This document shows, piece after piece, positions 1-64,000 of a stretch of DNA of 64,000 nt. Positions within the stretch are counted from its first letter, which is position 1, and every line of letters begins with the position of its first letter. The translations under genes were made by a program, and so were the position numbers. Source of the stretch: Escherichia phage CLB_P2; sequence record OL770107, one strand, 5' to 3'. The notes below the pieces were generated by a model. The model made no database searches. It saw nothing but the letters and a program-made list of their open reading frames with translations, and was not told the DNA's origin.

Positions 1-463
1 TGACTTTACCCAACTTCATAAATTCCCTGGTGTAAAACAATGGTCTCCAATGCAGAAAAAATTCGTCAAAACAAAATCTGGTGATGCTCTGCTTGATTGT
101 GTGACTAAGGTTATTAAAGGTGACCGCAAGGATAACGTTGCAAGTATTAAAGTTCGTGGTGATTATTGGTTGACAATGGTTGAAGGCGAACGTACTCCTA
201 GCACTCGTGCCAAGGAACTTGAAGCAATTGCTCTTAATTATTATGACCATGATATAATTAAAACACTTCTTACTGAGGAACAATATGAACGTTTCTGTGA
301 AAACCAAATCTTAATTGATATGGACTTTATTCCAGATGATATTGTTGCTTTAATTACTGAAAGATATAATACGTATAACAAACCTTCGAAATCTAAAGTT
401 TATCCTTATTTCGTTAAATCAGGTTTGTCTAAACTAACTGCTACAGTAGCTGATTTTTATTAA
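1..463 (+). CDS. rnh: RNase H (5'-3' exonuclease), C-terminal part; gene continues upstream of the window
   Basis: Frame is open from position 2 with no upstream stop; sits immediately upstream of dsbA-33-59-32 as in T4. Product assigned by synteny only. Confidence 0.5.
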   Translation, partial: DFTQLHKFPGVKQWSPMQKKFVKTKSGDALLDCVTKVIKGDRKDNVASIKVRGDYWLTMVEGERTPSTRAKELEAIALNYYDHDIIKTLLTEEQYERFCENQILIDMDFIPDDIVALITERYNTYNKPSKSKVYPYFVKSGLSKLTATVADFY

Positions 464-464
464 G

Positions 465-743
465 GTGAATATAATGGCTAAAGAAAAAGTGAAAGTTGAA
501 TTCAACCAAGAAGAACATGGTAATACCCTAGCCCAGTTGATTAAAACTGCTTCCGATACCAAATTAAAAATGGAAGCATACGGCGACGAAATTAAAGATA
601 TCAAAGACCGTGCTAAGACTGAACTTGGTGTAGACGGTAAAATGTTTAACCAGCTGTTCTCCCTGTATCATAAAGGCACTCGTGAACGTTTCGAAGACGA
701 AAAAACTGAAGTGGTAGAACTGTATGACACAATCTTTGAATGA
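465..743 (+). CDS. dsbA: small dsDNA-binding protein DsbA-like (92 aa)
   Basis: Size and position between rnh and gene 33 match T4 order; no motif verified. Confidence 0.5.
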   Translation: MNIMAKEKVKVEFNQEEHGNTLAQLIKTASDTKLKMEAYGDEIKDIKDRAKTELGVDGKMFNQLFSLYHKGTRERFEDEKTEVVELYDTIFE

Positions 744-1026
744 TTTTGACGGAGCGGTTAATACCGCTTCTGAACCTGTCCATGTATTGGTAAATAAACA
801 ACAGAATGGCCTTGATATTGAGGCCTTTGTTGAGGCTGAAGGATGTAGCTATCTCGAAGCGGCTACCGCATGGTTGGAAGAGAACAGCATCCCTGAAGGT
901 AACTTTGCTCGTTATTTGCCTGCAGGAATTATTGATAAAATTATGAACGAGGCCATTGATGATAACTTGCTTCGTCCTTCAATGGCACGAACGCAAAAAA
1001 CTAATACCCTGGATTTCTTGTTATGA
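724..1026 (+). CDS. 33: late transcription co-activator gp33-like (100 aa)
   Basis: Small ORF directly upstream of gene 59 and gene 32, overlapping neighbours by a few codons; assigned by synteny. Confidence 0.55.
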   Translation: MTQSLNDFDGAVNTASEPVHVLVNKQQNGLDIEAFVEAEGCSYLEAATAWLEENSIPEGNFARYLPAGIIDKIMNEAIDDNLLRPSMARTQKTNTLDFLL

Positions 1027-1676
1027 TTAAGATTCGCATGCCACCAAACAATAACCGTATGGTGAATGGTAAGAGCGTATATTCACTATACTTAATGCTC
1101 AAACATCACTTCAATGCCAAATACGACGTTATAAAATATAACTGGGTCATGCGAATCTCTGATACGGCTTACCAAAAACGTCGTGACAAATATTTCTTCG
1201 AGAAATTGAGTGATAAATACACTTTGAAAGAGCTTGCTCTTATCTTCATGAGTAACTTGGTGGCTAACCAAGACGCATGGATTGGCGACATCAGTGATGC
1301 TGACGCCTTAGTCTTTTACCGAGAATATATCGGTAGACTTAAAAGAATAAAACAAGTTTTTGAGGACGATATCAAAAACATCTATTATTTCAGTAAGAAA
1401 GTGGAAGTTCAAGCGCTTTCTGAAATTTTTGAATATAATAAAAAAGTTAACTCGAGCTATATTTTTAAGCTCCTTCAATCGAATGTTATTTCGTTCGAAA
1501 CGTTTATTTTGCTTGATTCATTTATGGATATAATAAATAAACATGATGAACAGACCAACGATTTAGTGTGGTCTAAGTATTCGACTAAATTAAATGCTTA
1601 TAAGAAAATTCTTATAATCGATAATTTAGAAGCTCGTAAATTGTTCATTGAAACTATCAAATCTTGTAAGTTTTAA
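1023..1676 (+). CDS. 59: helicase loader gp59-like (217 aa)
   Basis: 217 aa, the same length as T4 gp59, immediately upstream of gene 32. Confidence 0.65.
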   Translation: MIKIRMPPNNNRMVNGKSVYSLYLMLKHHFNAKYDVIKYNWVMRISDTAYQKRRDKYFFEKLSDKYTLKELALIFMSNLVANQDAWIGDISDADALVFYREYIGRLKRIKQVFEDDIKNIYYFSKKVEVQALSEIFEYNKKVNSSYIFKLLQSNVISFETFILLDSFMDIINKHDEQTNDLVWSKYSTKLNAYKKILIIDNLEARKLFIETIKSCKF

Positions 1677-1766
1677 TGCTTCATATTAAATGTGTTAATA
1701 TACTAACTCAATCTGTTAAAAACTGTTAATAAAATACAACTGCTAAAATCTGCTAAGGTAAATAAT
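1677..1766 (+). promoter_or_regulatory. A/U-rich gene 32 leader, candidate autoregulatory translational operator
   Basis: 90-nt AT-rich untranslated leader with repeated TTAAA/CTGTTAA/CTGCTAA elements directly before the gene 32 ATG; T4 gp32 represses its own mRNA through such a leader. Confidence 0.4.
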
Positions 1767-2672
1767 ATGTTCAAACGTAAAGACCCTTCCCAACTGGCTG
1801 CTCAACTGTCTGCAATGAAAGGTGGTTCTTCTTTCTCTTCCGATGATAAAGCTGAATGGAAATTGAAAGATGACAATGGTGTTGGTACTGCGGTAATTCG
1901 TTTCCTACCTTCGAAAAACGAAGAAAATCCATCTCCATTCGTTAAGCTCGTTAACCACGGCTTTAAGAAAAATGGTCAATGGTATATTGAAAACTGTACG
2001 TCTACTCACGGTGATTTCGATTCTTGTCCTGTATGTAAATACATGAACCAGAACGATACGTATAATACTAATAACGCCGAATACAAACTGATGAAACGTA
2101 AAACTTCCTTCTGGGCTAACATCCTTGTTATTAAGGATAGTGCAGTGCCTGCTAACGAAGGTAAAGTGTTTAAATTCCGTTTCGGACAGAAAATTATGGA
2201 TAAAATCAACCAGATGGTTGAAGTTGATACTGATATTGGTGAAGTGCCGGTTGACGTAACATGTCCGTTTGATGGTGCTAACTTCGTACTGAAATCTAAG
2301 AAAGTTGGTGACTTCAAAAACTACGACGATTCCAAATTCATGGGTCAGTCTGAAATTCCTAACATCAATGATGAAGCTTACCAAGCTAAATTGATGGAAG
2401 AAATGCACGACCTTTCTAAACTGCTCGAGTTCAAATCCTTTGAAACTAACGAAGCCAAGTTTAAGAAAGTTGTTGGTACTGCTGCTCTTGGTGGTGCTGC
2501 CGCTAAAGCTTCTGCAGCTGCCGATAAGATTGGTGATGACCTGGACGCATTCAGTGCAGACCTTGATGCATATGATTCTAAACCGTCTACACCGACCCGT
2601 TCCACTACTCCTGAACCATCAGTAAGTCCTTCTGATGACGATGGTTTGGACGACCTGTTAGCTGGTCTATAA
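1767..2672 (+). CDS. 32: single-stranded DNA-binding protein gp32 (301 aa)
   Basis: N-terminus MFKRK...EWKLKDDNG...IRFLPSK...[13 protein letters not shown] and the zinc motif H-x-C-x-C-x-x-C ([12 protein letters not shown]) match T4 gp32 as remembered; same length. Confidence 0.93.
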
Positions 2673-2688
2673 GTTATTGATTTATAAT

Positions 2689-2716
2689 GGGAAGACTTCG
2701 GTCTTCCCTTTTTTGG
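2689..2716 (+). terminator. rho-independent terminator after gene 32
   Basis: GGGAAGAC-TTCG-GTCTTCCC hairpin followed by TTTTTT. Confidence 0.7.
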
Positions 2717-2725
2717 CATTTAATG

Positions 2726-2754
2726 GTTTACAATGCCTTTAAACATGATACTAT
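2726..2754 (+). promoter_or_regulatory. T4 early-type promoter (GTTTAC -35, TACTAT -10)
   Basis: GTTTAC at 2726-2731 and TACTAT at 2749-2754, 17-nt spacer, about 30 nt before the ATG at 2784. Confidence 0.5.
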
Positions 2755-2783
2755 AGACCTATCAACTACATGAGGAAATAAAA

Positions 2784-3152
2784 ATGGAAACTGGTAAATT
2801 TTATGTATTAGACCCTGCTGCCAAAAAACAATTCATCGCTGGTAGTCCTGATAACAATTCGCGTATGGTTAAGATTATGGAACAACATGGCAGTTCCTTT
2901 AAAGTCCTGGGCATGTGTTATATCGACGGTGATTATTTTGTCGAAAAAGTTGAAATGAAAGATGGTACCATCCTGAAGTCTGTTTATGATAATGCTGACG
3001 AGTATTTTGAACTCGCTGAATGGGAATTCAAACACTTCATAGAAGTTGATGGTGATGCTCCTGCTGTTGATACCCAAACCATTCATGTGCAGGTAAATCA
3101 TAAAAATGCGGCAGAAGTTGTTGCCTTGATTAAAGCTACCTTTGGAATTTAA
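2784..3152 (+). CDS. hypothetical early protein (122 aa), paralog of the next ORF
   Basis: ORF with SD GAGGAAA; shares a pattern with 3155..3538 (NNN.MV.I, DGD.FV.K, EYFEL.E.EF, C-terminal L...F). Confidence 0.6.
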   Translation: METGKFYVLDPAAKKQFIAGSPDNNSRMVKIMEQHGSSFKVLGMCYIDGDYFVEKVEMKDGTILKSVYDNADEYFELAEWEFKHFIEVDGDAPAVDTQTIHVQVNHKNAAEVVALIKATFGI

Positions 3153-3154
3153 AA

Positions 3155-3538
3155 ATGAAAATCGGTAAAAAATACGAACTTCGTCCTGAGCGTATCAAAT
3201 CTTTTATCAATATCAGCCCTATCAATAATAATGATATGGTTGATATTATCCAAGAAAACGGTGGATGGTTTGAAGTAAAGGACGTTATGACCTCAGATGG
3301 GGATGAATTTGTAACTAAAATCAAATGTGCTAATGGTGAGGTTTTTAGTTCGGACGGGACACTAGAGGAATATTTTGAATTGCATGAAGATGAGTTCTAT
3401 TGCTTCCGTGAATACGTTGAACAAGATGAAGTTGATGAACCCGTTTCTAAGGCCGGTGTGACCCAAATCCATTGCGTTGTCACTGAACAGAACGTTGACC
3501 AAATCATTGAACTTTTGCAAAAAACTTTTAAGGCCTAA
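3155..3538 (+). CDS. hypothetical early protein (127 aa), paralog of the previous ORF
   Basis: Tightly coupled to the upstream ORF; recognisable shared motifs. Confidence 0.6.
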   Translation: MKIGKKYELRPERIKSFINISPINNNDMVDIIQENGGWFEVKDVMTSDGDEFVTKIKCANGEVFSSDGTLEEYFELHEDEFYCFREYVEQDEVDEPVSKAGVTQIHCVVTEQNVDQIIELLQKTFKA

Positions 3539-3539
3539 T

Positions 3540-3800
3540 ATGACTAAAGATGATTTCCTGGATGCCGTAGAAAAAGCCAGTGAGAAATTTGAAGTGATGG
3601 GTGTACGAGTTCATAAAGACCGAAATTATGGGCTCGATGTCCAAACGTATTCGTTATGGCTTGTAGGTGAACATAGTCTTGTAACCAGCTTAGTTATGGG
3701 TGTTGATGCTCAACCCTTACTGGTTAAATTTAGAAGTATGGAAAAAGCTACCAAAGAAATGATTAAGCTTGGTAAATGGCTTGATAAAATTCAAAAATAA
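3540..3800 (+). CDS. hypothetical protein (86 aa)
   Basis: ATG at 3540 two nt after the upstream stop; the track ORF 3477..3800 begins inside the previous gene. Confidence 0.5.
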
Positions 3801-3802
3801 GT

Positions 3803-3836
3803 GTTTACAAGGTCTGTAGATATGATACTATAGACC
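3803..3836 (+). promoter_or_regulatory. early-type promoter with inverted repeat around the -10
   Basis: GTTTAC 3803-3808, TACTAT 3826-3831; GGTCTGTAG / CTATAGACC inverted repeat flanks the -10. Confidence 0.5.
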
Positions 3837-3859
3837 TATCAACTAATGAGGAAAATAAA

Positions 3860-4087
3860 ATGGCTAAGGTTAATATTGATATCGTTGATTTTGAATACAC
3901 TTACGAAGTTATCCGTAATCGTTATCCTTCTTTGACTATGACTTATATCAAAGACACACAATTCTGTAGTATGCAAATTGAAGTTCAAGGTCCTCTTGAA
4001 GACCTTACCCGCTTTATGGCTGATGAATATTGTGATGGTATGCATGCTGAAGACGCTGAATTTTATATGGGCTTAATTCAAAAATAA
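3860..4087 (+). CDS. hypothetical protein (75 aa)
   Basis: ORF preceded by SD GAGGAAAA and an early-type promoter. Confidence 0.55.
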
Positions 4088-4089
4088 GT

Positions 4090-4125
4090 GTTTACCTAAG
4101 GCTATGGTAGTGATACTATAGCCTT
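4090..4125 (+). promoter_or_regulatory. early-type promoter with inverted repeat
   Basis: GTTTAC 4090-4095, TACTAT 4114-4119; AAGGCTAT / ATAGCCTT inverted repeat. Confidence 0.5.
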
Positions 4126-4145
4126 ATCAACTTGAGGAGAATAAA

Positions 4146-4385
4146 ATGAAATTACAACGCGAATCAATCAAAGATTCTGAAGTTAAAGGCAAATGGTACT
4201 TCACAATCCAAGGTAACAATCCGGAAGCTCTGGAAAAAGCCGAACAAGCTTTGTGTGAAATGGGTTGGAAAGATGAGTGTGATGGGTGTCCTCTTTATGA
4301 AGATGGTAGCTCATCTGGTTTCTGGATTCACCATTCTGATGTTGACCAATTTAAAGCCGACTGGAAAGTCGCTAAGAAAGCGTGA
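4146..4385 (+). CDS. hypothetical protein (79 aa), Cys-containing
   Basis: ORF with SD GAGGAGAA upstream. Confidence 0.55.
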   Translation: MKLQRESIKDSEVKGKWYFTIQGNNPEALEKAEQALCEMGWKDECDGCPLYEDGSSSGFWIHHSDVDQFKADWKVAKKA

Positions 4386-4395
4386 GGAAAATATA

Positions 4396-4725
4396 ATGCT
4401 TACTGAATACACTTGCTTTGCTAAAGATGATGCACATCCTGAACTGATTCTTGAAGTTAAGGTTAATACACTTGAACAAAAATTTGATTGGAGCCTTTAC
4501 ATCTATCCTAAAAATAATATTGATGGTCCACAGAAATATACGCTTAACGACAAGTGCATTAGCGGTATCATTGGATACGGGTCTAGCGAAAGCAAATATT
4601 CATTAGAAGATATTCGCCAATCACGTTGTGCCGTCGCTTATTTTGATACTAGTACCATTAAATATCTTTACAAATTGGTTCTTGATATTCGCAAAGATTT
4701 TACCGCAATTAAAAAATGCAGTTAA
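4396..4725 (+). CDS. hypothetical protein (109 aa)
   Basis: ATG at 4396 preceded by GAGGA; the track ORF 4255..4725 begins inside the upstream gene. Confidence 0.5.
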   Translation: MLTEYTCFAKDDAHPELILEVKVNTLEQKFDWSLYIYPKNNIDGPQKYTLNDKCISGIIGYGSSESKYSLEDIRQSRCAVAYFDTSTIKYLYKLVLDIRKDFTAIKKCS

Positions 4726-5506
<781 letters not shown>

Positions 5507-5519
<13 letters not shown>

Positions 5520-6379
5520 TGAAACAATACCAATTTTTAATTAAAGATATCCTGGAAAATGGCTACGAAACCGACGACCGTACCGGCACCGGTACAATTG
5601 CACTGTTCGGTACTAAATTACGTTTTGATTTAACTAAAGGCTTTCCTGCAGTAACAACTAAAAAATTAGCATGGAAAGCCTGTATTGCTGAGCTCCTTTG
5701 GTTCCTTTCGGGTTCAACTAACGTTAATGACCTTCGTTTCCGTACTCACGGTTCACTAATTGGCGGTAAAACTATTTGGGACGAGAACTACGAAAATCAG
5801 GCCAAAGACCTAGGTTATCATAGTGGTGAACTTGGTCCGGTATACGGGAAACAATGGCGAGATTTTGGTGGTGTCGACCAGGTTGTAGAAATCATCAACC
5901 GCATTAAAAAGATGCCTAATGACCGACGTCAAATCGTATCTGCATGGAACCCGGCTGAAATCAACCAGATGGCTCTTCCACCGTGCCATTGTTTTTACCA
6001 GTTCAACGTTCGTAATGGACATCTTGACCTCCAGTGGTACCAACGTTCTGTTGACGTGTTCTTAGGATTGCCATTTAATATTGCCTCTTACGCCGCTCTT
6101 GTGCATATTGTAGCTAAGATGTGTAATCTTATTCCGGGCGATTTAGTGTTCTCAGGCGGCAATACACACATCTATTCTAACCACGTTGAACAATGCCAAG
6201 AAGTTCTTCGTCGTGAGCCTAAAGAGCTTTGTGAACTGGAAATTAATTGGCCTGAAGGATTCTCTGATTGGAGCACGACATTACAGCTTCATTGGGTAAC
6301 AGAGCATATGGTCCATGAAGATTTTAAACTCATTGGTTACGAATCACACCCTACCATTAAGGCTAAAATGGCTGTATGA
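5507..6379 (+). CDS. td: thymidylate synthase (290 aa), uninterrupted
   Basis: Thymidylate synthase motifs (DRTGTGT, LPPCH, FYQF, DLGPVYG); a single continuous ORF. Confidence 0.93.
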
Positions 6380-6440
6380 AAATTCAAATTGCTGGTACCT
6401 TATTTTTGGTTATTATGATTGGGCTGAATTTGGTGCTATA

Positions 6441-6734
6441 ATGAGAGTCTGTAGAGTTGTTAACAAGTATAAAGAAGATTTTGATGTCAATATCCAACGC
6501 GGAACCATGTGGGGTAATCCATTTAAAGATGGGACCCGTGAGGAAAACATCAAGAACTTTAAAGAATACTTTATTGCTAAAATAAAATCGGGTGAAATTA
6601 AAAGAGAACATCTTGAAACCCTTAGAGGTATGCGTATAGCGTGTACCTGTAAACCTAAGGACTGTCATGGGGATGTGATAGCCCTGGTTGTTAACAAACT
6701 TTTCAAAGACACGTTCTCATTAGAAGACCTATAA
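6441..6734 (+). CDS. hypothetical Cys/His-motif protein (DUF4326-like), start uncertain
   Basis: Motif GNPF...ACTCKPKDCHGD resembles a small conserved phage domain; first ATG after the td stop is at 6441 but lacks a clear SD. Confidence 0.45.
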   Translation: MRVCRVVNKYKEDFDVNIQRGTMWGNPFKDGTREENIKNFKEYFIAKIKSGEIKREHLETLRGMRIACTCKPKDCHGDVIALVVNKLFKDTFSLEDL

Positions 6735-6743
6735 ATATCAGTC

Positions 6744-6770
6744 CATGCTTAACAGGTTCTATGATAGAAT
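6744..6770 (+). promoter_or_regulatory. candidate middle (MotA-box) promoter for nrdA
   Basis: TGCTTAA at 6746-6752 resembles the MotA box; TAGAAT -10-like element 12 nt downstream; lies in an inverted repeat AGGTTCTAT / ATAGAACCT. Confidence 0.35.
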
Positions 6771-6800
6771 AATTATAGAACCTAACATATTGAGGAAATT

Positions 6801-9056
6801 ATGCAAGTACAAAAAAGTAGCGGTGTATCCCAAGATTTTGACGCACAAAAAATTATTAAAGTTCTGACTTGGGGCTGTGAAGGAACCCAAATCGACCCCT
6901 ATGAATTATACGAAGAAATCAAATCCCATCTTCGTGATGGTATGACCACCAAAGATATCCAGAATCTGACTGTTAAGGTAGCAGCCAACCTTATCTCGGT
7001 TGAAGAACCCGATTACCAATATGTTGCTGCAAAGCAACTGATGTTTGCACTGCGTAAAGAAGTTTATGGGCAGTTCGAACCGCGTAGTTTTATAGACCAT
7101 ATTTCCTATTGTGTTAACGAAGGTAAATATGACCCTGAATTGCTGTCTCGATATTCTGCAGAAGAAATTACTTTCTTAGAATCTCATATCAAGCATGAAC
7201 GCGATTTCGAATTAACCTATGCTGGTGCAATGCAGCTGAAAGAGAAATATCTGGTTAAAGATAAAACAACCGGTAAAATCTACGAAACCCCTCAGTTCGC
7301 TATTATGTGTATTGGTATGGCCTTACACCAAGACGAGCCAGGTAACCGTTTAGCACATATTATTCGTTTTTATGACGCTGTAAGTACTCGTCAGGTTTCG
7401 TTGCCTACTCCTATTATGGCAGGAGCACGTACTCCAACCCGTCAATTTAGTTCTTGTGTGGTTATTGAAGCAGGCGACTCGCTGAAATCTATTAACAAAA
7501 CCGCTAACTCAATAATTGAATACATTTCTAAACGTGCAGGTATTGGTATCAACGTTGGTATGATTCGTGCTGAAGGTTCTCGTATTGGCATGGGTGAAGT
7601 CAAGCATACCGGTGTTATTCCATTCTGGAAACATTTCCAGACTGCTGTTAAATCATGTTCACAAGGTGGAATCCGTGGCGGCGCTGCTACTGCTTATTAT
7701 CCTATTTGGCATTTGGAAGTTGAAAATCTGCTCGTTCTGAAAAACAACAAAGGTGTCGATGAGAACCGTATTCGACATATGGACTACGGAATCCAGTTGA
7801 ACGACCTTATGATGGAACGTTTCGGTAAAAATGATTACATCACGTTGTTCAGTCCTCATGAAATGGGCGGTGAGCTTTATTATTCTTATTTTGAAGACCA
7901 AGAACGTTTCCGTGAATTGTATGAAGCGGCTGAAAAAGACCCTAGCATTCGCAAGAAACGTATTAAAGCACGCGACCTCTTTGAATTGTTCATGACCGAA
8001 CGTTCAGGCACTGCACGAATTTATCCTCAGTTTGTTGATAACACTAACAACTTCACACCATTTATTCGTGAAAAGGCTCCTATTCGCCAGAGTAACTTGT
8101 GTTGTGAAATTGCTATCCCGACCACCGATGTGAATAGTCCGGACGCTGAAATCGGGTTGTGTACGCTGTCTGCATTCGTGTTGGATAACTTTGATTGGCA
8201 AGACCAAGACAAAATCAACGAACTTGCTGAAGTACAGGTACGTGCACTTGATAACTTGTTAGATTATCAAAGCTATCCTGTTCCTGAAGCTTTGAAGGCT
8301 AAGAAACGTCGTAACCTGGGTGTAGGTGTTACGAACTACGCCGCATGGTTAGCAAGCAACTTTGCTTCTTATGAAGATGCAAACGATTTAACTCACGAAT
8401 TGTTTGAGAGATTACAGTATGGACTTATCCGAGCATCAATCAAGTTGGCCGAAGAAAAAGGGCCTTGCGAGTATTATTCAGACACTAAATGGTCTCGAGG
8501 CGAGCTTCCTATCGACTGGTACAATAAAAAGATTGACCAAATCGCAGCCCCAAACTATGTTTGTGACTGGTCGTCGTTGCGGGAAGACTTGGCTAAACAT
8601 GGCATCCGTAATAGCACATTATCAGCACTTATGCCATGCGAGTCAAGCAGCCAAGTTTCCAACTCTACAAACGGTATCGAACCTCCGCGTGGTCCGGTAA
8701 GTATTAAAGAATCTAAAGAAGGTAACTTCCGTCAGGTAGTTCCTAATGTAGAACATAACCAAGGCCTCTATGATTACGCTTGGAGCCTCGCTAAGAAAGG
8801 TAATAAACCTTATCTTACCCAAGTAGCAATTATGTTGAAATGGGTTTGCCAATCTGCATCAGCGAATACGTATTACGACCCTCAGAACTATGAGAAAGGA
8901 AAAGTTCCTATGTCAGTAATGCTTGATGACCTGTTATATTTCTGGTACTTTGGTGGTAAGAACCTTTATTATCATAATACCCGTGATGGCTCTGGTACTG
9001 ACGATTACGAAATCGAAACTCCTAAAGCCGATGATTGCGCAGCTTGTAAGCTTTAA
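6801..9056 (+). CDS. nrdA: ribonucleotide reductase large subunit (751 aa)
   Basis: Class Ia RNR alpha features (N-terminal ATP-cone region, catalytic CE...NLC and C-terminal Cys pair), length and position. Confidence 0.95.
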   Translation: MQVQKSSGVSQDFDAQKIIKVLTWGCEGTQIDPYELYEEIKSHLRDGMTTKDIQNLTVKVAANLISVEEPDYQYVAAKQLMFALRKEVYGQFEPRSFIDHISYCVNEGKYDPELLSRYSAEEITFLESHIKHERDFELTYAGAMQLKEKYLVKDKTTGKIYETPQFAIMCIGMALHQDEPGNRLAHIIRFYDAVSTRQVSLPTPIMAGARTPTRQFSSCVVIEAGDSLKSINKTANSIIEYISKRAGIGINVGMIRAEGSRIGMGEVKHTGVIPFWKHFQTAVKSCSQGGIRGGAATAYYPIWHLEVENLLVLKNNKGVDENRIRHMDYGIQLNDLMMERFGKNDYITLFSPHEMGGELYYSYFEDQERFRELYEAAEKDPSIRKKRIKARDLFELFMTERSGTARIYPQFVDNTNNFTPFIREKAPIRQSNLCCEIAIPTTDVNSPDAEIGLCTLSAFVLDNFDWQDQDKINELAEVQVRALDNLLDYQSYPVPEALKAKKRRNLGVGVTNYAAWLASNFASYEDANDLTHELFERLQYGLIRASIKLAEEKGPCEYYSDTKWSRGELPIDWYNKKIDQIAAPNYVCDWSSLREDLAKHGIRNSTLSALMPCESSSQVSNSTNGIEPPRGPVSIKESKEGNFRQVVPNVEHNQGLYDYAWSLAKKGNKPYLTQVAIMLKWVCQSASANTYYDPQNYEKGKVPMSVMLDDLLYFWYFGGKNLYYHNTRDGSGTDDYEIETPKADDCAACKL

Positions 9057-9109
9057 TAAAATCTGATTATAATTGACTCATGGATGAGTCACTAACAAAT
9101 GAGAATAAC

Positions 9110-10249
9110 ATGTCTACAGTTTTTAATACTACCCCGGTTGATGTTTTAGTCGAACCGATGTTCTTTGGTTCAGGATTGGGTATTGCTCGTTACGATATCC
9201 AACGTCATAAAGTATTCGAAGAGCTTTGTGAAAAGCAGTTGAGTTTCTTCTGGCGTCCAGAGGAAGTTAACTTGATGATGGATGCTGCCCAGTTTAATAA
9301 GCTTCCTCAATTCCAACAAAATATTTTTACCAATAACCTGAAGTATCAATCACTTCTGGATAGTATCCAGGGACGTGCTCCTTCTGCTGCGCTCCAAGCA
9401 TTGATTTCAGACCCTAGCCTTGATACATGGGTGGCTACATGGACCTTTAGTGAAACCATTCACTCTCGTTCGTATACCCATATCATGCGTAACCTCTATA
9501 CAGACCCATCTAAGGTATTTGACGAAATTCTATTAGATGAAGCTATCATGAAACGTGCTGAATCTATTGGTCGTTATTATGATGATGTTATTGAGAAAAC
9601 TCGTAAATACCAAAATGCTTTAGAAGAATACCATGAGTTCAGTGAAGGTGTTAAAACCGCTAAATACGAACTAATGCGTTCTCTTTACCTCTGCCTGCAT
9701 GTAATAAACGCATTGGAAGCTATTCGTTTTTATGTATCTTTCGCATGTACCTTTAACTTCCATAAGAATATGGAAATCATGGAAGGTAATGCTAAGATTA
9801 TGAAGTTCATTGCACGTGATGAACAGCTTCACCTTAAAGGCACCCAGTACATTATCCGTCAACTCCAGCTTGGTACAGATGGTGATGAATGGGTTAAAAT
9901 TGCTCAAGAGTGTGAACAAGAAGCAGTTGATATTTTCATGGAAGTTAACCGACAAGAAAAAGAGTGGGCCGCTCACCTGTTCAAAGATGGTACTTGCCCT
10001 GGATTAAATACTCAGAACATGGGTGCTTTTGTCGATTACCTGACAGTTTCTCGTATGAAGCAATGTGGCTTACCATGTCCTATTACTGATGCTCCTACTC
10101 GCCATCCTTATCCTTGGATTCGTGAATACCTGAACTCTGATGCTGTACAGGCTGCTCCTCAGGAAGTGGAAATCAGTTCTTACCTTGTAGCACAAATTGA
10201 TAATGATGTCGATGAAAAAGTAATGGCATCATACAAGAAATATTTTTAA
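9110..10249 (+). CDS. nrdB: ribonucleotide reductase small subunit (about 379 aa), uninterrupted
   Basis: MSTVFN...EPMFFG...RYD aligns residue-for-residue with the E. coli NrdB N-terminus; start taken at that ATG (9110). An in-frame upstream ATG at 9080 lies inside a hairpin. Confidence 0.92.
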   Translation: MSTVFNTTPVDVLVEPMFFGSGLGIARYDIQRHKVFEELCEKQLSFFWRPEEVNLMMDAAQFNKLPQFQQNIFTNNLKYQSLLDSIQGRAPSAALQALISDPSLDTWVATWTFSETIHSRSYTHIMRNLYTDPSKVFDEILLDEAIMKRAESIGRYYDDVIEKTRKYQNALEEYHEFSEGVKTAKYELMRSLYLCLHVINALEAIRFYVSFACTFNFHKNMEIMEGNAKIMKFIARDEQLHLKGTQYIIRQLQLGTDGDEWVKIAQECEQEAVDIFMEVNRQEKEWAAHLFKDGTCPGLNTQNMGAFVDYLTVSRMKQCGLPCPITDAPTRHPYPWIREYLNSDAVQAAPQEVEISSYLVAQIDNDVDEKVMASYKKYF

Positions 10250-10254
10250 GGAAT

Positions 10255-10276
10255 GGGGCTTCGGCCCCTTATTGCT
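10255..10276 (+). terminator. hairpin/terminator after nrdB
   Basis: GGGGC-TTCG-GCCCC followed by TTATTGCT. Confidence 0.5.
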
Positions 10277-10690
10277 ATGAAAGAAATCGCAGATGAATTT
10301 AGCTTTATCAAGTACGTTACACTGGAGCTCCAAACAGATGCTACTATAGCCCCTATCACGGTTCCAAATAAACAAAATGTCATATATGCTATAGCGGTTG
10401 ATGATATACTAGTCTACATCGGGAAGACTAAAAATCTTCGTAAGCGCATCAACTACTACCGAACCGCCATTAATCGTAAGGACCAAACGTCGGATTCGAC
10501 CAAGTCCATTCTGATTCATGAAGCATTAATGGCTGGTAAAAAGGTAGAGTTCTATGCTAGACAGTGCTTTAATCTGTCGATGACTAACGAACTTGGAACT
10601 ATGTCAGTTGAGACCATGTCTCTTGAAGAGCCAATGTTCATAAAGAAATTTAATCCACCTTGGAATACCCAACATAGGATAAAGCAATGA
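10277..10690 (+). CDS. denA: endonuclease II, GIY-YIG family (137 aa)
   Basis: GIY-YIG-like motif (IYAIAVDD...VYIGKTKNLRKRINYY); about 137 aa from the ATG at 10277, close to T4 EndoII; follows nrdB as in T4. Confidence 0.75.
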   Translation: MKEIADEFSFIKYVTLELQTDATIAPITVPNKQNVIYAIAVDDILVYIGKTKNLRKRINYYRTAINRKDQTSDSTKSILIHEALMAGKKVEFYARQCFNLSMTNELGTMSVETMSLEEPMFIKKFNPPWNTQHRIKQ

Positions 10691-11835
10691 TTGAATTATA
10701 TGATAACTTGATGACTTTGGTTAAAAACTCGACTAAATCTAAGTTCTTCTTTAAAGACTTCCAGAGTGCGCTAGGAGTCAACTATCGCATCTTTAGTTAT
10801 AACTATGCATCGTACAGTGATTGGTTGGAAGACGGCGCACTAGAGTGCCGAGGCATTATGTTTGAAATGGACGAGAATGGTCCTGTACGTATCGCTGCTC
10901 GTCCTATGCAAAAGTTCTTTAATCTCGATGAAAACCCACTGACTATTGGTTTGGATTTATCACAAGAAAATATTGATTTGGTTATGGCCAAGGAAGATGG
11001 TTCCTTGATTTCTACCTTCATGGATAGACAATATCTTTCTGTTAAATCTAAAGGCTCTATCCATTCATCGATGGTACATGATTCTTTACGTTTCCTTCGT
11101 CTCCCTGAAAACGAGGCCTTCGCTGCTCGTTTAGAAGAAATTACTAAAGCAGGCTATACATGTAACCTCGAGTATGTTTCGCCTACTAACCGTATTGTGC
11201 TGGCATACCAAGAAACAAACCTTATCTTACTGAACGTTCGTAATAACGAAACAGGTGAGTATATCCCTTACGCTGAACTGTTTAAAGATGGCGCTCTGCG
11301 TAAGCATTTGGTTAAAAGCTATGAACTCGCTGAAGGTGATTTTGTTGACAATATCCGTAAACAAGAGGGTATTGAAGGCTTTATCTTTGTACTTAAAGAT
11401 GGCACGTTCTTTAAACTCAAAACCGCTTGGTATAGCGCACTGCATCATACCAAAGATTCCATTAACAATAACGAACGTTTGTTTGAAGTTGTAGTGGCTG
11501 GTGGAACCGATGACCTCCGAGGTTTGTTCAGTACTGATTCATTTGCTATTGAGAAAATCAATGCATTTGAACGTATTCATTTAGACTACTTAGAACAGTC
11601 CTTGGCTTTGTTAGAAGCAGCATATTCTCAGCTCAAGGGTCGTGACCGTAAAGACTACGCTGTTACCGGTCAGTTAATCCTCAAAGACTTCCCAGGGCTG
11701 TTCTCTATTCTTATGCAGGCGTACGTAGGCGGTATTAATTATGATACGGTCGTAGACCAGATTAACTCTGTGTTCTTGAAAAATCATAAGGCCCAAATCC
11801 CTGAAAAATATTTGAAAGAAATTGTGATAGAGTAG
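10687..11835 (+). CDS. rnlA: RNA ligase 1 (382 aa)
   Basis: Strong match to remembered T4 Rnl1 (YRIFSYNYASYSDW, ECRGIMFEMD, lysine-containing ligase motif). Confidence 0.92.
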   Translation: MIELYDNLMTLVKNSTKSKFFFKDFQSALGVNYRIFSYNYASYSDWLEDGALECRGIMFEMDENGPVRIAARPMQKFFNLDENPLTIGLDLSQENIDLVMAKEDGSLISTFMDRQYLSVKSKGSIHSSMVHDSLRFLRLPENEAFAARLEEITKAGYTCNLEYVSPTNRIVLAYQETNLILLNVRNNETGEYIPYAELFKDGALRKHLVKSYELAEGDFVDNIRKQEGIEGFIFVLKDGTFFKLKTAWYSALHHTKDSINNNERLFEVVVAGGTDDLRGLFSTDSFAIEKINAFERIHLDYLEQSLALLEAAYSQLKGRDRKDYAVTGQLILKDFPGLFSILMQAYVGGINYDTVVDQINSVFLKNHKAQIPEKYLKEIVIE

Positions 11836-11863
11836 TTTACATCTCCTCATGATGTGTTAGTAT
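11835..11863 (+). promoter_or_regulatory. early-type promoter
   Basis: GTTTAC 11835-11840, TAGTAT 11858-11863, 17-nt spacer, then SD AGGAGAAAA and ATG at 11894. Confidence 0.5.
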
Positions 11864-11893
11864 AGACTTACCAACTAATGAGGAGAAAACAAA

Positions 11894-12394
11894 ATGAATA
11901 TGCAAATGATTACTAACGAAATGGTTGTTAAAGCTTTTGGTGACTCTACTGACGGTATCCAAGTTTTTAAAGGTTCTCGTGCAGTAGGGTACCTAACCGA
12001 TCTTCGTGTTACTTTAGCTAAAAATGCTAAAAAGAAAATTAAGCAAAAAGAATACTCTACCCGTTATGCAGAAGAAAAGCGTGAAGCCATGCCTGAAGCT
12101 GTTAACTCTATGGTTGAGTTTCTCCAAAACAACCTTTCCAAGTATGATGCTGAGGTATTCATTAATATCAGCCAACCTAATGTCAAAATCGCAGGAATCA
12201 CTTTCTATTTGATTTGCGACCCATTAAGCGATAAGTTTAATCGCCTTGGCATTTCGAGTCCTTACCATACCGCTGAAGAATTGTGCGTGATGTTCGAAAC
12301 GTATAAAATCCAGTGTGAAAACCCTAAAACGGTTCTTATCAACTCCCTGTCACGTGATGACATCATCGAGATTATTACCAAATGTCTAAATTAA
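11894..12394 (+). CDS. alc: Alc-like protein (host transcription shutoff), 166 aa
   Basis: Size and position between rnlA and the spanin/pseT cluster match T4 alc; no motif verified. Confidence 0.5.
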   Translation: MNMQMITNEMVVKAFGDSTDGIQVFKGSRAVGYLTDLRVTLAKNAKKKIKQKEYSTRYAEEKREAMPEAVNSMVEFLQNNLSKYDAEVFINISQPNVKIAGITFYLICDPLSDKFNRLGISSPYHTAEELCVMFETYKIQCENPKTVLINSLSRDDIIEIITKCLN

Positions 12395-12735
12395 GTATTT
12401 ACCTTTTAGCTGGAGCCATTGTAGTAGGTGCTTACAGTCTTATTTCGTATCAATCAAGCCGTATTGATACATTAACTGAAGAACTGAAAACAACCCAGCA
12501 AACAGCTAAACAGAACGCCGAAGCTGTTGATGACCTTCGTGGTCAATATTCAGATATTGAATTCCGTACTACTGAAATGAATGCCAGACTGGATAAAATT
12601 AAGGTAGAAAATGAAAAGCTCCGTAAAGATTCGAAGAAGGCGCACGTGGTGGCAAGTAAGCCAGGATTGGTCGAAAAACAAATCAACAAGTCCTTCGATT
12701 CCTTTACAGAAGACTTCAGGAGCATCACAGAATGA
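12382..12735 (+). CDS. i-spanin (inner-membrane spanin), 117 aa
   Basis: N-terminal transmembrane segment (LLAGAIVVGAYSLISY) followed by a charged coiled-coil region; overlaps the downstream lipoprotein ORF, as spanin pairs do (T4 pseT.3-like). Confidence 0.7.
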   Translation: MSKLSIYLLAGAIVVGAYSLISYQSSRIDTLTEELKTTQQTAKQNAEAVDDLRGQYSDIEFRTTEMNARLDKIKVENEKLRKDSKKAHVVASKPGLVEKQINKSFDSFTEDFRSITE

Positions 12736-13022
12736 TTAAATTGACTGCTGTAATGTTATCTATTGGATTGCTAGTTGGATGTGCCCAGGATGTTCCTGTA
12801 GCGCCTAAACAACAACTCCACCCTTCATGGCCACAACCTATTGCCGAACATAATGTTAAGTGGCAGGTTAAGGTAATCGATGGTAAGGCTTGGGTCGGTA
12901 TGCCGTTTGAAGACTCACAAGAACATCGTATTTGGTTGAATGACGTAAAAAGATATGTACAAGACCAGAAATCTATGTTATGTTATTATCGTTCCGGGTT
13001 AAAAGAGGAGAAGTGCAAATGA
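12732..13022 (+). CDS. o-spanin (outer-membrane lipoprotein spanin), 96 aa
   Basis: Signal peptide with lipobox LLVGC, Pro-rich periplasmic region, C-terminal Cys (T4 pseT.2-like). Confidence 0.7.
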   Translation: MIKLTAVMLSIGLLVGCAQDVPVAPKQQLHPSWPQPIAEHNVKWQVKVIDGKAWVGMPFEDSQEHRIWLNDVKRYVQDQKSMLCYYRSGLKEEKCK

Positions 13023-13123
13023 TCGAGGCTTGTGCTGACGGGTGGGATATCGTTCGATTTGGTTTTGCATGCTTTTGTTTTGGAATCGTGTTCAGCATGT
13101 GTATGAACGGTATTTTTGGAAAG
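13019..13123 (+). CDS. possible small hydrophobic peptide (34 aa)
   Basis: ATG overlapping the o-spanin stop (ATGA); product MIEACADGWDIVRFGFACFCFGIVFSMCMNGIFGK. Too short for the ORF track. Confidence 0.25.
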
Positions 13124-13189
13124 TAGTGTACAAACTCTTGGGAGCAGAGTATAATGCTCCTACGGATTATAAAAATTGAGGAAATGACT

Positions 13190-13647
13190 ATGAAAATATT
13201 ATGGTATGTTGAGAACGCTAATAATATCATGAAGTGTAAAGACGAATTCTTCCAAAATCTGGCCCGAATTGGTTCTTGCCGTAAAACACCTTTGGAAGGT
13301 AAAGCTCGATTCTTTATTTCAGAATGTAAAGACAAAGCTATTACAGAAGTTGAATACTACGCCCCATGGAATGATTTCCCGAGCAGAGTGTTGAAATTAT
13401 CCAAGCCTATTCCTTCTGATGTGTGGAATTCAATCTTAGATGTTACTGCATGCTATGAAGAAAACCAATCACTTCATGAAGAAAAAGAACGTATTCGCGA
13501 ACTGGTAAAAAGTTTTGAATACGCGGCTAAACGCCATGGCCAAATGCAATCCGCAGTAACCCTTGGCGATGTTCCTGAAAGTGTTGCTTATGAATCCGGT
13601 AAAATCCTTAAAACCTGCCGTGAAGAACTTTATAAGGAGCTCGGTGT

Positions 13648-13651
<4 letters not shown>
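13190..13651 (+). CDS. hypothetical protein (about 153 aa)
   Basis: ATG at 13190 with SD GAGGAA 7 nt upstream; the track ORF starts at an earlier in-frame codon. Confidence 0.55.
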
Positions 13652-14872
<1,221 letters not shown>

Positions 14873-14873
<1 letters not shown>

Positions 14874-15070
14874 TGGCATGGCATCATGAAACCTGGGCAG
14901 TCGTTCATGTGGACGGTGGCCTAGTTGGAACTAACAATGGGCAATTCTGTGTATTCACTAGTCAATCTAAAGCCTGGGAAGAATGCCTTAAATTAAAAGC
15001 CAAAAACCCGGGTATTGAATTAACAGTAAAGCAAACTAAAATCCCGTTACCGTGGAAAACCTATGAATAA
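14873..15070 (+). CDS. hypothetical protein (65 aa)
   Basis: ATG overlapping the pseT stop (TAATG); the track ORF starts inside pseT. Confidence 0.5.
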
Positions 15071-15260
15071 TATCGAAAAGATTTTTCGTACAATCGAAGA
15101 AATTGAAAAACGTAAATGCTTTTTCTTCGGCGTGTGGCCTTTAACTGATGGTCGTATTGGCCTGGATGTTATGGACTATAAAGATGAAGACAAGGTCGAT
15201 GGTGGTATTTTTAAATCCGCGCCAGAACTCCTTGCCTTCTTGGAAGAACATTATGTATAA
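15063..15260 (+). CDS. hypothetical protein (65 aa)
   Basis: ORF overlapping neighbours by a few nt. Confidence 0.5.
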   Translation: MNNIEKIFRTIEEIEKRKCFFFGVWPLTDGRIGLDVMDYKDEDKVDGGIFKSAPELLAFLEEHYV

Positions 15261-15468
15261 CAAACACCACGAAGTTGAAGAAGAAGCTTATAAAGAGCTT
15301 CAGAAACTGGTAGGACAGAATATGTCTCCTGCTCTCATTAACTCGCTTGCCACTCTTCGTAATGACTTGAACGAACGTTACAAAGGTGAATATTATGTCG
15401 AGTTCGTTCCACTGACTGAAGTCGTTGACCGGTTTATTGTTAACGTGAAGGTCCATACAGTACACTGA
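15253..15468 (+). CDS. hypothetical protein (71 aa)
   Basis: ATG at 15253; the track ORF 15148..15468 begins inside the upstream ORF. Confidence 0.45.
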   Translation: MYNKHHEVEEEAYKELQKLVGQNMSPALINSLATLRNDLNERYKGEYYVEFVPLTEVVDRFIVNVKVHTVH

Positions 15469-15475
15469 GGTGATT

Positions 15476-15754
15476 ATGTTCCCTACTTATTCTGAAATTG
15501 TTAAAGTAGTTTTTAGTCAGATTGTATCTGATTACCTATACGAACCTGTCGACACGTCGACTGAACTAAAAGTGCACGGACGTTTGTCTGCTATTCTGGA
15601 AATCATGTTCCCGGATGCAGTCGATGCAATCACTGTCCAACTCACGCCCGGTGCAGCATTTGCAATTGTTCCATTTAAAATTGATAACCACATTTTGGCT
15701 ATTTCATGCAAAATGGACTTCCAGAAACAAACGGTAGTTGTCGAAGCAATTTAA
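15476..15754 (+). CDS. hypothetical protein (92 aa)
   Basis: ATG at 15476 with SD GAGG; the track start at 15470 is a GTG codon. Confidence 0.5.
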   Translation: MFPTYSEIVKVVFSQIVSDYLYEPVDTSTELKVHGRLSAILEIMFPDAVDAITVQLTPGAAFAIVPFKIDNHILAISCKMDFQKQTVVVEAI

Positions 15755-15756
15755 GT

Positions 15757-15794
15757 GTTTACAACACGGTAGGACTGTGGTATAGTAGTCCTAC
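15757..15794 (+). promoter_or_regulatory. early-type promoter with inverted repeat
   Basis: GTTTAC 15757-15762, TATAGT 15781-15786; GGTAGGACTG / TAGTCCTACC inverted repeat around the -10. Confidence 0.5.
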
Positions 15795-15816
15795 CGAAAC
15801 AAATGAGGAAATCGAA

Positions 15817-16371
15817 ATGGGTAAGTTCTTTGAAGAGCGTAAGTTTTATAAGTTCATTAGCGAATACACTAAAAACAAATTCACTAATAACGGCTCTTAT
15901 GGCCTCAATACAGCTTTTGCCAAGTATGTAGGTATGAACCCGTTTGAAGTTGAAATTGATTACCATAATGGGCGTGAACGTGTAAGCCGAATTCGTGTAT
16001 ATGACGAGATGATGTTTGTCGACCCTAGCAAAATCACAGGTAATCCTGATGATGCAAATGCTGTTCTTTTTAATTCAACAGGCCTTTTTGGCCATGAATT
16101 CGATTACTTTATTGAAGTGGTACGTCCACTGGCCTCGGTGAGTATTCCTGAAAATGGTGGACCTAAACCAGTAAAAGCCACTGCGGATTGGAAAGTGCTT
16201 ATCGTTAAAAATGGTAAGATTGAAGTTCATTCTCGCCATAACACAAAGGAACAAGCCGACCGTCAAGCCGAAGAGCTTTTGACCAGTTCGTTCCAACAAG
16301 TGTGTTATATTGTTAAAGGCGACGTTACCCAAGCTACCACTACCAAACAACTTAAGTTGGAGACCATCTAA
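15817..16371 (+). CDS. hypothetical protein (184 aa)
   Basis: ATG at 15817 with SD GAGGAAA, downstream of the promoter at 15757. Confidence 0.55.
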   Translation: MGKFFEERKFYKFISEYTKNKFTNNGSYGLNTAFAKYVGMNPFEVEIDYHNGRERVSRIRVYDEMMFVDPSKITGNPDDANAVLFNSTGLFGHEFDYFIEVVRPLASVSIPENGGPKPVKATADWKVLIVKNGKIEVHSRHNTKEQADRQAEELLTSSFQQVCYIVKGDVTQATTTKQLKLETI

Positions 16372-16604
16372 TGCTGAGCGAACAACCCATTACTGTAGAG
16401 CAGTTCCAAGTTAAAGTTAAAGAATTTGCTCAGGCTCTGATTAATAAGGTTTCTGTACGTTTTCCTGATGCAACTCTGCGAGTAATTCAGGAATCACCAC
16501 GTGCGGTATTGGTTATCGTTAATCCTAAAAATGGCGGCCAGATTACCCAGTTAAAACTTGGTTCTGATGGTCTGGTCGAAGCGCAGCGAGTGTTCGTAGA
16601 ATGA
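16371..16604 (+). CDS. hypothetical protein (77 aa)
   Basis: ORF coupled to the upstream gene and to cd. Confidence 0.5.
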   Translation: MLSEQPITVEQFQVKVKEFAQALINKVSVRFPDATLRVIQESPRAVLVIVNPKNGGQITQLKLGSDGLVEAQRVFVE

Positions 16605-17146
16605 AAGCAAGTACATATCTTCAGATTGCCTATTTGATTTCTCAGGAATCAAAATGTTGTTCATGGAAAGTGGGCGCGGTTATTGAAAAGAATGGCCGTA
16701 TTATTTCTACAGGGTATAATGGTTCTCCGTCTGGTGGCGTTAACTGTTGTGACCATGCAGTGGAACAGGACTGGACTCGTGTTGTGTATGACCCAGCACG
16801 AATGTCCCATAAATCGATTCTTCTTAAAGAACATCGTATGGCCCATGCCGCATGGTCATCCAAAAATGAAATCCATGCCGAATTGAATGCTATCCTGTTC
16901 GCAGCTCGTACAGGAAGTTCTATTGACGGTGCTACGATGTATGTGACACTATCCCCATGTGCAGATTGTGCTAAGTCTATTGCGCAGTCCGGAATTAAAA
17001 CACTGGTTTATGCTGAACTCTATGACCGAAATCCTGAAGGTTGGGATGATATCCTCCGTGAATCAGGCATCGAAGTTATCCAGTATAACCGTACTGGCCT
17101 CCGTTCTCTGAACTGGGAATCAATTCAAAACTATTGTGGTGAATAA
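16601..17146 (+). CDS. cd: dCMP deaminase (181 aa)
   Basis: Cytidine/dCMP deaminase zinc motifs (HAE...PCADC) and similarity to T4 Cd. Confidence 0.9.
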   Translation: MKASTYLQIAYLISQESKCCSWKVGAVIEKNGRIISTGYNGSPSGGVNCCDHAVEQDWTRVVYDPARMSHKSILLKEHRMAHAAWSSKNEIHAELNAILFAARTGSSIDGATMYVTLSPCADCAKSIAQSGIKTLVYAELYDRNPEGWDDILRESGIEVIQYNRTGLRSLNWESIQNYCGE

Positions 17147-17379
17147 TGAAATTTCGTCTAGTTAAGTTTTCAGGTCTGAATTCAAAAGGTGAAAGCTTAG
17201 TAGCCTATTCGGTAGAATACAAAAAGTACTTTTTCTCTCGATGGAAATCGTACTATAAATCCGAGTGGGTTTATGCCGACATGAATTACAAAACAGTGCC
17301 TATTCTTGAGAATTGCCATAGCCTATTAAGAGCTCTAAAAGAGCGTAATGCAACCACTATTAAAACTATCCTGGAATAA
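17146..17379 (+). CDS. hypothetical protein (77 aa)
   Basis: ORF immediately after cd. Confidence 0.5.
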   Translation: MKFRLVKFSGLNSKGESLVAYSVEYKKYFFSRWKSYYKSEWVYADMNYKTVPILENCHSLLRALKERNATTIKTILE

Positions 17380-17381
17380 TT

Positions 17382-17681
17382 ATGATTTTAACTGAACAAG
17401 AAACTATTCGGCTCCGTGAAAAAGTCAAGACTATCTTGTCTGTAGGCTTTCACGAAGTTCTGTTTGAAAAGGCGGATGGCAGCGTTCGTCGTATGACTTG
17501 TACTCGCGACCTAGACCTCCTCCCATATAAAGAAATTCAAGCACCGGGCCCAGAAGCTAATAAAGAACCGGTTAATTATATTCGTGTATTTGATACCAAG
17601 GTTAATGACTGGCGCTCGTTCCGTTTCGATAAACTGATTTCTATTAACGGGCTTCAGACTGAAACTCTGCTTGTCCTGTAA
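17382..17681 (+). CDS. hypothetical protein (99 aa)
   Basis: ORF between cd and gene 31. Confidence 0.5.
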   Translation: MILTEQETIRLREKVKTILSVGFHEVLFEKADGSVRRMTCTRDLDLLPYKEIQAPGPEANKEPVNYIRVFDTKVNDWRSFRFDKLISINGLQTETLLVL

Positions 17682-17683
17682 TA

Positions 17684-17708
17684 TGCTTTAAGAATAGCGT
17701 GTTATTAT
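17684..17708 (+). promoter_or_regulatory. candidate middle (MotA-box) promoter for gene 31
   Basis: TGCTTTA at 17684-17690 matches the MotA-box core; TATTAT 12 nt downstream; about 30 nt before the gene 31 ATG. Confidence 0.4.
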
Positions 17709-17739
17709 TAATCTATCAACAAAACAACATGGATTAAAT

Positions 17740-18063
17740 ATGGAACTTCCTATTAAAGCGGTTGGAGAATATGTTATTCTCGTTTCCGAACCAAAACAAG
17801 CTGGCGATGAAGAAACTACTGCATCTGGTATCGTTATTGGCAAACTTCATCAAGGTGAAATCCCTGAACTTTGTGAAATTTATTCTGTAGGACCTGATGT
17901 CCCTGAAGGTTTTTGTGAAGTAGGCGATTTGACTCCACTTCCTGTTGGTAAGATTGCTAACGTGCCTCACCCTTTAGTTGCATTGGGTATTAAACAGCCT
18001 AAAGAAATTAAACAGAAATTCGTTACCTGTCACTATAAAGCTATTCCGTGTCTTTATAAGTGA
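17740..18063 (+). CDS. 31: co-chaperonin gp31 (GroES-like), 107 aa
   Basis: [21 protein letters not shown]...[20 protein letters not shown]...[23 protein letters not shown] matches remembered T4 gp31. Confidence 0.92.
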
Positions 18064-18223
18064 TATAAATAATAATATGGATTGGCTGATGCCATACAGA
18101 GCTTTGCTGGTGTATGGGGTTAGCTAATCCTAAGCGGTGGACTACAACTGAGAGACTTGCCGAAAGGAAGTGAAATTCAGAAGAACGTGTCCACCAATCT
18201 TTATCTCGAATTGAGAATTTAAA

Positions 18224-18472
18224 ATGAACAAACATCTGAATCACGCTCTTGAACTGCAACGCAACGCTTGGAACAACGGCCACGAAAACTATGGTGCATC
18301 TATTGATGTTGAAGCCGAAGCACTGGAAATCCTGCGTTATTTCAAACATCTTAATCCTGCTCAGGCTACTCTGGCTGCTGAACTGGAAGCAAAAGATGAA
18401 CTGAAATATGCTAAGCCTTTGGCTTCAGCAGCTCGTAAAGCAGTACGTCATTTTATTATTACCCTGAAGTAA
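18224..18472 (+). CDS. rIII: rIII-like lysis-inhibition accessory protein (82 aa)
   Basis: 82 aa, the same size and position (after gene 31) as T4 rIII; no motif verified. Confidence 0.55.
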   Translation: MNKHLNHALELQRNAWNNGHENYGASIDVEAEALEILRYFKHLNPAQATLAAELEAKDELKYAKPLASAARKAVRHFIITLK

Positions 18473-18825
18473 AATCGAGGAGCCGTCGAACTGTCTGATT
18501 AATGATTTGCGAATCATTATAGTTTTAAGACCCCGGCAGTTTTACGGTGTACCTCTTGAATGTTATTTTATAGCGGCAAGTGCATGCTACCCCGAGGTGA
18601 TGGCCAATCGGGAGTACGCCTCAAGGCCTATATACCCATCAGTATATATCTTATCCTCGAGAAATCGAACCCGGAACCTTTAAGCTAACGGTGTGCAACA
18701 GATAAGAGCTATGATGACGAGGTTTATGGTTATCCTGTCGTTAAATATCCGAAACCTATGTTCCCCTTGAGGGCTTGCGCAGGCAACGCCAATAAGTCCT
18801 GCATTCTAATTTAAGAGATTTAAAA
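18473..18825 (+). other. about 350-nt region without a convincing ORF; candidate structured leader or ncRNA
   Basis: All frames are interrupted; candidate ORFs are 42 aa or shorter and lack a ribosome-binding site; several local inverted repeats. Confidence 0.3.
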
Positions 18826-18987
18826 ATGGCTAAGAAAGAAGTTAAAGTAGTTGACGGAACCTCTAAACGCGCTGGTTACAAGCGTGCGTCTAACAAGCGT
18901 ATCAATCAGGTAGTTGATAAGCTTCAAGCTCGTGCTCGTGCAGTATTGCGTGCAGATGCTGCTTGCTTCGGTAAAGTTATTGCATAA
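18826..18987 (+). CDS. small basic protein (53 aa)
   Basis: ATG at 18826; Lys/Arg-rich product MAKKEVKVVDGTSKRAGYKRASNKR...; followed directly by a strong terminator. Too short for the ORF track. Confidence 0.4.
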   Translation: MAKKEVKVVDGTSKRAGYKRASNKRINQVVDKLQARARAVLRADAACFGKVIA

Positions 18988-18992
18988 GTTAT

Positions 18993-19020
18993 GGGACTCT
19001 TCGGAGTCCCATTTTTGTTT
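18993..19020 (+). terminator. rho-independent terminator
   Basis: GGGACTC-TTCG-GAGTCCC hairpin followed by ATTTTTGTTT. Confidence 0.7.
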
Positions 19021-19038
19021 CTAAATCTTTAAAAAAAG

Positions 19039-19067
19039 GTATACATCTCCGGTAGGCATGATACTAT
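19039..19067 (+). promoter_or_regulatory. early-type promoter (degenerate -35 GTATAC, -10 TACTAT)
   Basis: 17-nt spacing; followed by a conserved 40-nt leader. Confidence 0.4.
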
Positions 19068-19108
19068 AGACATGTACCAAATAATACGAAAACAAACTGG
19101 AGAATAAA

Positions 19109-19477
19109 ATGAAAATCAATCTTAACTCATACATCAAAGGTAAAGACCACGACGGTTACAAAGCCATTGAAACTAAAGAGATGCAATGGCGCTTGTACAA
19201 AGAACAATTTGAATTTGTAGGTTGTATGACTCCTGAAGGTCCTTCCGATGACTTCTCTTGGAAAATTTTGGTAACAAACTTTTTTACTGGCGATACCTAC
19301 GAACTGAAAACTATCATAACCGGTAAGATTCGTTGTAAGACCTATGAAGATGAAGAAACCGGTTATTCTGAAGATGTTACATGGTATCAAAATGGTCGTA
19401 TCACTACAGATAACCTGATCGAAAAAATGAATGCCAAAGGTGAATTAAATTTAGATAATTGGATTAAAGTTGCATAA
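19109..19477 (+). CDS. hypothetical protein (122 aa)
   Basis: ORF with SD GGAG; the 40-nt leader up to the ATG is identical to that of the next ORF. Confidence 0.6.
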   Translation: MKINLNSYIKGKDHDGYKAIETKEMQWRLYKEQFEFVGCMTPEGPSDDFSWKILVTNFFTGDTYELKTIITGKIRCKTYEDEETGYSEDVTWYQNGRITTDNLIEKMNAKGELNLDNWIKVA

Positions 19478-19481
19478 AACG

Positions 19482-19521
19482 GTTTACTTTGGTACAGGTT
19501 GTGTTATTATAGACCTGTACC
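19482..19521 (+). promoter_or_regulatory. early-type promoter with inverted repeat
   Basis: GTTTAC 19482-19487, TATTAT 19505-19510; GGTACAGGT / ACCTGTACC inverted repeat. Confidence 0.5.
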
Positions 19522-19551
19522 AAATAATACGAAAACAAACTGGAGAATAAA

Positions 19552-19917
19552 ATGAACTACATCAACTTCGAACGTAAATATGTTTCTAACGGTATCGCTG
19601 GTTCTTCTGAAGTTATTTGTCTGTGGAAACACAACAACGGCACAGTGTGTGAAATCGAACAGTGCATGACTCCTAACTACGTTTATATGCGCTTTGAAAA
19701 TGGTATCACAGTTTCAATCACTATGGAAGGTTCTACTTTTAAAATCGCTTTGGACGATGATTTCCGTCAACGTGATTTAGGTACCCATCCTTGCTGGAAC
19801 GGTTCTAATCGTAAGCTTCTGGTTAAAACCTGGATTCGTCACATCCTGAGCAACCGTGCTAAACCTGAACACCTGGAAGCAATCTTTGATGTAGTTCTGA
19901 ATGAATTTGATATCTAA
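19552..19917 (+). CDS. hypothetical protein (121 aa)
   Basis: ORF with the same leader and SD as 19109..19477. Confidence 0.6.
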   Translation: MNYINFERKYVSNGIAGSSEVICLWKHNNGTVCEIEQCMTPNYVYMRFENGITVSITMEGSTFKIALDDDFRQRDLGTHPCWNGSNRKLLVKTWIRHILSNRAKPEHLEAIFDVVLNEFDI

Positions 19918-19958
19918 TCTTAAAAATGGAGGCTTCGGCCTCCTTTGAGGAAAATATT

Positions 19959-20246
19959 ATGTTTATGACCACTTATTTCGATACTCGTAAAAATTTCTGT
20001 GAAGTTGTTTTCTCTAAGGCAGGTAAAGATGTTCCTGCTGAAAAACAGCCTACTCGTGAATCCATTAAGGCTTATGCTGATGTGGTTTGTCCAGTAGAAT
20101 TCCGTACAGTCAATGGTCGTGACACCCTAGCAATCACTAAGCTCAACCATGATATTAACATCGACCCTAGCGCTGCCCGTGAAGTCAATACTTCTGACAT
20201 CTACGGTGGTAATGTTAAATCACATGGATTTCAGATGAGGTTCTAA
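19959..20246 (+). CDS. hypothetical protein (95 aa)
   Basis: ATG at 19959 after SD GAGGA; the upstream in-frame ATG at 19926 lies inside the hairpin GGAGGC-TTCG-GCCTCC. Confidence 0.5.
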   Translation: MFMTTYFDTRKNFCEVVFSKAGKDVPAEKQPTRESIKAYADVVCPVEFRTVNGRDTLAITKLNHDINIDPSAAREVNTSDIYGGNVKSHGFQMRF

Positions 20247-20440
20247 TGCAACTATTCTTATCACAAACCGTTCAGCTAAAAGGCATAGGTATTCCTGGTA
20301 TGATTTCAAAGGTTTTACCTGCTTTTAAATTAGGTAATGCTACTATTAAAGAAGCCTACACCGTCCTATGGGTCGATGGCACTGAAGACGTTCGCATGGG
20401 TTCTGAATTGTCTGTAATCAAATGTTTGAAGCGAGGATAA
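20246..20440 (+). CDS. hypothetical protein (64 aa)
   Basis: ORF coupled to neighbours. Confidence 0.45.
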   Translation: MQLFLSQTVQLKGIGIPGMISKVLPAFKLGNATIKEAYTVLWVDGTEDVRMGSELSVIKCLKRG

Positions 20441-20441
20441 C

Positions 20442-20654
20442 ATGTTTAGGAAATTGATTCAGAAATTATTAGGTACGGAAATGGTCGAAGTGACTTATCG
20501 TGTAACCGACGTAAGTCCATGGGCCCGGAATATTGAACCATATACTAAAACAATTAAAATGCTGAAATCTGACGGTGGATTATCTATTAAAGACCGTCTT
20601 CCCGGTTATGGACATTGGGCTGATGTCGAAATTATAAGTGTCAAAGATGTCTGA
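20442..20654 (+). CDS. hypothetical protein (70 aa)
   Basis: ORF coupled to neighbours. Confidence 0.45.
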   Translation: MFRKLIQKLLGTEMVEVTYRVTDVSPWARNIEPYTKTIKMLKSDGGLSIKDRLPGYGHWADVEIISVKDV

Positions 20655-21105
20655 GTTAGAAATTAGAAGTAACTTTCCATGGCCATCATGCGCATTAAGT
20701 AACTTTGCTAAATGGCCTTTCGTTATGGATGGTATCCAATTTGGTGGACTCGAAGGATTCCTCCAAGGATGTAAGGTGAAAAATGTTGAACAACAAAAAC
20801 GTATATTTAGGATGTCCGGGTTGGACGCGCAAAAAGCTGGACGAGCTTATGCTAGAGCTGCGGACCGTGGGACGCTTTTCTGGCTTGGAATTCCCTTTTC
20901 AAGATACTCTGCAGCATGGAAAGAGTTGTATACAAATGCATATTTTGAAGCAGCGCTCCAGAACAAAGGATTCCGAGAAGCTTTACAAGCCACTAAAGGT
21001 AAGGTTTTAAAGCATTCAATGGCAAGCCACCTCAAAGAATGTGATACAATACTAACTGAAAAAGAGTTTATCGACATCCTAAACAAATTGAGAGATTTAT
21101 TATGA
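20638..21105 (+). CDS. NADAR / YbiA-like (DUF1768) domain protein (155 aa)
   Basis: Pattern SNFAKWPF..DG..F...EGFLQ..K and ALQATKGKVLKHS parallels E. coli YbiA (SNFAAWPI..DG..W...EHYFQAQKF, ALLATAPAKLVEH) as remembered. Confidence 0.55.
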   Translation: MSKMSELEIRSNFPWPSCALSNFAKWPFVMDGIQFGGLEGFLQGCKVKNVEQQKRIFRMSGLDAQKAGRAYARAADRGTLFWLGIPFSRYSAAWKELYTNAYFEAALQNKGFREALQATKGKVLKHSMASHLKECDTILTEKEFIDILNKLRDLL

Positions 21106-21740
21106 AACCAGTTATCTTAACAGATATCGATGGAGTATGTTTGAGTTGGCAGTCCGGCTTGCCTTATTTCGCACAGAAATATAATTTGCCTTTAGAACAT
21201 ATTTTGAATATGATTCAGGACGAACGTTTCTTATCTCCAGGCGAACTGTTTAATTGTGACGACGAATTAGGCTCACGTTTAATAGAGAAGTATAACCAGT
21301 CAGATTTTATTCGTTATCTGTCCCCTTACATGGACGCATTAAAACACATCAACAAGCTCAAAAAAGACTTCGATTTTGTAGCCGTGACTGCGCTAGGCGA
21401 CTCAATTGACGCTCTGCTGAATAGACAATTCAATTTGAATGCTTTGTTCCCTGGCGCATTCAAGGAGATTCTGATGTGTGGCCATTCAGAATCAAAAGAA
21501 GACCTGTTCATAAGAGCTAAAAATACGTACGGCAAACGCATTAAGTTTTATGTTGACGATTTGGCTCACCACTGTGATGCTGCATCCAATATTCTCATGG
21601 ATATCCAAGTTTATTGGTTAGCCCGTGGTGAACGCGACTTTAAACCTAATTTAGCCGTAAAGGTTAATTCATGGGACGATATCGCAGCTATCGAATCCCT
21701 TCGTAATAATGCAGCAGTTGAATGGATTGCTCGAGGTTAA
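21102..21740 (+). CDS. HAD-superfamily hydrolase-like protein (212 aa)
   Basis: N-terminal motif I-like ILTDIDGV (DxDG) and a downstream YVDD acidic motif; function not determined. Confidence 0.5.
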   Translation: MKPVILTDIDGVCLSWQSGLPYFAQKYNLPLEHILNMIQDERFLSPGELFNCDDELGSRLIEKYNQSDFIRYLSPYMDALKHINKLKKDFDFVAVTALGDSIDALLNRQFNLNALFPGAFKEILMCGHSESKEDLFIRAKNTYGKRIKFYVDDLAHHCDAASNILMDIQVYWLARGERDFKPNLAVKVNSWDDIAAIESLRNNAAVEWIARG

Positions 21741-21741
21741 T

Positions 21742-22014
21742 ATGTTTGTTGTTCATACAATTTCAGGCCATGGCCCTACCACTACAATGGATTATGGTCA
21801 CGTCAATCAGTTCTTTCGTCATCAACCTTTATTTAGGATTGCCAAAGAAAATCCTTTATTTAAAGAATGTGTGGAGCAAGGGTTTATTTACATCAGCAAA
21901 TACGACGTAAATATGTTTTCCACAGGCAATAATAGAATGATTACCTACAATAAACGCCTTGACTTGCTGTTAGAAGAAGTGGCGTATAATAGAAATCAAT
22001 CCGGAAGAAGGTAA
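21742..22014 (+). CDS. hypothetical protein (90 aa)
   Basis: ATG at 21742 two nt after the upstream stop. Confidence 0.45.
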   Translation: MFVVHTISGHGPTTTMDYGHVNQFFRHQPLFRIAKENPLFKECVEQGFIYISKYDVNMFSTGNNRMITYNKRLDLLLEEVAYNRNQSGRR

Positions 22015-22017
22015 ATT

Positions 22018-23523
22018 ATGATTTTAGATATTTTGAACGAAATTGCTGCTATCGATTCTACTAAAGCTAAAGAAGCTATTATTGCACGTGAAAAGGATAA
22101 CGAGCTTCTGAAACGCGTTTATCGTATGGCTTATACCCGTCGTCTGAACTACGGTATTAAAAAGTGGCCAGAACCTGGATTTACGTCTCAGTCCTTTGGT
22201 ATGATTACACTTGAAGACCTTCTTGATTTCGCTGAGTTCACACTAGCAACCCGTAAGATTACAGGTAATGCTGCTATTGAAGAACTTGCCCAAATTATTG
22301 CCGATGCTAAGGGTCAAGATGCCGAGGTATTACGTCGCGTAATGATGCGTGACCTTGAATGTGGTGCATCGATTTCTATTGCTAACAAGGTTTGGAAAGG
22401 TTTAATCCCTGAACAACCTCAAATGTTGGCTAGTTCTTATGACGAAGCCCTGATTAAGAAAAATATTAAATGGCCAGCGTTCGCTCAATTAAAAGCTGAT
22501 GGTGCTCGTTGTTTTGCTGAAGTTCGTAACGACGGGGTAACATTCCTTACTCGCGGTGGTAATGAATATCAAGGGCTTACTAAATTAGCTGAAGAACTTA
22601 TTAAAATGACTGAAGAAGCTCGTCAGCGTCATCCTAATGGTGTTATGATTGACGGTGAATTAGTTTACCATACGCCTAAGGTTGAACCGAAAGCATCTAA
22701 CGATTTGTTTAGTATGTTTGATGAAGAACTTCCAGAATTAAGTAAAGCCAAGGAATTCCAGACAGTCGCCGACCGTTCTACTTCAAATGGTTTGGCTAAT
22801 AAGGCCCTCCAAGGAACCATTACTCCAGCTGAAGCAGATGGTATGGTATTGCAGGCATGGGACTATGTTCCACTGGATGAAGTTTATTCTGAAGGCAAAA
22901 TTAAAGGTCAAAAATACGATGTCCGTTTAGCGGCATTAGTACAAATGGCTGAAGGTTTTACACGTGTCGAGCCTATTGAAACGCAATGGGTTAATAATCT
23001 TGAAGAAGCTAAAGTCGTTTATAAGAAATATGTCGACCAAGGCCTGGAAGGTATTATCCTTAAGAACATGGACTCCTACTGGGAAAACCGCCGTTCTAAG
23101 AATCTTATCAAGTTCAAAGAAGTAATCGATATCGCTTTAGAAGTGGTAGGTTATTATGAACACTCGAAGGACCCTAACAAACTTGGTGGTGTTGAGTTAG
23201 TATCGCGGTGCCGTCGAATTACATCCGACTGTGGTTCAGGCTTTAAAGATACTACCCATAAGAAAGATAAATCGGGTAAAAAGGTATTGATTCCATTAGA
23301 AGACCGACCTGATTTAGACCGTGAACTTCTTATGAAACAAGCTCGTGAAGGTAAGTTGATTGGACGTATTGCTGACTGTGAATGTAATGGTTGGGTTCAT
23401 TCTAAAGGACGTACAGATACTGTAGGTATTTTCCTTCCAATTATTAAAGGTTGGCGTTTCGATAAAACAGAAGCTGATACATTTGAAGATGTATTTGGCG
23501 ATTGGTCTCAAACTGGACTATAA
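22018..23523 (+). CDS. 30: ATP-dependent DNA ligase (501 aa)
   Basis: Strong match to remembered T4 DNA ligase (MIL.ILNEIA, catalytic lysine motif QLKADGARCFAE, RDLECGAS, EGIILKN, CECNGW). Confidence 0.95.
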   Translation: MILDILNEIAAIDSTKAKEAIIAREKDNELLKRVYRMAYTRRLNYGIKKWPEPGFTSQSFGMITLEDLLDFAEFTLATRKITGNAAIEELAQIIADAKGQDAEVLRRVMMRDLECGASISIANKVWKGLIPEQPQMLASSYDEALIKKNIKWPAFAQLKADGARCFAEVRNDGVTFLTRGGNEYQGLTKLAEELIKMTEEARQRHPNGVMIDGELVYHTPKVEPKASNDLFSMFDEELPELSKAKEFQTVADRSTSNGLANKALQGTITPAEADGMVLQAWDYVPLDEVYSEGKIKGQKYDVRLAALVQMAEGFTRVEPIETQWVNNLEEAKVVYKKYVDQGLEGIILKNMDSYWENRRSKNLIKFKEVIDIALEVVGYYEHSKDPNKLGGVELVSRCRRITSDCGSGFKDTTHKKDKSGKKVLIPLEDRPDLDRELLMKQAREGKLIGRIADCECNGWVHSKGRTDTVGIFLPIIKGWRFDKTEADTFEDVFGDWSQTGL

Positions 23524-23524
23524 T

Positions 23525-23698
23525 ATGAAAGCTTATTTAGAAACAATTGTAATATCGCATACTACGGCGGCCCCAGCCGTTTCTCAAACCATTTTAGAAT
23601 TCACAGATGAAGCCGCATATAATAAATTTATTGAAGTCTTTGATGGCTATGAAAAAGGCCCGACATTCGAAGTATATCGTACGTTGCTACCACTTTAA
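23525..23698 (+). CDS. hypothetical protein (57 aa)
   Basis: ATG one nt after the ligase stop; followed by a terminator. Confidence 0.4.
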   Translation: MKAYLETIVISHTTAAPAVSQTILEFTDEAAYNKFIEVFDGYEKGPTFEVYRTLLPL

Positions 23699-23716
23699 GG
23701 CCTTCGGGCCTTTTAT
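23698..23716 (+). terminator. rho-independent terminator
   Basis: AGGCC-TTCG-GGCCT hairpin followed by TTTTAT. Confidence 0.6.
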
Positions 23717-23748
23717 GGCATAAATACGGTTATTAAAGAGGAATTATT

Positions 23749-25809
23749 ATGACCGAACAATTGAATGAGGTGTTTGAGTCCGAAGGCACCCTGCCTACTG
23801 TAAACTTAAACCCAAAACTTAAAGTACCCCAGATTTGGAAGATTGGCGATGCTGAATCCCAATTGGTTGCTCGTATGGTATCTTATGCCTCTGAAGGCGA
23901 TGCTATTAAACAGGTTAAATTAGGTGATAAATACGCCCACGTTATCCTTATGAGCCTTTCAGCTAAAGGTTCTCCAGCCGAACTTAAAGGCGGCCTAGGC
24001 CCTACTCCTATTGATGCTATCAATACCATTTTCGACGTAGTATTCGAACAAGTTAAAAAGCTTCGTATGGATGCAGTGATGTTCCGTTTTCCAACCAAGA
24101 AAATGAAAGGACAAGGCCCTATTGTCCAACGGATTATCCAACGTTTGGTAGCACAGAAAACCGGTGGACGTTTTAAAGTAGTTCCTGCTATGTACCAATT
24201 TACCGGTAAACATACTTATATCCTAGTAGTTCGTAAACAAGCTGATATCGAAGATATCAAAGGTATGCCAGGAATTAATTCCGAATTATACACTAAGGTA
24301 GATTCTGATGTCGGTGAAGTTTATATTTCTAAAAAAGAAGGCGTACAGGTTACTAAAGAAACTGCTATTGCCGGCAGTATTGCCAAAGTTGAAGAACGTC
24401 GCACTGATAAAATGGTTATAACCAAGACTAAGATTTCTCGTCGCGCTATTGCAGCAAGCCAGTCTTTAGAATCCTATCGTAATGAAAGTGAACTGTTTAA
24501 GAAATATGAAGCCACTGCCGCTGATTTTAATAAACCGGCAACAGCTCCATTAATCCCTGAGGCCCAGGAAATGGTCACCAATAACAATTCTCCTGCGGCT
24601 AAAAATAAAGTTGCTAATATAGTAGCTGAAGGCACTGCTGAAGAGTTGCATTACGATTATAAAATGTTTCCTCTTCACGGTATAGGTGAAATCCAAGAGA
24701 AAATTAAAGAGAAAATCCTTACAGCCATCAAAAACGAACCTTTGACATCTGTTAAAGCTCTAGAAAAATATGCCTCTGTTATTAATACAGTTTTTGAAGA
24801 ATATAAAGGCGAATGGCTGGCTATACATAACAAAACTCGTAAAGGTCAACCTGACGACGTCTGGAATGAATTAACCGAGTCCAAGTGGAAAGCCGCTAAG
24901 ACCAAGTTCATTAAAAAACGTGTTTATAGTTTTGCTGGTGTAGGTGGCGGTATTATGGTTGATATTACTTTAGGTCATAGTGCAGATAAATACACCCCTT
25001 CTCAAAAACGTGGTATTCGTGAATATTGTGGCTCCGGATATGGCGATATCAATAACCTTCTTTTAGGACGATATAATCCTCAGAACTATGAAGTTATGAG
25101 CGAAAAAGATATCGAATCTGCAGTTAATAATTTGGATTCTGCTTTTGAAAACGGTGATAGATTACCTGAAGGCATCACAGTTTATCGTGCACAGAGTATG
25201 ACGTGGGCCATATATAATGCTTTAGTCAAAAATAAAGTATTCTATTTTAGAAACTTTGTATCAACTTCACTGACCCCTATTATTTTCGGTCGTTTTGGTG
25301 TTACTCATGCCGGTGTAGGTCTTTTAGAGCCTGAAGTTAGAGCCGAACTTACTGTAGATAAAAATGATGAAGGTTATACTAAGGTCCAAGGTTCCGGCGA
25401 CAAATTGGTTAAAGTTGGTTGGGCCATTGACGGTGCTTCTAAAGTTAACGTGGTATTCCCAGGACAACTTGGTATTGCTACTGAAGCTGAAATCATTCTT
25501 CCGCGCGGACTAATGGTAAAAATTAATAAGATAACAGATGCATCTAATAATGATGGTATAATATCCAACAATACAAAACTCATTCAAGCTGAAGTTATGA
25601 CATCAGATGAGCTTCAAGAATCTGTAGTGTATGATGGTGACGTACTAATGGAAACCGGTGAATTGGTTGTATACCAAGATGACTTCGATACTTCCGAAAG
25701 CCCTGTATCTTTTGATTCATTTGTTAAATCTACACGGTTTGACGTACTGCCTCTTTTGGCTTCATGCATAGACCTCTATGACATACCAGAAAAATTCATC
25801 CAAGGGTAA
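23749..25809 (+). CDS. alt: Alt-like ADP-ribosyltransferase, copy 1 (686 aa)
   Basis: R-S-E ADP-ribosyltransferase signature (YRAQ, FVSTSL, EAEIILPRG); size near T4 Alt; position between ligase and gene 54. Confidence 0.85.
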   Translation: MTEQLNEVFESEGTLPTVNLNPKLKVPQIWKIGDAESQLVARMVSYASEGDAIKQVKLGDKYAHVILMSLSAKGSPAELKGGLGPTPIDAINTIFDVVFEQVKKLRMDAVMFRFPTKKMKGQGPIVQRIIQRLVAQKTGGRFKVVPAMYQFTGKHTYILVVRKQADIEDIKGMPGINSELYTKVDSDVGEVYISKKEGVQVTKETAIAGSIAKVEERRTDKMVITKTKISRRAIAASQSLESYRNESELFKKYEATAADFNKPATAPLIPEAQEMVTNNNSPAAKNKVANIVAEGTAEELHYDYKMFPLHGIGEIQEKIKEKILTAIKNEPLTSVKALEKYASVINTVFEEYKGEWLAIHNKTRKGQPDDVWNELTESKWKAAKTKFIKKRVYSFAGVGGGIMVDITLGHSADKYTPSQKRGIREYCGSGYGDINNLLLGRYNPQNYEVMSEKDIESAVNNLDSAFENGDRLPEGITVYRAQSMTWAIYNALVKNKVFYFRNFVSTSLTPIIFGRFGVTHAGVGLLEPEVRAELTVDKNDEGYTKVQGSGDKLVKVGWAIDGASKVNVVFPGQLGIATEAEIILPRGLMVKINKITDASNNDGIISNNTKLIQAEVMTSDELQESVVYDGDVLMETGELVVYQDDFDTSESPVSFDSFVKSTRFDVLPLLASCIDLYDIPEKFIQG

Positions 25810-25812
25810 ATA

Positions 25813-27936
25813 ATGGAAAATTTAAACGAAGTTTTTGATAGTGATTCCGCTAAAAACTATCCAGTAACAAATCTTAAGCCAGGCTCAGGTATCCCACAGA
25901 TTTTCTCTATCCAAGCACCAGGTAATGATAACCTGGTTGCTCGTATGGTATCTTATGCGTCTCAAGGAGACGCTATTAAAATGGTTAAGCCTGGCGACAA
26001 ATATGTCCACGTTATTCTAATGAGTTTGTCAAGCAAGGGTGCTCCGGCTGAACTCAAAGGTGGGCTTGGTTCCGACCCGCTTGGTGCATTGAATACTATT
26101 TTCGATACGATATATGAACAAGTAAACAAACTTAAAATGGATGCAGTTTTGTTCCGTTTCCCTACCAAGAAAATGAAAGGTAAGGGTCCTACTGTTCAGC
26201 GGGTATTAGCTCGTTTGGTGATGGCACGTACCGGTGGTAAGTTTAAAGTTGTTGATAACATGTTCCAATTCAGTGGAAAACATACCTATGTTCTTTTAGT
26301 ACGTCGCGGCACTAATATCGAAGATATCAAGGGTATGCCTGAAATTGATGCTGACCTTTATACCAAGGTTGAGTCTAAAGTTGGTGAAGTTTATGTTTCT
26401 AAGAAAACTGGCCGGGCCGTAAGTAAGGTCGAAGCCGTGGCGGCATCTATTGCACAGGTTGAAGAGAAACGTACCGATAAGGCTGTTATCTCTCGTACTA
26501 AGATTTCTCGTCGTATGGCTGCAGCAGCACAGTATTCTACTGCCGAACCTGAAACTTTATCCCCTAAAGAATTGCAGGTTTATAATGAGTTTGAAGCTTC
26601 TGTACCTGTTCATTCGGCTGAAGGTCCTGAGAACGAAGGTATTGAACAAATTAGCCAGAACTTTAAAAAAGGTGCTATTACTAAAATGCGTCAGGCCTCT
26701 CAGTTTAAATCTAAGAGTGAGGACCTTGCCAACTTTAGATACACCATTGCTCTCACACACGCTTTAATGACTGATAGTAAATTTAAACTAAATTATGCTA
26801 ATAGAGATAAACAAGGGTTTGAAATTTACTCTAATAATATGGCATTTTTTAATACGGAAGTCGATAGACTTTTAAGCGGCCTTTCTCAAATCAATACTAC
26901 CAATAGTCTGGATATTATTAAGAGAATTGTTAATAACCTGAGTGCCCGTTTTCAGGGGTCTCCTTCAGAGAAAGCATCCCGAATTGCTTTCGCTATGGAA
27001 GCCGTTTATAAACTGATTAACGATTCTATTAGCGATGCATATGCTTATTCAGGCGAGCTCATTAAACCTAAGGGCTTGACCAAAGACGAAAGTAATGCCA
27101 TTATTGAATATTGTGCGGCTGAATATGCTCCTATGAACTTATTCCTTTTAGGTAAACCTGAATCCGAAAACAATACAACAGCTATTAAATTGATTAAGGA
27201 TTTAGACTCAGCATTTACCAAGGGTATTAAACTTCCTAAAGGTACTATTTTGTATCGTGGTCAGGATTTACCATACAAAATTCTGCGCCATAATATTGAT
27301 AACAAAACCTTTTACTTTAAGAACTTTGTATCCGCTTCATTAAAGCCTAATATCTTTGGTGAATTTGGTAAAAATTATATGGCCCTCGACAACCAAGCAG
27401 TTTTTGTTGGTGATGAAGGTTCTTTATCCTCCGCCGATGAGTTGTTTAAATTGGCCAGTGGTAGTTCATCTGACGTAGGTGAAGTTGATGATGAAGAGGT
27501 AGAATGGGAAGAAGACGAGTTTGGTAATCCAATTGCACCTGAAGGCCCTGCAGACAGGATTGCTGAAATTGGTATGGTTATTCGAGGTGCTGAAGCAGTT
27601 AAAGTTATCGCTCCTGGTGACCTTACAGAATATGCCGAAGAAGCGGAAATTATCCTTCCGCGCGGATTATTGTTGAAGGTTGATAAAGTAGCAGCTTTTG
27701 CTATGAATGATAGGGTATCTCACAAATACCTTATGGAAGCTACAGTGACATCTCCTTCAGAACTCAGTGAGTCCGTTTACGATGGTGACCATCTGATGGA
27801 AACCGGCGAAGTTAAATTGATGAATGGGTTTAAAGAATTCCTAGTTTCAGAATCTGTTTCAGAAAGTAACGAGGCTATGGAAATCCTTGCTGCATCTTTG
27901 GACATCTCTTCTTTACCAAATAAATTCAAAATGTAG
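25813..27936 (+). CDS. Alt-like ADP-ribosyltransferase, copy 2 (707 aa), tandem paralog
   Basis: Shares the first ~220 aa with copy 1 (LVARMVSYAS.GDAIK, HVILMSLS.KG.PAELKGGLG, FRFPTKKMKG.GP) and the motifs YRGQ, FVSASL, EAEIILPRG; central region divergent with an acidic insert. Confidence 0.85.
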   Translation: MENLNEVFDSDSAKNYPVTNLKPGSGIPQIFSIQAPGNDNLVARMVSYASQGDAIKMVKPGDKYVHVILMSLSSKGAPAELKGGLGSDPLGALNTIFDTIYEQVNKLKMDAVLFRFPTKKMKGKGPTVQRVLARLVMARTGGKFKVVDNMFQFSGKHTYVLLVRRGTNIEDIKGMPEIDADLYTKVESKVGEVYVSKKTGRAVSKVEAVAASIAQVEEKRTDKAVISRTKISRRMAAAAQYSTAEPETLSPKELQVYNEFEASVPVHSAEGPENEGIEQISQNFKKGAITKMRQASQFKSKSEDLANFRYTIALTHALMTDSKFKLNYANRDKQGFEIYSNNMAFFNTEVDRLLSGLSQINTTNSLDIIKRIVNNLSARFQGSPSEKASRIAFAMEAVYKLINDSISDAYAYSGELIKPKGLTKDESNAIIEYCAAEYAPMNLFLLGKPESENNTTAIKLIKDLDSAFTKGIKLPKGTILYRGQDLPYKILRHNIDNKTFYFKNFVSASLKPNIFGEFGKNYMALDNQAVFVGDEGSLSSADELFKLASGSSSDVGEVDDEEVEWEEDEFGNPIAPEGPADRIAEIGMVIRGAEAVKVIAPGDLTEYAEEAEIILPRGLLLKVDKVAAFAMNDRVSHKYLMEATVTSPSELSESVYDGDHLMETGEVKLMNGFKEFLVSESVSESNEAMEILAASLDISSLPNKFKM

Positions 27937-27965
27937 TTTACAACACCACAAGGATGTGGTACTAT
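27936..27965 (+). promoter_or_regulatory. early-type promoter
   Basis: GTTTAC 27936-27941, TACTAT 27960-27965; CCACA-AGGA-TGTGG hairpin in the spacer. Confidence 0.45.
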
Positions 27966-27993
27966 TACCTTACACAAACATGAGGAGAACATT

Positions 27994-28284
27994 ATGAAAT
28001 CTGCATTCCGTTTTAATGGTCAAGAACTGGTAGTTGAAAACGTTATCCCTGCTTCTGAAGAGTTCGACAGTGCAGTAGGTAATGAATTACGTCGAGTTTT
28101 CGGCGAAGACAAACAGTTCGACTTACGCCCGGTTGAAAATTTTTCACAACCTGAGCAAACCGAAAATATTTTTAATGGTGTAGTAACCGGTCAGCTTGAA
28201 TCTGAAGCTCCTATTTCTATCACGGTCTTTGTTAAAAAGCAGCCATTAATGACCGCTGCAGGTTTTATCTCGTTCCGTAAATAA
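27994..28284 (+). CDS. hypothetical protein (96 aa)
   Basis: ORF with SD GAGGAGAA, followed by a terminator. Confidence 0.55.
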   Translation: MKSAFRFNGQELVVENVIPASEEFDSAVGNELRRVFGEDKQFDLRPVENFSQPEQTENIFNGVVTGQLESEAPISITVFVKKQPLMTAAGFISFRK

Positions 28285-28292
28285 ACCCCTAA

Positions 28293-28318
28293 AGGAGAGC
28301 GTAAGCTCTCCTTTTTTG
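28293..28318. terminator. bidirectional terminator between the early block and gene 54
   Basis: GGAGAGC-GTAA-GCTCTCC hairpin with a T-run on the plus side and an A-rich plus-strand flank (T-rich on the minus strand). Confidence 0.6.
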
Positions 28319-29272
28319 TTATAACAACCTGGATACTCCATTATTAATAGCACGCCCACCAAATGTATTAACCAACCCGGTCAATCCACTAGAAGCTCCT
28401 GAAAGTCTACTTAATTTAGCTACAGAAGAACTTAATGAGTTACTCTCACTTATACCTGCTACGCCTTTAAGGACTTTATCTTCCAGCCATTCATAAGCAG
28501 CTTGTTTACCGACTGCACCCGTCTGTACACTTCTATAAGCAAATGTAACATCAAACGAAGCAATCTGGTTATCGCCATCATAAGATAATTCCGGCGATGA
28601 AACACTTACAGGAACACATCCATTAAGCATTACTACCGTATGTGGCAATCCATTACGAGAATGAAGGTTGACTTGGATATCGGCTTCAACATCCTCTGGC
28701 AATGCTCTTAATTGTGTAATAGGGTCTTGGACACTGTTGACCCAATCATTAAAAGCACGGTAGTTAGCAGCTTCAGAATCCATACGGAAGCTTAATACCA
28801 ATGGAGAATATTCTCTTCCGGTAATTTTGATATTAGGCGAGTTGTGATTCAAATCCATTTCATAGTTCAAAGTATTATCTGGGATTTTAACAGCATGGAC
28901 TAAAAGACCTGCCGTAGGATAAGCCATATTGAAAAAATCCATCAGATAAGTCCCGACTTCAAACTCACCTAGTAAGCTCTGCACAACCCTGGATGACATA
29001 GCACCAATCAGATATTTACTTATGCCTGACTTACGAATCAACTTCTGAGTGCCCGCGGTCACTAATGTCGTAACACCTTGAGTCAACTCTCCTTGAGTAA
29101 TTCCAAACAAATCAGTGTTCAATGGGATATTGTTAAATAAAGCTCCACCGAACTGGTCGAGGAGCGCTTGGGATTTAGAAGAAGGAACTGTAGCAAATAC
29201 TACACTAAACAGGTTATTCCTCTGTAGGTCAATATTAATTGCCTGGTTTTGAAATTCTTGTAAAGTATACAT
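28319..29272 (-). CDS. 54: baseplate tail tube initiator gp54 (317 aa)
   Basis: Matches remembered T4 gp54 (MYTL.EF.NQA.NID.QR.N.FS.VFAT.PS.KSQ.LLDQFGG); T4 gene order. Confidence 0.9.
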   Translation of the reverse strand: MYTLQEFQNQAINIDLQRNNLFSVVFATVPSSKSQALLDQFGGALFNNIPLNTDLFGITQGELTQGVTTLVTAGTQKLIRKSGISKYLIGAMSSRVVQSLLGEFEVGTYLMDFFNMAYPTAGLLVHAVKIPDNTLNYEMDLNHNSPNIKITGREYSPLVLSFRMDSEAANYRAFNDWVNSVQDPITQLRALPEDVEADIQVNLHSRNGLPHTVVMLNGCVPVSVSSPELSYDGDNQIASFDVTFAYRSVQTGAVGKQAAYEWLEDKVLKGVAGISESNSLSSSVAKLSRLSGASSGLTGLVNTFGGRAINNGVSRLL

Positions 29273-30366
29273 TAGAATCCTTCCGTATAAAGTGAGCCAC
29301 GGTTCAAAGTAATGATTTCACGGAAAGTAACTTCTAAACTAAACGTAGATGGTAAGTTAGGAGCAATAGCCAAACCGTTAAAATGTCCATCAGGAGTTTT
29401 ATCAAATCGTATACTTTGGATTTGGCAGGGTCCGAAAATATCTTCACGGCCATCGTATGAACTACTATCACCAAAGTTTCGAATATACCAAATAGTTGGG
29501 TTACTTACCACAATAACATTAGAAAGGAAGCTCGTAATACCTTCGCCTAATAGTTTGCCGTCAAAGTTATCAATAGCTTCTTTTTTAAATGTGGAACGGT
29601 ACCAAGTATCAATCTTCTCTTTTAATTCACCGGCGAAGGCAGAGTTACCGGTTTCACCATAAGAATAGTAATTAAAGATTTCGTATATTTTAATAATCTG
29701 AATAAGGTCTTGGGCGTTTCTAGGGGTCATTTCCCAAGTAAATACCTTAGTACGGTTATCTGGCCCTGCATACATACTACGGGCGGTTGTGTATATTTGC
29801 TCACCTGAATCGGCCATTACGCCGTTAGTTACGGATTCCAATGCTCCAAATACAGCAGTACTGGCAACGTTACTCAAAATACCGGTAGCAGTACCACCAC
29901 CTTTAGTAATTAATGATTCGCCTACATCATTAAATTTATGGGTAACCGAATCAACATCAGATTTAGAACGTGGGAGCAAAATATTGGCTAAAGCCTGGCT
30001 ATCAAATTTAACTCCTTTAGAGTTGTTACTAAACAAGTTTTTAACCGCACTGAATCCTCCGGTATTACCGGTAAGTTTACTAGCGGCTTTTGAAAACTTT
30101 TTAGTCATTTGGCTTGAACGGTCATTACGCAAATCGGGTGATACACGAGAGCTAAAATTATATGCTGTAAAAAGTAGCCCGTTTTTATATAAATCGCTTA
30201 ACACCATATCCGTAGAGGTGTCATTACCAGAGGCCCTTTCTGCTGGGTATTGGGCCGTTACTGTAGTTTGGACCGGTTTAGCTTTAGACTGGCCGGCGGA
30301 GGTCTTTGAACCTCCTTTAAACAAGGAGGCTACGTCAATGTCAATTTCTTTTACTTTCATTATCAA
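29272..30366 (-). CDS. 48: baseplate tail tube cap gp48 (364 aa)
   Basis: Same length as T4 gp48 and position between 54 and 29. Confidence 0.85.
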   Translation of the reverse strand: MIMKVKEIDIDVASLFKGGSKTSAGQSKAKPVQTTVTAQYPAERASGNDTSTDMVLSDLYKNGLLFTAYNFSSRVSPDLRNDRSSQMTKKFSKAASKLTGNTGGFSAVKNLFSNNSKGVKFDSQALANILLPRSKSDVDSVTHKFNDVGESLITKGGGTATGILSNVASTAVFGALESVTNGVMADSGEQIYTTARSMYAGPDNRTKVFTWEMTPRNAQDLIQIIKIYEIFNYYSYGETGNSAFAGELKEKIDTWYRSTFKKEAIDNFDGKLLGEGITSFLSNVIVVSNPTIWYIRNFGDSSSYDGREDIFGPCQIQSIRFDKTPDGHFNGLAIAPNLPSTFSLEVTFREIITLNRGSLYTEGF

Positions 30367-30368
30367 TC

Positions 30369-32105
30369 CTAATTAACTTTAGTAGCTTGACGCATACCAG
30401 GAGCAGGAGTAGAAGACTGTGGTGGTAAATTATAACTGGTCTTACTCGTTTTCTTGATATTCGTTTGCTGATTTATTTGAGTTGGAGCTTGCTGACTATA
30501 TTTAGCATTTTCCTTTGCTCTCATTTGCTCGTCAACCTTTTTAACCTGGGTGTTTTCAGGAGATTCCGCTACAGAAGCAGGTTTAGGCTTTTCAGCTTCG
30601 TTAAATTTCTCTAAAGATTTATTCATCTTATCAAGTAATTGCTGGATATTAAGGTCCTTAGGTGCTCCACCTTTAGCCATAATAGGGTCAGCCAATTGTT
30701 TCTCGATATCCGCTTTAAATGCCTTGGCATTTTCGATATCTTTAGAATCAGGCTTCATTATATTATCGGCGGTTTGAGTTAAACGAATAATATCGGCCTG
30801 TGCTTTATCACGTTTCTTGAAATACTCTAAACGTTCTTCTTCAGGGAGGTCACGGAAGCTTGTGTCAATTCCACCTGCGCGTAATTGGTCAGCTTGTTCT
30901 TTAGTAAGGTTACCGTATTTCTCTGCCTGGTTTATAAGCTCGGGTTTATCCTTATACTTCTTATTCATTTTCTCGGCTGCTTCTAAAGCCTCGGCAGAAC
31001 GTCTATCATGATACTTGGCTACTTTAGTTTGGTCTTCGTCATCTAAAGTGGCTCCGGTATTTTGTTGATATGACATTAAAGCGGATGCCTCTACGTTTTC
31101 AGCCAACTCGCCCATACCTGGTATTTTACTTAAAATGGCAGAAATCAATTTAGAAATACCGAGCATTAACAGTTGTGCCATATTTTTGGTAAGATTAACC
31201 ATACCGCGAATAATAGCTTCTGCCAGACCTAGCCAATTTCTTTCGCTAAACATAGCTTCAGCATTCTTGGCCCAGGTCATTAAGCCTTCAAGTACAGGTC
31301 CCCACTCTTTAAACTTATCGTTAAATTTTTTCCATCCTTCATTAAATTGGTCCATGAAATATTGGAAGTATACACGAATAGCATCTATACCAAATATTAA
31401 AAGGGCTAAACCTGCGGCAAGTTTAGCGGCTTCTGCAGCAGCAGTAATAGTATACTTAAAAAGCATGTCTGAAATTCTATCAGCGACGCCTATAGAAGCT
31501 TTAAATCCTTTTTCGGTTATTTTTGTAAGGGCTTCGATTTTATCAGAAAGAGAAGACTTATCACCTTCTTTACCTTCATCCGAATTTTTAGGAGGCTCTG
31601 GCATAAATTCGGCGTCAGGTTTATTATCTTCAGGCGGAAGAATATCTTCAACAACAGCAGGGACTTTAGGAGTTTCGGCCTTGGGTTCTTCCGGAATAGA
31701 GTCTTCAATAACCTTTAATGAGCTCCCGTCCGGTGGAATAGAAATACCGGAAAATTTAGCCTCCAACATATTAGAAAGCTTATTAATCTTTTCGTTTAAT
31801 GCATCCGAAAGAGCTTTAGACTGTTGGGTTTGTTCTGATATAGCTTCAGCTGTTAATTCTGTTCCAGCGACAACGTCTTGGACGCTTTTATCTACTCTAT
31901 CTACAGAATTAATAATCTGATTGGACTTTGTCTCAACCACTTCAGAGAGCAATTCAGACGCCGCCTGGGAATCAGATAAAACATCTGATATATTTCCTAA
32001 TTCATCGTTCTGAGTTTGGGCTAGCGCCTCAGCACGACGCTGAGGAGCCATTTCTTCAATCAGTTTATTGCGACGAAAACTATTCTGATTAGATTCATTC
32101 TTCAT
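30369..32105 (-). CDS. 29: tail tape-measure protein gp29 (578 aa)
   Basis: Long, largely alpha-helical Ala/Glu/Lys-rich protein between 48 and 28; size near T4 gp29. Confidence 0.85.
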   Translation of the reverse strand: MKNESNQNSFRRNKLIEEMAPQRRAEALAQTQNDELGNISDVLSDSQAASELLSEVVETKSNQIINSVDRVDKSVQDVVAGTELTAEAISEQTQQSKALSDALNEKINKLSNMLEAKFSGISIPPDGSSLKVIEDSIPEEPKAETPKVPAVVEDILPPEDNKPDAEFMPEPPKNSDEGKEGDKSSLSDKIEALTKITEKGFKASIGVADRISDMLFKYTITAAAEAAKLAAGLALLIFGIDAIRVYFQYFMDQFNEGWKKFNDKFKEWGPVLEGLMTWAKNAEAMFSERNWLGLAEAIIRGMVNLTKNMAQLLMLGISKLISAILSKIPGMGELAENVEASALMSYQQNTGATLDDEDQTKVAKYHDRRSAEALEAAEKMNKKYKDKPELINQAEKYGNLTKEQADQLRAGGIDTSFRDLPEEERLEYFKKRDKAQADIIRLTQTADNIMKPDSKDIENAKAFKADIEKQLADPIMAKGGAPKDLNIQQLLDKMNKSLEKFNEAEKPKPASVAESPENTQVKKVDEQMRAKENAKYSQQAPTQINQQTNIKKTSKTSYNLPPQSSTPAPGMRQATKVN

Positions 32106-32616
32106 TTAAGATATCCATGATTTTAAGCAATCCTTTGATAGGACCATTAGGACCAGGGATAGCTACAGTAGAAGTTATATCGTCGGCCCATGTAGCAACA
32201 AAGGCAGGCATATCCAGAAAATCTGGTACATCGTTACCAAGGTAAAGAGATTGTAATACACTATCAACCGGACCAAAGGTCTGGAATGGTTCGTGTGATT
32301 TGAATTTAAATGTTTTACCTTGGAATTGGAATTCAAGTCGCTGGCAGATATAAAGGTCATTTAGGTTATACGTAAACCCGTCTTTAGTTACTTTACTTTT
32401 TAATCTTCCATTGAATTCTAAAAGATGAAGAGCAGCGAAATCAGTCTCCGCTGCAGTTAAACCCTTATAAATGGAATTCATTAATATATGAAGAGCTTTA
32501 TAAGGGTCCTTTTCATCTTTAACCAATTTTTGGTGTTTAAGACCTAATTTAGGAATGGAAATCTCTTTATCACCCAGCGTTATTTTCTTGATCGGGAGTA
32601 TCAGTTTTAAGTTCAT
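32095..32616 (-). CDS. 28: baseplate hub subunit gp28 (about 173 aa)
   Basis: Start taken at the internal ATG (32616) preceded by SD GAAGG; the longer track ORF (to 32658) overlaps gp27 by 89 nt and lacks an SD. Confidence 0.75.
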
Positions 32617-33739
32617 TTTTAACCTTCGGTGGTTCTTCAATCTTAATAGGCTTACCATTAGTAAACATATAAAGGTTTGTAATTGATGTATTGTTACTCA
32701 CTTCATGAATAACTTCGTCTACATAAAAATCGTACTGGAATTGGTTTTTAGGGTCATAGAAATTAATCTTATCACCTGGAGTTAATTCAAAGTTCCCATA
32801 TACCTTACAATGAGCATAACCATCGTACTGGGCCATTGTAACTAATCTATCAGCTTCTTCAAATCCATTTCGGTAGGTATAATCAGAATATCCACCTGAA
32901 CGAGAAACCAATATACTGTTTTGTCCATCACCAAAAGTAATTCGTGTAGCGTTTTTATCTAGGAACGAATGGGCATATACTGTAGCATTTTCGTATGGCT
33001 TTCTGGTATGTTGGTTAGCTTTAGTTAGCCACTCAAAATCAAATGCAATAGGGGTATCCATATCTTGGACGTATTGGCCTATTAAACGAGGCTCACCAAC
33101 CACAAAATTGATAGGCTCCTGATTAACCATAAATTCGTAGTCCATGATAGAAATACCATCTATATCTTCCCAGACAAATACAAATTTATCGGATTCAACA
33201 GCCATACCTACTTCTCGCACAAATTCCATATATCTGTCCATAGAATCACACCACGGAACATTAGGAACGTAAACGTTTATTCCGTTCAAAGGAGGAGCAA
33301 GTAACGGACGGTCTTGGTAAATAACACCAATCATTTCTGTTAATGTTTCTTGAACGCTAGGGAAGAACATACGTCCGAATTTAAGATTTTCTAAAAAGTG
33401 GATAGGGGCGAGTTGTATTGTTATGATATTGTCGCCCTTAGAATCCACCCCTACTGCAAAGTGTTTACTTCCGTAAATTCTTGATTGGGTACGTTCAGAG
33501 TTGGCATTCTTAACAGAAACTTGGATAATTTGTTCACCATCCATTTTAGTATGAAGGTTTTTTGCATCATAAAACTGGAGCAATCCTTCATTACTACCGT
33601 AAAGGCCATCACGCATTGTTAGGGTAGTAAATGTCGCGCCTAGTTCAACAAAACGATGCTCTAACCAGGCGTCATAATCTTCGTAAAGGCGTATACTAAT
33701 ATTAGGAAAGCCTTCACGCTGCATAGTTTTTGAACTCAT
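32570..33739 (-). CDS. 27: baseplate hub subunit gp27 (389 aa)
   Basis: Strong match to remembered T4 gp27 ([38 protein letters not shown]). Confidence 0.92.
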
Positions 33740-34488
33740 TTCTTAAGGTCCTTTTCAACCAAAGACAAAGCAATACCGCGTTCGATTGGAATCATCTGCA
33801 TAATGCTTTCTAATGAATAATTGTTCTTTACCAATAAATGGTTTATTTGGTAAAATAAAAATATCTCATCCGGATTGACTATAAGCTTAAACACCTCTAA
33901 AATATCGGTATACGTAATTGTTCTACGATTACAGCATCCATATTTGAGTTCGAAATGAATAGGGCTTGTTTGTTTGACTATATCCTCTAAAGTGGATAAG
34001 TCTATAGCATCTATTACGGCCAACTGGTCTTCTTCAGAAAGGTCAGTCCAATTATATGTCCCATTTTCATCTTCGACGGTTTGGAGGGTGTTCAAAATCA
34101 ATTCAGATTTGTCGTGATATTCTATTTCCGGAAATTTGAATGTTAGTTTCAAGCCAGCCACTTCAATTGTAGGGTTATCTAACTTGGCCTGTTTCAAATT
34201 GAATAAGACTTGTTTATCCTTTTCACACTTACTGCAAGTGTATCGGATAGGAATTTTGGTCTTGCCGAGTGATGACGTGTAAAGTTCAATGAACATATAC
34301 GGGCGCCATGACATAGGATATTCACCGAAGTATTCTTCCAGTAACTCATCTAAAATTTGTTTTTGCTCTTCAGGTGATTTATTATTCATGTCATTTCGAA
34401 TCAAAATAAAATCACGATAATCAGCTACTGTAAAAGGTTTAAATCGGTGGACTCCATCGGGCATTTCACAACGTACTATATTAGCCAT
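33736..34488 (-). CDS. 51: baseplate hub assembly catalyst gp51 (249 aa)
   Basis: Start at ATG 34488 (MANIV...) gives 249 aa, the T4 gp51 length; preceded on the minus strand by TATAAATA and SD AGAGGA. Confidence 0.8.
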
Positions 34489-34508
34489 AGGGTGTCCTCT
34501 TATTGATG

Positions 34509-34520
34509 TATTTATAAATA
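34509..34520. promoter_or_regulatory. palindromic bidirectional late promoter TATTTATAAATA (genes 51 and 26)
   Basis: The 12-mer contains TATAAATA on both strands, each about 20-25 nt upstream of an SD and ATG (gp51 on minus, gp26 on plus). Confidence 0.6.
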
Positions 34521-34538
34521 AGCTTAAAGGAGAAGACA

Positions 34539-35162
34539 ATGAATTATACTTTTGACGTAAAAATTAAAAACAAAACCATAAAATGCAGAGCATTTACCCT
34601 CAGAGAGTATAAGGACTTGCTCCAAGCTAAATTAGAAGGCAGAATAGAGTCCTTTATCAATGAACTCATTTCGAATTGCACAGATGCTCGTGATTTAAAC
34701 AAGCAAGAATCTGAGCTCCTGGTGATAAACCTGTGGGCCCATTCATTAGCTGAAGTTAATATAGAACGTGAGTGGGTTTGTAGTTGTGGTCGCTCACAGG
34801 TTGTTCCTATGACACTAACTCGCGCAACATTAGGTAAAGAGCCAGATGTTATTAAAGACTTTGGCAACTTTAAAATCGTGTTCAGATATCCTAAACTCTT
34901 TGAAGATAAAAATAGAGCTATGATGGTCGCAGGGTGTATCGATTATATTTTAACTTCTGCAGGCGAAAAGCTTTTTCTTTCCGATTTAAGTGATGCGGAA
35001 CTTGATGACCTTTATTCTGTGATAACAGAAAAAGATATAAAAGAAGTTTATGATGCTCTAGTTGCCCCTAAGCCTATTTTGGCCATACCTATTTCTTGTG
35101 AATGTGGTGAACATACCGTCCATGTTATTGAGGGACTTAAAGAGTTCTTTAAGGTGATGTAA
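34539..35162 (+). CDS. 26: baseplate hub protein gp26 (207 aa)
   Basis: Length near T4 gp26, divergent from gene 51, with late promoter and SD AAGGAGAAG. Confidence 0.8.
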   Translation: MNYTFDVKIKNKTIKCRAFTLREYKDLLQAKLEGRIESFINELISNCTDARDLNKQESELLVINLWAHSLAEVNIEREWVCSCGRSQVVPMTLTRATLGKEPDVIKDFGNFKIVFRYPKLFEDKNRAMMVAGCIDYILTSAGEKLFLSDLSDAELDDLYSVITEKDIKEVYDALVAPKPILAIPISCECGEHTVHVIEGLKEFFKVM

Positions 35163-35551
35163 TGAATATCAATAAAATGTATTCAGATTTAGACCCTGAA
35201 ATGAGGACGTCTTGGAATAGAGACGTCGCTAAAGCTACAGGGGCCCGTGCAGTAAAAAACAGTTTGCTAGGCATTATTACCACCCGTAAGGGTTCTCGCC
35301 CTTTTATGCCTGAATTCGGTTGTGATATCAGTAATCAACTATTTGAGAATATTACTCCATTAATCACGGATACCATTAAGCGTAATATAGTTTCCGCTGT
35401 GCGGAACTTCGAACCCAGAATTTCTGCTCTTGCCGTAGGCGTTACCCCTGTTTATGATGACAACTCTATTATAGTAACCGTCCAGTTTAGTATTGTTGAT
35501 GACCCGGATACATTAGAGCAAATTAGAATCCAGCTCTCACAGAGTGGTTAA
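35162..35551 (+). CDS. 25: baseplate wedge protein gp25 (129 aa)
   Basis: Size and position after gene 26 as in T4. Confidence 0.85.
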   Translation: MNINKMYSDLDPEMRTSWNRDVAKATGARAVKNSLLGIITTRKGSRPFMPEFGCDISNQLFENITPLITDTIKRNIVSAVRNFEPRISALAVGVTPVYDDNSIIVTVQFSIVDDPDTLEQIRIQLSQSG

Positions 35552-35609
35552 TTGCTGTTCAAATGAATAGTGTATAATGGTCCTATGGTTATTACACAGG
35601 AAACATGCG

Positions 35610-36044
35610 ATGAGTAAAGAGATTGAATATAAATTGGAATCATTCCAAGATGCATTAGATGAAGATTTAAAAATTGATGGGACTCGTTTACAGTATGAAG
35701 TACAGAACAACGTTTTGCTGCACAGCAAATGGCTAAGGCTGTATACGAATTGTAAGAAAGAGATAATGCGATTAGAAATCCAGAAAAAGACCTCTCTCAA
35801 GAAGAGATTAGATTTCTACACGGGACGTGGAGAGCCTGGTGATGAGGTTTGTATGGACCAGTATGAGAAGTCAGAATTAAAGACTGTAATGGCCGCAGAT
35901 TCTAGCGTGATTAAAATCGATACATCAATTCAATATTGGGCTTTATTACAGGACTTTTGTAGTTCGGCACTTGATGCCATTAAGGCGCGTGGGTTTAACC
36001 TTAAGACCATGCATGAGATGAGACAATTTGAGGCAGGTAAATAA
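35610..36044 (+). CDS. uvsY: recombination mediator UvsY (about 144 aa)
   Basis: Strong match to remembered T4 UvsY (RLQYE..NNV.L.SKWL, YEKSE.KTV, SALDAIK.RGF, FEAGK); start taken at ATG 35610 with SD AGGAAA. Confidence 0.9.
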   Translation: MSKEIEYKLESFQDALDEDLKIDGTRLQYEVQNNVLLHSKWLRLYTNCKKEIMRLEIQKKTSLKKRLDFYTGRGEPGDEVCMDQYEKSELKTVMAADSSVIKIDTSIQYWALLQDFCSSALDAIKARGFNLKTMHEMRQFEAGK

Positions 36045-36154
36045 TGAAAAATATTAGTGAGATTCTTGATGAGATGGTTGTTTCTGCTAACAGAATAACC
36101 GAAATTGTTAACGAATTGAAAGCAAAAGCCGCAGCAATGAAGGCTAATAAATAG
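36044..36154 (+). CDS. small ORF (36 aa), uvsY.-1-like
   Basis: ATG overlapping the uvsY stop (TAATG). Too short for the ORF track. Confidence 0.35.
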   Translation: MKNISEILDEMVVSANRITEIVNELKAKAAAMKANK

Positions 36155-36182
36155 ATATGTAAGATAAACTAAGGAGACAATC

Positions 36183-36350
36183 ATGTCAGATAAGATTTGC
36201 GTTGTCTGTAAAACTCCAATCGATGCTGCATTGGTTGTTGAAACAGAAAAAGGTCCGGTTCATCCGGGTCCATGTTATAATTACGTTCAAAGCATGCCTG
36301 TTACGGAAAACACTGAAGAACAGCTGAACGAAACCCAATTATTACTTTAG
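36183..36350 (+). CDS. small Cys-rich ORF (55 aa), uvsY.-2-like
   Basis: SD AAGGAG 7 nt upstream; CVVC...PGPC zinc-ribbon-like motif. Confidence 0.45.
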   Translation: MSDKICVVCKTPIDAALVVETEKGPVHPGPCYNYVQSMPVTENTEEQLNETQLLL

Positions 36351-36380
36351 TCTAGTGTGTATAGCCATTTTATGGTTATT

Positions 36381-36412
36381 GGCCCTTCCGAAAGGTTGGG
36401 CCCTTTTTGTTT
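36381..36412 (+). terminator. rho-independent terminator after the uvsY operon
   Basis: GGCCCTTCC-GAAA-GGTTGGGCC imperfect hairpin followed by CTTTTTGTTTTT. Confidence 0.55.
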
Positions 36413-36640
36413 TTAGAACTCTTCTTGCTCTTCGTCATCCATGGATTCTAATTCAGCTCGTTTACCTGCTAGGGCATCACGAACACTGATATCATCCGAA
36501 TCTCGAAGTTCAGCTTCTTTACTACGAGTTTTGTAATACTTCTCCAATTCCTTCAAACCGTCCATGGTTTGACAAGAACTAATTTTAGACATGAAGCTCT
36601 CGATAGAGGCTTCATAGATAACTTCTTTAAAGGACTTCAT
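36413..36640 (-). CDS. UvsW.1-like small acidic protein (75 aa)
   Basis: Small ORF immediately downstream of and overlapping the uvsW stop, as in T4. Confidence 0.6.
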   Translation of the reverse strand: MKSFKEVIYEASIESFMSKISSCQTMDGLKELEKYYKTRSKEAELRDSDDISVRDALAGKRAELESMDDEEQEEF

Positions 36641-38133
36641 AAATCCACCTGTTTCATTACGTAATTAAATTTCTCGTCAGCATAACGTTGAATACGTTCT
36701 AAGGCATGTTTTAATGCATAATTCAAATGAACATATTTCTTTTTAGCATTTGCTGATTTAGGCTTAACGCCCATGTCGTCTATAATGTCCCAAACTTGTG
36801 CTGTTGATTTAGAAGCATGTTTACGGAGCACACGACCTATTGTCTGGAGTACAATGATTTTGGATTTTACCGGATGCGCAAATACTACATGGTGAAGGTT
36901 CTTAACGGAAATACCGGTAGAGAACACACCGTAACTTGCCACAACAATAATACCCTTACCATTTTCCGCCATTACTTTAAGAGCATTACGAGTTTCTGTA
37001 TTAACTTCACCTGATACGTAATAAACTTCTTTATGTTGCTCTTTAACCATTTCAAAAAGAGTTTTACCGTGCTCGATGTTTTTAAACATCAGGAATACGT
37101 TCTCTTCTTTCTTAGCGAGTTTAACAGCTAAATTAGCAACCCATTTATTACGACGGGTAGCCTTAGTAATGACTTTAATTTCTGATTGGTAATCTTTACC
37201 TTTCATCTTAACAGTGAATTCATCTGGATAACGAAGGAAAATACTGTTTATTTTTAAATCAGTGACCTGTCCTTCTTCCATTAACTGTGAAGTGGATACT
37301 GGCTTAAACACATCACCAAACAAACCCATATATTGCATTAAATTGGCTTTACCGTCTTTTAAAGAACCGGACAAACCGAATTTAAACATACAATTGGTAA
37401 GGCCTTCGATGATGGTAGAAATTGATTTACCTGTTGCCAAATGGCATTCGTCGTTCATAAACATACCAAACTGAGCAAACCATTCTTTAGGTTGTTTAAT
37501 AGCCGTTTGATAAGTTGAAACATAAATCATTGCATCGGAATCACGAGCAGTACCTGAACGAATACCAAGCATAGCAGCTTTAGGGAACAAACGATAATCA
37601 ATGAAGTCATTAATCATCTGGTCGACAAGTGCAGTAGTAGGAACTAAGATAAGAATTTTACCTTCATAGTTCTCAACGTAATATCGACTCAGGAGCGCCT
37701 GAATCAATGATTTACCTGCAGATGTAGGTAAATTCAGAATTGCACGACGTTTTGTCAGACCGTTGTATACGGCTTCATTCTGATACCAATGTGGCTCAAT
37801 CTTGGTAGAACCTGAATAAATCTCTTGTGAAGCTACCCATGAGTCAAAATCTTCACGTGAAATATCTTCTTGTTCAAGAATTCGTGGGTCAATCCAAAGA
37901 GAGTATTCAAACTGGTCAGCGAATTTTTTAATTTGTGGGACTAGACCATACGGAAGTTTACGGTTATAATCTAGAAGACGAATTCTCCCATCCCATTGCC
38001 CGTAACGGTATTTAGGGTTAAATTTATATCCATCAGCTTCAAAGCTGAAATAGTCTCTGAGTTCGTAGAAGGTGGATTCATCACACTCAACACGAACATG
38101 ACTAAAATTATCAAAATGTACTTGAATTTGCAT
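36637..38133 (-). CDS. uvsW: UvsW DNA/RNA helicase (498 aa)
   Basis: SF2 helicase motifs (Walker A PTSAGKS, DECH box, TIGRVLR arginine finger region); size near T4 UvsW. Confidence 0.92.
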   Translation of the reverse strand: MQIQVHFDNFSHVRVECDESTFYELRDYFSFEADGYKFNPKYRYGQWDGRIRLLDYNRKLPYGLVPQIKKFADQFEYSLWIDPRILEQEDISREDFDSWVASQEIYSGSTKIEPHWYQNEAVYNGLTKRRAILNLPTSAGKSLIQALLSRYYVENYEGKILILVPTTALVDQMINDFIDYRLFPKAAMLGIRSGTARDSDAMIYVSTYQTAIKQPKEWFAQFGMFMNDECHLATGKSISTIIEGLTNCMFKFGLSGSLKDGKANLMQYMGLFGDVFKPVSTSQLMEEGQVTDLKINSIFLRYPDEFTVKMKGKDYQSEIKVITKATRRNKWVANLAVKLAKKEENVFLMFKNIEHGKTLFEMVKEQHKEVYYVSGEVNTETRNALKVMAENGKGIIVVASYGVFSTGISVKNLHHVVFAHPVKSKIIVLQTIGRVLRKHASKSTAQVWDIIDDMGVKPKSANAKKKYVHLNYALKHALERIQRYADEKFNYVMKQVDL

Positions 38134-38147
38134 GTCTAATTCTCAGT

Positions 38148-38170
38148 TATAAATATAATTATATTTATAC
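38148..38170. promoter_or_regulatory. divergent late promoters (inh on plus, uvsW on minus)
   Basis: TATAAATA at 38148-38155 on the plus strand and its complement TATTTATA at 38163-38170, each about 30 nt from its ATG. Confidence 0.5.
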
Positions 38171-38188
38171 ACCAACAAGAGACTAATT

Positions 38189-38860
38189 ATGGATACTCAA
38201 TATATTGAAGAGCTTCGTGCACTCGAAGATAAAAAAGAAGCTAAAGCTAAGTTAATCGAATACGGCGAACAGTTCGGTTTAAAACTTAAGAAAACCCGTT
38301 CGTTTGATAATTTGATTATCGATATCTCTGAAGGCCTTAAAGCCCTGGCTGATGAACCACTTCCAGAAACCGAAGGTTTGTCTATTTCTGATTTGATTGA
38401 TGCCGCCGACGAACTCACAGGTGCTAACGAATTTGTTGATGGTGCTGAACCTGCCAAAGAAGAAGCTACCCTATTATTTGATGCCCCTGAAGCGGTAGTT
38501 GAAGTTATTGAGGTAGCCGAACTTCCTAAGGTAGAGATTATTGAAGAAGATGTTCCTTTTGTCGAAGAGAAATTCAAAGAGGCTGTAGCCGAGGTTATTG
38601 AATCTGAAAAACCTGTATTCTCTTTGCCTGAAAACTTTAGTCCTAATCTTTTGCTTATTGGTAAAAACCCTGGTTACTGTACTGTTCCTTGGTGGATTTA
38701 TCAATGGATTTCTGAAACCCCTGATTGGAAAGACCGTCCTAAAGATTTCCAACACCCTTCTGCCCACCAAACATTATTCAGTCTGATTTATTACATCAAT
38801 CGTAATGGCTCAGTATTAGTACGTGAAACACGTAATTCATCTTTTGTAACTTTAAAATAA
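38189..38860 (+). CDS. inh: Inh-like protein (inhibitor of prohead protease), 223 aa
   Basis: Acidic protein located between uvsW and hoc as T4 inh; assigned by synteny and size. Confidence 0.5.
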   Translation: MDTQYIEELRALEDKKEAKAKLIEYGEQFGLKLKKTRSFDNLIIDISEGLKALADEPLPETEGLSISDLIDAADELTGANEFVDGAEPAKEEATLLFDAPEAVVEVIEVAELPKVEIIEEDVPFVEEKFKEAVAEVIESEKPVFSLPENFSPNLLLIGKNPGYCTVPWWIYQWISETPDWKDRPKDFQHPSAHQTLFSLIYYINRNGSVLVRETRNSSFVTLK

Positions 38861-38869
38861 GGGTAAAAT

Positions 38870-40282
38870 ATGGCTTTTACTGTAAGTATAGCCGGCGCTG
38901 CGTCTATTAAAATAGGCGAAAGCGCCAACTACACTGCTACCGCAACAGGTGCAGCTGTAGAAGGAACCGTTACATATGTATGGACCATTGACGGTGCTTC
39001 TAATCCGGAGGCAACCAATGTTTTGAGATATACCGGTGCGGCTCCAGCTGGTAAGAAAGTTTTAAAAGTAGTAGCAACTTCTACTCCGGCCGAAGGCGAA
39101 CCTGAGGTAGCTGAAAAAACTTTTGAAGTTACCGTAGCTAATAAGACCATGACTATTTCTTTGGCCTTAGACCCTACTTCCGTTTCTAAAGAAATTGGCC
39201 AGTCCCAAGTTGTTACTGCTAACGTGACGGGTGCTCCTGCTGGTGCTACAATTGCTTATGTTTGGAAACGTAATACAACTGTAATTTCAGGACAAACTGG
39301 TAAAACTATTACTGTAACCGAAGCAGCAGAAGCAAATTACACGTTGAACTGTGAAGTTACTGTTACCGCCCCTGAATATGACCCGGGTACCGCTACTAAA
39401 GGTGTTGCGGTAACTTTTGTTAAGAAAACTATATCAGGTGCTTCCGTTACTTTAACACCAGCCTCAATTAGTACAGAGAAAGGCTCATCTGCACAGTTTA
39501 AAGCGGATGTAGTTGGCGCTCCTTCCGGCGTAAATGCAACTTATTCTTGGAAGAAAAATGGTTCTATTATTCCAGGCGAAAGCAGTAATATTCTTGCCGT
39601 CGATACATCTACAATAGGTTCTTACTCTATTGAAGTTTCGGTACTCCTAAAAGGTACGGATTATAATGATTTAACCGTTACCAAAACAGGAAGTGTAACA
39701 ATTACTAAAAAGACTATGGCAGGTGTTTCTGTTAATTTAACGCCTGCTTCTATTACTGTCTCTGAAGGAATCCCGGCTTCTTTTAAAACCACGGTAGTCG
39801 GTGCGCCTAGTGGTGCTACTTTTGCTTATTCTTGGAAGAAAGATGGTTCACCTGTTGTGGGTGCTACGGATACATTAGTAATTGACACAAGCGCTGAAGG
39901 TTCACAGGTTATTGAAGTTTCTGTTGTGGTTTCGGCTACCGACTATAATTCTGTGACCGTCACAAAATCCGGTAATGTAACAATTACGGCTAAAGTCGCT
40001 CCTGAACCAGAGGGCGAACTACCTTACGTTCATCCGCTACCAGTTCGTAATTCAGCTTATATTTGGTGTGGTTGGTGGGTTATGGACGAAATTCAGAAAA
40101 TGACCCTTGAAGGCAAAGACTGGAAAACTGACGAACCTGATAGTGAATATTATCTCCATCGTTATACCCTTCAAAAAATGGTAGCCGATTATCCTGAGGT
40201 TGATGTACAGGAATCTCGTAATGGTAGAATTATTCACAGAACCGCTTTGGATGCTGGAATTATTTACGATTACGTTTATTAA
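38870..40282 (+). CDS. hoc: Hoc outer capsid decoration protein with four Ig-like domains (470 aa)
   Basis: C-terminal capsid-binding region (AKVAPEPEGELPYVHPLP...AYIWCGWWVMDEIQKMT.EGKDWKTD...EVDVQESRNG) matches T4 Hoc; four Ig-like repeats each with the Y.W pattern. Confidence 0.92.
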   Translation: MAFTVSIAGAASIKIGESANYTATATGAAVEGTVTYVWTIDGASNPEATNVLRYTGAAPAGKKVLKVVATSTPAEGEPEVAEKTFEVTVANKTMTISLALDPTSVSKEIGQSQVVTANVTGAPAGATIAYVWKRNTTVISGQTGKTITVTEAAEANYTLNCEVTVTAPEYDPGTATKGVAVTFVKKTISGASVTLTPASISTEKGSSAQFKADVVGAPSGVNATYSWKKNGSIIPGESSNILAVDTSTIGSYSIEVSVLLKGTDYNDLTVTKTGSVTITKKTMAGVSVNLTPASITVSEGIPASFKTTVVGAPSGATFAYSWKKDGSPVVGATDTLVIDTSAEGSQVIEVSVVVSATDYNSVTVTKSGNVTITAKVAPEPEGELPYVHPLPVRNSAYIWCGWWVMDEIQKMTLEGKDWKTDEPDSEYYLHRYTLQKMVADYPEVDVQESRNGRIIHRTALDAGIIYDYVY

Positions 40283-40286
40283 TAAA

Positions 40287-40310
40287 GGGCCGCAAGGCCC
40301 TTATTTAGTT
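40287..40310 (+). terminator. rho-independent terminator after hoc
   Basis: GGGCC-GCAA-GGCCC hairpin followed by TTATTTAGTTT. Confidence 0.6.
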
Positions 40311-40367
40311 TATGATAATGTTTCGGGAGATTAAGTTATTGACGAATAATTTTTAATAGGTGGATAT

Positions 40368-40547
40368 ATGAAATTTAACAAAGATATAGGGTTGTTGGTT
40401 TTCTTTATAGTGCTGTTTTTGTTTTCGTTAATTTCATTAACTAGTGGGTTGTTTGCTTCTATATTGGCTCTTTTCACATGCATTAGTTCCTTTTTTGGGA
40501 TAATAGCTACTATAGATAAAATTTTACATACCAAAAAGGGCCCGTAG
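40368..40547 (+). CDS. small predicted membrane protein (about 59 aa)
   Basis: SD AGGTGG 6 nt before the ATG; hydrophobic product (MKFNKDIGLLVFFIVLFLFSLISLTSGLFASILALFTCISSFFGIIATI...); followed by a terminator. Too short for the ORF track. Confidence 0.45.
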   Translation: MKFNKDIGLLVFFIVLFLFSLISLTSGLFASILALFTCISSFFGIIATIDKILHTKKGP

Positions 40548-40560
40548 GCCCTTTATTATT
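40531..40560. terminator. bidirectional terminator
   Basis: GGGCC-CGTA-GGCCC hairpin flanked by an A-run upstream and TTTATTATTTTT downstream; serves the plus small ORF and the minus Hoc-like gene. Confidence 0.6.
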
Positions 40561-41422
40561 TTTCAGGAGGGACGTAAACTAAGTCTTTCCTTTCTAAGAT
40601 GTAGCCATTTCTCGACTCTTGTATCTCTACTTCAGGATACTTAGACAAAAGGTCGGCTACTTTTTGTAACTCACATTTATACTTGTATGGGCTGTTGTTT
40701 ATATCCAAAGTCCAATCTTCTCCCAATCTAACGGCTTCTCTTATTTCGTCCCATACCCACCAACCTATCCACATATACGATTCATTTCTTCCACCGCCAT
40801 ATGGTAAATAAGCATTAAGGTCGTTATCATATATGAAAGGGCACTGCAATACATCATCCCTAGGTTTTATTTCAACTAAAAGTTCTTCAGAAGCAGGGAT
40901 ATATGCTCCTTCGCAGGTCGCTATAGATTTTAATGTATAATCTCCAAATTTATCAGGGTCGTCTATTAATATATCAATATCTTCGTCTTTAGATAATTCT
41001 ACTCCATCTCTATACCATCTACAAATTCTTTCGGCATAAGTGGGTTCCACTCTACACGACGGGCGAAGTGAAACTGTTTCTCCTATATTGGCATATATTA
41101 ATTCCCTAGAGTTTATATCTAGGACTATTCTTCTTGGAAGGGTACCTATTTCAAGTTCTATTTCGTTACTCTTTGTTATTTCACCACTTTTCTTATTTGT
41201 TATGGTCGCATAAAATGTTCCTGCCGCCGGGAATCCTACTTCCCATAAATTTAATTCAAAAGGGTCTTCGGTAGGAAGTTGTGGAATATGGACATCGTTT
41301 TTATACCAATTAATTTCTACATCATCTAGAGTAGAACCGGGTGGTAATACAAACCCGGTATAAAAGGTTACTGTCCTGCCAACCAATTCATATCTAGGAC
41401 CATTTATTTTAAGTACAATCAT
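40556..41422 (-). CDS. second Hoc-like protein: two Ig-like domains plus a Hoc-type capsid-binding C-terminus (288 aa)
   Basis: C-terminus (NESYMWIGWWVWDEIREAVRLGEDWTLD...KYPEVEIQESRNGYILE) parallels the Hoc C-terminal domain; N-terminal region has Ig-like W.Y and Y.C patterns; SD AGGAGG couples it to the upstream collagen-like gene. Confidence 0.75.
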   Translation of the reverse strand: MIVLKINGPRYELVGRTVTFYTGFVLPPGSTLDDVEINWYKNDVHIPQLPTEDPFELNLWEVGFPAAGTFYATITNKKSGEITKSNEIELEIGTLPRRIVLDINSRELIYANIGETVSLRPSCRVEPTYAERICRWYRDGVELSKDEDIDILIDDPDKFGDYTLKSIATCEGAYIPASEELLVEIKPRDDVLQCPFIYDNDLNAYLPYGGGRNESYMWIGWWVWDEIREAVRLGEDWTLDINNSPYKYKCELQKVADLLSKYPEVEIQESRNGYILERKDLVYVPPEK

Positions 41423-41431
41423 TTAACCTCC

Positions 41432-42937
41432 TTAAAACGTGCTCATATTGGTATGGTCTTCGACAGAAAATAAAACTTCAACAGGGATATCTGTAGTCGT
41501 ATTAAGAGGGCCGCCTACAATAAACACAGATACAGTGTAGTATTTTCTAGTATCACGGTCAAATATTTCGTAACGGTTAAATTGTCTTGCACTAGAATAA
41601 GCCAAATCGTCGAATAATTCAGGAGATGATGACCACAACACATTACTCCAGTTGGCACATTCTATTCCGTTTTCATAGTTGGTAAATCTTTTAATATCAA
41701 GCCTATTAGTAAGACCTGCATTAGTAGCCCTTATATGGATGCCTACAGATGAGTACATGCGAACATGAAGAACCATATTAAGGTCCCACAAACGTATTTC
41801 CTTCCACTCTGAAGTGTTCAGAGGCTTATCAAATCTTAAAGAGCCTTTCCAATATCTAGGTGGATAGAATGGGAAAAGTTTATCATATAAAGATTTTAAT
41901 TGAGACTGGGTTAAAGAATCGACATCAAATACTGCATCTTTGCCTGGCGCACCTGCAGGACCTATAGGACCTTGAATACCTTGAGGACCTTGATCGCCTT
42001 TTTCACCTTTAGGTCCTGGATTACCTTGTGGACCCTGCGGCCCTTGAGCACCGGGCGCGCCATCTTCTCCTGGATATCCAGGTCTTCCTTCTTGTACAAA
42101 CAAATGCCAATAATCAACCCATAGGTCTCCACGGCCTGGATAACTATCATTATTTGCTATATTGTCCTGAATACAAATCCAAGAAGACCCTTCGCACTGG
42201 ACTAAATCATTTACATAATAAGGTGTGCCAGGGTCCCAGTTTCCGGCCCAGATAAACCCATTACCATCTTGGCCTGGCGCGCCTTGTGGACCTTGAGGGC
42301 CGGTTGGGCCTGTTGGTCCTTGAGGACCTGGTGCACCGATATTAGCCAATAGCGCCCAAACTCCTTCGCTAGGAGGTATTGTTCCTGTATTAGAACTGAT
42401 GCAAAAATAAGAAGCTCCCTGGTATCCAACTGCATCGTCTTTAGAGTATTGGGTAGATTCATCCCAGGCTCCCTTCCACACCAAACCTGCCGGGCCTATA
42501 GGACCTTGTGGTCCTTGCGGTCCTACTTCTCCTTGGGCCCCTTGTAAACCCTGAGGGCCTTCTTTTCCTGGTGAACCCGGGTCTCCTTTAGGACCTTCTG
42601 GACCTGCTGGTCCTGGTTCGCCCTTTTCTCCTTTAGGACCCGGGTTACCTTGAATACCTTGCGGCCCTGGGTCTCCTTTAGGGCCTTGTGGACCTTCAGT
42701 ACCAGGTGTTAGCATCTCATTAGTTATACCTAAATGGGCCAACGCGCCTTCCCTAGAAGCTTGTTTTATAAATTCAAGTCCATAACTTTGAGAAGAATCC
42801 AACATAGTAGGGTCTAAGGTGCTTTCACTAGTGAGTATGTCTGCAAATTCCAATGATTTATCCTGCGGAACTTCTACTAATGATACGCCTCTAAAGTGAC
42901 CTCTACCGTCATGCCCGTATAATGGATTGTCTGACAT
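41432..42937 (-). CDS. collagen-like triple-helix repeat protein with two carbohydrate-binding-like (CBM5/12-type) modules (501 aa)
   Basis: Three Gly-X-Y runs of about 24, 8 and 17 triplets, separated by W.G.WD...Y...D.V...G.S(Y/W).CI modules; SD CAGGAG before the ATG; first gene of a two-gene minus-strand operon. Confidence 0.8.
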
Positions 42938-42947
42938 AAAATCTCCT

Positions 42948-42977
42948 GTTTACAAGTTAAAATTCTCATGTTACTAT
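42948..42977 (+). promoter_or_regulatory. early-type promoter
   Basis: GTTTAC 42948-42953, TACTAT 42972-42977, 18-nt spacer. Confidence 0.4.
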
Positions 42978-43006
42978 TGAATAGTTCAAATCACAAGAGA
43001 ACTGTT

Positions 43007-43219
43007 ATGGATAAGATTAAAGTACATTTTTTACATGAATCGGGTATGAATTTTATTGATATTGCTAAAAAGATTGGCGGAACTGCCAGAGATATGGCTA
43101 AAGCTTGGGCCGAAGTTGAGAATGCTAAGGCCAAGTTTAAAGCAAGAGAGAAAGTCGTATATCGTAAAAGATTAAACAACAAAAAAGTCAGCGCAAAGCG
43201 CGTTTTTGGTCTAAAGTAA
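43007..43219 (+). CDS. hypothetical small basic protein (70 aa)
   Basis: ATG at 43007 downstream of the promoter -10; the track ORF start at 42968 lies within the promoter. Confidence 0.45.
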   Translation: MDKIKVHFLHESGMNFIDIAKKIGGTARDMAKAWAEVENAKAKFKAREKVVYRKRLNNKKVSAKRVFGLK

Positions 43220-43333
43220 TATGCTTTAAATTTAGGTGTGTTATAATGGGTCTAGGTCCTTCCGTTAAACCATTTGGCTTGGTGACAGAAGATTACTAGC
43301 TCTTCTATTTAATTATATTTATTATGGTGATTT

Positions 43334-44341
43334 ATGTTCAAGAAATATAGCAGTCTGGAAAACCACTACAACAGTAAGTTTATCGAAAAACTCCGTACCA
43401 ATGGTTTGACTGGTGGTGAATGGGTAGCACGTGAGAAGATTCACGGAACCAACTTTAGTTTAATCATAGAACGTGACGCAGTCACATGCGCCAAGCGCAC
43501 TGGCCCAATTCTCCCTGCCGAAGATTTCTATGGCTATGAAATTGTACTTAAGAACTATGCTGATTCTATTAAATCTGTTCAACATCTAATCGAATCCATT
43601 AATTATCAGTCATATCAAATTTATGGCGAGTTCGCTGGTACAGGTATCCAGAAGAATGTGGATTATGGCGATAAAGACTTTTATGTATTTGATATCCGTG
43701 TTACTAAAGAAGATGGTACCGAATCCGTTTTAACTGATACCCTTATGGAAGCTTTCTGTATTATTCATAAGTTTAAGGTTGCTCCGTGCTTAGCCACAGG
43801 TAGCTTTGAAGACCTTATTAAACTGCCGAATGATTTTGATTCTGTTATCCCAGATTACAATTTTGCAGTGGATAACGCAGGTTTAACCATTGCTAACTCA
43901 ACCGATTTTATTCCTAAGGTCGAAGGTAAAGTATTTACGGCTGAAGGCTTTGTACTGAAACCTGATGTTCCTATCTGGCTGCCTAATGGAAATCGTGTAG
44001 CAATTAAATGCAAGAACTCTAAATTCAGCGAGAAGAAAAAGTCTGATAAGCCTATTAAGGCCGCAGTAATATTGTCCCAAGACGATATGGACTTGATGTG
44101 GCAATTCACCGATTATGTGACTGTTAACCGTATTAACAACGTTATCAGTAAGATTGGTGAAGTATCACCTAAAGATTTTGGAAAGGTAATGGGACTGACG
44201 GTCCAAGATATTTTGGAAGAGGCAGCCCGCGAAGAATTAGAATTAACCGATGCAGAAAACCCTGTTGAAGTTAAAAAGCAGCTTATCGAGTGCGTTAAAG
44301 ATACGCTACGAGCTGTGTGGATTGAATTAGTATCCAAATAA
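43334..44341 (+). CDS. rnlB: RNA ligase 2 (335 aa)
   Basis: Near-identical N-terminus to remembered T4 Rnl2 ([20 protein letters not shown]...[32 protein letters not shown]). Confidence 0.95.
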
Positions 44342-44376
44342 ACAATAAAGGGACCTTACGGTCCCTTTTATTTTTC
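44341..44376. terminator. bidirectional terminator (rnlB on plus, gene-24 paralog on minus)
   Basis: GGGACC-TTAC-GGTCCC hairpin flanked by AACAATAAA and TTTTATTTTTC. Confidence 0.65.
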
Positions 44377-45648
44377 TAGTGGTGGAAGTTTAACACCGAG
44401 ATAAGAACTCAACTGACTTTGATTAGCCATTTTGTCCATATCCGAACCATCAATAATGCGAGCTTCTTTATCGTCCTTAGCGACGGTATAAGGGTTTGCA
44501 GTCAATGCATAACGAGCAAGCAATGCTACTGTAGGTTGTAAGCTTTCCGGGTCAACAATAACCTTAAATTCACCTACTGAAGTATCACCTTCTTCATCAA
44601 CCACATCCAAACCTTCCGTATAAGGCGCATAATATAAAGATGCGACCGTCTGTCCTTCACCCATCTGAGCATTTACACCAACAATAACATAATCACATGG
44701 ACTATTCATATCGGCATAAAGAGGTAGACCATTCTTTAATACACCATAAGCCAATTCATCTTGGTCTTCCTTTTTCTCAACCCAACCGGAAGCGGCGAGA
44801 ATAGCAGCACAACGAGAACTAGCTACTGCATAAGTCCCAGCGAAAGAAGTTTGACGTTGGACGGCAGAGTTCATCTCACACATGTAATAATATAATGTAC
44901 GAGCACGGTCCTGGGCATTATCATAACGTGGGTTAGTAAGGTCCAATACGCCCTTTTCAGAAACACCTTGGACTTTAAAACGAGAACTCACCGTAATTAA
45001 TGACTGTAATACGTCCTTATTAATTTCTTCTGCCATTTGAATGCCTAGCAGATTTTCAATGAAATTAGGAGCATTAAATCCGTTTGATTCTAGGTCTTGG
45101 GCCAATTCGACTGTCAACGAAGTTTTCAGTTTACGTGATTTAACTTCAGATTGCCATTTGTCAATACGGAAGCCTGCTTCAGCAATTTCAGGATGGCCTT
45201 GTTCGAATTTAGAAGTAATAGCAGCATCTGATACCATACGAATATGTCCGGCCGCCACTGCTTCAGAAATAACTTCACCGAGGTCGGTTTCCGTGGTTCC
45301 GGCGAAAGGAGATGCTTCTAGAACTTTAAACACTACACTTTCAAACTGGAACATATCGCCGGCTGCATAAGCTGTAGACGAATCGGTAAATTCAGGAATA
45401 TTTTCACGTTCCGACATACCAATCTGACCTGCAAATGTGGCGCCACCAAGATAAGTCATTTTGTCGTCAGGATTAAGTACACGAACCCCGTACAGAGCGG
45501 CCACAGGTTGGCTTGTTTTTTGTTCAGCAACTAGGGCTTTAAAGATTCGTTTATTAGTTGCTTGGGTGTATGAAAGAAGAGCAGGACGGCCAACCGAGTT
45601 GGCAGCCGTCAATGTGGATTCTTTAATTAGGTCTATAATCTTAGACAT
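44368..45648 (-). CDS. gp24-like capsid vertex protein paralog (426 aa)
   Basis: Collinear similarity to the adjacent gp24 along the whole length (about half the residues shared at both termini, e.g. SLQPTVALLARYALTANPYTVAKDDKEARIIDG). Confidence 0.85.
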   Translation of the reverse strand: MSKIIDLIKESTLTAANSVGRPALLSYTQATNKRIFKALVAEQKTSQPVAALYGVRVLNPDDKMTYLGGATFAGQIGMSERENIPEFTDSSTAYAAGDMFQFESVVFKVLEASPFAGTTETDLGEVISEAVAAGHIRMVSDAAITSKFEQGHPEIAEAGFRIDKWQSEVKSRKLKTSLTVELAQDLESNGFNAPNFIENLLGIQMAEEINKDVLQSLITVSSRFKVQGVSEKGVLDLTNPRYDNAQDRARTLYYYMCEMNSAVQRQTSFAGTYAVASSRCAAILAASGWVEKKEDQDELAYGVLKNGLPLYADMNSPCDYVIVGVNAQMGEGQTVASLYYAPYTEGLDVVDEEGDTSVGEFKVIVDPESLQPTVALLARYALTANPYTVAKDDKEARIIDGSDMDKMANQSQLSSYLGVKLPPLEK

Positions 45649-46931
45649 TAATCAGCCTCGTAAATAATTGCTGGAAGTTTAACACCAAGCAGATAGGACA
45701 TATTACTCTGACCGGCCATTAAATCCATATTGGTTGCATCGATAACACGAGCTTCTTTATCGTCTTTAGCTACGGTGTACGGGTTAGCGGACAGTGCATA
45801 ACGAACCATCAGAGAAATAGAAGGCTGTAATGAATCCGGGTCGACAATAACCTTATAAGCACCAACGTGTTCTTGGTCGTCTAAATCCAGGCCTTCTGTA
45901 TATGGGGCGTAGAAAATAGAACCGACAACTTCATTACCACCATAGTTCTCTTTAACACCTACGATAACATAATCCAATGGGCTGTTAACGTCGCAGAACA
46001 GAGGTAATCCATTCAACAAATAACCATAGGCCGTTTCTGGGAGCCAATTATTATCTTCAGGTCTATGTTTTAACCAGCCAGAACCTGCAAGCATTGCAGC
46101 CACACGACTTGAAGCCACAACAAACGTACCTGAATAAGAAGTAGTTTTCTGGATTTCAGAATTCATCTCACAAACAATTTCATAAAGTTTACGTGCAGAT
46201 TCTGGAGCACTATCATAAGTCAAATCGATGATGCCATTATCAGATACACCCGTAACTTTATAGCGTTTGGATACGGTTATTAGAGATTGCAGAACATCTT
46301 TATTAATTTCATCTGCCATTACCGTAGCCAGGAGGTCTTCTAAGAATGCAGGGGCGTCGAAGCCATTTGATTCCATATCCTGTGCTAATTCTACGGTCAA
46401 AGCAGTCTTCAATTTACGGGTCTTAACAGGGGCATTCCATTTATTAACCTGGAATACAGCATCAGAGATTTCTACATCACTCTCTTCAAATTTAGTGGTA
46501 TGGGCTGCATCAGGAACCAAACGACACGTTAATGACACCAAACCTTCTTGAAGAGCATCGGCCAATTCTGTAGCGCTAGTGGATGCGAGTGGGCTTGCTT
46601 GAAGAGCCTTATAAACCACATTCTGATACTTAAAGTAGTCACCCTTGGCAATCGCCTGGGCTTTATCTGTGAGTTCCGGGATAGTTTCACGGTCTTTAGA
46701 ACCAACTTCACCACCATAAACTGCACCGGTTTGGAAACTGAATTCATTATCAGGGGTAAGATATTTGACACCATACAACGCAGCGATAGGTTGGTTTGTA
46801 CGTTGTTCAGCGATGATATCGCGATAAATTAGTTTAGTGGTAGCACGGGTCAAAGCAACAAGATTAGGGCGACCCAATGAGTTGCTGGTAGTAGTTGTTG
46901 ACTCGCGCAGTAATTCGTTAATCTTTGCCAT
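45648..46931 (-). CDS. 24: capsid vertex protein gp24 (427 aa)
   Basis: N-terminus MAKINELLRESTTT.SNS.GRPNLVALTRATTKLIY and C-terminal region match remembered T4 gp24; same length. Confidence 0.92.
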   Translation of the reverse strand: MAKINELLRESTTTTSNSLGRPNLVALTRATTKLIYRDIIAEQRTNQPIAALYGVKYLTPDNEFSFQTGAVYGGEVGSKDRETIPELTDKAQAIAKGDYFKYQNVVYKALQASPLASTSATELADALQEGLVSLTCRLVPDAAHTTKFEESDVEISDAVFQVNKWNAPVKTRKLKTALTVELAQDMESNGFDAPAFLEDLLATVMADEINKDVLQSLITVSKRYKVTGVSDNGIIDLTYDSAPESARKLYEIVCEMNSEIQKTTSYSGTFVVASSRVAAMLAGSGWLKHRPEDNNWLPETAYGYLLNGLPLFCDVNSPLDYVIVGVKENYGGNEVVGSIFYAPYTEGLDLDDQEHVGAYKVIVDPDSLQPSISLMVRYALSANPYTVAKDDKEARVIDATNMDLMAGQSNMSYLLGVKLPAIIYEAD

Positions 46932-46959
46932 TGCGCTTTCCTTATTGAGGGTATATGTT

Positions 46960-46967
46960 TATTTATA
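46960..46967 (-). promoter_or_regulatory. late promoter TATAAATA for gene 24
   Basis: Plus-strand TATTTATA about 30 nt upstream of the gene 24 ATG on the minus strand. Confidence 0.5.
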
Positions 46968-47007
46968 AAAGTTGTTTACAGCAAGGTTCCCACGTGTTAC
47001 TATAGTA

Positions 47008-47038
47008 CAGAAACAAGAATGGGAGACCGAAGTCTCCC
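47008..47038 (-). terminator. terminator after gene 23
   Basis: GGGAGAC-CGAA-GTCTCCC hairpin followed on the minus strand by ATTCTTGTTTCT. Confidence 0.6.
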
Positions 47039-47054
47039 ATAATAAGGTTAGGTC

Positions 47055-48614
47055 TTAGATACCTTTAACATAAACGCGACGGAAGTAACCATTCAGACCG
47101 AGGCTGTTAACGATGTCCGGCATACCATTCTGAATACGTTTGGTAGGTGCCTGAGCAGCTGGGTCAGCGAACGGGTTAATACCGATACCGTAACGAGTTT
47201 TGAAGCCCATTACCGGCTGGAAGTTCTTCGGATCGGAACCGCGCAGTGGGGTCAGTGCAACGTAAGGGGCGTAGTAGATACCTGCGTCCATTTCGTTGGA
47301 ACCTTTATAACCGATGGTGAAGTAATCAGCACGGGCATACTGGTCGATGTAAACGCGATATTTACCACCAAGAACACCGGCAAATACTGCTTTAGTGGTG
47401 TCAACGTTGAAACCTTGACCCAGACCTTGAGCTGCATAACTTACAGAAGTATCAACTGCAGCCAGTACGTTAACTACGTTACGGGAAGCGATGATGAAGT
47501 TACCAGCACCACGACCGGTCTGACGAGCGATTTCGGCTGCTTCTTTATCAATCTGGAACAGAAGGGCTTTAAAGCTCTCACCGGCCCAACGAGCACCACG
47601 GATATCGATCGGGTCCTGGAAGTCAAACACACCAGCTTTAGCGCCAACGGTGTTGGTCATACCAGATTTACCAACCTGTGCAGAGTAGTTAATCCAATCA
47701 ATAACTTCACGGTTGATTTCGAGCATAATTTCGGTAGCAAGGATACCGGACAGTTCAGCATCTGCATCCATACCGTGTACTGCACGAAGGTCCTGTGCCA
47801 GTTCGATGGAGTAGCTTGCTTTCAGCTGACGGGATTTAGCTTCGATAACTTGTTTATCGATACGGAAGCCCATTTCGTTCCACGGGTTGTCCTGAGAACC
47901 GTTAAAGCCTTCCTGAAGTTCAGCGATAGAAGTAGCCATACCTTCAGCCAATTCAGCCAGCTGACCAGCTTCCAACAGAGCGGTTACGGCAACATCCAGT
48001 TTAGCAGCATCGGTAGCAGCAGCATCAACGGTTACGGCTTCAACAGCCTGGAAGTGTGCAGAACCGGTAGCTTCGAAGAAGTGAGAATAAATTTTACCAA
48101 CTTCCAGAACTTTACCTGCAGCCAGTGCTTCAAAAGTCTGAGCAGCACCCTGACCAGAGAACATAGCATTCGGAGCATACATCGGGTGGAAAGCTTCTTT
48201 AGCGCCAGCAGCGATAGGGTCTTTACCGTATACTGCGCGCAGTGCAAATACCTGGCCGGTAGGGTTATTCAGAGGCTGAACACCACAAATATCAAAAGCA
48301 ATCAGATGAGGAATAGCACGACGAACCATACCCATTACTGCCGGCCCAATCTGAGTTACAGCACCAGAGGTCTGGCCAGCTGCGATATTGGTAGCATCAT
48401 AACCGTGGTCACCACCGATTTCAGCTTCAGTCAGGAAAGAACCAAATGCTTCGGAGATTTTTTCGTCACGATATTCAGGAGCGGTCAGAATATCTTGTTC
48501 CTGGTTTTCAAAGATTTTAGCGATGATAGCTTGTTTAGAAGCACCAACGATTTCAGGAAGAGCTTCGTTTTCCAGCAGAGCGGACCATTTTTGTACTAAT
48601 GCATTCTTTTTCAT
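47055..48614 (-). CDS. 23: major capsid protein gp23 (519 aa)
   Basis: Extensive match to remembered T4 gp23 (AIIAKIFENQE, GGDHGY.ATNIAAGQTSGAVTQIGPAVMGMVRRAIP.LIAFDICGVQP, FRRVYVKGI). Confidence 0.97.
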   Translation of the reverse strand: MKKNALVQKWSALLENEALPEIVGASKQAIIAKIFENQEQDILTAPEYRDEKISEAFGSFLTEAEIGGDHGYDATNIAAGQTSGAVTQIGPAVMGMVRRAIPHLIAFDICGVQPLNNPTGQVFALRAVYGKDPIAAGAKEAFHPMYAPNAMFSGQGAAQTFEALAAGKVLEVGKIYSHFFEATGSAHFQAVEAVTVDAAATDAAKLDVAVTALLEAGQLAELAEGMATSIAELQEGFNGSQDNPWNEMGFRIDKQVIEAKSRQLKASYSIELAQDLRAVHGMDADAELSGILATEIMLEINREVIDWINYSAQVGKSGMTNTVGAKAGVFDFQDPIDIRGARWAGESFKALLFQIDKEAAEIARQTGRGAGNFIIASRNVVNVLAAVDTSVSYAAQGLGQGFNVDTTKAVFAGVLGGKYRVYIDQYARADYFTIGYKGSNEMDAGIYYAPYVALTPLRGSDPKNFQPVMGFKTRYGIGINPFADPAAQAPTKRIQNGMPDIVNSLGLNGYFRRVYVKGI

Positions 48615-48635
48615 GTGTTGTATAACCTTATTAAA

Positions 48636-49451
48636 TTAAGAAATTCGAGATGCTGCGATTGCAGACAGGTCCGCGAAGGACAGGGTAGGCTTAGCGCCTT
48701 TTTCTTCAACTGCTTCCGAAATGTAATTCAGTGCTGCAGCATCGTCTTCAGTTTTATTTATAGCGGCTTCGGTGATTGGGTTTTCAACGTCAGTCTGACC
48801 TTTAACCATTTCAACGATAGCGCCAATTTTTTTACCAAATGCATCGGAATAATCCATGCCTTCTACCAGAGAACTAACTTTTTCTTTCTGAGATTCAGTC
48901 AGGTCTTTGGTTGCTTCCATAACAGCTTGTTCACGCTGTACGTAATTAATATATGCGTCACGCTTGCCAACTTCTTCGAACAAACGAGCGGTTTCAGCTT
49001 TCTGTTCAGCCAATTCTTCTTCCATTTCAGCGACAACGTCTACTGCTTCTTCTGGAACAACCACGTTATGTTCAACAAACAGTTCTTTCATACCCATCAA
49101 CATGGATTCGAACAGTTCGGCTTTAATACCTTTATCAACAGCCAGCTGGTTTTCAGCCATCCATTCTTTAGCGACGTGGTCAAGGAAACGTCCGGCAGCT
49201 TCTTGGATTTTCTTATCAGCTTTTTCTTCAGCTTCTTCTTTATTTTTCTCAACTTCTTCTTCCGCTTTTTCAGCGATTTTAGCGATATGAGATTCAGCCA
49301 GTTTAACGGCGTGTTGCTTGACGGTAGCTTCGAATACAGTGCCGAAAGTTTCTTTTGCTTCCGGAGAAATATTAACTGATTCGAAAATACTGTCAAGAGC
49401 AACGGAAGCATCAATATTCTGTGCTTCGGCGATCAGTTGTTCTTTAAGCAT
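48636..49451 (-). CDS. 22: prohead core scaffold protein gp22 (271 aa)
   Basis: Acidic helical protein of T4 gp22 size, immediately upstream of gene 23. Confidence 0.88.
   Translation of the reverse strand: MLKEQLIAEAQNIDASVALDSIFESVNISPEAKETFGTVFEATVKQHAVKLAESHIAKIAEKAEEEVEKNKEEAEEKADKKIQEAAGRFLDHVAKEWMAENQLAVDKGIKAELFESMLMGMKELFVEHNVVVPEEAVDVVAEMEEELAEQKAETARLFEEVGKRDAYINYVQREQAVMEATKDLTESQKEKVSSLVEGMDYSDAFGKKIGAIVEMVKGQTDVENPITEAAINKTEDDAAALNYISEAVEEKGAKPTLSFADLSAIAASRIS
48755..48762 (-). promoter_or_regulatory. candidate late promoter TATAAATA inside the end of gene 22 (for gene 23)
   Basis: Plus-strand TATTTATA about 140 nt upstream of the gene 23 ATG; single motif match. Confidence 0.3.
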
Positions 49452-49481
49452 TTTGTAGTCCTGTTGTTTAGATAATAATAT

Positions 49482-50117
49482 TTATAACGCTTTTTTCATG
49501 GCCTCTGCGAGAGCCATAAAGGCGTCATCGGCACTGGTATCGGTATCTACCGTTTGTGATTCTGTAATTTGTTTAGGAGTTACATAAGCATCAGGAGCAG
49601 ATGGACCCCATACTGCATCAACACCGACGGTTAATTTATAACCTTCGTTTACACGCTTATATCCTTTATTGGTTTCAGTTAAAGAACCTAGACCACGAGA
49701 ACTAACACCAGGCACCCAACCGGCTCTAATATTAGCAGCTAGTTTATCACCAGGACCATGGTCGCCTTCAATAATACGAGCACGTCCATAAACGTCATTA
49801 CCTTTCCACCACATATCTTCAATAATAATAGCGGCTTGCATAGGGTCGACGTTAGCACGAGGCGGATGATTTAATTCTCCTAAAGCTTGTTTAGTAGCAA
49901 CCTGTTCTGCCATATAATCAGCAACAGCTTTTTCCAAAATAGGTTTTGGATAAAGGCGTTTATTACGGTTAACCACTTCGGCTTGCATGAATATGCCTTC
50001 TATATAAAGGCCCGGGGCAAGTCCAGAATCTTTTCCATCATGAGATTCCAACATCGGAACCCCATCGATAATTTCACCTGGTTGTCCCCAATGTTCGATG
50101 AGCAATTCAGGTTTCAT
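49482..50117 (-). CDS. 21: prohead protease gp21 (211 aa)
   Basis: LLIE.WG.PGEIIDGVPML N-terminus and size match T4 gp21. Confidence 0.9.
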   Translation of the reverse strand: MKPELLIEHWGQPGEIIDGVPMLESHDGKDSGLAPGLYIEGIFMQAEVVNRNKRLYPKPILEKAVADYMAEQVATKQALGELNHPPRANVDPMQAAIIIEDMWWKGNDVYGRARIIEGDHGPGDKLAANIRAGWVPGVSSRGLGSLTETNKGYKRVNEGYKLTVGVDAVWGPSAPDAYVTPKQITESQTVDTDTSADDAFMALAEAMKKAL

Positions 50118-50545
50118 TAGTTAAGTCCAAAGGCTTTACGTTTAGAACGAGCTTTCTTACGCTTACGTTCAGCACGTACTTGAGTAGACGGGTTAGCACG
50201 TTTGGTTTTAGACGCTTTGCGAGCAATCTGACGGCGTTTTGCTTTAGACAACCCAGTCGTTTGATAAGCGTTGCGTTGACGGGTTTTAATATCTTTAGTA
50301 CGAGTAAGCTCACCTTTAGAAGAGACGTGCTTAACGATAAATTCGTTAAGAGCCATATTTTCATTCAAAGAGGCAATGGCGATAGCTGTATCGATATCAC
50401 CATCAGCAATCATGTTCTCTACAAGATTATTTATATCGCTTTTCTCGAGGGCTTCAGAAAGAGTAGCAAAACGTCCCTGTGCTTCTGGAATTTTGGCCTC
50501 TACGCTTTCTAGAGTTAATTCGTAATCATCAGGGATAAGGAACAT
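50117..50545 (-). CDS. 68: prohead core protein gp68 (142 aa)
   Basis: Size and position between 67 and 21 as in T4. Confidence 0.75.
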
Positions 50546-50823
50546 TATTCGTCGTCCTCGTCTTCATCATCATCGCCGTCATCACCTTCATCCGCATCGT
50601 CAGATTCTTTTTTGTCTTTCTTATCTGCTTTATCGGATTTTTCGTCTTTATCTTCGTCTTCGTCATCTTCGTCGGCTTCTTCGCCTTCAATCATAACGGA
50701 GCGAGCAATTTCTGCTTTACGGGCTTCAATCAAAGCGGCTACTCGAGATTCGATAAGCGGGGCTGCTGCTTTACGAACTGCTACGAGGTCGTTTGATTTA
50801 ATAGCTTCGATTAAATCTTCCAT
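50545..50823 (-). CDS. 67: prohead core protein gp67 (92 aa), acidic C-terminus
   Basis: Small protein with a poly-Asp/Glu tail directly downstream of the portal gene. Confidence 0.75.
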
Positions 50824-52397
50824 TAGAAATCCTCTTCTTCTTCATCTGGGTTTTGGAAACGAGCCTCTTTAGACTCTTCTTCAATTTGCTTAGCTTCTTG
50901 ATTAATTTCTTCGTCAGTCATCTGAAGGAAATCTTTCATAGCCGTTTGATGTGAAATATACTTACCAATAAATGGTTCAGCCATCGTTAGCATATTGATT
51001 CTGCGTTCCATGATTTCCGCATCTTTCATTTCACTGAAATAGCTATCACGATTGAACGTAACTTTAATATTATTTATTTCCTTTTCCCACTCATCTTCTG
51101 TAATAATCTTTTTAAGAATGAGGTTTGTTTTTAACGGGTCTAGGAAAATTTCTTCAAATTTGTTTTGTAGCTGGCGAATCCATTTAGCAAATTTCAACTC
51201 ATCACGAGTGATTGCTGTACCGGCATCAAACATAACGCCTGAATTAGATTCACTAGGGATACGTGACTCTGGAATACGCAGTGCACGATAAAGTGCTGTG
51301 CGGAAATAAAGAACATCATCCATATCACTCATACCAGTAGCACCTGGCATTGTATCAACTTCTGTTACCGCTTTACCGTCACGACGTTGCAACCAATAGT
51401 CTTCAGTCATAGACATATTATGTTGTTGGTTTTTAATTTTACCTGTCGAAGCATCATACACCACACGGTTTTTCATCGTGTTCATGATATGTTGCATTTG
51501 TGCTGCAGCCTTACGTGAAGGCATATTACCTGTATCGATATAAAACACACGACGGTCAGGAGCACGTGTAATACGGTAGATGACCATTGCGTCTTCCATC
51601 AATTTAAGCTGGTTTGCAGGCTTAATAGCACGTTGCAAATAGCCAATGATGTTTTTACCGCAACAATCTAATAATCCGGAATGTGCATAAACTACGGCAG
51701 CACGAGGAATTTTAACTTTAGTCCCGGCTGAATAAATGCGTCCATCAGCGCAATAACTTTCATGGCCTGTGTCGTAAACGAAAAACTCGCGATACCCGTC
51801 TACAATTTTAACGCCGTCTTCCATACGTGTAACGATTTCACGAATATATTGGACTTGGCGCGGGTCTAAGCGTCGAAGCTCTTGTACGCCATCTTTCATT
51901 TTTTTAGGGTTTATAATTTTATGAAAGAATATTCTCGAGTCTACATACCAACGTTGGAAATGGTCAGTGCCTTTACGTTGGAAATTTAAAAGGTTTAAAA
52001 CTTCACTAAATTCAGCCAAAATTTTATCTTTAATTGATTGACTAAATTCCGTGCCGTCTAAATTCAATGCAACTACTTCTTTATCATCCTCGTAGACAAT
52101 AGCGTCAGACACAATTTCTTGAACGGCATTGTCGACTTCATAGTTGTTCATCAAATTACGGTAGGTATCAATGAGTTCCCTGGTGTTTTTAACTTCAGGC
52201 TCATTACTACCAAACATTTGTTGCATAAGAGCGTTATAAGGAATATTTTGCTCTTGGGTTTCAATTTCGCGAGCGCCATCATCAAGCTTAGGTGCAGTGA
52301 CAGACTCTAAATTGTTATTTAATTGTTGTTTATATTCTTTTTCGTCTTCATTAGCCCATGGCTTAAGAAAACTTAATATTGTATTAAAGTTTGCCAT
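50823..52397 (-). CDS. 20: portal vertex protein gp20 (524 aa)
   Basis: Same length as T4 gp20 and extensive match ([52 protein letters not shown]). Confidence 0.95.
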
Positions 52398-52454
52398 TAG
52401 AGTCTCCGATGAATGGGATAAGGAGCCGAAGCTCCTTTATAATTCTATTTATAC

Positions 52455-52958
52455 TCATTCCCACCAATCGATAGCGAACGTAGATTCAAACGTTTCGACT
52501 TCATTATTGCTGTCCCAGTCCATCTGGACTTCACCAACGTTAGTAGGCCATAAGCCGTAAATTGTAACTTCTTTAGTCACAGTCTTACCGTCACGGTGGA
52601 ACTGTCGAACAATTGCTTGTTTCTTATATTCTGCAGGTGCAGCACCGGTAATTTCATTGGTCATACCATGGCAGAGGTTTTGCCAATCGACAATTGCCTG
52701 ACGGGTGTCATGGGCATCATCGTTATAAATGGTAATAGTCCAATCATCAAACGTACGGTCGCCGGCTACGTTAATTTTACGGTTCATGTAGCCAACCGGT
52801 ACTTTTTCTACAATGCCTGCCGGCATAGGTGCTGCTTTACATTTAAAGCTAAAGTTTTTACCAAGAAATGGAATTTCCACTTCGAAAAGGTTAGGGCGTG
52901 CAAAGTCACCTGACTCAAACGCACGAGTGATATCTGTCAACTCCATGGGATGCCTCAT
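52455..52958 (-). CDS. 19: tail tube protein gp19 (167 aa)
   Basis: Match to remembered T4 gp19 (TRAFESGDFARPNLF, GLWPTNVGE, DWDSNNE). Confidence 0.93.
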   Translation of the reverse strand: MRHPMELTDITRAFESGDFARPNLFEVEIPFLGKNFSFKCKAAPMPAGIVEKVPVGYMNRKINVAGDRTFDDWTITIYNDDAHDTRQAIVDWQNLCHGMTNEITGAAPAEYKKQAIVRQFHRDGKTVTKEVTIYGLWPTNVGEVQMDWDSNNEVETFESTFAIDWWE

Positions 52959-52998
52959 AAGTCAGTTCCTGGCCACACCAGGAACGTTCTGATTAATT

Positions 52999-53006
52999 TA
53001 TTTATA
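52999..53006 (-). promoter_or_regulatory. late promoter TATAAATA for gene 19
   Basis: Plus-strand TATTTATA about 41 nt upstream of the gene 19 ATG. Confidence 0.5.
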
Positions 53007-53131
53007 ACAGTTGATAAATCATATTCCTGATAGTTAATCAATCCCAGGCGCAATTCTACGCGATGTACGCTGTAACCAAACCCATGGTATAATGGTTTTA
53101 GGTTCTTTATATTACAGCCTGGGATAATAGA

Positions 53132-55114
53132 TTATACTAAAGGTCCAATCAATTCATCAAAATCAGCACCAGTGCTCGTTGCAACGAAGTTCAACGTGAT
53201 GTAGTTAATAGAACGAGAAGGTTTTACGTATATATTAGCAATAAACTCGTTACGGTCGATAACCGCAGGGGTGTTCACTGTAGTATCACAAACCACACGT
53301 CCTTCATAAATCCCACCAAGTGCCTTAATACCATCTAAGTACTGAGAAACTTCCATACGGAAGCTTGAACGAGTGAAGTTATCGTTCAATTCAAACAGTT
53401 TATATTTAGAGGCATCACCGATATTTTTCTTAAGCATGTTGAACAAACGGCGAACGTTAATGTGGTCCATCGGAGATGGAACTTTAGTTGCAGTCTTATC
53501 ACCAAACAATACGAAACCATCACCACCAGCAAAACCAACAACCGGGTTAATAGCTTCCTGGTACATGCGGTCACGTTGTGCTTGGCGTGGTTCAATTGCC
53601 AATTTCAGAACGTTAAGAATCTGACCACGGTTATAACCAGCAGGAGACATCCAAGGCTGAGACACATCATCAGTACGTGCACACAAACCAGCCATATCAG
53701 CAGCCAGCGGTACCCAACGGTTTACGTCGTTATATTTGTCATACTGATATTTATAGTTACCATCAATAGCAGCATAAGTGGTACTGATGTTCATGTTGTT
53801 GGCATCGAAATTACCAGCACCGGTACGCCAGTCAATAAGGTTATCTACTGCACGAGTCAGTGGAACGTTAACCAACAGTCCTTTAGGAGGAGAAATAAAT
53901 GCTAAGCAATCCTGACGTTCATCGGCAATACTAACAACGTGTTTCTGAACAGTAGAAGCCACTTCGTCGCCTTCACCAGCAACAGCACCAGCAATAAGCA
54001 GGTTAATATGGAGTGCTTCACGATCGGCAAACAAATCCCAACCCTGCATCAAATCGCCTGCAGTAACTTTATCGTTAGCAGAAACACCGCCCATCAGATT
54101 AATGATACCGCTGAAGCCTTTAGGCCAGTTCAAAGAGGTAGCAAAAATATAGTTGGAAGTACCTTTAGCGAAATAGTCGTCAAGATAAATGTTATTACCG
54201 TAAACGTCTTTTTCACCTTCTTTGGTAGAAAGTACGACAGATTCTACGATAGCGCCATCGCGACGAACAATAATTGCGTATTGGTCATCTGTTTGTGGTC
54301 CGTAATTAAATACTGCCTTGGCAATAGAAGCACGGGTACCGCCGCCAGGATAAATATCCAGCATTTTAGAAGAACCAGCATCATAAGCGGCTTTGGAAAC
54401 GATTTCTACTTCCAGAGTAGAACCAATTTCACCAGGATAAAGAGCCACTACGCCTGGCATAGCAAATTTCTTAAGAGATGCTTGGAATTCAAGAGAAGTA
54501 ATAGCTTCTTCACTATTCTCTGCTTCAGTCAAAAGAATACCGGAATCCGTAACAATTTTACCTACGGTAATAGTACCAGAAACACCGGAAGATGCAGAAG
54601 TAACTTCAGCGGTCCAAGCCGGGCCAAGGGTAGGATACTGGTTTAAAGAACGTGCATAAGCAATAATTTTTGCTGACGGAATAAACACGGAAAGAATTTT
54701 ACCGTCTGTATCTACAGAAGTCACACGACCTTCAGATTCGACTACAGTTTGGTTATATTTAATATTGATTTTATCGCCTACTGCATAGTTGGAACCGGCC
54801 GTAGTAATAGTGGTCTCAATGTTACCAGCGATAGGAGATGCGTTTTTAGCAAATTCGCGACTAACAACACGAACTGTGCGAAGGTCATTACCATACTGGA
54901 GGAAGTTCATACCAGACATAAAGTAATCTGCTACTTCGTTATTAGGACCTCCAAATAAATCAACCAGTTCAACTTCATTAGTAATCTGAGTTACCTGGAA
55001 AGCAGGGCCCCACTGGAATTTACCTACCAGCGCTGCACGACCCGTTGCGTTACGAACGACAGTACTCTGTACGGACGTTTCTTTGAGCTCAATGCCCGGT
55101 GATAATAAAGCCAT
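53132..55114 (-). CDS. 18: tail sheath protein gp18 (660 aa)
   Basis: Extensive match to remembered T4 gp18 (LLSPGIELKET, MNFLQYGNDLR, NVRRLFNMLK, NYITLNFVAT). Confidence 0.96.
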   Translation of the reverse strand: MALLSPGIELKETSVQSTVVRNATGRAALVGKFQWGPAFQVTQITNEVELVDLFGGPNNEVADYFMSGMNFLQYGNDLRTVRVVSREFAKNASPIAGNIETTITTAGSNYAVGDKINIKYNQTVVESEGRVTSVDTDGKILSVFIPSAKIIAYARSLNQYPTLGPAWTAEVTSASSGVSGTITVGKIVTDSGILLTEAENSEEAITSLEFQASLKKFAMPGVVALYPGEIGSTLEVEIVSKAAYDAGSSKMLDIYPGGGTRASIAKAVFNYGPQTDDQYAIIVRRDGAIVESVVLSTKEGEKDVYGNNIYLDDYFAKGTSNYIFATSLNWPKGFSGIINLMGGVSANDKVTAGDLMQGWDLFADREALHINLLIAGAVAGEGDEVASTVQKHVVSIADERQDCLAFISPPKGLLVNVPLTRAVDNLIDWRTGAGNFDANNMNISTTYAAIDGNYKYQYDKYNDVNRWVPLAADMAGLCARTDDVSQPWMSPAGYNRGQILNVLKLAIEPRQAQRDRMYQEAINPVVGFAGGDGFVLFGDKTATKVPSPMDHINVRRLFNMLKKNIGDASKYKLFELNDNFTRSSFRMEVSQYLDGIKALGGIYEGRVVCDTTVNTPAVIDRNEFIANIYVKPSRSINYITLNFVATSTGADFDELIGPLV

Positions 55115-55143
55115 TTTGAATCCTCTTGGTTATGCTTTATTGT

Positions 55144-57453
<2,310 letters not shown>

Positions 57454-57457
<4 letters not shown>

Positions 57458-58323
57458 GGGTTTCTCCTTGGTGCTGGAGGCTCTGGTTCAACAGGCACCG
57501 GAATATCTTGTGAATACGTTTGAATGGACTTACCATCCCATTCTTTTTCTTCTACGCCTCTAGGAACTACTTCGCTATCAACCGATTCAAAATTACCTTC
57601 AGGAGCGAGTTCTTTAGAGTTGGCAAAGAAATCAAGATAAATGGTTTTGATTTCGCCTTCCATTTCTTTAACAGGAGGATATAGCCATCCGTTAACCTCA
57701 AACATCATAGACCATTCTAAGCGACGACGTGAAGTGGTATCACCTTCTAATTGTTCGTCCATTGCTATAGATTGGAACACAATACGAATATCACGGTCAA
57801 ATTTAATTTCGTTTGTATAGAGTTCGGTAATTGTTGTATTAAAGTGAGGTTGGAAATACGGCATAATTTGTTCCACAATCTGGAACATATCATCTTGAGT
57901 TCTAGTGTAAATACCCAGTTCAAAAATCATTTTTACTGGAGTAGGAGAATATTGGCTGACTCGTTTCCGAGGGTCTCCATTCTCAAATTGAATTTGTGTT
58001 CTATTTTGAAGAGCCGTTTTGTATTGTGAGTTATAAAGCATGTCAACCATTTGGAGGTTCATACGTGGAAGAACAGTTTCCACTTTAGCTTTTTGTTCAG
58101 CCCTTTCTTTTGGGGACATATTAGGATTTGGGATATTTTGAACTGCGGTCCACTTACCTAAATTAGCCATAAATCTTTCTTTAGAAGCATACGTAATAGG
58201 AACCTTAATAAATTTAAGCCCTGTATCTTCTCTTTGACGTGCTACTTGAACATGGGAAAATAAATCACCCATCAAAACAATATAGCGACGTAGCGAACTA
58301 TTATACCAATGTCCAAACATCAA
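57454..58323 (-). CDS. 15: tail sheath stabiliser / completion protein gp15 (289 aa)
   Basis: T4 gene order and size. Confidence 0.85.
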
Positions 58324-58359
58324 ACCTCCTAAAATGGCGCACTATGCGCCATGTATTAT

Positions 58360-59133
58360 TTAATCATCTAAAAAAGCATCATCAAATGCTGTAGGAGGAG
58401 CATCTTCTCCTCTACCATTAATCACCACATAAGGATGTACGAATTCCGCTGCTTCAGCATTAATCTCATTAACCTCTTCATATTGGATATCAGAGATATC
58501 AGCCAACCCGTCGATATTTTTAACAGGCATTAAATCAAGCTCACTGAATTCAGGAATATTAATACCTTCATTTCTCTGTAATTCAGGACGAAGTTCTTCA
58601 CCATTATAAATGAACTTGGTAGCAGTAATACGACGCTGGACGTTTGTACCAACTTGATAGAACGGGTCGTAAGGTTGAACCCAATTAATTTCAAATAGAC
58701 TGTTGTCCATAGGGAAATAAATCAAGTCACCTGAAACAGGTTCAGTACCATTGCATTGATGTTTAAAAAGGTTAGGGTTAATTGTGATTGTTACTTCATC
58801 ATTAACCATCATACCGAACTTACTGAAATAAGTATTGTCACCGGAATAACCTTCAAAGGAATCTAAATAACCTGCAAACTTCCAGGCTTTAGTAAATTTG
58901 TTCTGAAGGTCTTCGCCAAATAGCTGGTCTGGTTTAACATATTCACGTGGTATATAATAAAGCTCGATACCACGCATTTGAATAGACTCAGCAACTAAAG
59001 CATCAGCCAATGTTTGGGTGTTCTCATGGCGATAAAAGTTGACGAATGGGTTCATTATTTCAGTTTCGTTCGTGTTAGCATAGCCAGTATTATCTTCTAG
59101 CTTAGCGAATAAACTCGAATCGAAAGTAGCCAT
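58360..59133 (-). CDS. 14: neck protein gp14 (257 aa)
   Basis: T4 gene order and size. Confidence 0.85.
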
Positions 59134-59135
59134 AA

Positions 59136-60068
59136 TTATCCAATTAAAATAGGTGTTGGTGGGTCGAGCAAATCTAATTCTTCACGAAGACGTTCTTTTT
59201 CTAAACGAGCCTCTTCAATCAATCGAATACCATCTACAGTGGTTCCACCTGCAAGTTGCATGCCTTGGTGTTTGGCTAGAATATTGCCATTGACTTCTTT
59301 AACCAATGCAGTGGCATAATCTTTAACCCAACGGTTATTATATGCACCGTCCTGAAGGCCGAGGTCCTCGCCTACGCGCATACCGGAAATACGACGAGAT
59401 GGGTTATCCCAAATAGCACCTGGGCTCCATTCGTTTTCACCACAGGCCGAAGCATAACCATAGCCTACGGTATTTCCAACCATAGAATCAACCCCATTAA
59501 AAGAACGAGTATAAACTTCGATTACAATAAAATCGCCTTTAACAAAGTTACCCATTACCTTCAATTGTTCAGTGGCATCGTTATACCAATAATCTGGTAG
59601 TGGAACCAAAAGGTCCTGCATCATAGAACGATATTGCATTAGCTGCGTAAAATAACCAAGGTCGGCGCCGAAGGCATTAGGTCCGAAACTGTTACATGAA
59701 GACCCAAGCCCACCATTAATACCAGCTAAGCCTAATACAAAATCTGTAAACCAGGGATAAGTTGCTTGCCCATCCATAGATGTTAAAGAACCAACGTTAG
59801 TTCTCAAAATTTGTGTTACTGCAAATATATTACGTCCTTTAAGGTCGAATACACCATTACGGAATTTTTCTTCATCGTCGTGGCCGATATAAAAAGCCTG
59901 ATATCCTTTGTTATACCCGTTATAATGGTATTCACCGTAGAGCTCTAGAGCACGCTGGATGCAATCATATACTTGGTCTGTAGTTACTTCAATATTTGTA
60001 ATCGGTGCACCCAGGCGGCGCAGAATAGCGTCCTTGAGTTGCTTAGGGTTGAATGATTCGCTTGCCAT
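59136..60068 (-). CDS. 13: neck protein gp13 (310 aa)
   Basis: T4 gene order and size. Confidence 0.85.
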
Positions 60069-60089
60069 ATTTTATTCCTCTAATAACCG

Positions 60090-60097
60090 TATTTATA
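60090..60097 (-). promoter_or_regulatory. late promoter TATAAATA for gene 13
   Basis: Plus-strand TATTTATA about 22 nt upstream of the gene 13 ATG. Confidence 0.5.
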
Positions 60098-60100
60098 GCA

Positions 60101-60123
60101 AAAAAGGGCCGAAGCCCTTTTTA
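60101..60123 (-). terminator. terminator after wac
   Basis: GC-rich hairpin (GGGCC-GAAG-CCC) flanked by AAAAA and TTTTTATT. Confidence 0.5.
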
Positions 60124-62442
60124 TTATGGTGCTGAGTTTAAAGTCACAAAATCAGACAATAATACCCATGCGTTATCAACCAGAACGTACGGGAGTCCGT
60201 CTGCAGCAGGAGCCACCGGCGGACGTTTAGCTAATTCTGTTTCTAAGGCTGTAATTTTACCTTCGGCGGCGGTTAAACGGGTTCCTAAATCGGCAACTTT
60301 ATCAGATTCAACTTTAACTGCGGCCAAACCTGTTTCAAGAGTACCAACTTCACCTTCAACAGCGGCTAAACCAGACTCAAGGGTGGTTATTTTACCTTCT
60401 GCCGTAGTTATTTTACCTTCTGCCGTACCTAAACGGGTATTGATTCCTGCCACTTTGTCAGATTCAACTTTAACGGCAGCCAAACCTGTTTCAAGGGTAG
60501 TTATTTTACCTTCAGATGTACCTAATCGAGTATCAATTCCTTCTACTTTATCCGATTCAACCTTAACTGCGGCTAAATCGGACTGAAGGGTAGTTATTTT
60601 ACCTTCAGCTGTTGTTACACGAGTTGTTAAAGGAGCTATTTTAGCGGTATCTAATTTAATATCAGTAATTTCGCCTTCATTAGCTGCTACTCGCCCGGTT
60701 AAAGTAACGATATCACCTTTATTCTTGGTTATATCGGCTTTAATAGGGGTTAATTGTGATTCTATAGAACTCACATCTAAAGCCAAAGCCGTAACATCAG
60801 AATCGGTTGTATCCGTCTTGGTTTCCAATGCGGTTATTTTGCCATTAATAGTTACGTCACTTTCTTCCAAAGCAGTAATACGATTATCTTGCTCAGTGTC
60901 TTTGGATTTTAACAAAACAACATCGGCTTTAATTTCTCCTACTGAAGTGTTTAAAGCACCAGTTCTGGTATCAAGAGAAGAAATGGAGGCGTCATTAGTA
61001 TCGACTCTAGCCGTTAAGGCTGATACCTTACCATCAGTAACCAATAAAGAAGCTTTTACTGCATCGATTTCTGTAGTACCATCAAGGATTTCCGTCCATG
61101 CCGAATCCTTACGTCCATACAATTTACCATCAGTAGGTGCTTCACCCAATTTAGTAGGCATCTGAGCTTCAAGGCCTTTAACCGAGTTTATTAATCCTCG
61201 TTCTTCTACGGTACTACCGTTAGGGTTGGTTCCTTCAATTTGGTTGGTGATTTTAAGAATAGAACCTTTGATGCCTGTTTGGTTATTACCAATTTCGGCC
61301 TGCAAATCCTGAATAGTAGAGGCTGAAGTATTGCCTTGAGTTGTAAGGTCGTTCAAACGTTTATTGATTGTTCCTGCTGCCGGACTCACATCCGCACCGA
61401 TTTTACGGTCTATATCAGAAACCTGGAAACGAAGCCCTTCAGATGAACTAGCACCAACTATGGTTTTTAACTCATTAACATCAGTACGCAAGCCACCCAA
61501 TCTGCCGTTAATAGACGTAGGGGTATCGGCAGTACCGATGGCAGTTTCTACTGCAGTAACCCTAGGGACCAAACCATTATTAACAGTGTTTTCTAAAGTA
61601 GACGTTTTAGTTTCTAGTGTAGTTACTCTGGTATCAATAGAGCCCTTATTAAAGCCTATACTGGTTTTGATAGAATCTATCGATTCATTAAAGTTTACGG
61701 CTGCCGTTTCGAGAGCTGAAATTCTAGTATAAGCAGGTTGTTTACCTACCGTATCAATATGTGGACCAAGTTCTTCACGAATTTCGTTAAGTTTAAGCCC
61801 AAGTTGACCTACATCAGAATCTTCATAATTCTTTTCAAGGGTATCTATACGTTGCGAATGGTCGACAATAGCACTGGTATTATCCATAATACGACGCTTC
61901 ATACCGGTGGCTTCAGAAGTTTCACCCGGAGGAAGCGGCTGGCTGTTTATATCTTGGTTTGCATAATGACCAATTTCTGATTTAAGAAGATTTATATTTT
62001 CTCTAACAGTGAGATACGGGCCATCTAAAGACGGGTCATAATAACCGACATCTTCTTCTAAAAAATTAAAATTAACTGTTAAGTCGCCTAAGTCCTTTTT
62101 AGTCTCGGAAGCCTTTTCATCTACAGCCAATATATCGACACGGTTCTTTTCAATTTGCTGAATAACAGCCGTATCAGTAGAAATATCAAGGGCTTCATTA
62201 ATCAAATTAACGTTATCCACAAGCTCGTTAATTTTGTCTTTAGAAGCTATGCTGTTTTCTTCTAATCTAACTACGTTAGTTTGTACTCCTAAAGCAGGGG
62301 CATTCAAATTACCGTCGTGACCGTATTTAGTCGTGGCTCCTTCAATACATTCACCATTGCGTATCCAACGGATACGCTCTTGGGATGCATCAGGTACACC
62401 ATCGACAAACGGAAGTTCTTTAATACTCAGTTTGTCAATCAT
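60124..62442 (-). CDS. wac: fibritin (neck whiskers), extended 772-aa form
   Basis: Long coiled-coil protein between genes 12 and 13 with a foldon-like C-terminus (DGLPYVLVDNAWVLLSDF); internal tandem repeats. Confidence 0.9.
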   Translation of the reverse strand: MIDKLSIKELPFVDGVPDASQERIRWIRNGECIEGATTKYGHDGNLNAPALGVQTNVVRLEENSIASKDKINELVDNVNLINEALDISTDTAVIQQIEKNRVDILAVDEKASETKKDLGDLTVNFNFLEEDVGYYDPSLDGPYLTVRENINLLKSEIGHYANQDINSQPLPPGETSEATGMKRRIMDNTSAIVDHSQRIDTLEKNYEDSDVGQLGLKLNEIREELGPHIDTVGKQPAYTRISALETAAVNFNESIDSIKTSIGFNKGSIDTRVTTLETKTSTLENTVNNGLVPRVTAVETAIGTADTPTSINGRLGGLRTDVNELKTIVGASSSEGLRFQVSDIDRKIGADVSPAAGTINKRLNDLTTQGNTSASTIQDLQAEIGNNQTGIKGSILKITNQIEGTNPNGSTVEERGLINSVKGLEAQMPTKLGEAPTDGKLYGRKDSAWTEILDGTTEIDAVKASLLVTDGKVSALTARVDTNDASISSLDTRTGALNTSVGEIKADVVLLKSKDTEQDNRITALEESDVTINGKITALETKTDTTDSDVTALALDVSSIESQLTPIKADITKNKGDIVTLTGRVAANEGEITDIKLDTAKIAPLTTRVTTAEGKITTLQSDLAAVKVESDKVEGIDTRLGTSEGKITTLETGLAAVKVESDKVAGINTRLGTAEGKITTAEGKITTLESGLAAVEGEVGTLETGLAAVKVESDKVADLGTRLTAAEGKITALETELAKRPPVAPAADGLPYVLVDNAWVLLSDFVTLNSAP
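60270..60620 (-). repeat. in-frame tandem repeats inside wac (about 93-nt units plus a 21-nt tandem duplication)
   Basis: Repeated nucleotide unit ...TTATCAGATTCAACTTTAACTGCGGCCAAACCTGTTTCAAG... three times; encoded motif EGKITTLE.GLAAVKVESDKV; GTTATTTTACCTTCTGCCGTA occurs twice in tandem. Confidence 0.7.
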
Positions 62443-62451
62443 TTTATTTCC

Positions 62452-63984
62452 TTAAGCAACTTTAATAATGAATAGGATGGACATAGTCCAAGGACGGTTT
62501 TCGTTACCAATTAACCCTTCACTGTTTAGGGTAGTTCTTGAATCTCGTGAACCGGAACCGTCAATTTCGTATCCTTCGTTTGTAAAGTAAGAACGGTTAT
62601 CCCAGTCTAATCCTTTACGAGTACCGGCAAAGTTGGAACGAACAGTGTTACCAAAAGCACCTGCGTTATCATGTTCACCAAAACCACCTGCATGTTTATG
62701 GAAACGAAGTTGTTGAGCTTGTACTGTACCGTGTCCATATGAACCACAACCTACACCTAATTTTGGTTTGCCTTTGGCGTCGTTACCTTTGGCGTCTCTA
62801 ATTCTAACGTTGGCGTCCCATTCTTTTAATCCACCGTCATTAGTTTGGTTTGCACCTCTAGGATATAATCCACGGAAGTCAGGTCGAGCGCCAGTTGAAC
62901 CCCATTTACTACCAACTACATTTCGGAATCCTTGCTCACCAGAGTTACCGCCATCACAAACGGCCCAACCTGCAGGGATATTGTTAATTTGGCCTCCCCA
63001 CATAACGATAGTACCAATAGGAACAGAATCTTTTAATTGGTCGACAGTAACAACATCACGCCCATTACGACGTAAAGTACCGTTAACGTTTAAAGTACCA
63101 TTAATAGTGCCGCCGGTGGTAGAAATAACGTTAGCATTATATGCCAGTGCTGTACTTCCGTCTCCAGAACCTACGGTGGTGGATAATTTAACAACACCAA
63201 CCCTTCCGGTAGTACCAGTACGAGAAAGAAGAGTTGAAGGAGATAAAGCTATATTAGAATCACTGCCTGCAGAAGCTTCTTGCGGAGTGGCTAATCTAAT
63301 AATACCTGCACGTGCTTGGGTGGAAGTTAAGGATTTTAATCCAGAAGGAGAAATTGCGACACCATTAGTCAATGTGCCATTTGCCACTTCAGCATTTGTC
63401 GCGATTCTAACAATACCTTCGGTAGTTTGTGTTGCACTTGCATAAGTTGGTAAGGCCGATGTAGCGGCTCCAATTGCCTGTGCGGTTTTAAGAGGCGTCA
63501 TAGCCGTAGTATCATCTGTACCCGCTAAAGCCGCTGGCAAGGTTGAAATCTTGAGTACGCCTGTAGTGTTCTCTGTGGCTAAACGATTAGTGAATGTATA
63601 ATCTATAGTAGCCTTCAAAGATGATGCTACGATTGCAGCCTGGGTCTCTGTCCCAGCGATGGCCTCGTCATTAGTGGCATAACGGGTGATACCTACATAG
63701 GTTTCAGTTGCTTGAGTAGGAATGTCCAAGCGGCCTTTTAAAGTTGCCGGGGTCACAGCAGAGAAAGTATCAGTGCCATCAATAACTTCTTGTTGGGTGG
63801 CTAATCTAATAATACCTTGTTCGGTTTCAGATGCGGCCGGAATATCACCTGTAACACCTATAGCAGAAATGGACGATAAGGCGTCTTGGACGTTGGTAAT
63901 ACTAGGGTCAAAATTCGACCCGGTAGGGTCGAATGTTTTAAATTCCGATTTATCACTTATATGTTTTAGTGTATTTGTAGACAT
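62452..63984 (-). CDS. 12: short tail fibre protein gp12 (510 aa)
   Basis: Match to remembered T4 gp12 (KFDPT..NF.P.IT.VQ, TAMTPLKT, C-terminal GFGE.D.SGAFGNT.RSNF.GTRKGLDWDNRSYFTN.GYEID). Confidence 0.93.
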   Translation of the reverse strand: MSTNTLKHISDKSEFKTFDPTGSNFDPSITNVQDALSSISAIGVTGDIPAASETEQGIIRLATQQEVIDGTDTFSAVTPATLKGRLDIPTQATETYVGITRYATNDEAIAGTETQAAIVASSLKATIDYTFTNRLATENTTGVLKISTLPAALAGTDDTTAMTPLKTAQAIGAATSALPTYASATQTTEGIVRIATNAEVANGTLTNGVAISPSGLKSLTSTQARAGIIRLATPQEASAGSDSNIALSPSTLLSRTGTTGRVGVVKLSTTVGSGDGSTALAYNANVISTTGGTINGTLNVNGTLRRNGRDVVTVDQLKDSVPIGTIVMWGGQINNIPAGWAVCDGGNSGEQGFRNVVGSKWGSTGARPDFRGLYPRGANQTNDGGLKEWDANVRIRDAKGNDAKGKPKLGVGCGSYGHGTVQAQQLRFHKHAGGFGEHDNAGAFGNTVRSNFAGTRKGLDWDNRSYFTNEGYEIDGSGSRDSRTTLNSEGLIGNENRPWTMSILFIIKVA

Positions 63985-63988
63985 TAAC

Positions 63989-64000
63989 TTACTCGCTTAT
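63989..64000 (-). CDS. 11: 3' end of the upstream baseplate gene (gene 11-like), only the last codons in window
   Basis: A minus-strand stop codon lies 4 nt upstream of the gene 12 ATG; the frame continues beyond the window edge. Synteny only. Confidence 0.3.
   Translation of the reverse strand: MSE

Follow-up and report, generated by a model that had tools for sequence, protein, structure and literature searches.

The closest described relative of the protein examined here is gp30.3 of phage T4, which was named AdfN (anti-DarT factor NADAR) by Johannesman et al. (Nat Commun 2025;16:1598). AdfN is a guanine-ADP-ribose DNA glycohydrolase that is both necessary and sufficient against DarTG1. 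Deletion of adfN from T4 or T2 lowers plating on DarTG1 hosts by about 4 logs, RB69 is rescued by ectopic AdfN, the E36A and K43A mutants are inactive, and purified T4 AdfN alone strips ADPr from DarT1-modified DNA (Nat Commun 2025;16:1598). RB69 itself carries a frameshift by which the last 15 residues are lost, and this loss correlates with sensitivity to DarTG1 (Nat Commun 2025;16:1598). The in vitro activity of phage NADAR has also been reported independently, and in T4 Tn-seq with plasmid DarTG1 and rich medium, gene 30.3 showed a log2FC of -7.25 on DarTG1. T4 AdfN does not rescue uninfected E. coli from DarT1 toxicity and is effective only in T-even infection, where a further T-even protein may be required for its action (Nat Commun 2025;16:1598). 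This restriction leaves the published mechanism incomplete.

Two other described NADAR proteins serve as points of comparison. DarG1 is the NADAR antitoxin of DarTG1 (G. lovleyi, 8BAT; E. coli C7). E. coli YbiA (PDB 2B3W; YbiA family, COG3236) is known as a riboflavin-intermediate N-glycosidase and gives no in vivo protection against DarT1. Phage NADARs are described in the literature as consisting of the core only, and they carry a His where the YbiA family has a Glu and DarG1 its catalytic Asp.

We analyzed a window of 64,000 nucleotides that was 100% identical to the T4-like phage Dhakavirus CLBP2. The original prediction, made from the sequence, had placed a NADAR/YbiA-like ORF next to a HAD-like hydrolase ORF in a block upstream of DNA ligase. 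Both ORFs are present on the + strand, at 20638..21105 (155 aa when read from a GTG) and at 21102..21740 (212 aa), and they are the orthologs of T4 genes 30.3 and 30.2. The gene order of the locus is 30.9-30.8-...-30.4-30.3-30.2-30.1-30-alt, which matches that of T4 and IME08. Gene 30, encoding the ATP-dependent DNA ligase, does lie downstream on the + strand (22018..23523; Pfam DNA_ligase_A_M, E=9.4e-24), but the HAD gene does not adjoin it. Between them is the small gene 30.1 ortholog (21742..22014, + strand), which occupies the same place in the T4 gene order and matches Pfam DUF3045 (E=1.7e-23), the match beginning at residue 12 of the longer ORF.

Upstream, the gene 30.4 ortholog (20442..20654, + strand) is translationally coupled to adfN. 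The start of gene 30.3 is probably the ATG at 20647, and the in-frame GTG at 20638 is the less likely choice, because the ATG gives a protein of 152 aa, the length of T4 gp30.3, and reproduces the same 8-nt overlap with the 30.4 stop. We therefore give the adfN ortholog as 20647..21105. The gene 30.2 start in turn overlaps the 30.3 stop codon (ATGA). A scan of positions 18000..24000 for promoters and terminators revealed no enrichment relative to shuffles.

The protein encoded by the gene 30.3 ORF is a full-length ortholog of T4 gp30.3 (AdfN). The two proteins are equal in length and 85% identical over their full length, differing by 23 substitutions (15% of residues), and Pfam PF08010 (Phage_30_3) matched the ORF with E=1.2e-64 (216.7 bits, cutoff 36). 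The general NADAR model behaved differently: PF08719 gave no match at E<=1, so the NADAR profile search proposed in the original prediction fails for this ORF. TIGR02464, the YbiA domain model annotated as "riboflavin intermediates N-glycosidase", matched only weakly (E=0.027, 14.7 bits, cutoff 73.7), and the KVP40 ortholog of gp30.3 touched PF08719 with E=0.0022. Curated NADAR models thus miss the phage clade. Because this clade matches the separate Phage_30_3 model, rejecting a protein for want of a significant NADAR hit, as the original prediction had proposed, would wrongly discard a true NADAR. No PADLOC model matched either gp30.3 or gp30.2.

Since neither Pfam NADAR nor NCBIfam gave a significant hit, the case for homology was built on the family profile, on hhalign and on the predicted fold. 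YbiA was the sole match of the gp30.3 family profile in the whole PDB (E=9e-4), and hhalign aligned gp30.3 with E. coli YbiA across 126 columns with E=3.8e-6. The YbiA-like motifs from which the NADAR call had been made were recovered, as LSNFAKWPFVMDGIQFGGLEGFLQGCK in the ORF equals FSNFAAWPIKVDGKTWPTSEHYFQAQK of YbiA at every residue, and ALQATKGKVLKHS was also found. The predicted structure adopts a YbiA-like alpha+beta fold, in which a helical core lies between two small beta-sheets, and a fold search returned YbiA as the closest solved structure. Taken together, profile, fold and catalytic residues identify the ORF product as a NADAR.

We then located the catalytic and structural sites, using T4 AdfN numbering. 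The codon of the catalytic Glu36 lies at 20752..20754 (+ strand); this residue does not vary in alignments A3 and A4, and its counterpart in YbiA is E48. Lys43 (20773..20775, + strand) is as in T4 and aligns with YbiA K55, and more distant members of the gp30.3 family have K, R or H at this position. Q40, like E36, is invariant in the gp30.3 family, and both the Glu and the Lys of the E-x-x-x-Q-x-x-K helix are present. The phage-clade residue His123 (21013..21015, + strand) sits in the last beta-strand, predicted at residues 120-124, and is invariant in A3 and A4. Because hhalign sets YbiA Glu125 against Lys122 of gp30.3 and not against His123, the structural equivalence of His123 and Glu125 is taken from the literature and not from our alignment. 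A MAFFT alignment including YbiA was dropped for this comparison, as the YbiA C-terminus was misaligned in it. The C-terminal alpha-helix, residues 138-152 (21058..21102, + strand), is intact; the model places it at 138-151, and the ORF ends where that of T4 does.

The protein therefore resembles T4 AdfN in its slot between genes 30.4 and 30.2, in E36, K43, H123 and the C-terminal helix, and in its core-only NADAR fold; it differs in its substitutions and in being borne by a Dhakavirus. The genes flanking the ORF are the 30.4 and 30.2 orthologs, and no DarT1 toxin gene adjoins it, unlike the DarG1 arrangement with its neighboring darT. The protein also lacks the N-terminal extension that forms the DNA-binding channel of DarG1: it has 152 aa compared with 219 aa in 8BAT, there are only 17 residues ahead of the SNF motif, and 121 residues aligned with 8BAT. 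The catalytic Asp of DarG1 is replaced by His, and T4 AdfN cannot stand in for DarG1 in uninfected cells. YbiA shares only ~20-25% identity with the ORF product and bears the Glu of its own family.

The neighboring ORF is an ortholog of T4 gp30.2, with 75% identity, and a literature search for "gp30.2" found no papers. The product is a HAD-fold protein with a cap and all four phosphatase motifs. The predicted motif I (DIDGV) was found within TDIDGV, where D8-I-D10 (21123..21131, + strand) would supply the nucleophile and the acid/base Asp, and D8, D10 and G11 are invariant among 62 gp30.2 homologs. The remaining motifs are conserved in the same alignment: Thr96 of motif II (21387..21389, + strand) in at least 90% of sequences, at the end of a predicted strand at 91-96; Lys132 of motif III (21495..21497, + strand) without variation; and the Asp152-Asp153 pair of motif IV (21555..21560, + strand), putative Mg2+ ligands at the end of a predicted strand at 147-152, likewise invariant. 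W16, Y64, N65, R108 and R175, which surround the predicted cap pocket, are invariant as well. The structural model (pLDDT 95.1) shows a Rossmannoid HAD core in which motifs I and II are separated by inserted helices, the cap comprising ~75 residues after motif I with helices at 16-86. We accordingly annotate the gene as a HAD-superfamily, C1-capped, DxD-type putative phosphatase.

For gp30.2, no Pfam family passed its cutoff. The best meaningful sequence matches in PDB and Pfam were to 5'(3')-deoxyribonucleotidases (Pfam NT5C; cdN/mdN; S. epidermidis 3BWV), all below the family cutoff, with sub-threshold E values of 0.08-0.15 and an NT5C score of 13.2 bits against a gathering threshold of 24.8. 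Among the 62 homologs, 11 touched PF00702 and 9 touched NT5C (E<=0.1, best 0.002). Other capped HAD enzymes scored nearly as well, and structure searches, including Foldseek against PDB, did not tell NT5C apart from other capped HADs. When the gp30.2 profile was searched against 5.8 billion proteins, only close homologs were listed, all of them without Pfam domains.

Based on these data, we consider it very probable that the locus encodes a Dhakavirus AdfN ortholog acting against DarTG1, together with a gp30.2 HAD phosphomonoesterase. AdfN would be a minimal, core-only NADAR enzyme produced early in infection. Host DarT1 would ADP-ribosylate guanines of the replicating phage DNA, and AdfN would hydrolyze the N-glycosidic bond of guanine-ADP-ribose by means of Glu36, Lys43 and the phage-clade His123, restoring the DNA template and allowing phage growth on DarTG1 hosts. 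The target of AdfN would thus be the lesion and not the toxin. By analogy with T4 AdfN, both the enzymatic activity and the counter-defense role are expected of the Dhakavirus protein. For its part, gp30.2 would act as a Mg2+-dependent phosphomonoesterase with a helical C1 cap, most probably on a small phosphorylated metabolite, for which a (deoxy)nucleotide-like compound is our best guess, and it would not be needed for the anti-DarTG1 function.

The anti-DarT role proposed in the original prediction is supported by experiments on the T4 ortholog, and the publication of T4 gp30.3 as AdfN makes the present finding a rediscovery. The text of that article mentions neither Dhakavirus nor JS98 (Nat Commun 2025;16:1598). 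The original prediction had suggested co-expression with a DarT toxin in E. coli as an assay; because T4 AdfN is negative in uninfected cells, a failed rescue from DarT1 would be no refutation of the function.

It is unlikely that the main in vivo substrate of the NADAR is some other ADP-ribose conjugate, with the anti-DarTG1 activity only one facet of its role. Candidate substrates would include ADP-ribosylated RNA, soluble ADPr-derived immune signals, and the products of phage Alt/Mod ADP-ribosyltransferases. Two Alt-like ART paralogs are indeed located 2.6 kb downstream (23749..27936), G-ADPr is removed from RNA in vitro by all NADAR families, and Iyer et al. (2022) argued for co-expression of ARTs with phage NADARs and for a possible preference of the latter for soluble ADPr derivatives. 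However, T4 gene 30.3 is non-essential on K-12, where 27 of its 28 TA sites were hit in genome-wide Tn-seq, and is strongly required only with DarTG1. In addition, the rescue on DarTG1 is lost in catalytic mutants, and C-ADPr is not removed by phage NADAR.

For gp30.2, a polynucleotide-end phosphatase that aids the neighboring DNA ligase in nick repair, like the phosphatase domain of T4 Pnkp, could be envisaged in place of a small-molecule phosphatase. The predicted helical cap makes this improbable. As Burroughs and colleagues reportedly described in 2006, HAD caps enclose small substrates, and Pnkp-type enzymes are said to be capless. Alignments to Pnkp also span only 126-129 residues, compared with 164-185 for capped HADs.

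The adjacency of the two genes could also suggest a two-step module, in which the HAD protein processes what the NADAR has released, be it ADP-ribose or a phosphoribosyl product, or else supplies the T-even-specific helper of AdfN. The ATGA overlap is consistent with such a module, and the 30.3-30.2 pair was adjacent and collinear in 997 of 1,561 phage records, including those of distant Acinetobacter phages. In KVP40, the NADAR gene is followed by a non-orthologous HAD of the NT5C family, and in Vibrio phage D485, NadV is encoded close to a gp30.2 homolog, with three small ORFs between them. The suggested dependence of AdfN on another T-even protein (Nat Commun 2025;16:1598) would also fit. 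Nevertheless, we regard this module as very unlikely, given that purified AdfN alone de-modifies DNA and that insertions in T4 gene 30.2 caused no fitness change on DarTG1 in Tn-seq (log2FC -0.12, Padj 1.0, 71 sites). The association is also incomplete, as the genes are apart or one is absent in about one third of the records, and Aeromonas phage 65 keeps 30.2 beside the ligase gene without a NADAR.

Owing to the Tn-seq result and this incomplete adjacency, gp30.2 as a partner of AdfN was rejected as the leading reading. Because gene 30.2 is dispensable on DarTG1 hosts, the pair is a case of synteny and not a demonstrated two-enzyme unit. A broader link, in which gp30.2 shares the ADP-ribose/NAD conflict in which AdfN takes part, is suggested by the adjacency in about 1,000 genomes, the NT5C-type HAD of KVP40 and the proximity to NadV in D485, but we hold it to be rather improbable. 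If true, gp30.2 could take the phosphate off a product or signal of phosphoribosyl or nucleotide type, or be the T-even factor needed by AdfN, and its role would be visible only outside the plasmid-DarTG1, rich-medium conditions of the Tn-seq experiment.

It is extremely unlikely that the gene 30.3 product is a YbiA-like metabolite N-glycosidase that serves damage control of riboflavin intermediates and takes no part in defense: YbiA is its closest solved structure and only PDB sequence match, and TIGR02464 matched weakly, but the ORF belongs to the gp30.3 clade of phages, which has His where the YbiA family has Glu, and both the DarTG1 phenotype and the DNA de-ADP-ribosylation of its T4 ortholog are documented.

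The main value of the preferred reading, an AdfN ortholog beside a HAD phosphatase, lies in annotation; the gene can be named adfN. By analogy with T4, resistance of this phage to DarTG1-type defense is predicted, which is relevant to the choice of therapeutic T4-like phages. The public record OZ035781.1 is without annotation, and in most relatives both genes are labeled "hypothetical protein".

The small upstream gp30.4 is a second candidate for the AdfN helper; in Tn-seq on DarTG1 hosts, 30.3 and 30.4 were the only two genes of T4 with significant depletion. Its ortholog in the window is a 70-aa protein that shares 46% identity with T4 gp30.4 and matches phrog_2042 with E=2.5e-34.

The window is 100% identical to the Dhakavirus CLBP2 record (OZ035781.1) and 92-94% identical to the JS98/IME08 group of T4-like phages. 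Between 16.6 and 28 kb on the + strand, the T4 gene order is kept (cd, 31, rIII, 30.9 ... 30.4, 30.3, 30.2, 30.1, 30 (DNA ligase), alt), and both ORFs of the original prediction, a NADAR/YbiA-like gene followed by a HAD gene, were found as described. The identical public record OZ035781.1 carries no annotation; in related records both genes are mostly labeled "hypothetical protein", with a few entries reading "ybiA-like" and "HAD-like", or "Member of NADAR superfamily".

The reading frame of the first ORF (+ strand, ending at 21105) opens with a GTG at 20638. An ATG at 20647 gives a product of 152 aa, exactly the length of T4 gp30.3, and an 8-nt overlap with the 30.4 stop, as in T4; because both features match T4, 20647 is the likely start. 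The product matched PF08010 (Phage_30_3; 216.7 bits, E=1.2e-64) in Pfam and phrog_652 in PHROGs, and it aligns without indels to T4 gp30.3 (85% identity) and to its IME08 counterpart (93%). T4 gene 30.3 has been renamed adfN, for anti-DarT factor NADAR (Johannesman et al., bioRxiv 2024; Nat Commun 2025;16:1598). All testable defining features of the phage NADAR/gp30.3/AdfN family are present in the first ORF, which is a member of this family. A tblastn search found gene 30.3 in 1510 phage records, with hosts including Escherichia, Klebsiella, Aeromonas, Acinetobacter, Vibrio, and Rhizobium. Inside adfN lies a 75-aa ATG-started ORF (20783..21010, +, frame +1), which corresponds in length and position to the annotated T4 gene 30.3' and to IME08 "orf194". 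A counterpart of similar length occurs in an Acinetobacter phage, and none is present in KVP40. This ORF may be expressed, or may merely be kept through the high identity of the main frame.

All motifs quoted in the original prediction are in the sequence, and the YbiA pattern was accurate. A direct HMM hit, one of the checks proposed for this assignment, was not obtained: the first ORF gave no match to the curated NADAR model PF08719 at E<=1 and only grazed TIGR02464 (E=0.027). For the KVP40 ortholog, PF08719 gave a weak match at E=0.0022. When a profile of ten gp30.3 homologs was searched against the PDB, E. coli YbiA was the only chain matched (E=9e-4), and hhalign aligned this profile with YbiA nearly end to end over 126 columns (E=3.8e-6, probability 87%). 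Together with the retention of E36 and K43, the published catalytic residues of T4 AdfN, these comparisons indicate that the relationship to NADAR is real despite the failed direct match, and the original call was right. His123 (T4 numbering), located in the last predicted strand, does not vary among relatives as distant as 36% identity. In published descriptions, the phage clade carries this His where the YbiA family has Glu and DarG1 has Asp; in our hhalign register, which is one residue off from this equivalence, YbiA Glu125 faces Lys122 and YbiA His126 faces His123.

The biology of the first ORF is already known from work published in 2024-2025, in which resistance to DarTG1, a bacterial defense system consisting of the DarT1 toxin and the NADAR antitoxin DarG1, was mapped by phage crosses to the 3' part of gene 30.3 (Nat Commun 2025;16:1598). 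Deletion of adfN from T4 or T2 lowered plating on DarTG1 hosts by about 4 logs, and RB69, the one sensitive T-even phage, has a frameshift that deletes the last 15 residues of gp30.3 and was rescued by ectopic AdfN, not by E36A or K43A (Nat Commun 2025;16:1598). AdfN did not bind DarT1, and the purified protein took ADP-ribose off DarT1-modified DNA (Nat Commun 2025;16:1598). In vitro activity of phage NADAR was also demonstrated independently and is specific for guanine-ADPr, not cytidine-ADPr; DarTG2 is unaffected by AdfN. In a T4 Tn-seq study, 30.3 was non-essential on K-12 (27/28 TA sites hit), and insertions in it were practically lost on DarTG1 (log2FC -7.25, adjusted p 0). The best-supported mechanism is that, during infection, AdfN enzymatically reverses the ADP-ribosylation of guanines in the phage DNA. 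The Dhakavirus protein probably functions as T4 AdfN does, given that it is 85% identical, keeps the catalytic residues, and lies in the same gene order. The anti-defense role proposed in the original prediction was right. In the structure model, its C-terminal helix is complete (residues 138-151), and it is therefore not an RB69-like dead allele. Neither Dhakavirus nor JS98 is named in the text of the published AdfN study (Nat Commun 2025;16:1598).

The first ORF product probably works like DarG1, but it is not a DarG1: no toxin gene adjoins it, it lacks the extra N-terminal elements of DarG1, the catalytic Asp is replaced by His, and the T4 ortholog is unable to act as an antitoxin. E. coli expressing DarT1 without phage was rescued by neither T4 AdfN nor YbiA; a negative toxin co-expression result would therefore not refute the function, whereas a negative plaque assay on DarTG1 hosts would. 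T4 AdfN gave only marginal protection to non-T-even phages. T4-GT7 was still protected, indicating that the T-even restriction does not come from DNA modification, and the final paper suggested that AdfN may need an additional T-even protein (Nat Commun 2025;16:1598).

Gene 30.4 was also depleted in the T4 Tn-seq on DarTG1 (log2FC -1.79, adjusted p 0.014) and is not mentioned in the main text of that paper; 30.5 showed a non-significant trend in the same direction, and 30.2 and 30.1 were unaffected. Because upstream genes were affected and downstream genes were not, and because the stop of the 30.4 ortholog (20442..20654) overlaps the adfN start (ATGTCTGA), a polar effect on adfN expression is the simplest explanation. 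It is conceivable that gp30.4 is instead a real helper of AdfN, but gp30.4 is only 46% identical between the window phage and T4, and no counterpart lies upstream of NADAR in Acinetobacter or KVP40 phages.

The second ORF (21102..21740, +) begins with an ATG overlapping the TGA of the first (ATGA at 21102-21105). Its 212-aa product is 75% identical to residues 1-191 of T4 gp30.2. T4 gp30.2 is a 278-aa protein (T4 comparison locus L001, 2475..3311) with a C-terminal tail of ~85 residues, which has no counterpart in the Dhakavirus protein (compared at 21680..21740). Homologs range from 196 to 347 aa, suggesting that the HAD core bears a variable C-terminal appendage. The second ORF matched phrog_420 ("unknown function") and no Pfam model above threshold (NT5C, 13.2 bits versus 24.8); at E<=0.1, PF00702 was touched by 11 of 62 homologs and NT5C by 9. 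The HAD assignment was nevertheless borne out by four phosphatase motifs in the alignment of these 62 homologs, in which D8, D10, K132, D152, and D153 never vary and at least 90% of the sequences keep T96, and by a HAD-type structure model (pLDDT 95.1). In this model the core is Rossmannoid, and the helices inserted between motifs I and II (16-86) form a C1-type cap. The protein is thus a HAD superfamily member, placed in neither NT5C nor another curated family. The DxD motif points to a phosphatase and away from a dehalogenase, and in the HAD superfamily a cap argues for a small substrate. The only meaningful sequence match in the PDB was mouse 5'(3')-deoxyribonucleotidase (E=0.11-0.15), which shares the extended motif D-x-D-G-V-x-x-x-[FW]-[EQ]-S-G-L with gp30.2. 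A nucleotide-like substrate is our best, though tentative, guess.

Whether adfN and 30.2 form a functional pair was weighed from gene context. Besides their overlapping stop and start codons, the two genes lie next to each other and collinear in 997 of the 1561 phage records matched by tblastn with the two proteins fused as query, extending to Acinetobacter phages of another subfamily. In KVP40 (L004, 2507..3461), NADAR is followed by a different HAD protein, a bona fide NT5C member (Pfam E=5e-11) that is non-orthologous and related to gp30.2 around motif I only. In Vibrio phage D485 (L006, 1..3073), a true gp30.2 homolog lies near NadV, a nicotinamide phosphoribosyltransferase of NAD salvage, with three small ORFs between them. 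These two contexts hint at a nucleotide- or NAD-related role for these HAD proteins. However, the two genes lie at separate places in many Klebsiella, Enterobacter, Salmonella, Aeromonas, and Proteus phages, and in Aeromonas phage 65, 30.2 stays beside the ligase with no NADAR nearby. In the T4 Tn-seq, control versus DarTG1, only 30.3 and 30.4 were significant genome-wide, with 30.2 showing a log2FC of -0.12 (adjusted p 1.0, 71 sites). Because of this null result, the split loci, and the activity of purified AdfN alone in vitro, we regard the side-by-side placement as conserved synteny and make no claim of a two-enzyme pathway.

Several further features were observed around the pair. The mechanical ORF for gene 30.1 (21709..22014) begins inside gene 30.2; since its Pfam and PHROG matches start at residue 12, translation probably begins at 21742, with an ATG one base past the 30.2 stop, giving a 90-aa DUF3045 protein, the same as in T4. 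After the ligase and alt.1 lie two tandem paralogous genes for Alt-like ADP-ribosyltransferases (23749..25809 and 25813..27936; 686 and 707 aa), where T4 has a single alt, so that "writers" and an "eraser" of ADP-ribose lie less than 3 kb apart in this phage. Finally, a strong terminator-like hairpin (18991..19012; 9-bp stem, 5 GC pairs, T-run) follows a small ORF (18826..18987) upstream of the 30.8-like gene and could be a boundary between transcription units in the small-ORF block.

Follow-up and report, generated by a model that had tools for sequence, protein, structure and literature searches.

Two anciently diverged Alt paralogues, probably both packaged and injected, at the alt locus of Escherichia phage CLB_P2

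Introduction

Does the alt locus of Escherichia phage CLB_P2 (a Dhakavirus; record OL770107; the window analyzed here is a single stretch of 64,000 nucleotides) hold two doses of the same ADP-ribosyltransferase (ART) or two different enzymes, and how old is the pair? We think it likely that the two genes encode anciently diverged T4 Alt paralogues, both of them packaged and injected arginine ADP-ribosyltransferases, probably with different substrates.

Results and discussion

Two full-length Alt proteins with unrelated middles

An earlier note, made from the letters of the DNA, had described two adjacent alt open reading frames of 686 and 707 amino acids, and the ORF listing of the window bears this out, with both genes starting at ATG on the plus strand and only 3 nt between them (Table 1). 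Rather than belonging to distinct characterized families, a possibility that the note had raised, both fall along their entire length in PHROG 802, "Alt-like RNA polymerase ADP-ribosyltransferase" (copy 1, residues 1 to 685, E of 6e-258; copy 2, residues 1 to 707, E of 2e-251). Both also match Pfam PF03496 above the curated cutoff (E of 5e-32 and 111 bits for copy 1, and E of 6e-18 and 65 bits for copy 2), and PF26846 was present in all 120 homologues listed. The pair sits between DNA ligase (gene 30)/alt.1 and alt.-3/baseplate gene 54, the position of the T4 Alt family (Alt/VIP2 clade of R-S-E ADP-ribosyltransferases); the alt.1 homologue (60% identity to T4 Alt.1) is placed as in JS10, JS98, and T4.

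Pairwise BLASTP aligned residues 3 to 238 of copy 1 with 2 to 240 of copy 2 (65% identity; E of 3e-104) and residues 416 to 683 with 423 to 705 (34%; E of 2e-41) and gave no alignment across the middle ca. 180 residues. The divergent middle that had been claimed is thus real, and so is the conserved N-terminal region, which spans ca. 239 residues and not the ca. 220 proposed. Both middles are predicted to be helical (residues 248 to 408 in copy 1, with pLDDT of >90, and 251 to 417 in copy 2), and hhalign detected no homology between the copy 2 middle and A-type middles (probability of 0.5%; E of 0.11).

Table 1. Features of the alt locus in the window (all on the plus strand)
Feature	Position	Strand	Remarks
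alt.1 homologue, 57 aa	23525..23698	+	PHROG 1976, E 1e-25; directly upstream of the pair
Hairpin AAGGCC-TTCG-GGCCTT + T-run	23697-23716	+	Read directly from the sequence
Late-promoter-like box CATAAATA	23719-23726	+	22 nt upstream of copy 1 ATG
alt copy 1, A-type, T4 Alt orthologue	23749..25809	+	Precursor of 686 aa, 76.1 kDa
Copy 1 predicted N-terminal propeptide MTEQLNE	23749..23769	+	Cut after E7; aligns with T4 MELITE
Copy 1 conserved N-terminal alpha/beta domain	23770..24462	+	aa 8-238
Copy 1 variable all-helical middle	24463..24993	+	aa 239-415; 10% identity to copy 2
Copy 1 ART catalytic domain	24994..25620	+	aa 416-624; R480, S505-T-S507, E579-A-E581
Copy 1 predicted C-terminal propeptide, 62 aa	25621..25806	+	After LQE-624; aligns with T4 LTE-619
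Junction AAGGG-TAA-ATA-ATG	25802..25815	+	Copy 2 Shine-Dalgarno-like sequence within last copy 1 codons
alt copy 2, B-type	25813..27936	+	Precursor of 707 aa, 77.8 kDa; orthologue of RB27/T2/T6 alt.-2 and JS98 altb
Copy 2 predicted N-terminal propeptide MENLNE	25813..25830	+	Cut after E6; T4 ITE-6 alignment column
Copy 2 conserved N-terminal alpha/beta domain	25831..26532	+	aa 7-240
Copy 2 B-type-specific all-helical middle	26533..27072	+	aa 241-420; 45% identity to RB27 alt.-2
Copy 2 ART catalytic domain	27073..27771	+	aa 421-653; R482, S507-A-S509, E610-A-E612
Acidic insert DVGEVDDEEVEWEEDEFG	27472..27525	+	Copy 2 aa 554-571; 11 D/E and 0 K/R in 18 residues
Copy 2 predicted C-terminal propeptide, 54 aa	27772..27933	+	After LSE-653; aligned with T4 LTE-619
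alt.-3 homologue, 96 aa	27994-28284	+	PHROG 1739, E 9e-43; 58% identity to T4 Alt.-3
Terminator-like hairpin, 10 pairs + T-run	28291-28314	+	Closes the rightward unit

An old pair, widespread among T-even phages

By alignment, copy 1 is assigned as the orthologue of T4 Alt and copy 2 as the orthologue of a second Alt (alt.-2/altb), kept by most T-even relatives and lost from T4. Copy 2 and RB27 alt.-2 are 45% identical in the middle, 58% in the ART domain, and 59% in the tail, and both end in ...KFKM; these values lie near the range of the flanking genes, which are 58 to 63% identical to those of T4. The corresponding figures between copy 2 and copy 1 are 10, 38, and 43%. Copy 1, for its part, shares 34% of the middle and 63% of the ART domain with T4 Alt, and its C terminus (...PEKFIQG) pairs with the ...YKFVQG of T4.

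The B-type middle was found in 445 phage records, one place in each, including T2, T6, RB27, and RB14, and in the Dhakavirus relatives JS98, JS10, and IME08 the two genes already bear the names alta and altb (JS10 AltB is 99% identical to copy 2). The duplication is described in Nolan et al. 2006 (PMC1524935) and in the T4 record. The arrangement is an old, widespread, and already annotated T-even feature rather than a new one. T4 alt.-1 and alt.-2 are 95 to 96% identical to residues 1 to 56 and 62 to 116 of the full-length second Alt of RB27, and these two ORFs are the decayed first ca. 116 codons of that gene; the statement that T4 has a single alt holds for intact genes but overlooks these remnants.

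The 3-nt spacer and the 65% N-terminal identity would suit a tandem duplication that took place recently in the CLB_P2 lineage, after which the middle quickly diverged or was replaced. This scenario, to which we assign next to no probability, is refuted by the divergence of the two genes at the codon and nucleotide levels and by the existence, for each copy, of a separate Tequatrovirus orthologue with the same junction sequence. Nucleotide identity in the N-domain is 0.66, with a longest exact match of 25 nt, and identical codons are used at 53% of conserved residues, within the 43 to 60% seen in other comparisons. Synonymous sites are near saturation. The tandem duplication that had been proposed is thus genuine as a pair but ancient as an event.

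Both active sites appear intact

Every motif quoted in support of a C-terminal R-S-E signature was found: YRAQ (residues 479 to 482), FVSTSL (503 to 508), and EAEIILPRG (579 to 587) in copy 1 and YRGQ (481 to 484), FVSASL (505 to 510), and EAEIILPRG (610 to 618) in copy 2, together with LNE at residues 5 to 7 and 4 to 6, respectively. Across homologues, the catalytic R is conserved in 76/77, and the first S and E-x-E are each found in all 77; both copies have all of them, and C3cer and BECa show R and Q/E-x-E in the aligned positions. At the sequence level, both copies are thus full-length members of the Alt family whose arginine-type R/S-x-S/E-x-E active site is intact. Their dN/dS ratios (0.10 to 0.13 against JS10/MX01 for copy 1 and 0.025 to 0.056 for copy 2) indicate purifying selection on both, and both look functional.

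The earlier note had envisaged the loss of catalytic residues in one copy, and careful alignment found none lost. Copy 2 does replace the middle Thr of S-T-S with Ala, an S-A-S shared by just 3 of the 77 homologues, and it has the lower Pfam score (65 versus 111 bits) and a 27-residue disordered acidic insert inside the catalytic domain. These traits would fit a paralogue with weakened or no catalytic activity that persists as a decoy or as a head protein, structural or internal, a reading that we regard as very improbable.

Divergent regions and a probable difference in substrates

The acidic insert claimed for copy 2 was located at residues 554 to 571 (DVGEVDDEEVEWEEDEFG). It lies in a hypervariable loop that runs from the S-x-S strand to the strand preceding E-x-E, and it is predicted to be disordered (pLDDT of <50 at residues 552 to 566 and 573 to 578). 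This loop measures 31 to 74 residues across the 77 homologues, and that of copy 2 is both the longest (74) and the most acidic (net charge of −17). The insert is missing from RB27 alt.-2, and this Tequatrovirus orthologue also lacks the S-A-S of the Dhakavirus B-type. Predicted mature pI values also differ (8.9 for copy 1 versus 6.1 for copy 2).

Because the helical region preceding the catalytic domain, the active-site loops (the acidic insert included), and the net charge all diverge, the two enzymes may act on different substrate sets. The opposite reading, that they are redundant, both packaged and aimed at the same targets (e.g., RNA polymerase alpha) for extra dose or robustness, seems unlikely to us. 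It draws on the identical EAEIILPRG, the arginine-type E-x-E of both, the common N-domain and processing motifs, and the fact that T4 manages without a second copy. Against it, the two lineages are distinct across genera, their middles are nonalignable (hhalign probability of 0.5%), ART identity is 38%, loops and charge differ, and both have been retained long-term under strong purifying selection (dN/dS of 0.025 to 0.13) in 445 genomes. T4 lacks the B-type gene and is yet a successful laboratory phage; the gene is therefore dispensable, at least in laboratory hosts.

Processing, packaging, and injection

T4 Alt is cut at ITE-6, which removes six residues, and at LTE-619, which removes 63 (PMC5694885); the protease gp21 prefers I/LxE (PMC12991175), and T4 Alt is packaged at ca. 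40 copies per head and ejected into the host (PMC9958956, PMC9026906). I/L-x-E motifs occupy the T4 ITE-6 and LTE-619 alignment columns in both proteins (LNE-7 and LQE-624 in copy 1; LNE-6 and LSE-653 in copy 2). Among homologues, the Glu of the N-terminal site is kept in 76/77 and that of the C-terminal site in 77/77. The suggestion that L-N-E is a prohead-protease site is therefore sustained at the level of the motif: it aligns with the I-T-E of T4 Alt and fits the gp21 preference. Cleavage at the predicted sites would yield a copy 1 of 617 residues and 68.3 kDa (T4 Alt is reported at 68.2 kDa) and a copy 2 of 647 residues and 71.2 kDa.

Since both proteins carry a Glu-ending L-x-E at both gp21 sites, two capsid-packaged, injected arginine ADP-ribosyltransferases are the best reading. 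Each precursor would enter the prohead core, where gp21 would trim 6 to 7 residues from the N terminus (after L-N-E) and 54 to 62 from the C terminus (after L-Q-E or L-S-E). The resulting mature forms, of ca. 68 and 71 kDa, would leave the head together with the phage DNA and mono-ADP-ribosylate arginine residues of host proteins.

Copy 2 could instead be made but not packaged, acting late within the infected cell in the manner of ModA/ModB, which we judge improbable. It is acidic (mature pI of 6.1, loop net charge of −17) next to a basic copy 1, and our literature search found no virion proteomics, and no other proteomic or biochemical data, for B-type Alt. However, copy 2 has retained every part of the Alt architecture, among them the N-terminal domain, both Glu-ending L-x-E motifs, and the conserved C-terminal ...KF.. 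end, and it lies 3 nt downstream of copy 1, apparently cotranscribed with it from the same late-type signal.

That signal consists of a hairpin, likely a terminator, followed by the late-promoter-like box. In T4 and RB27, this GGCCTTCGGGCC hairpin is also present and precedes the canonical late box TATAAATA; an exact TATAAATA was not found near the alt genes here, and its position is taken by CATAAATA, which is kept in 4/4 Dhakaviruses examined. Both alt genes would thus be transcribed together, late, from this box behind the conserved hairpin, and copy 2 would use a ribosome-binding site within the end of copy 1. The junction between the two genes is shared by JS10, JS98, RB27, and T4 (alt/alt.-1) and is present twice in MX01, where the two are identical over 42 nt.

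The N-terminal domain

A profile of the Alt N-domain retrieved just 70 representative clusters, almost all of which have the Alt architecture. The domain is tentatively predicted to adopt a GNAT-like alpha/beta fold. A GNAT assignment by sequence, with the acetyl-CoA pyrophosphate loop Q/R-x-x-G-x-G/A, found no support: 18 N-domains gave no acetyltransferase match in Pfam at an E value of ≤10, and no match was found among PDB sequences at the same threshold. The loop preceding the long helix reads AELKGGLGP here and AKLKGLGP in T4, the latter fitting KxxGxG; this conserved loop is just partly motif-like, and its register varies between lineages.

More tentatively, and with somewhat less than even confidence, we propose that the B-type Alt is a second capsid-delivered ART with its own targets, that the alt locus is a site for effector cassettes, and that the N-domain is perhaps a GNAT-like module whose role extends beyond packaging. 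If so, the acidic disordered loop possibly tunes the host target set of the B-type Alt, and the N-terminal domain and cleavable C-terminal propeptide would be at once packaging handles and recombination arms by which T-even genera swap the middle-plus-catalytic module.

Comparison with known systems

T4 Alt (gpAlt, NP_049811), the orthologue of copy 1, matches it in locus position, in its build of four parts, in the R-S-ExE residues, and in the two gp21 motifs, and its gene likewise lies behind the hairpin and a late-type box. It differs in the box itself (TATAAATA in T4, CATAAATA here) and in the N-domain, where copy 1 is just 46% identical, below the 58 to 63% of the flanking genes; the middle and ART module of copy 1 is nearer RB27 Alt (64 and 82%). 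No published function was found for AltA/AltB of JS98, JS10, and IME08, for alt.-2 of RB27, T2, T6, and RB14, or for the T4 remnants. ModA and ModB of T4 are small (ca. 200 residues) and made early. Like the Alt pair, they are R-S-E ARTs that act on host proteins, and they are paralogues from the same phage group, but they are neither packaged nor injected (PMC5512222).

Matches to C3-like exoenzymes and binary toxins (C3bot, Vis, Certhrax, VIP2, iota Ia, CDTa, and CPILE-a) have 13 to 25% identity; these toxins are delivered by secretion or through a pore, versus the phage capsid for Alt, and have no counterpart of the Alt N-domain, helical middle, or cleavable C-tail. MuF-ART fusions and polyvalent proteins resemble Alt in joining a head-associated carrier to an injected effector, and GNAT and ART combinations have been reported among them (PMC5512222, PMC9503650). 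The Alt copies, however, have no MuF domain, and Alt has been explicitly set apart from genuine polyvalent proteins (PMC5512222).

In the Dhakaviruses MX01, QL01, WG01, AnYang, and C6, the same locus holds three alt genes, the first and last corresponding to copies 1 and 2. The extra middle gene, missing here, encodes 681 residues with a B-like N-domain (90%), a third-type middle (16 to 20%) and ART domain (35 to 41%), and an A-like tail (67%).

Effector-module swapping between genera is seen in the alt genes of RB27 and MX01. In RB27 Alt, the N-domain (99%) and the tail (96%) are those of T4, but the middle (64%) and the ART domain (82%) are Dhakavirus-like. In MX01, identical 42-nt junctions bound copy 2, whose head is B-like (90%) and whose tail is A-like (67%), with a core of the third type between them. 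The N-terminal domain and C-terminal propeptide may serve as homology arms for the exchange of the middle-plus-catalytic module between phages.

Two Alt-family genes in tandem

The tandem pair of alt genes described in the earlier note was confirmed, and the reading given there was essentially right. The two adjacent ORFs (686 and 707 aa, 3 nt apart) both matched Pfam PF03496 (ADP-ribosyltransferase exoenzyme) at 111 bits for copy 1 and 65 bits for copy 2, against a cutoff of 23.4, and were both matched end to end by PHROG 802, “Alt-like RNA polymerase ADP-ribosyltransferase” (E values of 6e-258 and 2e-251, respectively). NCBIfam had no model for either copy, and PF26846 was precomputed beside PF03496 in every listed Alt homologue. 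By BLASTP, residues 3 to 238 of copy 1 were 65% identical to residues 2 to 240 of copy 2 (E value of 3e-104) and residues 416 to 683 were 34% identical to residues 423 to 705 (E value of 2e-41), while the ca. 180 residues separating these blocks did not align, in agreement with the conserved N-terminal region and divergent middle noted before. The motifs that had been quoted, including the acidic run, were all found in their places, and both copies are catalytically intact, each keeping the Arg, the first Ser, and both Glu residues of E-x-E.

Features of the alt region and of the related loci compared with it
Feature	Position	Strand	Basis or remark
alt copy 1, 686 aa	23749..25809	+	ORF with ATG start
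alt copy 2, 707 aa	25813..27936	+	ORF with ATG start; 3 nt past copy 1
Acidic run DVGEVDDEEVEWEEDEFG	copy 2 aa 554-571, nt 27472-27525	+	read from sequence
Shortened copy 1 loop stretch	aa ~520-552, window 25300-25410	+	alignment with JS10 alta (L001, JS10 locus)
T4 alt.-1/alt.-2 remnants	L005 (phage T4) 5066-5451		identity to RB27 alt.-2
RB27 Alt, mosaic	L004 (phage RB27) 8004-10097		domain-wise identity
MX01 three-gene alt array	L002 (phage MX01) 2759-9019		extra middle gene 4847-6892, 681 aa

Distribution of the second Alt lineage

The 5.5-kb alt region was 100% identical to that of Dhakavirus CLBP2 (OZ035781.1) and 88 to 97% identical to those of other Dhakaviruses. In JS98, JS10, and IME08, the pair is annotated as alta and altb and has the same flanks as in the window (gene 30 [ligase], alt.1, alt.-3, and baseplate genes 54, 48, and 29), while MX01, QL01, WG01, AnYang, and C6 have three alt genes each. 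The close T4 relative RB27 carries a full-length second Alt under the label alt.-2. Paralogues of alt in 44RR, RB49, and T4 were already reported by Nolan et al. in 2006 (PMC1524935), and the T4 RefSeq record states that the first part of alt was duplicated long ago, as reflected in alt.-1 and alt.-2. Given that the pair is annotated in close relatives and that the duplication is described in both of these sources, this ancient and widespread arrangement has little value as a discovery.

T4 alt.-1 was 95% identical to residues 1 to 56 of RB27 alt.-2, and T4 alt.-2 was 96% identical to residues 62 to 116. Therefore, T4 has lost the second gene, keeping only its decayed head, and the single alt that the earlier note gives for T4 holds for intact genes only. 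Searched alone by tblastn, the middle of copy 2 was found in 445 phage records, at one place in each, comprising ca. 43 Dhakaviruses (at ≥95% identity) and ca. 402 Tequatrovirus-type phages (at ca. 44%), among them T2, T6, RB3, RB14, RB18, RB33, AR1, and PST; the shared N-terminal domain (N-domain) was found at 1,823 places in 1,201 records. These numbers, together with the annotations of relatives, indicate that the tandem pair is widespread and already annotated and that the single intact alt of T4 is the exception, a derived loss.

Hundreds of T-even phages, T2 and T6 among them, carry the second Alt lineage under strong purifying selection; it is absent only from the model phage T4, which may explain why it has never been studied. 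A literature search for virion proteomics or biochemistry of the second Alt found nothing relevant. Since T4 lacks this protein, most T-even phages probably inject more than the one ADP-ribosyltransferase of the textbook account.

Age of the duplication

An alignment of 12 Alt proteins, drawn from the window, JS10, JS98, MX01, RB27, and T4, was used to score identity separately for the N-domain, the middle, the catalytic domain (ART), and the C-terminal tail. Copy 2 was 45% (middle), 58% (ART), and 59% (tail) identical to RB27 alt.-2, versus 10, 38, and 43% identical to copy 1. The extreme C termini were also split by lineage, with ...KF(I/V)QG in the T4-Alt type and ...KFKM in the second type. 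Between the window and T4, the flanking genes gp30, alt.1, alt.-3, gp54, and gp48 were 58 to 63% identical, and the cross-genus Alt orthologues were close to these values. In the same neighborhood, the gp29 homologue (baseplate hub/tail-length determinator; 30369-32105, minus strand) was 34% identical to T4 gp29, and genes 54, 48, and 30 beside it were 61 to 63% identical to T4.

At the DNA level, the N-domains of the two copies were 66% identical, with a longest exact match of 25 nt and identical codons at 53% of the conserved residues (43 to 60% in other comparisons). These figures rule out a recent duplication or a recent gene conversion of the N-domain. The junction between the genes (...CAAGG[G/A] TAA AT[A/C/G] ATG GAA...) was the same across Dhakaviruses, RB27, and T4. 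Together, the cross-genus orthology, the DNA divergence, and the common junction argue that the duplication is older than the split of the genera Dhakavirus and Tequatrovirus. Within Dhakavirus, dN/dS values were 0.025 to 0.056 for copy 2 and 0.10 to 0.13 for copy 1, and both are maintained genes.

The N-domain was the best-conserved part of Alt family-wide (median identity of 65%, versus 38% for the ART). N-domain paralogues within one genome were 66 to 78% identical (six phages; 66 to 68% in the 12-protein alignment), and orthologues across genera (Dhakavirus versus the T4 group) were 42 to 47% identical, a pattern that suggests either old homogenization or coevolution with a lineage-specific head-core partner. 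Concerted evolution would fit this pattern, but its weight is lowered by the high family-wide conservation of the N-domain. A profile of this domain searched against 1.84 billion representative proteins retrieved only 70 clusters, where it was always N-terminal and nearly always within an Alt architecture. Four metagenomic proteins, P0171 (1142 aa), P0172 (541 aa), P0169 (485 aa), and P0175 (347 aa), had neither an ART nor any other recognizable domain downstream, a hint that the N-domain may carry cargo other than an ART. In the Pfam release searched, which lacks PF26846, no model matched the N-domain in searches with the full copies, nor any of 18 N-domains at an E value of ≤10, and its profile had no match at that threshold among PDB sequences. 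A GNAT-like fold of the N-domain, predicted by modeling but not supported at the sequence level, is a lead and not a finding.

Probable module exchange at the alt locus

The Alt protein of RB27 is a mosaic. Compared with T4 Alt, it was 99% identical in the N-domain and 96% in the tail, versus only 32% in the middle and 66% in the ART; these last two parts were 64 and 82% identical to copy 1. The ART value is well above the genomic background (58 to 63%), and the mosaic indicates that an effector module has been exchanged between genera. The second alt of Bp7 has a middle of the T4-Alt type (63%), and the extra gene of MX01 combines a B-like N-domain (that of the copy 2 lineage; 90%) and an A-like tail (that of the copy 1 lineage; 67%) with a middle and an ART of a third type (16 to 20% and 35 to 41% identical, respectively). 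The junctions on both sides of this extra gene were identical over 42 nt. Cassettes of alt may thus be gained, lost, and exchanged when the conserved segments at the head and tail recombine, and the swapping pattern marks the locus as a site where T-even phages diversify their injected effectors.

Catalytic domain and differences between the copies

Searches of PDB with copy 1 and copy 2 as single sequences gave no matches, and no Alt-family structure was found by sequence. The C3-like and binary-toxin ARTs were reached with a profile of the 12 Alt proteins, which matched C3cer, BECa/CPILE-a, Certhrax, Vip2, Vis, CDTa, and iota Ia and placed the Alt “YR” on “YRGDD” of C3 and “EAEvILPR” on “QYELLLPR” of C3 and “NEYEV” of BECa. 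Among 77 diverse Alt homologues, the Arg was kept in 76 and the first Ser and both Glu residues of E-x-E in all. The sole deviation in the catalytic motifs of copy 2 was S-A-S in place of S-T-S, shared by 3 of the 77 homologues; in the Tequatrovirus orthologue, the motif is S-T-S. In R-S-E ARTs, E-x-E goes with an arginine acceptor and the Q-x-E of C3 with asparagine, so that both copies are predicted to be arginine specific, as is T4 Alt.

The middles of both copies were predicted with high confidence to form seven to eight helices each, and profile-profile comparison found no homology between the A-type and B-type middles (probability of 0.5%). This result would fit either extreme divergence or replacement of the middle. 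The loop leading from the S-x-S strand to the strand before E-x-E was hypervariable (31 to 74 residues; median, 53), and that of copy 2, modeled as disordered, was the longest (74 residues) and most acidic (net charge of −17) of all 77. This loop was also the main difference between copy 1 and the AltA of JS10 and MX01 (694 aa), being 8 residues shorter in copy 1 and altered in sequence. The residues preceding E-x-E differed as well (GQLGIATEAE versus GDLTEYAEEAE). In related toxins, the counterparts of the middle, the loop, and the pre-E-x-E residues touch the substrate; it is therefore plausible that the two copies have separate substrate sets.

Predicted processing and expression signals

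T4 Alt, a prohead core component present at ca. 40 copies, undergoes trimming by the prohead protease gp21 and is ejected along with the DNA (PMC9958956, PMC9026906). Mass spectrometry placed its cuts at ITE-6 and LTE-619, the latter taking off 63 C-terminal residues to give a protein of 68.2 kDa (PMC5694885), and I/L-x-E is the cleavage preference of gp21 (PMC12991175). The earlier suggestion that L-N-E is a prohead-protease site is well founded, as LNE of both copies aligned with ITE-6 and its Glu was kept in 76 of the 77 homologues. Beyond this site, we predict a C-terminal gp21 site in both copies, with LTE-619 aligned to LQE-624 (copy 1) and LSE-653 (copy 2) and the Glu kept in 77/77. The predicted mature products have 617 aa (68.3 kDa; pI 8.9) and 647 aa (71.2 kDa; pI 6.1), respectively, and by homology with T4 Alt both precursors would be trimmed by gp21 and ejected.

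Upstream of copy 1, we found the same hairpin as in T4, GGCCTTCGGGCC, followed by CATAAATA at the place of the T4 late promoter TATAAATA; an exact T4 late promoter was searched for upstream of both alt genes and not found. The final codons of copy 1 contain AAGGG, a Shine-Dalgarno-like sequence for copy 2, and a terminator-like hairpin lies 3′ of alt.-3. The two copies are probably cotranscribed late in infection. In the whole window, the late-promoter box TATAAATA occurred 16 times versus 7.1 expected (none of 100 shuffles reached 16), mostly on the minus strand at 46.9 to 60.1 kb, presumably the structural-gene cluster.

Follow-up and report, generated by a model that had tools for sequence, protein, structure and literature searches.

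Overlapping divergent late promoters predicted at a palindromic 12-mer that separates baseplate genes 51 and 26 in a JS98-like Dhakavirus

The window, that is, the whole 64-kb stretch of DNA that was analysed, contains two divergently oriented baseplate genes separated by a gap of only 50 nt (34489-34538), which lies between the start codons ATG 34488 on the minus strand and ATG 34539 on the plus strand. Gene 51 (33736-34488, minus strand) encodes the baseplate hub assembly catalyst, a protein of 250 aa, and gene 26 (34539-35162, plus strand) encodes a baseplate hub protein/assembly chaperone of 207 aa. Both products were recognized by their identity with the T4 and JS98 proteins and by their match to PF12322, each covering nearly the full length of this Pfam family (E-values of 7e-57 and 1e-51). 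At protein level, gp51 and gp26 were 51 and 50% identical, respectively, to their T4 orthologues, and at DNA level the region showed about 96% identity to the part of JS98 where genes 51 and 26 are annotated. Because the JS98 annotation and the T4 identity of both proteins agree, the gene names that the earlier note had given from the letters alone are correct. The 1.9 kb around the palindrome described below were 100% identical to Dhakavirus CLBP2, 99.8% identical to phage dhaeg and about 96% identical to JS98, and the locus is that of a JS98-like Dhakavirus. In the annotation of JS98, genes 54-48-29-28-27-51 are placed on one strand and genes 26-25-uvsY on the other. The start codon of gene 51 was set at ATG 34488 because of the JS98 annotation and of the N-terminus MANI(I/V)RC of the T4 protein; the ORF of 267 aa with a TTG start that appears in the mechanical ORF list was discarded as an over-extension of this gene.

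Besides sharing a protein family, gp51 (33739-34488, minus strand) and gp26 (34539-35159, plus strand) are paralogues that diverge from the palindrome, with 21% identity over about 200 aa (E-value of 2e-5) when compared with each other, and the locus is therefore roughly two-fold symmetric about the promoter. At the distal end of gene 26, its stop codon and the start codon of gene 25 overlap at 35162. For this 26/25 junction (about 35100-35170 here), a split ribosome-binding site joined by an RNA stem has been reported in T-even phages (Malys and Nivinskas 2009, cited in PMC3014915).

The palindrome is a perfect 12-mer, TATTTATAAATA, located at 34509-34520 within the gap and present as a single copy in the window. 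It consists entirely of two opposed copies of the T4-type late-promoter box TATAAATA, one at 34513-34520 on the plus strand, assigned to gene 26 (and 25), and the other at 34509-34516 on the minus strand, assigned to gene 51 (and 27-28-29-48-54). The central TATA is common to both boxes, which overlap by 4 bp. On each strand the exact box is followed by a Shine-Dalgarno sequence and then by the ATG, at 18 and 20 nt. The Shine-Dalgarno sequence of gene 26 is AAGGAG (34527-34532, plus strand) and that of gene 51 is AAGAGGA (34495-34501, minus strand), and each lies 6 nt before its start codon. By placing the box at -13 to -6 (Nolan 2006), the transcription starts were predicted at A34526 for gene 26 and at A34503 for gene 51. 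Both predicted starts are thus adenines, they are 23 bp apart, and the Shine-Dalgarno sequences lie within the predicted leaders, of 13 nt for gene 26 and 15 nt for gene 51. A scan of 34200-34800 against Rfam gave matches at chance level only (E-values of 0.4 or more) and no family fits. The description in the earlier note of a palindromic 12-mer at these positions, with the same box on both strands and a Shine-Dalgarno sequence and start codon on each side, was borne out by all these observations.

How unusual this sequence is depends on what is counted. Taken together, the 12-nt palindromes of the window are no more frequent than expected, 19 having been seen against 19.7 ± 4.4 in shuffled sequences, and a general enrichment was rejected. 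The word TATTTATAAATA itself, in contrast, was expected 0.01 times in shuffles preserving dinucleotides and was seen once. What is non-random is this word, its placement and its conservation, and not 12-nt palindromes in general. The box TATAAATA is enriched as well, with 16 copies in the window against 7.1 ± 2.8, and 13 of the 16 copies precede a long co-oriented ORF by 14-63 nt. Two exact copies, at 18064-18071 (plus strand) and 55646-55653 (minus strand), are off the usual pattern: after one of them the next 150 nt contain no ORF start, and the other lies just 4 nt before an ATG.

Comparison with the equivalent T4 junction had been proposed in the earlier note as a way to check the promoter. 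In T4 (NC_000866) the identical 12-mer was found at 116450-116461, in a gap that is also 50 nt long and between the same divergent genes. The exact 12-mer was also located between the start codons in JS98, TH22 (Gaprivervirus), RB69 (Mosigvirus), CF1 (Moonvirus), CF-SP2 (Gelderlandvirus), CBH8 (Winklervirus), Klebsiella phage Biddle, Enterobacter phages MY742 and SonariX, Acinetobacter phage AbTZA1 (Twarogvirinae), Proteus phage Pm5461 (Bragavirus) and Providencia phage PSTCR6, in gaps of 45-65 nt. Absence of the palindrome from relatives that keep the gene arrangement had been named as evidence against the promoter; among the public phage records, 13 of the 15 other sampled phages with divergent genes 51 and 26 carry it, and in a separate sample, obtained by a gp26 profile search of IMG/VR, it was exact in 46 of 47 loci. 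Relatives bearing the 12-mer have gp26 proteins whose identity goes down to about 31-35%.

To measure this conservation position by position, the intergenic sequences of 60 loci, 31 of them distinct, were aligned on the 12-mer. Its 12 positions are invariant (2.0 bits), and the bases immediately on either side hold 0.1 bits. Flanking positions as a whole hold 0.1-0.6 bits, which leaves no conserved -35 or other upstream element. Beyond the 12-mer, information rises only at the ribosome-binding sites and at two adenines, each located on the sense strand 6 nt past an end of the 12-mer (1.5 bits on the gene 26 side and 1.7 bits on the gene 51 side). The positions of these two adenines are exactly the +1 expected with the box at -13 to -6.

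Several relatives depart from this layout. RB49 carries TATTTATAAAATA, a 13-mer with one extra A (about positions 1450-1465 of its locus sequence), in which only the box on the gene 51 side is exact. Aeromonas phage ZHF has a 10-mer palindrome, TATTTAAATA (about 1465-1475 of its locus sequence), and Pseudomonas phage PspYZU05 has two complete and separate boxes in crossed order (1462-1484 of its locus sequence). In the unannotated Aeromonas phage AsFcp_1, only a box of the CTAAATA type was found upstream of the gp26 homologue. A natural control is offered by RB16, in which genes 54-51-26-25 are on one strand, so that 51 and 26 are in tandem and co-oriented, and the 3.4-kb locus of this phage contains no match to [TA]ATAAATA. 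RB16, together with RB49, ZHF and PspYZU05, indicates that the pair of boxes accompanies the divergent junction and that the 4-bp overlap is usual but not obligatory. The junctions of RB49, ZHF and PspYZU05 also illustrate ways in which a bidirectional promoter can be rebuilt.

A second pair of divergent late-promoter boxes is present in the window at 38148-38169. The plus-strand box (38148-38155) is directed towards inh (ATG 38189) and the minus-strand box (38162-38169) towards uvsW (ATG 38133), the latter gene having been identified by Pfam. As the plus-strand box lies to the left of the minus-strand one, these promoters are crossed. The earlier note had cited this pair as a similar back-to-back arrangement ending at 38170; the pair of late promoters was found as described, but its geometry is crossed and not back to back, and the pair ends at 38169. 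The starts are predicted at A38161 (plus strand) and A38156 (minus strand), and with them the 5' ends of the two transcripts would overlap by 6 nt and each predicted leader would contain the complement of the other box. The pair forms a perfect palindrome of 22 bp, TATAAATATAATTATATTTATA, and no other perfect palindrome of the window reaches 16 nt. The idea that this palindrome was selected as such was rejected, because JS98, with the spacer TAACTA, and T4, with the arrangement TATAAATA-TAGATA-TATTTATT, retain both 8-mers at a spacing of 6 bp but lack full symmetry. Some differences around this locus were also observed. In T4, the homing endonuclease gene segE lies between the inh/uvsW promoter and uvsW. 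The ORF that follows inh here, in the position of hoc (38870-40282, plus strand), encodes 470 aa with matches to immunoglobulin domains, and the annotated hoc of JS98 has 849 nt (282 aa); the length of the head decoration protein seems to differ within the genus.

The late promoters of T4 consist of an 8-bp TATA box, placed roughly one turn of the helix before the start and with no -35 element, which is read by gp55 on the host core RNA polymerase, and T4 late transcription can run in either direction. Activation is due to the gp45 sliding clamp, which acts via gp33 and gp55, and cryo-EM has placed gp45 around the upstream DNA beside the polymerase. In the present phage, the exact 8-bp box is found on both strands and adjoins orthologues of T4 virion genes. 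The gene for gp55 is not encoded in the 64-kb window; Dhakavirus IME341, whose locus is 95.7% identical to the one described here, encodes a gp55 with 79% identity to that of T4. Judged from sequence, the 12-mer very probably constitutes overlapping divergent late promoters of T4 type, orthologous to the promoters of T4 genes 26 and 51. The proposal of the earlier note that it acts as a bidirectional late promoter for these two genes is supported by comparative and literature evidence, namely its conservation, the match with T4 and the predictions and annotations already made for other phages.

Alternative explanations were also considered. First of all, the palindrome could work in one orientation only, the other TATAAATA arising incidentally from the half-symmetry of the box, with the corresponding operon transcribed from elsewhere. 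Partial symmetry is indeed cheap, as the box opens with the palindromic TATA, and not all of the 50 listed T4 late sites have been proven active in vivo (Geiduschek review). However, a single box needs 8 bases, yet 12 are invariant and their neighbours are free to vary, and an adenine is kept at the predicted +1 on both sides. Furthermore, the first gene of each operon starts in the 50-nt gap with nothing co-oriented upstream of it, no further box within 1 mismatch was found at 34300-34750, and PspYZU05 retains two full boxes even though they are laid out differently. These data make the use of a single orientation very unlikely.

The palindrome could also, or instead, be bound by a dimeric protein, such as a late-promoter-binding factor similar to DsbA, that would regulate both operons. 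Its perfect dyad symmetry is what such a site would have, and the reported binding sites of T4 DsbA are A/T-rich and overlap two late promoters. Nevertheless, the dyad extends no further than the 12 bases that two boxes need, the flanks being asymmetric and unconserved, and the inh/uvsW pair of JS98 keeps its two 8-mers with the palindrome broken. The affinity of DsbA is low and it had no effect in vitro. We give this explanation as little credit as the preceding one.

A host sigma-70 promoter acting in both directions by its -10 element alone, with early or middle instead of late use, appeared less probable again. The sequence TATAAA matches TATAAT at 5 of 6 positions, and symmetric -10 elements often drive divergent transcription from starts 23 bp apart. 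However, a scan of the gap for sigma-70-like promoters and terminators found nothing, there being no -35 partner in it, and the TG of an extended -10 motif is absent before either box. In addition, the flanking genes are structural late genes, and the full 8-bp late consensus is invariant, which goes beyond a hexamer. Finally, chance as the origin of an A/T-rich palindrome devoid of function has practically no weight, for although the number of 12-nt palindromes in this window, which is 60% A+T, is that expected by chance, the word itself is expected far less than once, and its invariance across genera in which the neighbouring intergenic bases have diverged excludes chance.

Under the preferred reading of two overlapping late promoters, the following scheme can be proposed. 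Late in infection, the host core RNA polymerase carrying the sigma-like gp55 and the co-activator gp33, and tethered to the gp45 clamp, would recognize the 8-bp TATAAATA at this distance of about one turn of the helix from the start. The plus-strand box (34513-34520) would start the transcript of genes 26-25 near A34526, and the minus-strand box (34516-34509) that of genes 51-27-28-29-48-54 near A34503. The two boxes can share 4 bp because each of them opens with the self-complementary TATA, and the palindrome would be a mere consequence of this sharing. With no more than 23 bp between the predicted starts, two polymerases should not fit at once, so that each initiation would pick one direction, and the choice should depend on the polarity with which the gp45 clamp is loaded. 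The sequence, its geometry and its conservation were observed directly and the gp55/gp33/gp45 mechanism is that of the literature, whereas we infer these exact start sites, the mutual exclusion and the role of the clamp polarity.

A further step would be that the near-invariance of the overlapped geometry, and not just the presence of two promoters in the gap, is itself functional. As only one polymerase could act at a time and the orientation of gp45 would pick the strand, the promoter might be a toggle that senses the polarity of replication and sets the ratio between the hub operons; along with this, the palindrome might lie on the axis about which a gene and its promoter were once duplicated in inverted orientation, an ancient event from which the PF12322 paralogues 51 and 26 would descend. 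We consider this extended proposal rather doubtful.

The bidirectional late promoter between genes 51 and 26 is already known, and the window adds one more member to it. Overlapping promoters for the divergently transcribed base plate gene cluster were reportedly mapped in T4 by Scarlato et al. (1989, Virology 171:475). The T4 GenBank records contain no promoter features at the 51/26 junction. For RB69, the late promoters Pl:118620 (plus strand) and Pl:118672 (minus strand) were predicted (Nolan et al., 2006, additional file 5), and both of the 43-nt prediction windows span the 12-mer. In the GenBank records of Pm5461 (KP890823) and Tequatrovirus Lutter (MT682714), the two overlapping 8-mers are annotated as promoters on opposite strands. 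It is on account of this earlier work that we regard the feature as known. The equivalents in RB69, Pm5461 and Lutter do not differ in kind from the one described here and are computational predictions too.

Past correct annotation, the finding matters little: it marks where the two transcription units of the baseplate hub begin in a JS98-like phage. The T4 arrangement is among the most strictly conserved non-coding words of these phages, and it provides a clean natural example, outside sigma-70, of how a half-symmetric promoter box gives a bidirectional promoter. It could also serve in phage engineering as a compact bidirectional part with late-specific activity.

Among known systems, the closest is the T4 26/51 pair itself, with which the locus shares the 12-mer, the gap length, the orthologous genes, about 50% identical in protein sequence, and the same flanking operons. 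The difference is that the T4 box is 3 nt closer to gene 51, and the predicted leaders are therefore of 12 and 16 nt in T4 versus 15 and 13 nt here. The inh/uvsW pair of this phage, T4 and JS98 is alike in that two opposed TATAAATA boxes serve divergent late genes, but unlike those of 51/26 its boxes are separate, crossed and spaced by 6 bp. A wider likeness is with the sigma-70 bidirectional promoters described by Warman, Grainger and colleagues, in which both strands use one short DNA-opening element that is almost symmetric, two opposed polymerases cannot be bound at once and so exclude each other, and 23 bp is a common spacing of the divergent starts. By analogy, the geometry predicted for the 12-mer, with its 4-bp overlap and its starts 23 bp apart, would resemble this reported class. 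The two would differ in that the phage promoter has gp55 specificity, an 8-bp element and no -35, and in that the orientation of a sliding clamp would set its polarity.

Follow-up and report, generated by a model that had tools for sequence, protein, structure and literature searches.

The window analyzed here, a stretch of 64,000 nucleotides from Escherichia phage CLB_P2 (record OL770107), comes from a Dhakavirus, a T4-like phage of the Straboviridae, and carries hoc, the gene for the highly immunogenic outer capsid protein, on its plus strand. The open reading frame list places this gene exactly at 38870..40282 with a product of 470 aa, the length given in an earlier sequence-only reading of the same DNA. 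The product was assigned to PHROG 1149 ('Hoc-like head decoration', E = 2.6e-123), matched T4 Hoc (PDB 5vf3_Z, 376 aa) in a phmmer search with E = 1.7e-114 and is acidic like T4 Hoc, with an overall pI of 4.99. Its conserved upstream neighbor is inh, the gene for the prohead protease inhibitor (38189..38860, plus strand; PHROG 1051, E = 9.2e-91), and this order of inh and hoc is common to the window, T4, JS10, IME08, WG01 and IME341. The wider arrangement, uvsW, inh and hoc followed by a 24.3-like gene, rnlB and gene 24, matches that of T4 and the Dhakavirus relatives. An exact match to the T4-type late promoter motif, TATAAATA, lies upstream of the pair at 38148..38155 (plus strand), and inh ends 9 nt before hoc, suggesting that the two genes are co-transcribed; hoc would then be expressed late. 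A GC-rich hairpin followed by a T-run at 40285..40302 (plus strand), found in a terminator scan, is the likely hoc terminator. Beyond it, on the opposite strand where the earlier reading had noted a second Hoc-like gene, lie hoc2 (40556..41422; 288 aa; PHROG 1149, E = 6.2e-43) and, upstream of hoc2 across a gap of 9 nt, a gene for a collagen-repeat protein of 501 aa (41432..42937, minus strand).

The Hoc protein of the window consists of four repeats of ~94 aa (residues 1–93, 94–187, 188–282 and 283–376) and a C-terminal domain (residues 377–470). In alignments all six pairs of repeats scored above shuffled controls (z = 5.3–23.6), and an AlphaFold2 model with a mean pLDDT of 86.3 divided residues 1–370 into four all-beta modules that share one strand pattern, with block-mean pLDDT values of 85–97. 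Foldseek matched the model to proteins built of consecutive beta-sandwiches of the Ig-like or cadherin-like kind, among them the crystal structure of RB49 Hoc (3shs) and a four-Ig fragment of Dscam1. Repeat statistics, predicted modules and fold matches thus agree with the earlier claim of four Ig-like repeats ahead of the C-terminal domain. The figures given in that reading for T4 Hoc, 376 aa and three Ig-like domains, are correct according to 5vf3_Z and a 2023 survey of Hoc proteins, in which T4 Hoc has three Ig-like domains and, at its C-terminus, a domain for capsid binding, and is displayed as 155 fibers of 180 Angstrom (PMC10385173). The alignment to T4 Hoc is split, with residues 1–105 of the window protein paired with T4 residues 1–106 and residues 194–468 with T4 residues 100–375, so that ~90 residues of the window protein have no counterpart in T4.

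Domain clustering separated the Ig-like modules of these proteins into three classes, A (D1-type), B (D2-type) and C (T4-D3-type), and all four modules of the window could be placed among them. D1 (residues 1–93; 38870..39148, plus strand) is a class A module that grouped with all D1 domains, is the ortholog of T4 D1 (43% identity) and was predicted as a beta-sandwich with block-mean pLDDT values of 85–95. D2 (residues 94–187; 39149..39430, plus strand; pLDDT 93–97) belongs to class B and is 87% identical to IME08 D2 and 76% identical to D2 of Klebsiella phage PMBT63; WG01 Hoc has no such module. The extra module, D3 (residues 188–282; 39431..39715, plus strand), is a second, diverged member of class C, 51% identical to T4 D3 and absent from the Hoc proteins of both IME08 and WG01. 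D4 (residues 283–376; 39716..39997, plus strand) is the class C ortholog of T4 D3, with identities of 55% to that domain, 87% to IME08 D3 and 83% to WG01 D2. At the nucleotide level the repeats are 52–64% identical to one another. We also considered whether D3 is set apart as a basic module (pI 8.2) in an acidic protein, and dropped this idea on finding that the IME341 copy, 95% identical, has a pI of 5.1; in the Hoc proteins of other phages the basic module is D2.

The C-terminal domain of 94 aa (39998..40279, plus strand) is near-identical to residues 281–376 of T4 Hoc in the phmmer alignment to 5vf3_Z. Among the capsid-contact residues named for T4 Hoc (PMC10385173), Y293, H295, R300, W309, W310 and the ESRNG loop (E355–G359) are all kept, and the sole change affects a less conserved position, H299, which is a valine in the window. 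This conservation of contact residues suggests that the protein binds the capsid. AlphaFold2 modeled the domain with low confidence (pLDDT 47–69), which we attribute, as an assumption, to a domain that folds against the capsid.

Whole-domain variation of Hoc is a feature of Dhakavirus. The main Hoc has 282 aa in WG01 (D1 and D4), 377 aa in IME08 (D1, D2 and D4) and 469–472 aa in the four-module proteins of JS10, IME341, dhaeg and the window (D1, D2, D3 and D4), and these insertions or deletions are clean whole domains bounded by conserved (K/N)KT junctions. D1 itself occurs in Dhakavirus as two allelic types that are ~52% identical and distributed independently of the presence of D3. In terms of module classes, the window protein reads A-B-C-C, a layout shared with Klebsiella phages PMBT63 and KMI11 and Salmonella phage SG1; T4 and IME08 have A-B-C, WG01 has A-C, and some metagenomic relatives have A-B-B-C-C. 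Lengths of 467–472 aa were found in 87 of 120 homolog clusters and lengths of 563–565 aa in 4 of 120, a tally of the 120 top-scoring matches, out of 909 homologs, to a four-domain query in which four-domain forms are consequently over-represented. The published survey reports up to 10 Ig domains, variable Ig numbers, genomes with two hoc genes and second, short Hoc proteins (PMC10385173).

Compared with T4 Hoc (5vf3, 8t1x; NP_049793), the window protein is of the same family, lies in the same position downstream of inh and has the same design of a string of Ig-like domains, but its four modules exceed the three of T4 by a second T4-D3-type domain, and T4 D2 is only ~31% identical to any module of the window. 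The closest counterparts are in other Dhakavirus genomes: JS10 Hoc (ACL78404.1, 469 aa; 92% overall identity) and the 470-aa proteins of dhaeg and dhabil (97% overall identity for the dhabil cluster) have the same four modules and differ from the window by point substitutions only, and all three phages carry hoc2 and the collagen-like gene. IME341 Hoc (472 aa) is 87–95% identical to the window over D2–D4, whereas its D1 is the other allele (52% identity) and hoc2 is missing. Outside the genus, a 2026 paper on PMBT63 describes a Hoc of 468 aa, predicted by AlphaFold2 to have four Ig-like domains and a capsid-binding domain, one Ig-like domain more than T4, and reports that mucin-coated surfaces retained the phage (PMC13435897). 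This protein is 68% identical to that of the window over 99% of its length and has the same A-B-C-C layout, although PMBT63 belongs to another genus, has another host and shares only 60% identity with D3 in its third module; the paper places the capsid-binding domain at the N-terminus, whereas it is C-terminal in all of our alignments. Compared by description, PhiPNJ-9 Hoc has fewer modules, two Ig-like domains and the capsid-binding domain, and binds MUC2 (PMC11853027); it exemplifies natural loss or gain of whole domains with MUC2/fucose binding kept, a parallel to the 282-aa WG01 Hoc in Dhakavirus. Literature searches for JS10/JS98 hoc and Dhakavirus Hoc returned no relevant description, and JS10, dhaeg and IME08 do not appear in the supplementary text files of PMC10385173.

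Counting the domains with Pfam, the check named in the sequence-only reading, proved too insensitive. The I-set and Ig_3 models each matched two stretches of the window protein, and D1 and D2 searched singly gave no Ig match in Pfam; these two modules are called Ig-like on the strength of their predicted fold and their homology to the Hoc proteins of T4 and RB49. The same two models each matched one stretch in the T4, IME08 and WG01 Hoc proteins and two in PMBT63 Hoc, a pattern indicating that Pfam counts only the T4-D3-type domain. By this count the window has one T4-D3-type domain more than T4. We rejected the Pfam count as a domain number, given that it misses D1 and D2 and scores as one the three Ig-like domains of T4 Hoc, and relied in its place on the structure model together with the statistics of the repeats. 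Read at face value, the two stretches would suggest fewer than four domains and leave the additional ~94 residues as linker or low-complexity sequence, which we consider extremely improbable. Residues 188–282 were predicted as a beta-sandwich with the strand pattern of the other modules and a pLDDT of ~95, which argues for a folded domain and excludes the linker origin that the earlier reading had named as grounds for refutation; they align to module 4 with 56% identity (z = 23.6), they yield sub-threshold matches to Ig_3, PKD, Ig_2 and I-set when searched alone, and the T4 control scores a single stretch despite its three domains. In the model, the added stretch forms one entire folded module, repeat 3.

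How the third module arose can be read in several ways. Modules 3 and 4 are mutual closest relatives within the protein, and D3 copies of at least 89% identity are limited to 15 of 50,697 phage records, the next best match being 64%, as might be expected if the fourth domain were a fresh innovation of this phage, produced not long ago by tandem duplication in its own lineage. We rejected this candidate on the divergence of the two modules (56% aa and 64% nt identity, with a longest common exact word of 17 nt), which is as great as that between D4 and T4 D3, and judge it very unlikely; the D3 type also occurs in JS10, IME341, dhaeg, dhabil, MN01, vB_EcoM_005 and a Salmonella phage, and the A-B-C-C layout in Klebsiella and Salmonella phages. 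Tandem repeats are prone to mis-assembly, and the matching GenBank record, OZ035781.1, has no annotation, but that the 470-aa frame is an artefact with a mis-assembled extra repeat is almost inconceivable, because the four-module gene, third module included, recurs in genomes obtained independently, in different years and laboratories, and repeats of 52–64% nucleotide identity are too diverged to confuse an assembler. A realistic possibility, falling somewhat short of probable, is that the four-domain form is ancestral, that the 377-aa IME08 and 282-aa WG01 proteins arose by module deletion and that the window has simply retained it. A-B-C-C spans Hoc proteins of Dhakavirus, Klebsiella and Salmonella phages with overall identities of 68–70%, and the shorter Dhakavirus proteins miss exactly one or two modules with junctions intact; however, the T4-type A-B-C layout is likewise widespread, and D3 of the window is only 59–62% identical to the module in third position in PMBT63, KMI11 and SG1, no closer than it is to D4 of those three phages or to the class C module of WG01, so that the third modules are no more than candidate orthologs. 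This alternative bears on the past of the gene alone and does not conflict with our account of what the protein is.

We propose that the open reading frame is very probably the Dhakavirus hoc gene, encoding a four-module A-B-C-C capsid fiber whose extra module is a second class C copy of old origin. Under this proposal Hoc would be a monomeric capsid-decoration fiber in which the C-terminal domain binds the center of the major capsid protein hexamer and the four tandem Ig-like beta-sandwiches point outward from the head. With one module more than T4, the fiber would exceed the 180 Angstrom reported there by approximately one module, or roughly 40–45 Angstrom. D3, as an old class C copy, would have been gained or lost whole through recombination that kept the reading frame and took place at the junctions conserved between domains. 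The role of Hoc by homology would be non-essential, in adhesion to surfaces, such as mucin glycans or those of cells, and in modulating the dispersion of particles, a role known for the Hoc proteins of T4, PhiPNJ-6, PhiPNJ-9 and PMBT63 (PMC10385173, PMC11853027, PMC13435897). Our own observations are of architecture, predicted fold, contact-residue conservation, locus position and the presence or absence of domains in relatives, and adhesion by the window protein is suggested by that homology.

The second gene, hoc2, is a real Hoc paralog. Its product was modeled (mean pLDDT 83) as two beta-sandwiches (residues 1–93 and 97–187), both Ig-like modules, and an alpha/beta C-terminal domain of the Hoc type, with RB49 Hoc (3shs) as the best fold match. 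The C-terminal domains of Hoc2 and Hoc are 46% identical, and Hoc2 keeps the equivalents of R300, W309, W310 and ESRNG, with Y293 replaced by phenylalanine and H295 and H299 each by tyrosine. A long and a short Hoc likewise occur together in Serratia phage Muldoon (1174 aa and 314 aa) and Enterobacter phage PG7, where both proteins of each genome have the capsid-binding domain (PMC10385173); the short Hoc of Muldoon has two Ig-like domains like Hoc2, and module numbers otherwise differ. T4, unlike the window, has neither a second hoc nor a collagen-like gene in the hoc interval. Hoc2 of the window and JS10 are only 50% identical, in flanking DNA that is ~92% identical over the aligned half of a 5.3-kb query, and the JS10 collagen-like protein is shorter, at 335 aa. 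Together with the whole-domain indels and the two D1 alleles, the divergence of Hoc2 bears out the earlier suggestion that surface Ig-like domains have diversified at this locus.

The collagen-repeat protein encoded upstream of hoc2 matches Pfam Collagen (E = 2.3e-23) and CBM_5_12 (E = 4.9e-11) and PHROG 5073 ('tail fiber protein', E = 2.5e-89), and ~75 residues at its N-terminus are conserved. A late promoter for this minus-strand operon was sought, and no exact TATAAATA was found nearer than 46960, only variants with one mismatch. A short Hoc of this type nearly always has a collagen-like fiber gene upstream of it, across a gap of 1–11 nt, mostly 9 nt, and the pair occurs in the window, JS10, Salmonella phage CGG4-1, three metagenomic contigs and a distant 176-kb phage; in one contig it is duplicated in tandem as a unit. 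A scan of viral_contigs with an alignment of Hoc2 returned six loci, two of them informative, too few for linkage statistics. From the conserved pairing and its duplication as a unit we put forward, as a tentative and rather doubtful idea, that Hoc2 and the collagen/CBM5/12 protein form a conserved, co-inherited two-gene module in several T4-like lineages and act jointly. In one version of this idea Hoc2 would be the anchor or partner, on the capsid, through which the head displays a trimeric fiber that is collagen-like and binds carbohydrate. A literature search for collagen-like proteins together with Hoc found no description of the pairing.

As a four-Ig Hoc, the protein of the window is a textbook decoration protein and ordinary among its relatives, and its value as a discovery is small: the four-domain layout has been in GenBank since the 469-aa hoc of JS10 was annotated in 2008, is common in T4-like phages of Klebsiella and Salmonella and was described for PMBT63 in 2026. 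The short Hoc and collagen-like fiber pairing, which lies outside the original observation, is the single point here that may merit more work, and if our idea is true it would provide a second kind of head-surface adhesin beside the four-Ig Hoc. Dhakavirus also offers a natural series of two-, three- and four-module Hoc proteins (WG01; IME08; JS10 or CLBP2) on capsids that are otherwise very similar, and this series could be used, with modest value, to study how fiber length and module content affect adherence to mucus and the geometry of phage display.

The hoc ORF occupies 38870..40282 on the plus strand and encodes 470 aa, exactly as the sequence-only reading had placed it, and its product matched both the Hoc family (PHROG 1149 'Hoc-like head decoration', 2.6e-123) and T4 Hoc (PDB 5vf3_Z, 376 aa; 1.7e-114). 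The T4 alignment fell into two blocks (query 1-105 to T4 1-106; query 194-468 to T4 100-375), leaving about 90 query residues without a T4 counterpart. By eye and by alignment, Hoc consists of four ~94-aa repeats, D1 to D4 (aa 1-93, 94-187, 188-282 and 283-376), each closing with a (K/N)KT-type junction, and a 94-aa C-terminal domain. All six repeat pairs scored above shuffled sequences, with z values of 5.3-7.7 for pairs involving D1, 12-16 for D2 against D3 or D4, and 23.6 for D3 against D4. An AlphaFold2 model built from 31 homologues (mean pLDDT 86.3) contained four all-beta modules that share one strand pattern, with block means of 85-97 to residue 370. In the PDB, Foldseek matched this model to serial beta-sandwiches of the Ig-like or cadherin-like kind, among them RB49 Hoc (crystal structure 3shs), NCAM Ig1-3 and a four-Ig fragment of Dscam1. 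Repeat alignment, model and fold matches thus bear out the claim of four Ig-like repeats before the C-terminal domain. Because the 'extra' region 188-282 was modelled at pLDDT about 95, with the strand pattern of the other modules, the added length is a folded module rather than linker.

Counting Pfam domains, the check proposed with that claim, gave a different number. I-set and Ig_3 each marked just two stretches in the 470-aa Hoc; scanned singly, D3 and D4 gave sub-threshold Ig matches, and D1 and D2 gave no Pfam Ig match. As a control we scanned Hocs of known architecture with the same two models, which found one stretch each in T4 Hoc despite its three Ig-like domains, one each in the IME08 and WG01 Hocs, and two each in the four-domain Hoc of Klebsiella phage PMBT63. 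I-set and Ig_3 therefore detect only the T4-D3-type module, of which the window Hoc has one more than T4. The count recovered this additional stretch and not the four modules, and on its own would have led to the false rejection of a true observation.

Although true, the observation of a four-Ig Hoc was already known, and there is nothing new in the architecture itself, because JS10, another Dhakavirus, has carried a 469-aa 'hoc head outer capsid protein' in its annotation since 2008, the 468-aa Hoc of PMBT63 has been published as a four-Ig protein (PMC13435897, 2026), 650 Hoc homologues are reported to carry Ig-like domains in strings that reach 10 in phage Muldoon (PMC10385173, 2023), and a natural two-Ig Hoc retains MUC2 binding (PMC11853027). 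The architecture is a common one: the 120 clusters scoring highest in a 5.8-billion-protein database, a list that favours four-module forms since it was ranked by score against a four-module query, comprised 87 of 467-472 aa, 29 of 373-377 aa and 4 of 563-565 aa, and the 467-472-aa clusters among these came mostly from Klebsiella phages, with 67-70% identity over full length. In contrast, the D3 sequence type occurred at >=89% identity in 15 of 50,697 phage records, the next best match being 64%.

Gaps in the alignment of Dhakavirus Hocs were clean whole modules, with D1+D4 in WG01 (282 aa), D1+D2+D4 in IME08 (377 aa) and all four in JS10, IME341 and the window (469-472 aa). The extra module is therefore D3 (39431..39715, plus strand). 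Its identity to D4, 56% in protein and 64% in DNA, argues against a fresh duplication and resembles that of T4 D3 to window D3 (51%) and D4 (55%); D3 is consequently best read as a second copy, long since diverged, of the T4-D3-type module. Compared with the third module of Klebsiella and Salmonella phage Hocs, window D3 was only 59-62% identical, no closer than to their fourth. D3 may have been gained in the window's lineage or else lost in IME08 and WG01.

When 44 modules from 12 Hocs were clustered, D1-type modules formed class A, D2-type modules class B and T4-D3-type modules class C, and T4 D2 stood apart from all three. Modules were ordered A-C in WG01, A-B-C in IME08, UP19 and VR20 (and in T4 by position only, its D2 being the outlier), A-B-C-C in the window, IME341, PMBT63, KMI11 and SG1, and A-B-B-C-C in two metagenomic proteins of 563-565 aa. 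Two D1 alleles, about 52% identical to each other, assort independently of D3. The picture suggested by these sequences is one of modular shuffling through in-frame recombination at conserved junctions. The earlier proposal that surface-exposed Ig-like domains have diversified holds, in that module number and D1 allele vary among Dhakavirus Hocs.

The C-terminal domain was modelled with lower confidence (pLDDT 47-69), and its sequence is almost identical to that of T4 Hoc. Equivalents of the gp23-contact residues listed for T4 Hoc (PMC10385173) are kept at Y386, H388, R393, W402, W403 and E448-G452, the sole change being T4 H299 to V392. One report on PMBT63 calls the capsid-binding domain N-terminal (PMC13435897); it was C-terminal in all our alignments including that Hoc, as in T4. 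By homology, this domain most likely docks Hoc as a single monomer on each gp23 hexamer, at its centre, and the fibre built by the four Ig-like modules would exceed the 180-Angstrom fibre of T4 by about one module. Such a fibre, acidic like T4 Hoc (overall pI 4.99), would probably adhere weakly to glycans or mucus, a non-essential function, and influence particle dispersion.

A 5.3-kb query from the window matched Dhakavirus CLBP2 (OZ035781.1) at 100% identity and the Escherichia phages dhaeg and dhabil at about 97%. hoc lies downstream of uvsW (36637..38133, minus strand; Pfam UvsW_N 2e-43) and inh (38189..38860, plus strand; PHROG 1051 at 9e-91). An exact T4 late-promoter motif, TATAAATA, at 38148 (plus strand) 5' of inh-hoc suggests late expression, and downstream of hoc lies a GC hairpin followed by a T-run (40285-40302, plus strand). 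Next, on the opposite strand, come a Hoc-like ORF, hoc2 (40556..41422, 288 aa), and a 501-aa collagen-repeat ORF (41432..42937), beyond which are a 24.3-like ORF, rnlB and two gene-24 paralogues. The latter, at the site of gene 24 (head vertex protein), adjoin each other on the minus strand (44368..45648, 426 aa; 45648..46931, 427 aa), in agreement with two annotated 'head vertex protein' genes in WG01 and '24b' in JS10. Dhakavirus phages appear to carry gene 24 in two copies, which may have a bearing on capsid surface variation. The genes hoc and hoc2 converge on a 273-bp gap that contains a 59-aa ORF (40368..40547, plus strand) with a very hydrophobic product (MKFNKDIGLLVFFIVLFLFSLISLTSGLFASILALFTCISSFFGIIATIDKILHTKKGP), an RBS-like GGTGGA in front and two near-identical flanking GC-rich hairpins (40285-40302 and 40535-40554). 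The corresponding gap is just 44 bp in JS10, whereas dhaeg has the same gap as the window, unannotated; the region could represent a mobile mini-cassette or a moron for a small membrane protein.

In the window, the stop codon of the collagen-repeat gene, whose product has two CBM_5_12 modules and belongs to PHROG 5073 'tail fiber', is followed after 9 nt by the hoc2 start. The same arrangement recurs elsewhere, with a short Hoc-type gene 1-11 nt (at most loci 9 nt) behind a collagen-like gene of the PHROG 5073 type. Besides the window, it was found in JS10 (4697-5704 / 3825-4685), in Salmonella phage vB_SnwM_CGG4-1 (KU867307; 3372-4991 / 5001-5858), in two metagenomic contigs whose main Hoc has 284 aa (in one of them at 3459-4991 / 5001-5858), twice in tandem on contig L008 (892-2358, 488 aa / 2367-3203, 278 aa; 3232-4992, 586 aa / 5001-5861, 286 aa), and in a 176-kb phage that is only distantly related (3486-4499 / 4501-5001). 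In that phage 1 nt separates the genes for a collagen-like protein of 337 aa and a single-Ig Hoc of 166 aa. In this small sample the pair spans several T4-like lineages; the one exception is IME08, which has hoc2 without an adjoining collagen-like gene. We found no description of the pairing in the literature searched. Its recurrence suggests a conserved two-gene module in which the collagen-repeat protein and the short Hoc may be functionally coupled.

The second Hoc-like gene noted on the opposite strand proved to be a genuine paralogue (PHROG 1149 at 6.2e-43), and second short Hocs are known from Muldoon and PG7 (PMC10385173). The C-terminal domains of Hoc2 and Hoc are 46% identical; Hoc2 retains R212, W221, W222 and E269-G273 and substitutes F196, Y198 and Y208 for T4 Y293, H295 and H299. 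Two beta-sandwich modules (aa 1-93 and 97-187) and an alpha/beta C-terminal domain make up the AlphaFold2 model of Hoc2 (mean pLDDT 83), for which RB49 Hoc was the top PDB fold match. The Hoc2 family is small and fast-evolving: it comprised only 9 clusters in the large protein database, relatives at >=60% identity occurred in only 8 phage records, and the JS10 and window proteins are only 50% identical. Directly upstream of the collagen/hoc2 operon (42938..43333, minus strand) the exact late promoter is absent; one-mismatch variants (e.g., 43310-43317 and 43316-43323) are the only such matches there, and a sigma70-like match (43341-43312) lies 5' of the operon, which runs antisense to the neighbouring 24.3 and rnlB. 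CGG4-1 has three Hoc-like genes at one locus (944 aa, 5886-8720; 279 aa, 8754-9593; 285 aa, 5001-5858), all three products with the C-terminal motifs W.GWW and ESRNG, so multi-Hoc loci exceed the two-gene cases of the cited literature. If Hoc2 is made and binds the capsid, it would rival the long Hoc for hexamer sites and give the particle a mosaic surface.

Follow-up and report, generated by a model that had tools for sequence, protein, structure and literature searches.

The hyperplastic regions of T4-type phages harbor ORFan modules bounded by stem-loop cassettes (PeSLs), and a strong early sigma70-like promoter joined to the stem-loop is a defining part of a PeSL (Arbiol et al. 2010, PMC2839356; Comeau et al. 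2014, PMC4122927). It has also been described that ORFs encoding transmembrane (TM) peptides can emerge de novo from thymine-rich sequence (Vakirlis et al. 2020, PMC7005711). Among small phage membrane proteins, class II holins and pinholins such as S21 68 of phage 21 are about 60-70 amino acids long, with two adjacent hydrophobic segments and a very short turn, and the T-even phage T4 has Imm, a membrane protein that is likewise small and is not essential. The T4 exclusion genes, including imm, are early genes with early promoters. CLB_P2 is a T4-type coliphage of the genus Dhakavirus that is used in gut phage-therapy models, and the phage group to which it belongs uses the T4 gpt holin, which is unrelated to the class II holins.

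The ORF that is the subject of this work is located on the plus strand at 40368-40547 of a 64,000-nucleotide window of CLB_P2 (the whole stretch of DNA that was analyzed), with an ATG at 40368-40370, a TAG at 40545-40547, and the product MKFNKDIGLLVFFIVLFLFSLISLTSGLFASILALFTCISSFFGIIATIDKILHTKKGP. A Shine-Dalgarno (SD) sequence, AGGTGG (40358-40363, plus strand), is spaced 4 nt from the ATG, and in the predicted fold of positions -40 to +40 both the SD and the AUG are unpaired; the 59-codon ORF and ribosome-binding site of the original prediction are thus exact. The gene order at the locus is uvsW(-), inh(+), hoc(+), the ORF, Hoc-like(-), collagen-like(-), 24.3-like(+), and rnlB(+), and hoc of the window is 100% identical to hoc of OZ035781 (Dhakavirus CLBP2). 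The ORF had been placed between the terminator of hoc and a bidirectional terminator shared with the Hoc-like gene, and both hairpins are real. Hairpin 1, the intrinsic terminator of hoc (AAGGGCC GCAA GGCCCTT; 40285-40302, plus strand), is positioned 3' of the hoc stop, has a stability of -14.9 kcal/mol in context, and carries an interrupted U-tract, UUAUUUAGUUUAU; between it and the SD is an AT-rich leader of 55 nt (40303-40357, plus strand) that differs from the leader in phage IME341 by a 3-nt indel and two substitutions. Hairpin 2 (AAAGGGCC CGTA GGCCCTTT; 40535-40554) is a terminator on both strands, with U-tracts on plus and minus and stabilities of -13.1 and -14.4 kcal/mol, respectively. 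This hairpin encodes the last codons of the ORF (K K G P) and its stop, with the A-run specifying K56 and K57, and it also terminates the convergent Hoc-like gene, whose stop (40556-40558) is 1 nt away. The motif AAGGGCC-N4-GGCCCTT occurs exactly twice in the window, once on each side of the ORF.

The convergent cassette itself (40556-42937, minus strand) encodes a shorter, 288-aa paralogue of Hoc along with a protein of 501 aa that contains long stretches of collagen-like Gly-X-Y repeats and is annotated as 'tail fiber protein' in JS10; the 288-aa protein and Hoc have in common a C-terminal capsid-binding-type region, ...WIGWWVWDEI.... In the related phage dhabil, a 37-aa 'hypothetical protein' (dhabil_242; dhabil 4939-5052) is annotated out of frame over the 3' end of hoc and through the hoc terminator, and is probably spurious.

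The distribution of the ORF was assessed by blastn and tblastn against 50,697 phage records, and the region was found in six records representing five genomes: CLBP2, dhaeg, and dhabil, which are mutually identical, Ec2-ASingh, with 2 amino acid changes, and IME341, with 7. All five carriers have an intact ORF, SD, and start, and the SD of IME341, AGGTGA, keeps its complementarity to the 3' end of the 16S rRNA. The module is absent from JS10, IME08, UP19, MN01, ABTNLsp5, KIT01, and VR20, and a blastn search of phage records with the 278-nt region (word size 11) gave no match beyond the carriers; a search of IMG/VR returned IME341 again and nothing further, and no match was found in E. coli genomes and plasmids or, using peptide patterns and a 44-nt degenerate DNA pattern, in JGI metagenomes and GTDB genomes. 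At the protein level, a word search of 5.8 billion protein clusters gave no match, the exact protein is absent among approximately 15 billion predicted proteins, and an exhaustive phmmer search of 1.84 billion representatives yielded no homologue. The sole phmmer match, a eukaryote-like repeat protein matched in six stretches, was rejected as a low-complexity artefact. The best Pfam match was DUF4386 at 17.2 bits, below the cut-off of 27.6; the best match in PHROGs had an E value of 0.11, NCBIfam gave nothing below E=1.5, and PADLOC gave no match.

Gene content between hoc and 24.3 is plastic. In UP19 and VR20, hoc is followed directly by 24.3, IME08 has an added convergent Hoc-like gene, and JS10, KIT01, and ABTNLsp5 have the Hoc-like gene together with a collagen-like or 'tail fiber' gene. 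Where the cassette is present and the ORF is not, the distance from hoc to the Hoc-like gene is 26-32 nt (KIT01, ABTNLsp5, IME08) or 44 nt (JS10) and contains one common hairpin; the outgroup spacers at the locus are 26-104 nt of unrelated sequence. In the Gaprivervirus MN01, a 944-aa co-oriented ORF (5754-8588) follows the same hoc terminator in place of the Hoc-like cassette. Hairpin 1, with its GCAA loop, is also found after hoc in UP19 and MN01, both of which lack the ORF, while in ABTNLsp5, IME08, and KIT01, also without the ORF, the single hairpin between hoc and the Hoc-like gene is homologous to hairpin 2 and is preceded by ACCAAAAAAGGG. Hairpin 2 together with its preceding ACCAAAAAGGG corresponds to this common terminator, so that the ORF takes its last 4-5 codons, (T)KKGP, and its stop from a non-coding terminator that is also present in phages without the ORF. 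Because the two hairpins match different relatives, their origin by duplication was rejected, and about 230-250 nt of orphan DNA lies between what appear to be terminators of different ancestry, the ancestral one of hoc and that of the Hoc-like cassette.

IME341 has kept the ORF and lost the Hoc-like/collagen-like cassette through a deletion of approximately 2.2 kb. When the IME341 locus (5244-5339) was compared with positions 42727-42823 and 40526-40554 of the window, hairpin 2 of IME341 was found to be fused to an approximately 100-nt, 83%-identical remnant from the 5' portion of the collagen-like gene (42727-42823 of the window), and its plus-strand U-tract is lost. The junction is a microhomology, ATACC-AAA-GGGCC...CCTT, shared by the terminator (ATACCAAAAAGGGCC..CCCTT) and the collagen-like gene (ATACCTAAATGGGCC..CCTT). 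The remnant and the microhomology at the junction indicate that IME341 arose by deletion and that the ORF outlasted this event.

Judged by its sequence and surroundings, the module is an ORFan in a plastic T4-type region, bounded by stem-loops as in PeSLs. Like the ORFan modules of PeSLs, it contains a small ORF that is present or absent between very close relatives and lies next to plastic, non-essential genes; the two near-identical hairpins around it have the A3G3CC-loop-GGC3T3 stem-loop form of nt-1-type PeSLs, and the nearby rearrangement in IME341 used hairpin-associated microhomology. However, neither hairpin is joined to an early promoter, and the hairpins are therefore not composite promoter-terminator cassettes; furthermore, they appear to be of separate ancestry, and the locus is within a block of late structural genes.

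The peptide is largely hydrophobic, as had been predicted, with a GRAVY of 1.32 and an unbroken hydrophobic stretch at residues 7-49 (a 43-residue core). The proposal of two TM segments held for the first segment and less well for the second. When two non-overlapping 19-residue windows were scored on the Hessa scale, the strongly predicted TM1 (residues 7-25; 40386-40442, plus strand; KD 2.8) gave a sum of -4.1 kcal/mol, and the second, weaker segment (residues 28-49; 40449-40514, plus strand) gave -1.5 kcal/mol for residues 28-46; by these scores TM1 is solid and TM2 is marginal. Moreover, AlphaFold2 with the single sequence predicts one continuous helix at residues 2-56 (pLDDT 90.8) rather than a hairpin, and G27, the sole glycine in the proposed turn, is replaced by valine in IME341. 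Residues 28-49, whose amino acids are invariant in all carriers, carry a stripe of small residues (A30, S31, A34, C38, S41, G44, A47). A second TM helix is plausible.

The size, the adjacent hydrophobic segments, and the very short turn of the peptide resemble those of class II holins and pinholins, as do its short polar N-terminus and basic C-terminus; basic residues at both ends are compatible with an N-in/C-in hairpin. The product differs from pinholins, however, in having neither a holin-family match nor a dual-start motif and in the marginal TM2, and there is no lysis cassette at the locus, where the neighbors of the ORF are hoc, Hoc-like, collagen-like, 24.3, and rnlB; the spanin-like genes of dhaeg are approximately 27 kb from the ORF locus. 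Similarly, the ORF would resemble T4 imm and other small T4 membrane ORFs in encoding a membrane protein that is small and non-essential to a T-even-type phage, but its product has no similarity to the Imm or Sp families in Pfam or PHROGs, and its expression would be late. The earlier suggestion of a role in lysis timing or superinfection exclusion thus found no direct support, as there is no holin or Imm family match, the lysis genes are not nearby, and there is no early promoter.

The only recognizable promoter able to feed the ORF, via read-through, is an exact match to the T4-type late promoter, TATAAATA, at 38148-38155 (plus strand), upstream of inh-hoc (inh start at 38189). With one or two mismatches allowed, no sigma70, T4-early, MotA, or late promoter was found in the leader of the ORF, and no sigma70, T4-early, or MotA-type promoter was found in 40270-40370. 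A candidate that is one mismatch from the late consensus, TATTAATA (40277-40284, plus strand), overlaps the double stop of hoc directly before hairpin 1, and a transcript starting there would skip the left arm of the terminator; the equivalent stretch is TATTAATA in MN01 and TATTAATT in UP19 and IME08. Because the same stretch occurs in these phages, all of which lack the ORF, the match is probably coincidental, and this candidate was rejected as the promoter of the ORF. As the ORF has no promoter of its own, its expression would need read-through of hairpin 1. In the literature, no paper reporting a transcriptome or proteome of CLB_P2 was found. The early promoter nearest to the ORF is of the T4 type (TTTACA-N17-TACTAT with TG; 42949-42977, plus strand) and is located just before the 24.3-like gene, where the collagen-like gene starts back-to-back with it; UP19, IME341, and IME08 have this promoter conserved. 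Directly upstream of the Hoc-like/collagen-like cassette, the minus strand has no canonical late promoter.

Whether the ORF is a real translated gene is, on the sequence evidence, about evenly balanced, and the same even weight is given to the reading that best accounts for the locus, namely that the ORF is a dispensable, lineage-restricted accessory ORFan of the CLB_P2/dhaeg/dhabil/Ec2-ASingh/IME341 subclade of Dhakavirus, which would encode a 59-aa inner-membrane peptide expressed late by terminator read-through. In this reading, transcription would occur late and at a low level from TATAAATA at 38148, passing through the hoc hairpin with its interrupted U-tract, and translation would begin at the ORF's own unstructured SD. 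After insertion, both basic ends of the peptide (MKFNKD..., ...DKILHTKKGP) would face the cytoplasm, whether it forms a tight two-helix hairpin or one long helix, and it may self-associate or bind a membrane protein via the small-residue face of the second segment. The likeliest guess at a function would be a modifier of late membrane events, for example lysis timing or membrane energization, and exclusion of superinfecting phages or the blocking of a host membrane factor would be less likely guesses; any single named function is doubtful at best. A late membrane role would fit better than a T4-style early exclusion, because expression is predicted to be late and dependent on read-through.

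The strongest competing explanation, which is possible if on the doubtful side, is that the region is a non-functional spacer of T-rich orphan DNA left by illegitimate recombination at the terminator hairpins, in which the ORF is what remains of a decayed gene or an accident of T-rich sequence, whose translation gives hydrophobic residues, and is either untranslated or neutral. Such an origin would be in keeping with the missing promoter and the stable terminator upstream, with an ORF whose end is a run into a pre-existing terminator, with both strands being open, as expected for stop-poor filler, and with the TM-like peptides known from T-rich non-genic DNA (PMC7005711). Against this, when the 245-nt spacer was dinucleotide-shuffled, 1.0% of the trials contained a plus-strand ATG ORF with 59 or more codons, 0.2% one that also had an SD-like 4-mer, and 0.06% one that was in addition equally hydrophobic. 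Because shuffles rarely yield such an ORF, it is not a random feature of the sequence, although it does not follow that it is a functioning gene. In this genome, an SD-like 4-mer precedes 62% of annotated genes compared to 12% of all ATGs. Filler of 270 nt is also rarely tolerated by T4-type genomes: without a gene, the 273-nt gap would rank as the second largest in approximately 38 kb of annotated dhaeg sequence, in which only one gap exceeds 160 nt. Finally, the module has been kept across isolates, including those from Denmark (dhaeg, dhabil), and through the neighboring deletion in IME341. Separately, the largest unannotated gap in these 38 kb of dhaeg, 353 nt (18262-18614) between rIII and 30.9, has no convincing ORF (at best a 58-aa TTG frame and a 42-aa ATG frame), and no Rfam family was found at the gathering score in the whole window.

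The substitutions bear on both readings. Across IME341 and Ec2-ASingh, the ORF has 14 substitutions (9 nonsynonymous and 5 synonymous) and 0 indels; random placement of these substitutions, which number only 14, expects 10.2 nonsynonymous changes (P=0.32), and under neutrality the frame would still be open in 65% of cases. The dN/dS of the ORF in IME341 is approximately 0.65, which is near neutral, as expected of a spacer; however, these counts are too weak to show purifying selection because the carriers are too similar. On the other side, the SD and start are conserved, and the ORF is open in three sequence variants with up to 5.6% nucleotide divergence, with no indel inside it and a 3-nt indel in the leader just upstream. 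Furthermore, the hydropathy of the replacements (L>V, V>I, L>M, I>V, G>V) is conserved, a modest signal, with a sum|dKD| of 11.8 versus 26.5 expected (P=0.019, one of three statistics tried); the BLOSUM loss of the replacements gave P=0.20. At residues 12-26 and 29-53, the amino acids are invariant and there are 4 synonymous changes. That CLB_P2 and dhaeg are 100% identical in the ORF (hoc, 96%) was rejected as a signal of constraint, because near-identity extends over a 2-kb tract that includes the ORF and the differences in hoc are concentrated in its Ig-domain part. A lack of conservation as coding in relatives, which the original prediction had named as grounds for refutation, is not cleanly applicable as a test, since most relatives lack the DNA altogether, and the gene reading is itself weakened by the fact that most Dhakaviruses examined do without the ORF.

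Composition was measured with a second-order, 3-periodic Markov model for which dhaeg genes of more than 300 nt served as the training set, and here the ORF scored intermediate to low, in the direction of the spacer reading. Its score was -0.087 per codon, compared to a mean of 0.16 (sd 0.10) for annotated small genes, 25 of 26 of which scored higher, the lone exception being a 35-mer that is also hydrophobic. Spurious ORFs had a mean of -0.22 (sd 0.10), placing the ORF 1.3 sd above them, with 7.5% of them exceeding it. T accounts for 43% of the coding strand, and codon use is atypical, with a predominance of rare codons: 6 of the 9 Ile codons are ATA, 3 of the 4 Gly codons are GGG, and 5 of the 10 Leu codons are TTG. 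The ORF is unannotated in dhaeg, dhabil, and IME341, skipped by gene callers in these three genomes even though they list ORFs as short as 32 and 35 aa (32-35 aa in dhaeg).

It is unlikely, though it deserves mention, that the ORF is a very young proto-gene, in which a T-rich orphan insert gained an SD and a start and is now selected only for hydrophobicity; in that scenario the pre-existing bidirectional terminator would supply the basic C-terminus KKGP and the stop. The ORF resembles the TM-peptide ORFs of Vakirlis et al. in being T-rich, TM-like, and lineage-restricted, in having no homologues, near-neutral evolution, and atypical codons, and in having a 3' end recruited from non-coding terminator DNA. 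It differs from them in that the sister genomes have no homologous non-coding precursor but lack the whole segment. An origin in place is not supported, because there is no homologous DNA in the sister genomes, and this pattern points to acquisition of the whole segment from an unsampled source rather than birth in place.

A further explanation, which is quite improbable, is that the real gene is on the opposite strand. The GenBank annotation of CLB_P2 lists here a hypothetical protein, UNI73280.1, encoded by an antisense 67-codon ORF (40534..40331, minus strand) with a TTG start and no SD; an internal ATG at 40483, preceded by AAGGAA, would give 50 aa. The original prediction had not mentioned this open antisense frame, and no gene is annotated over this DNA in dhaeg, dhabil, or IME341. 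A gene of 67 aa from the TTG, or of 50 aa from the ATG, would run in the same direction as the collagen-like and Hoc-like genes and, on the minus strand, would likewise be flanked by the hairpins; every variant keeps its frame intact, and it has the higher Markov score, 0.023 versus -0.087 for the sense ORF. However, the TTG abuts the U-tract of the terminator, and AAGGAA, the only SD-like motif of the antisense ORF, is destroyed in Ec2-ASingh (AATGAA). The antisense substitutions are nonsynonymous and radical in 12 of 15 cases (N>I, P>H, S>Y, C>R), and the conservation tests gave no signal (P=0.88 and 0.47). The antisense product is N/K/I-rich and of low complexity, which is typical of AT-rich antisense translation and is the kind of peptide expected when a T-rich hydrophobic gene is read backwards; it has no homologue besides itself, and a search for contigs encoding it was empty. 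In IME341, the frame would stand alone on the minus strand, behind the remnant of a gene. The antisense ORF is rated well below the sense ORF, and the GenBank call looks as if composition-based gene calling had picked the wrong strand at a hydrophobic ORF.

That the region acts instead as RNA or DNA, as a double-terminator insulator between the hoc and Hoc-like units or as a 3'-UTR-derived small RNA, is very improbable: two stable hairpins do bracket it, the second bidirectional, and the ORF has no independent promoter, but relatives with the same convergent genes make do with one hairpin in a gap of 26-32 nt, Rfam gave no match, no notable structure is seen in the interior (TIR fold z = 0.08), and neither a 59-codon open frame nor an SD would be required.

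Taken together, the comparative signal, though weak, favors the sense strand over the annotated antisense ORF, and the locus is a caution for annotation, as composition-based callers skipped a hydrophobic, rare-codon ORF in three genomes and chose its antisense shadow in a fourth. There is no sign of an unusual mechanism for the ORF, and the biological stakes are small. If the ORF is a gene, it would be another dispensable small membrane ORFan in a plastic T4-type region, and the proto-gene reading, if true, would make it a tractable case of gene birth or ORFan fixation in a T4-type phage.
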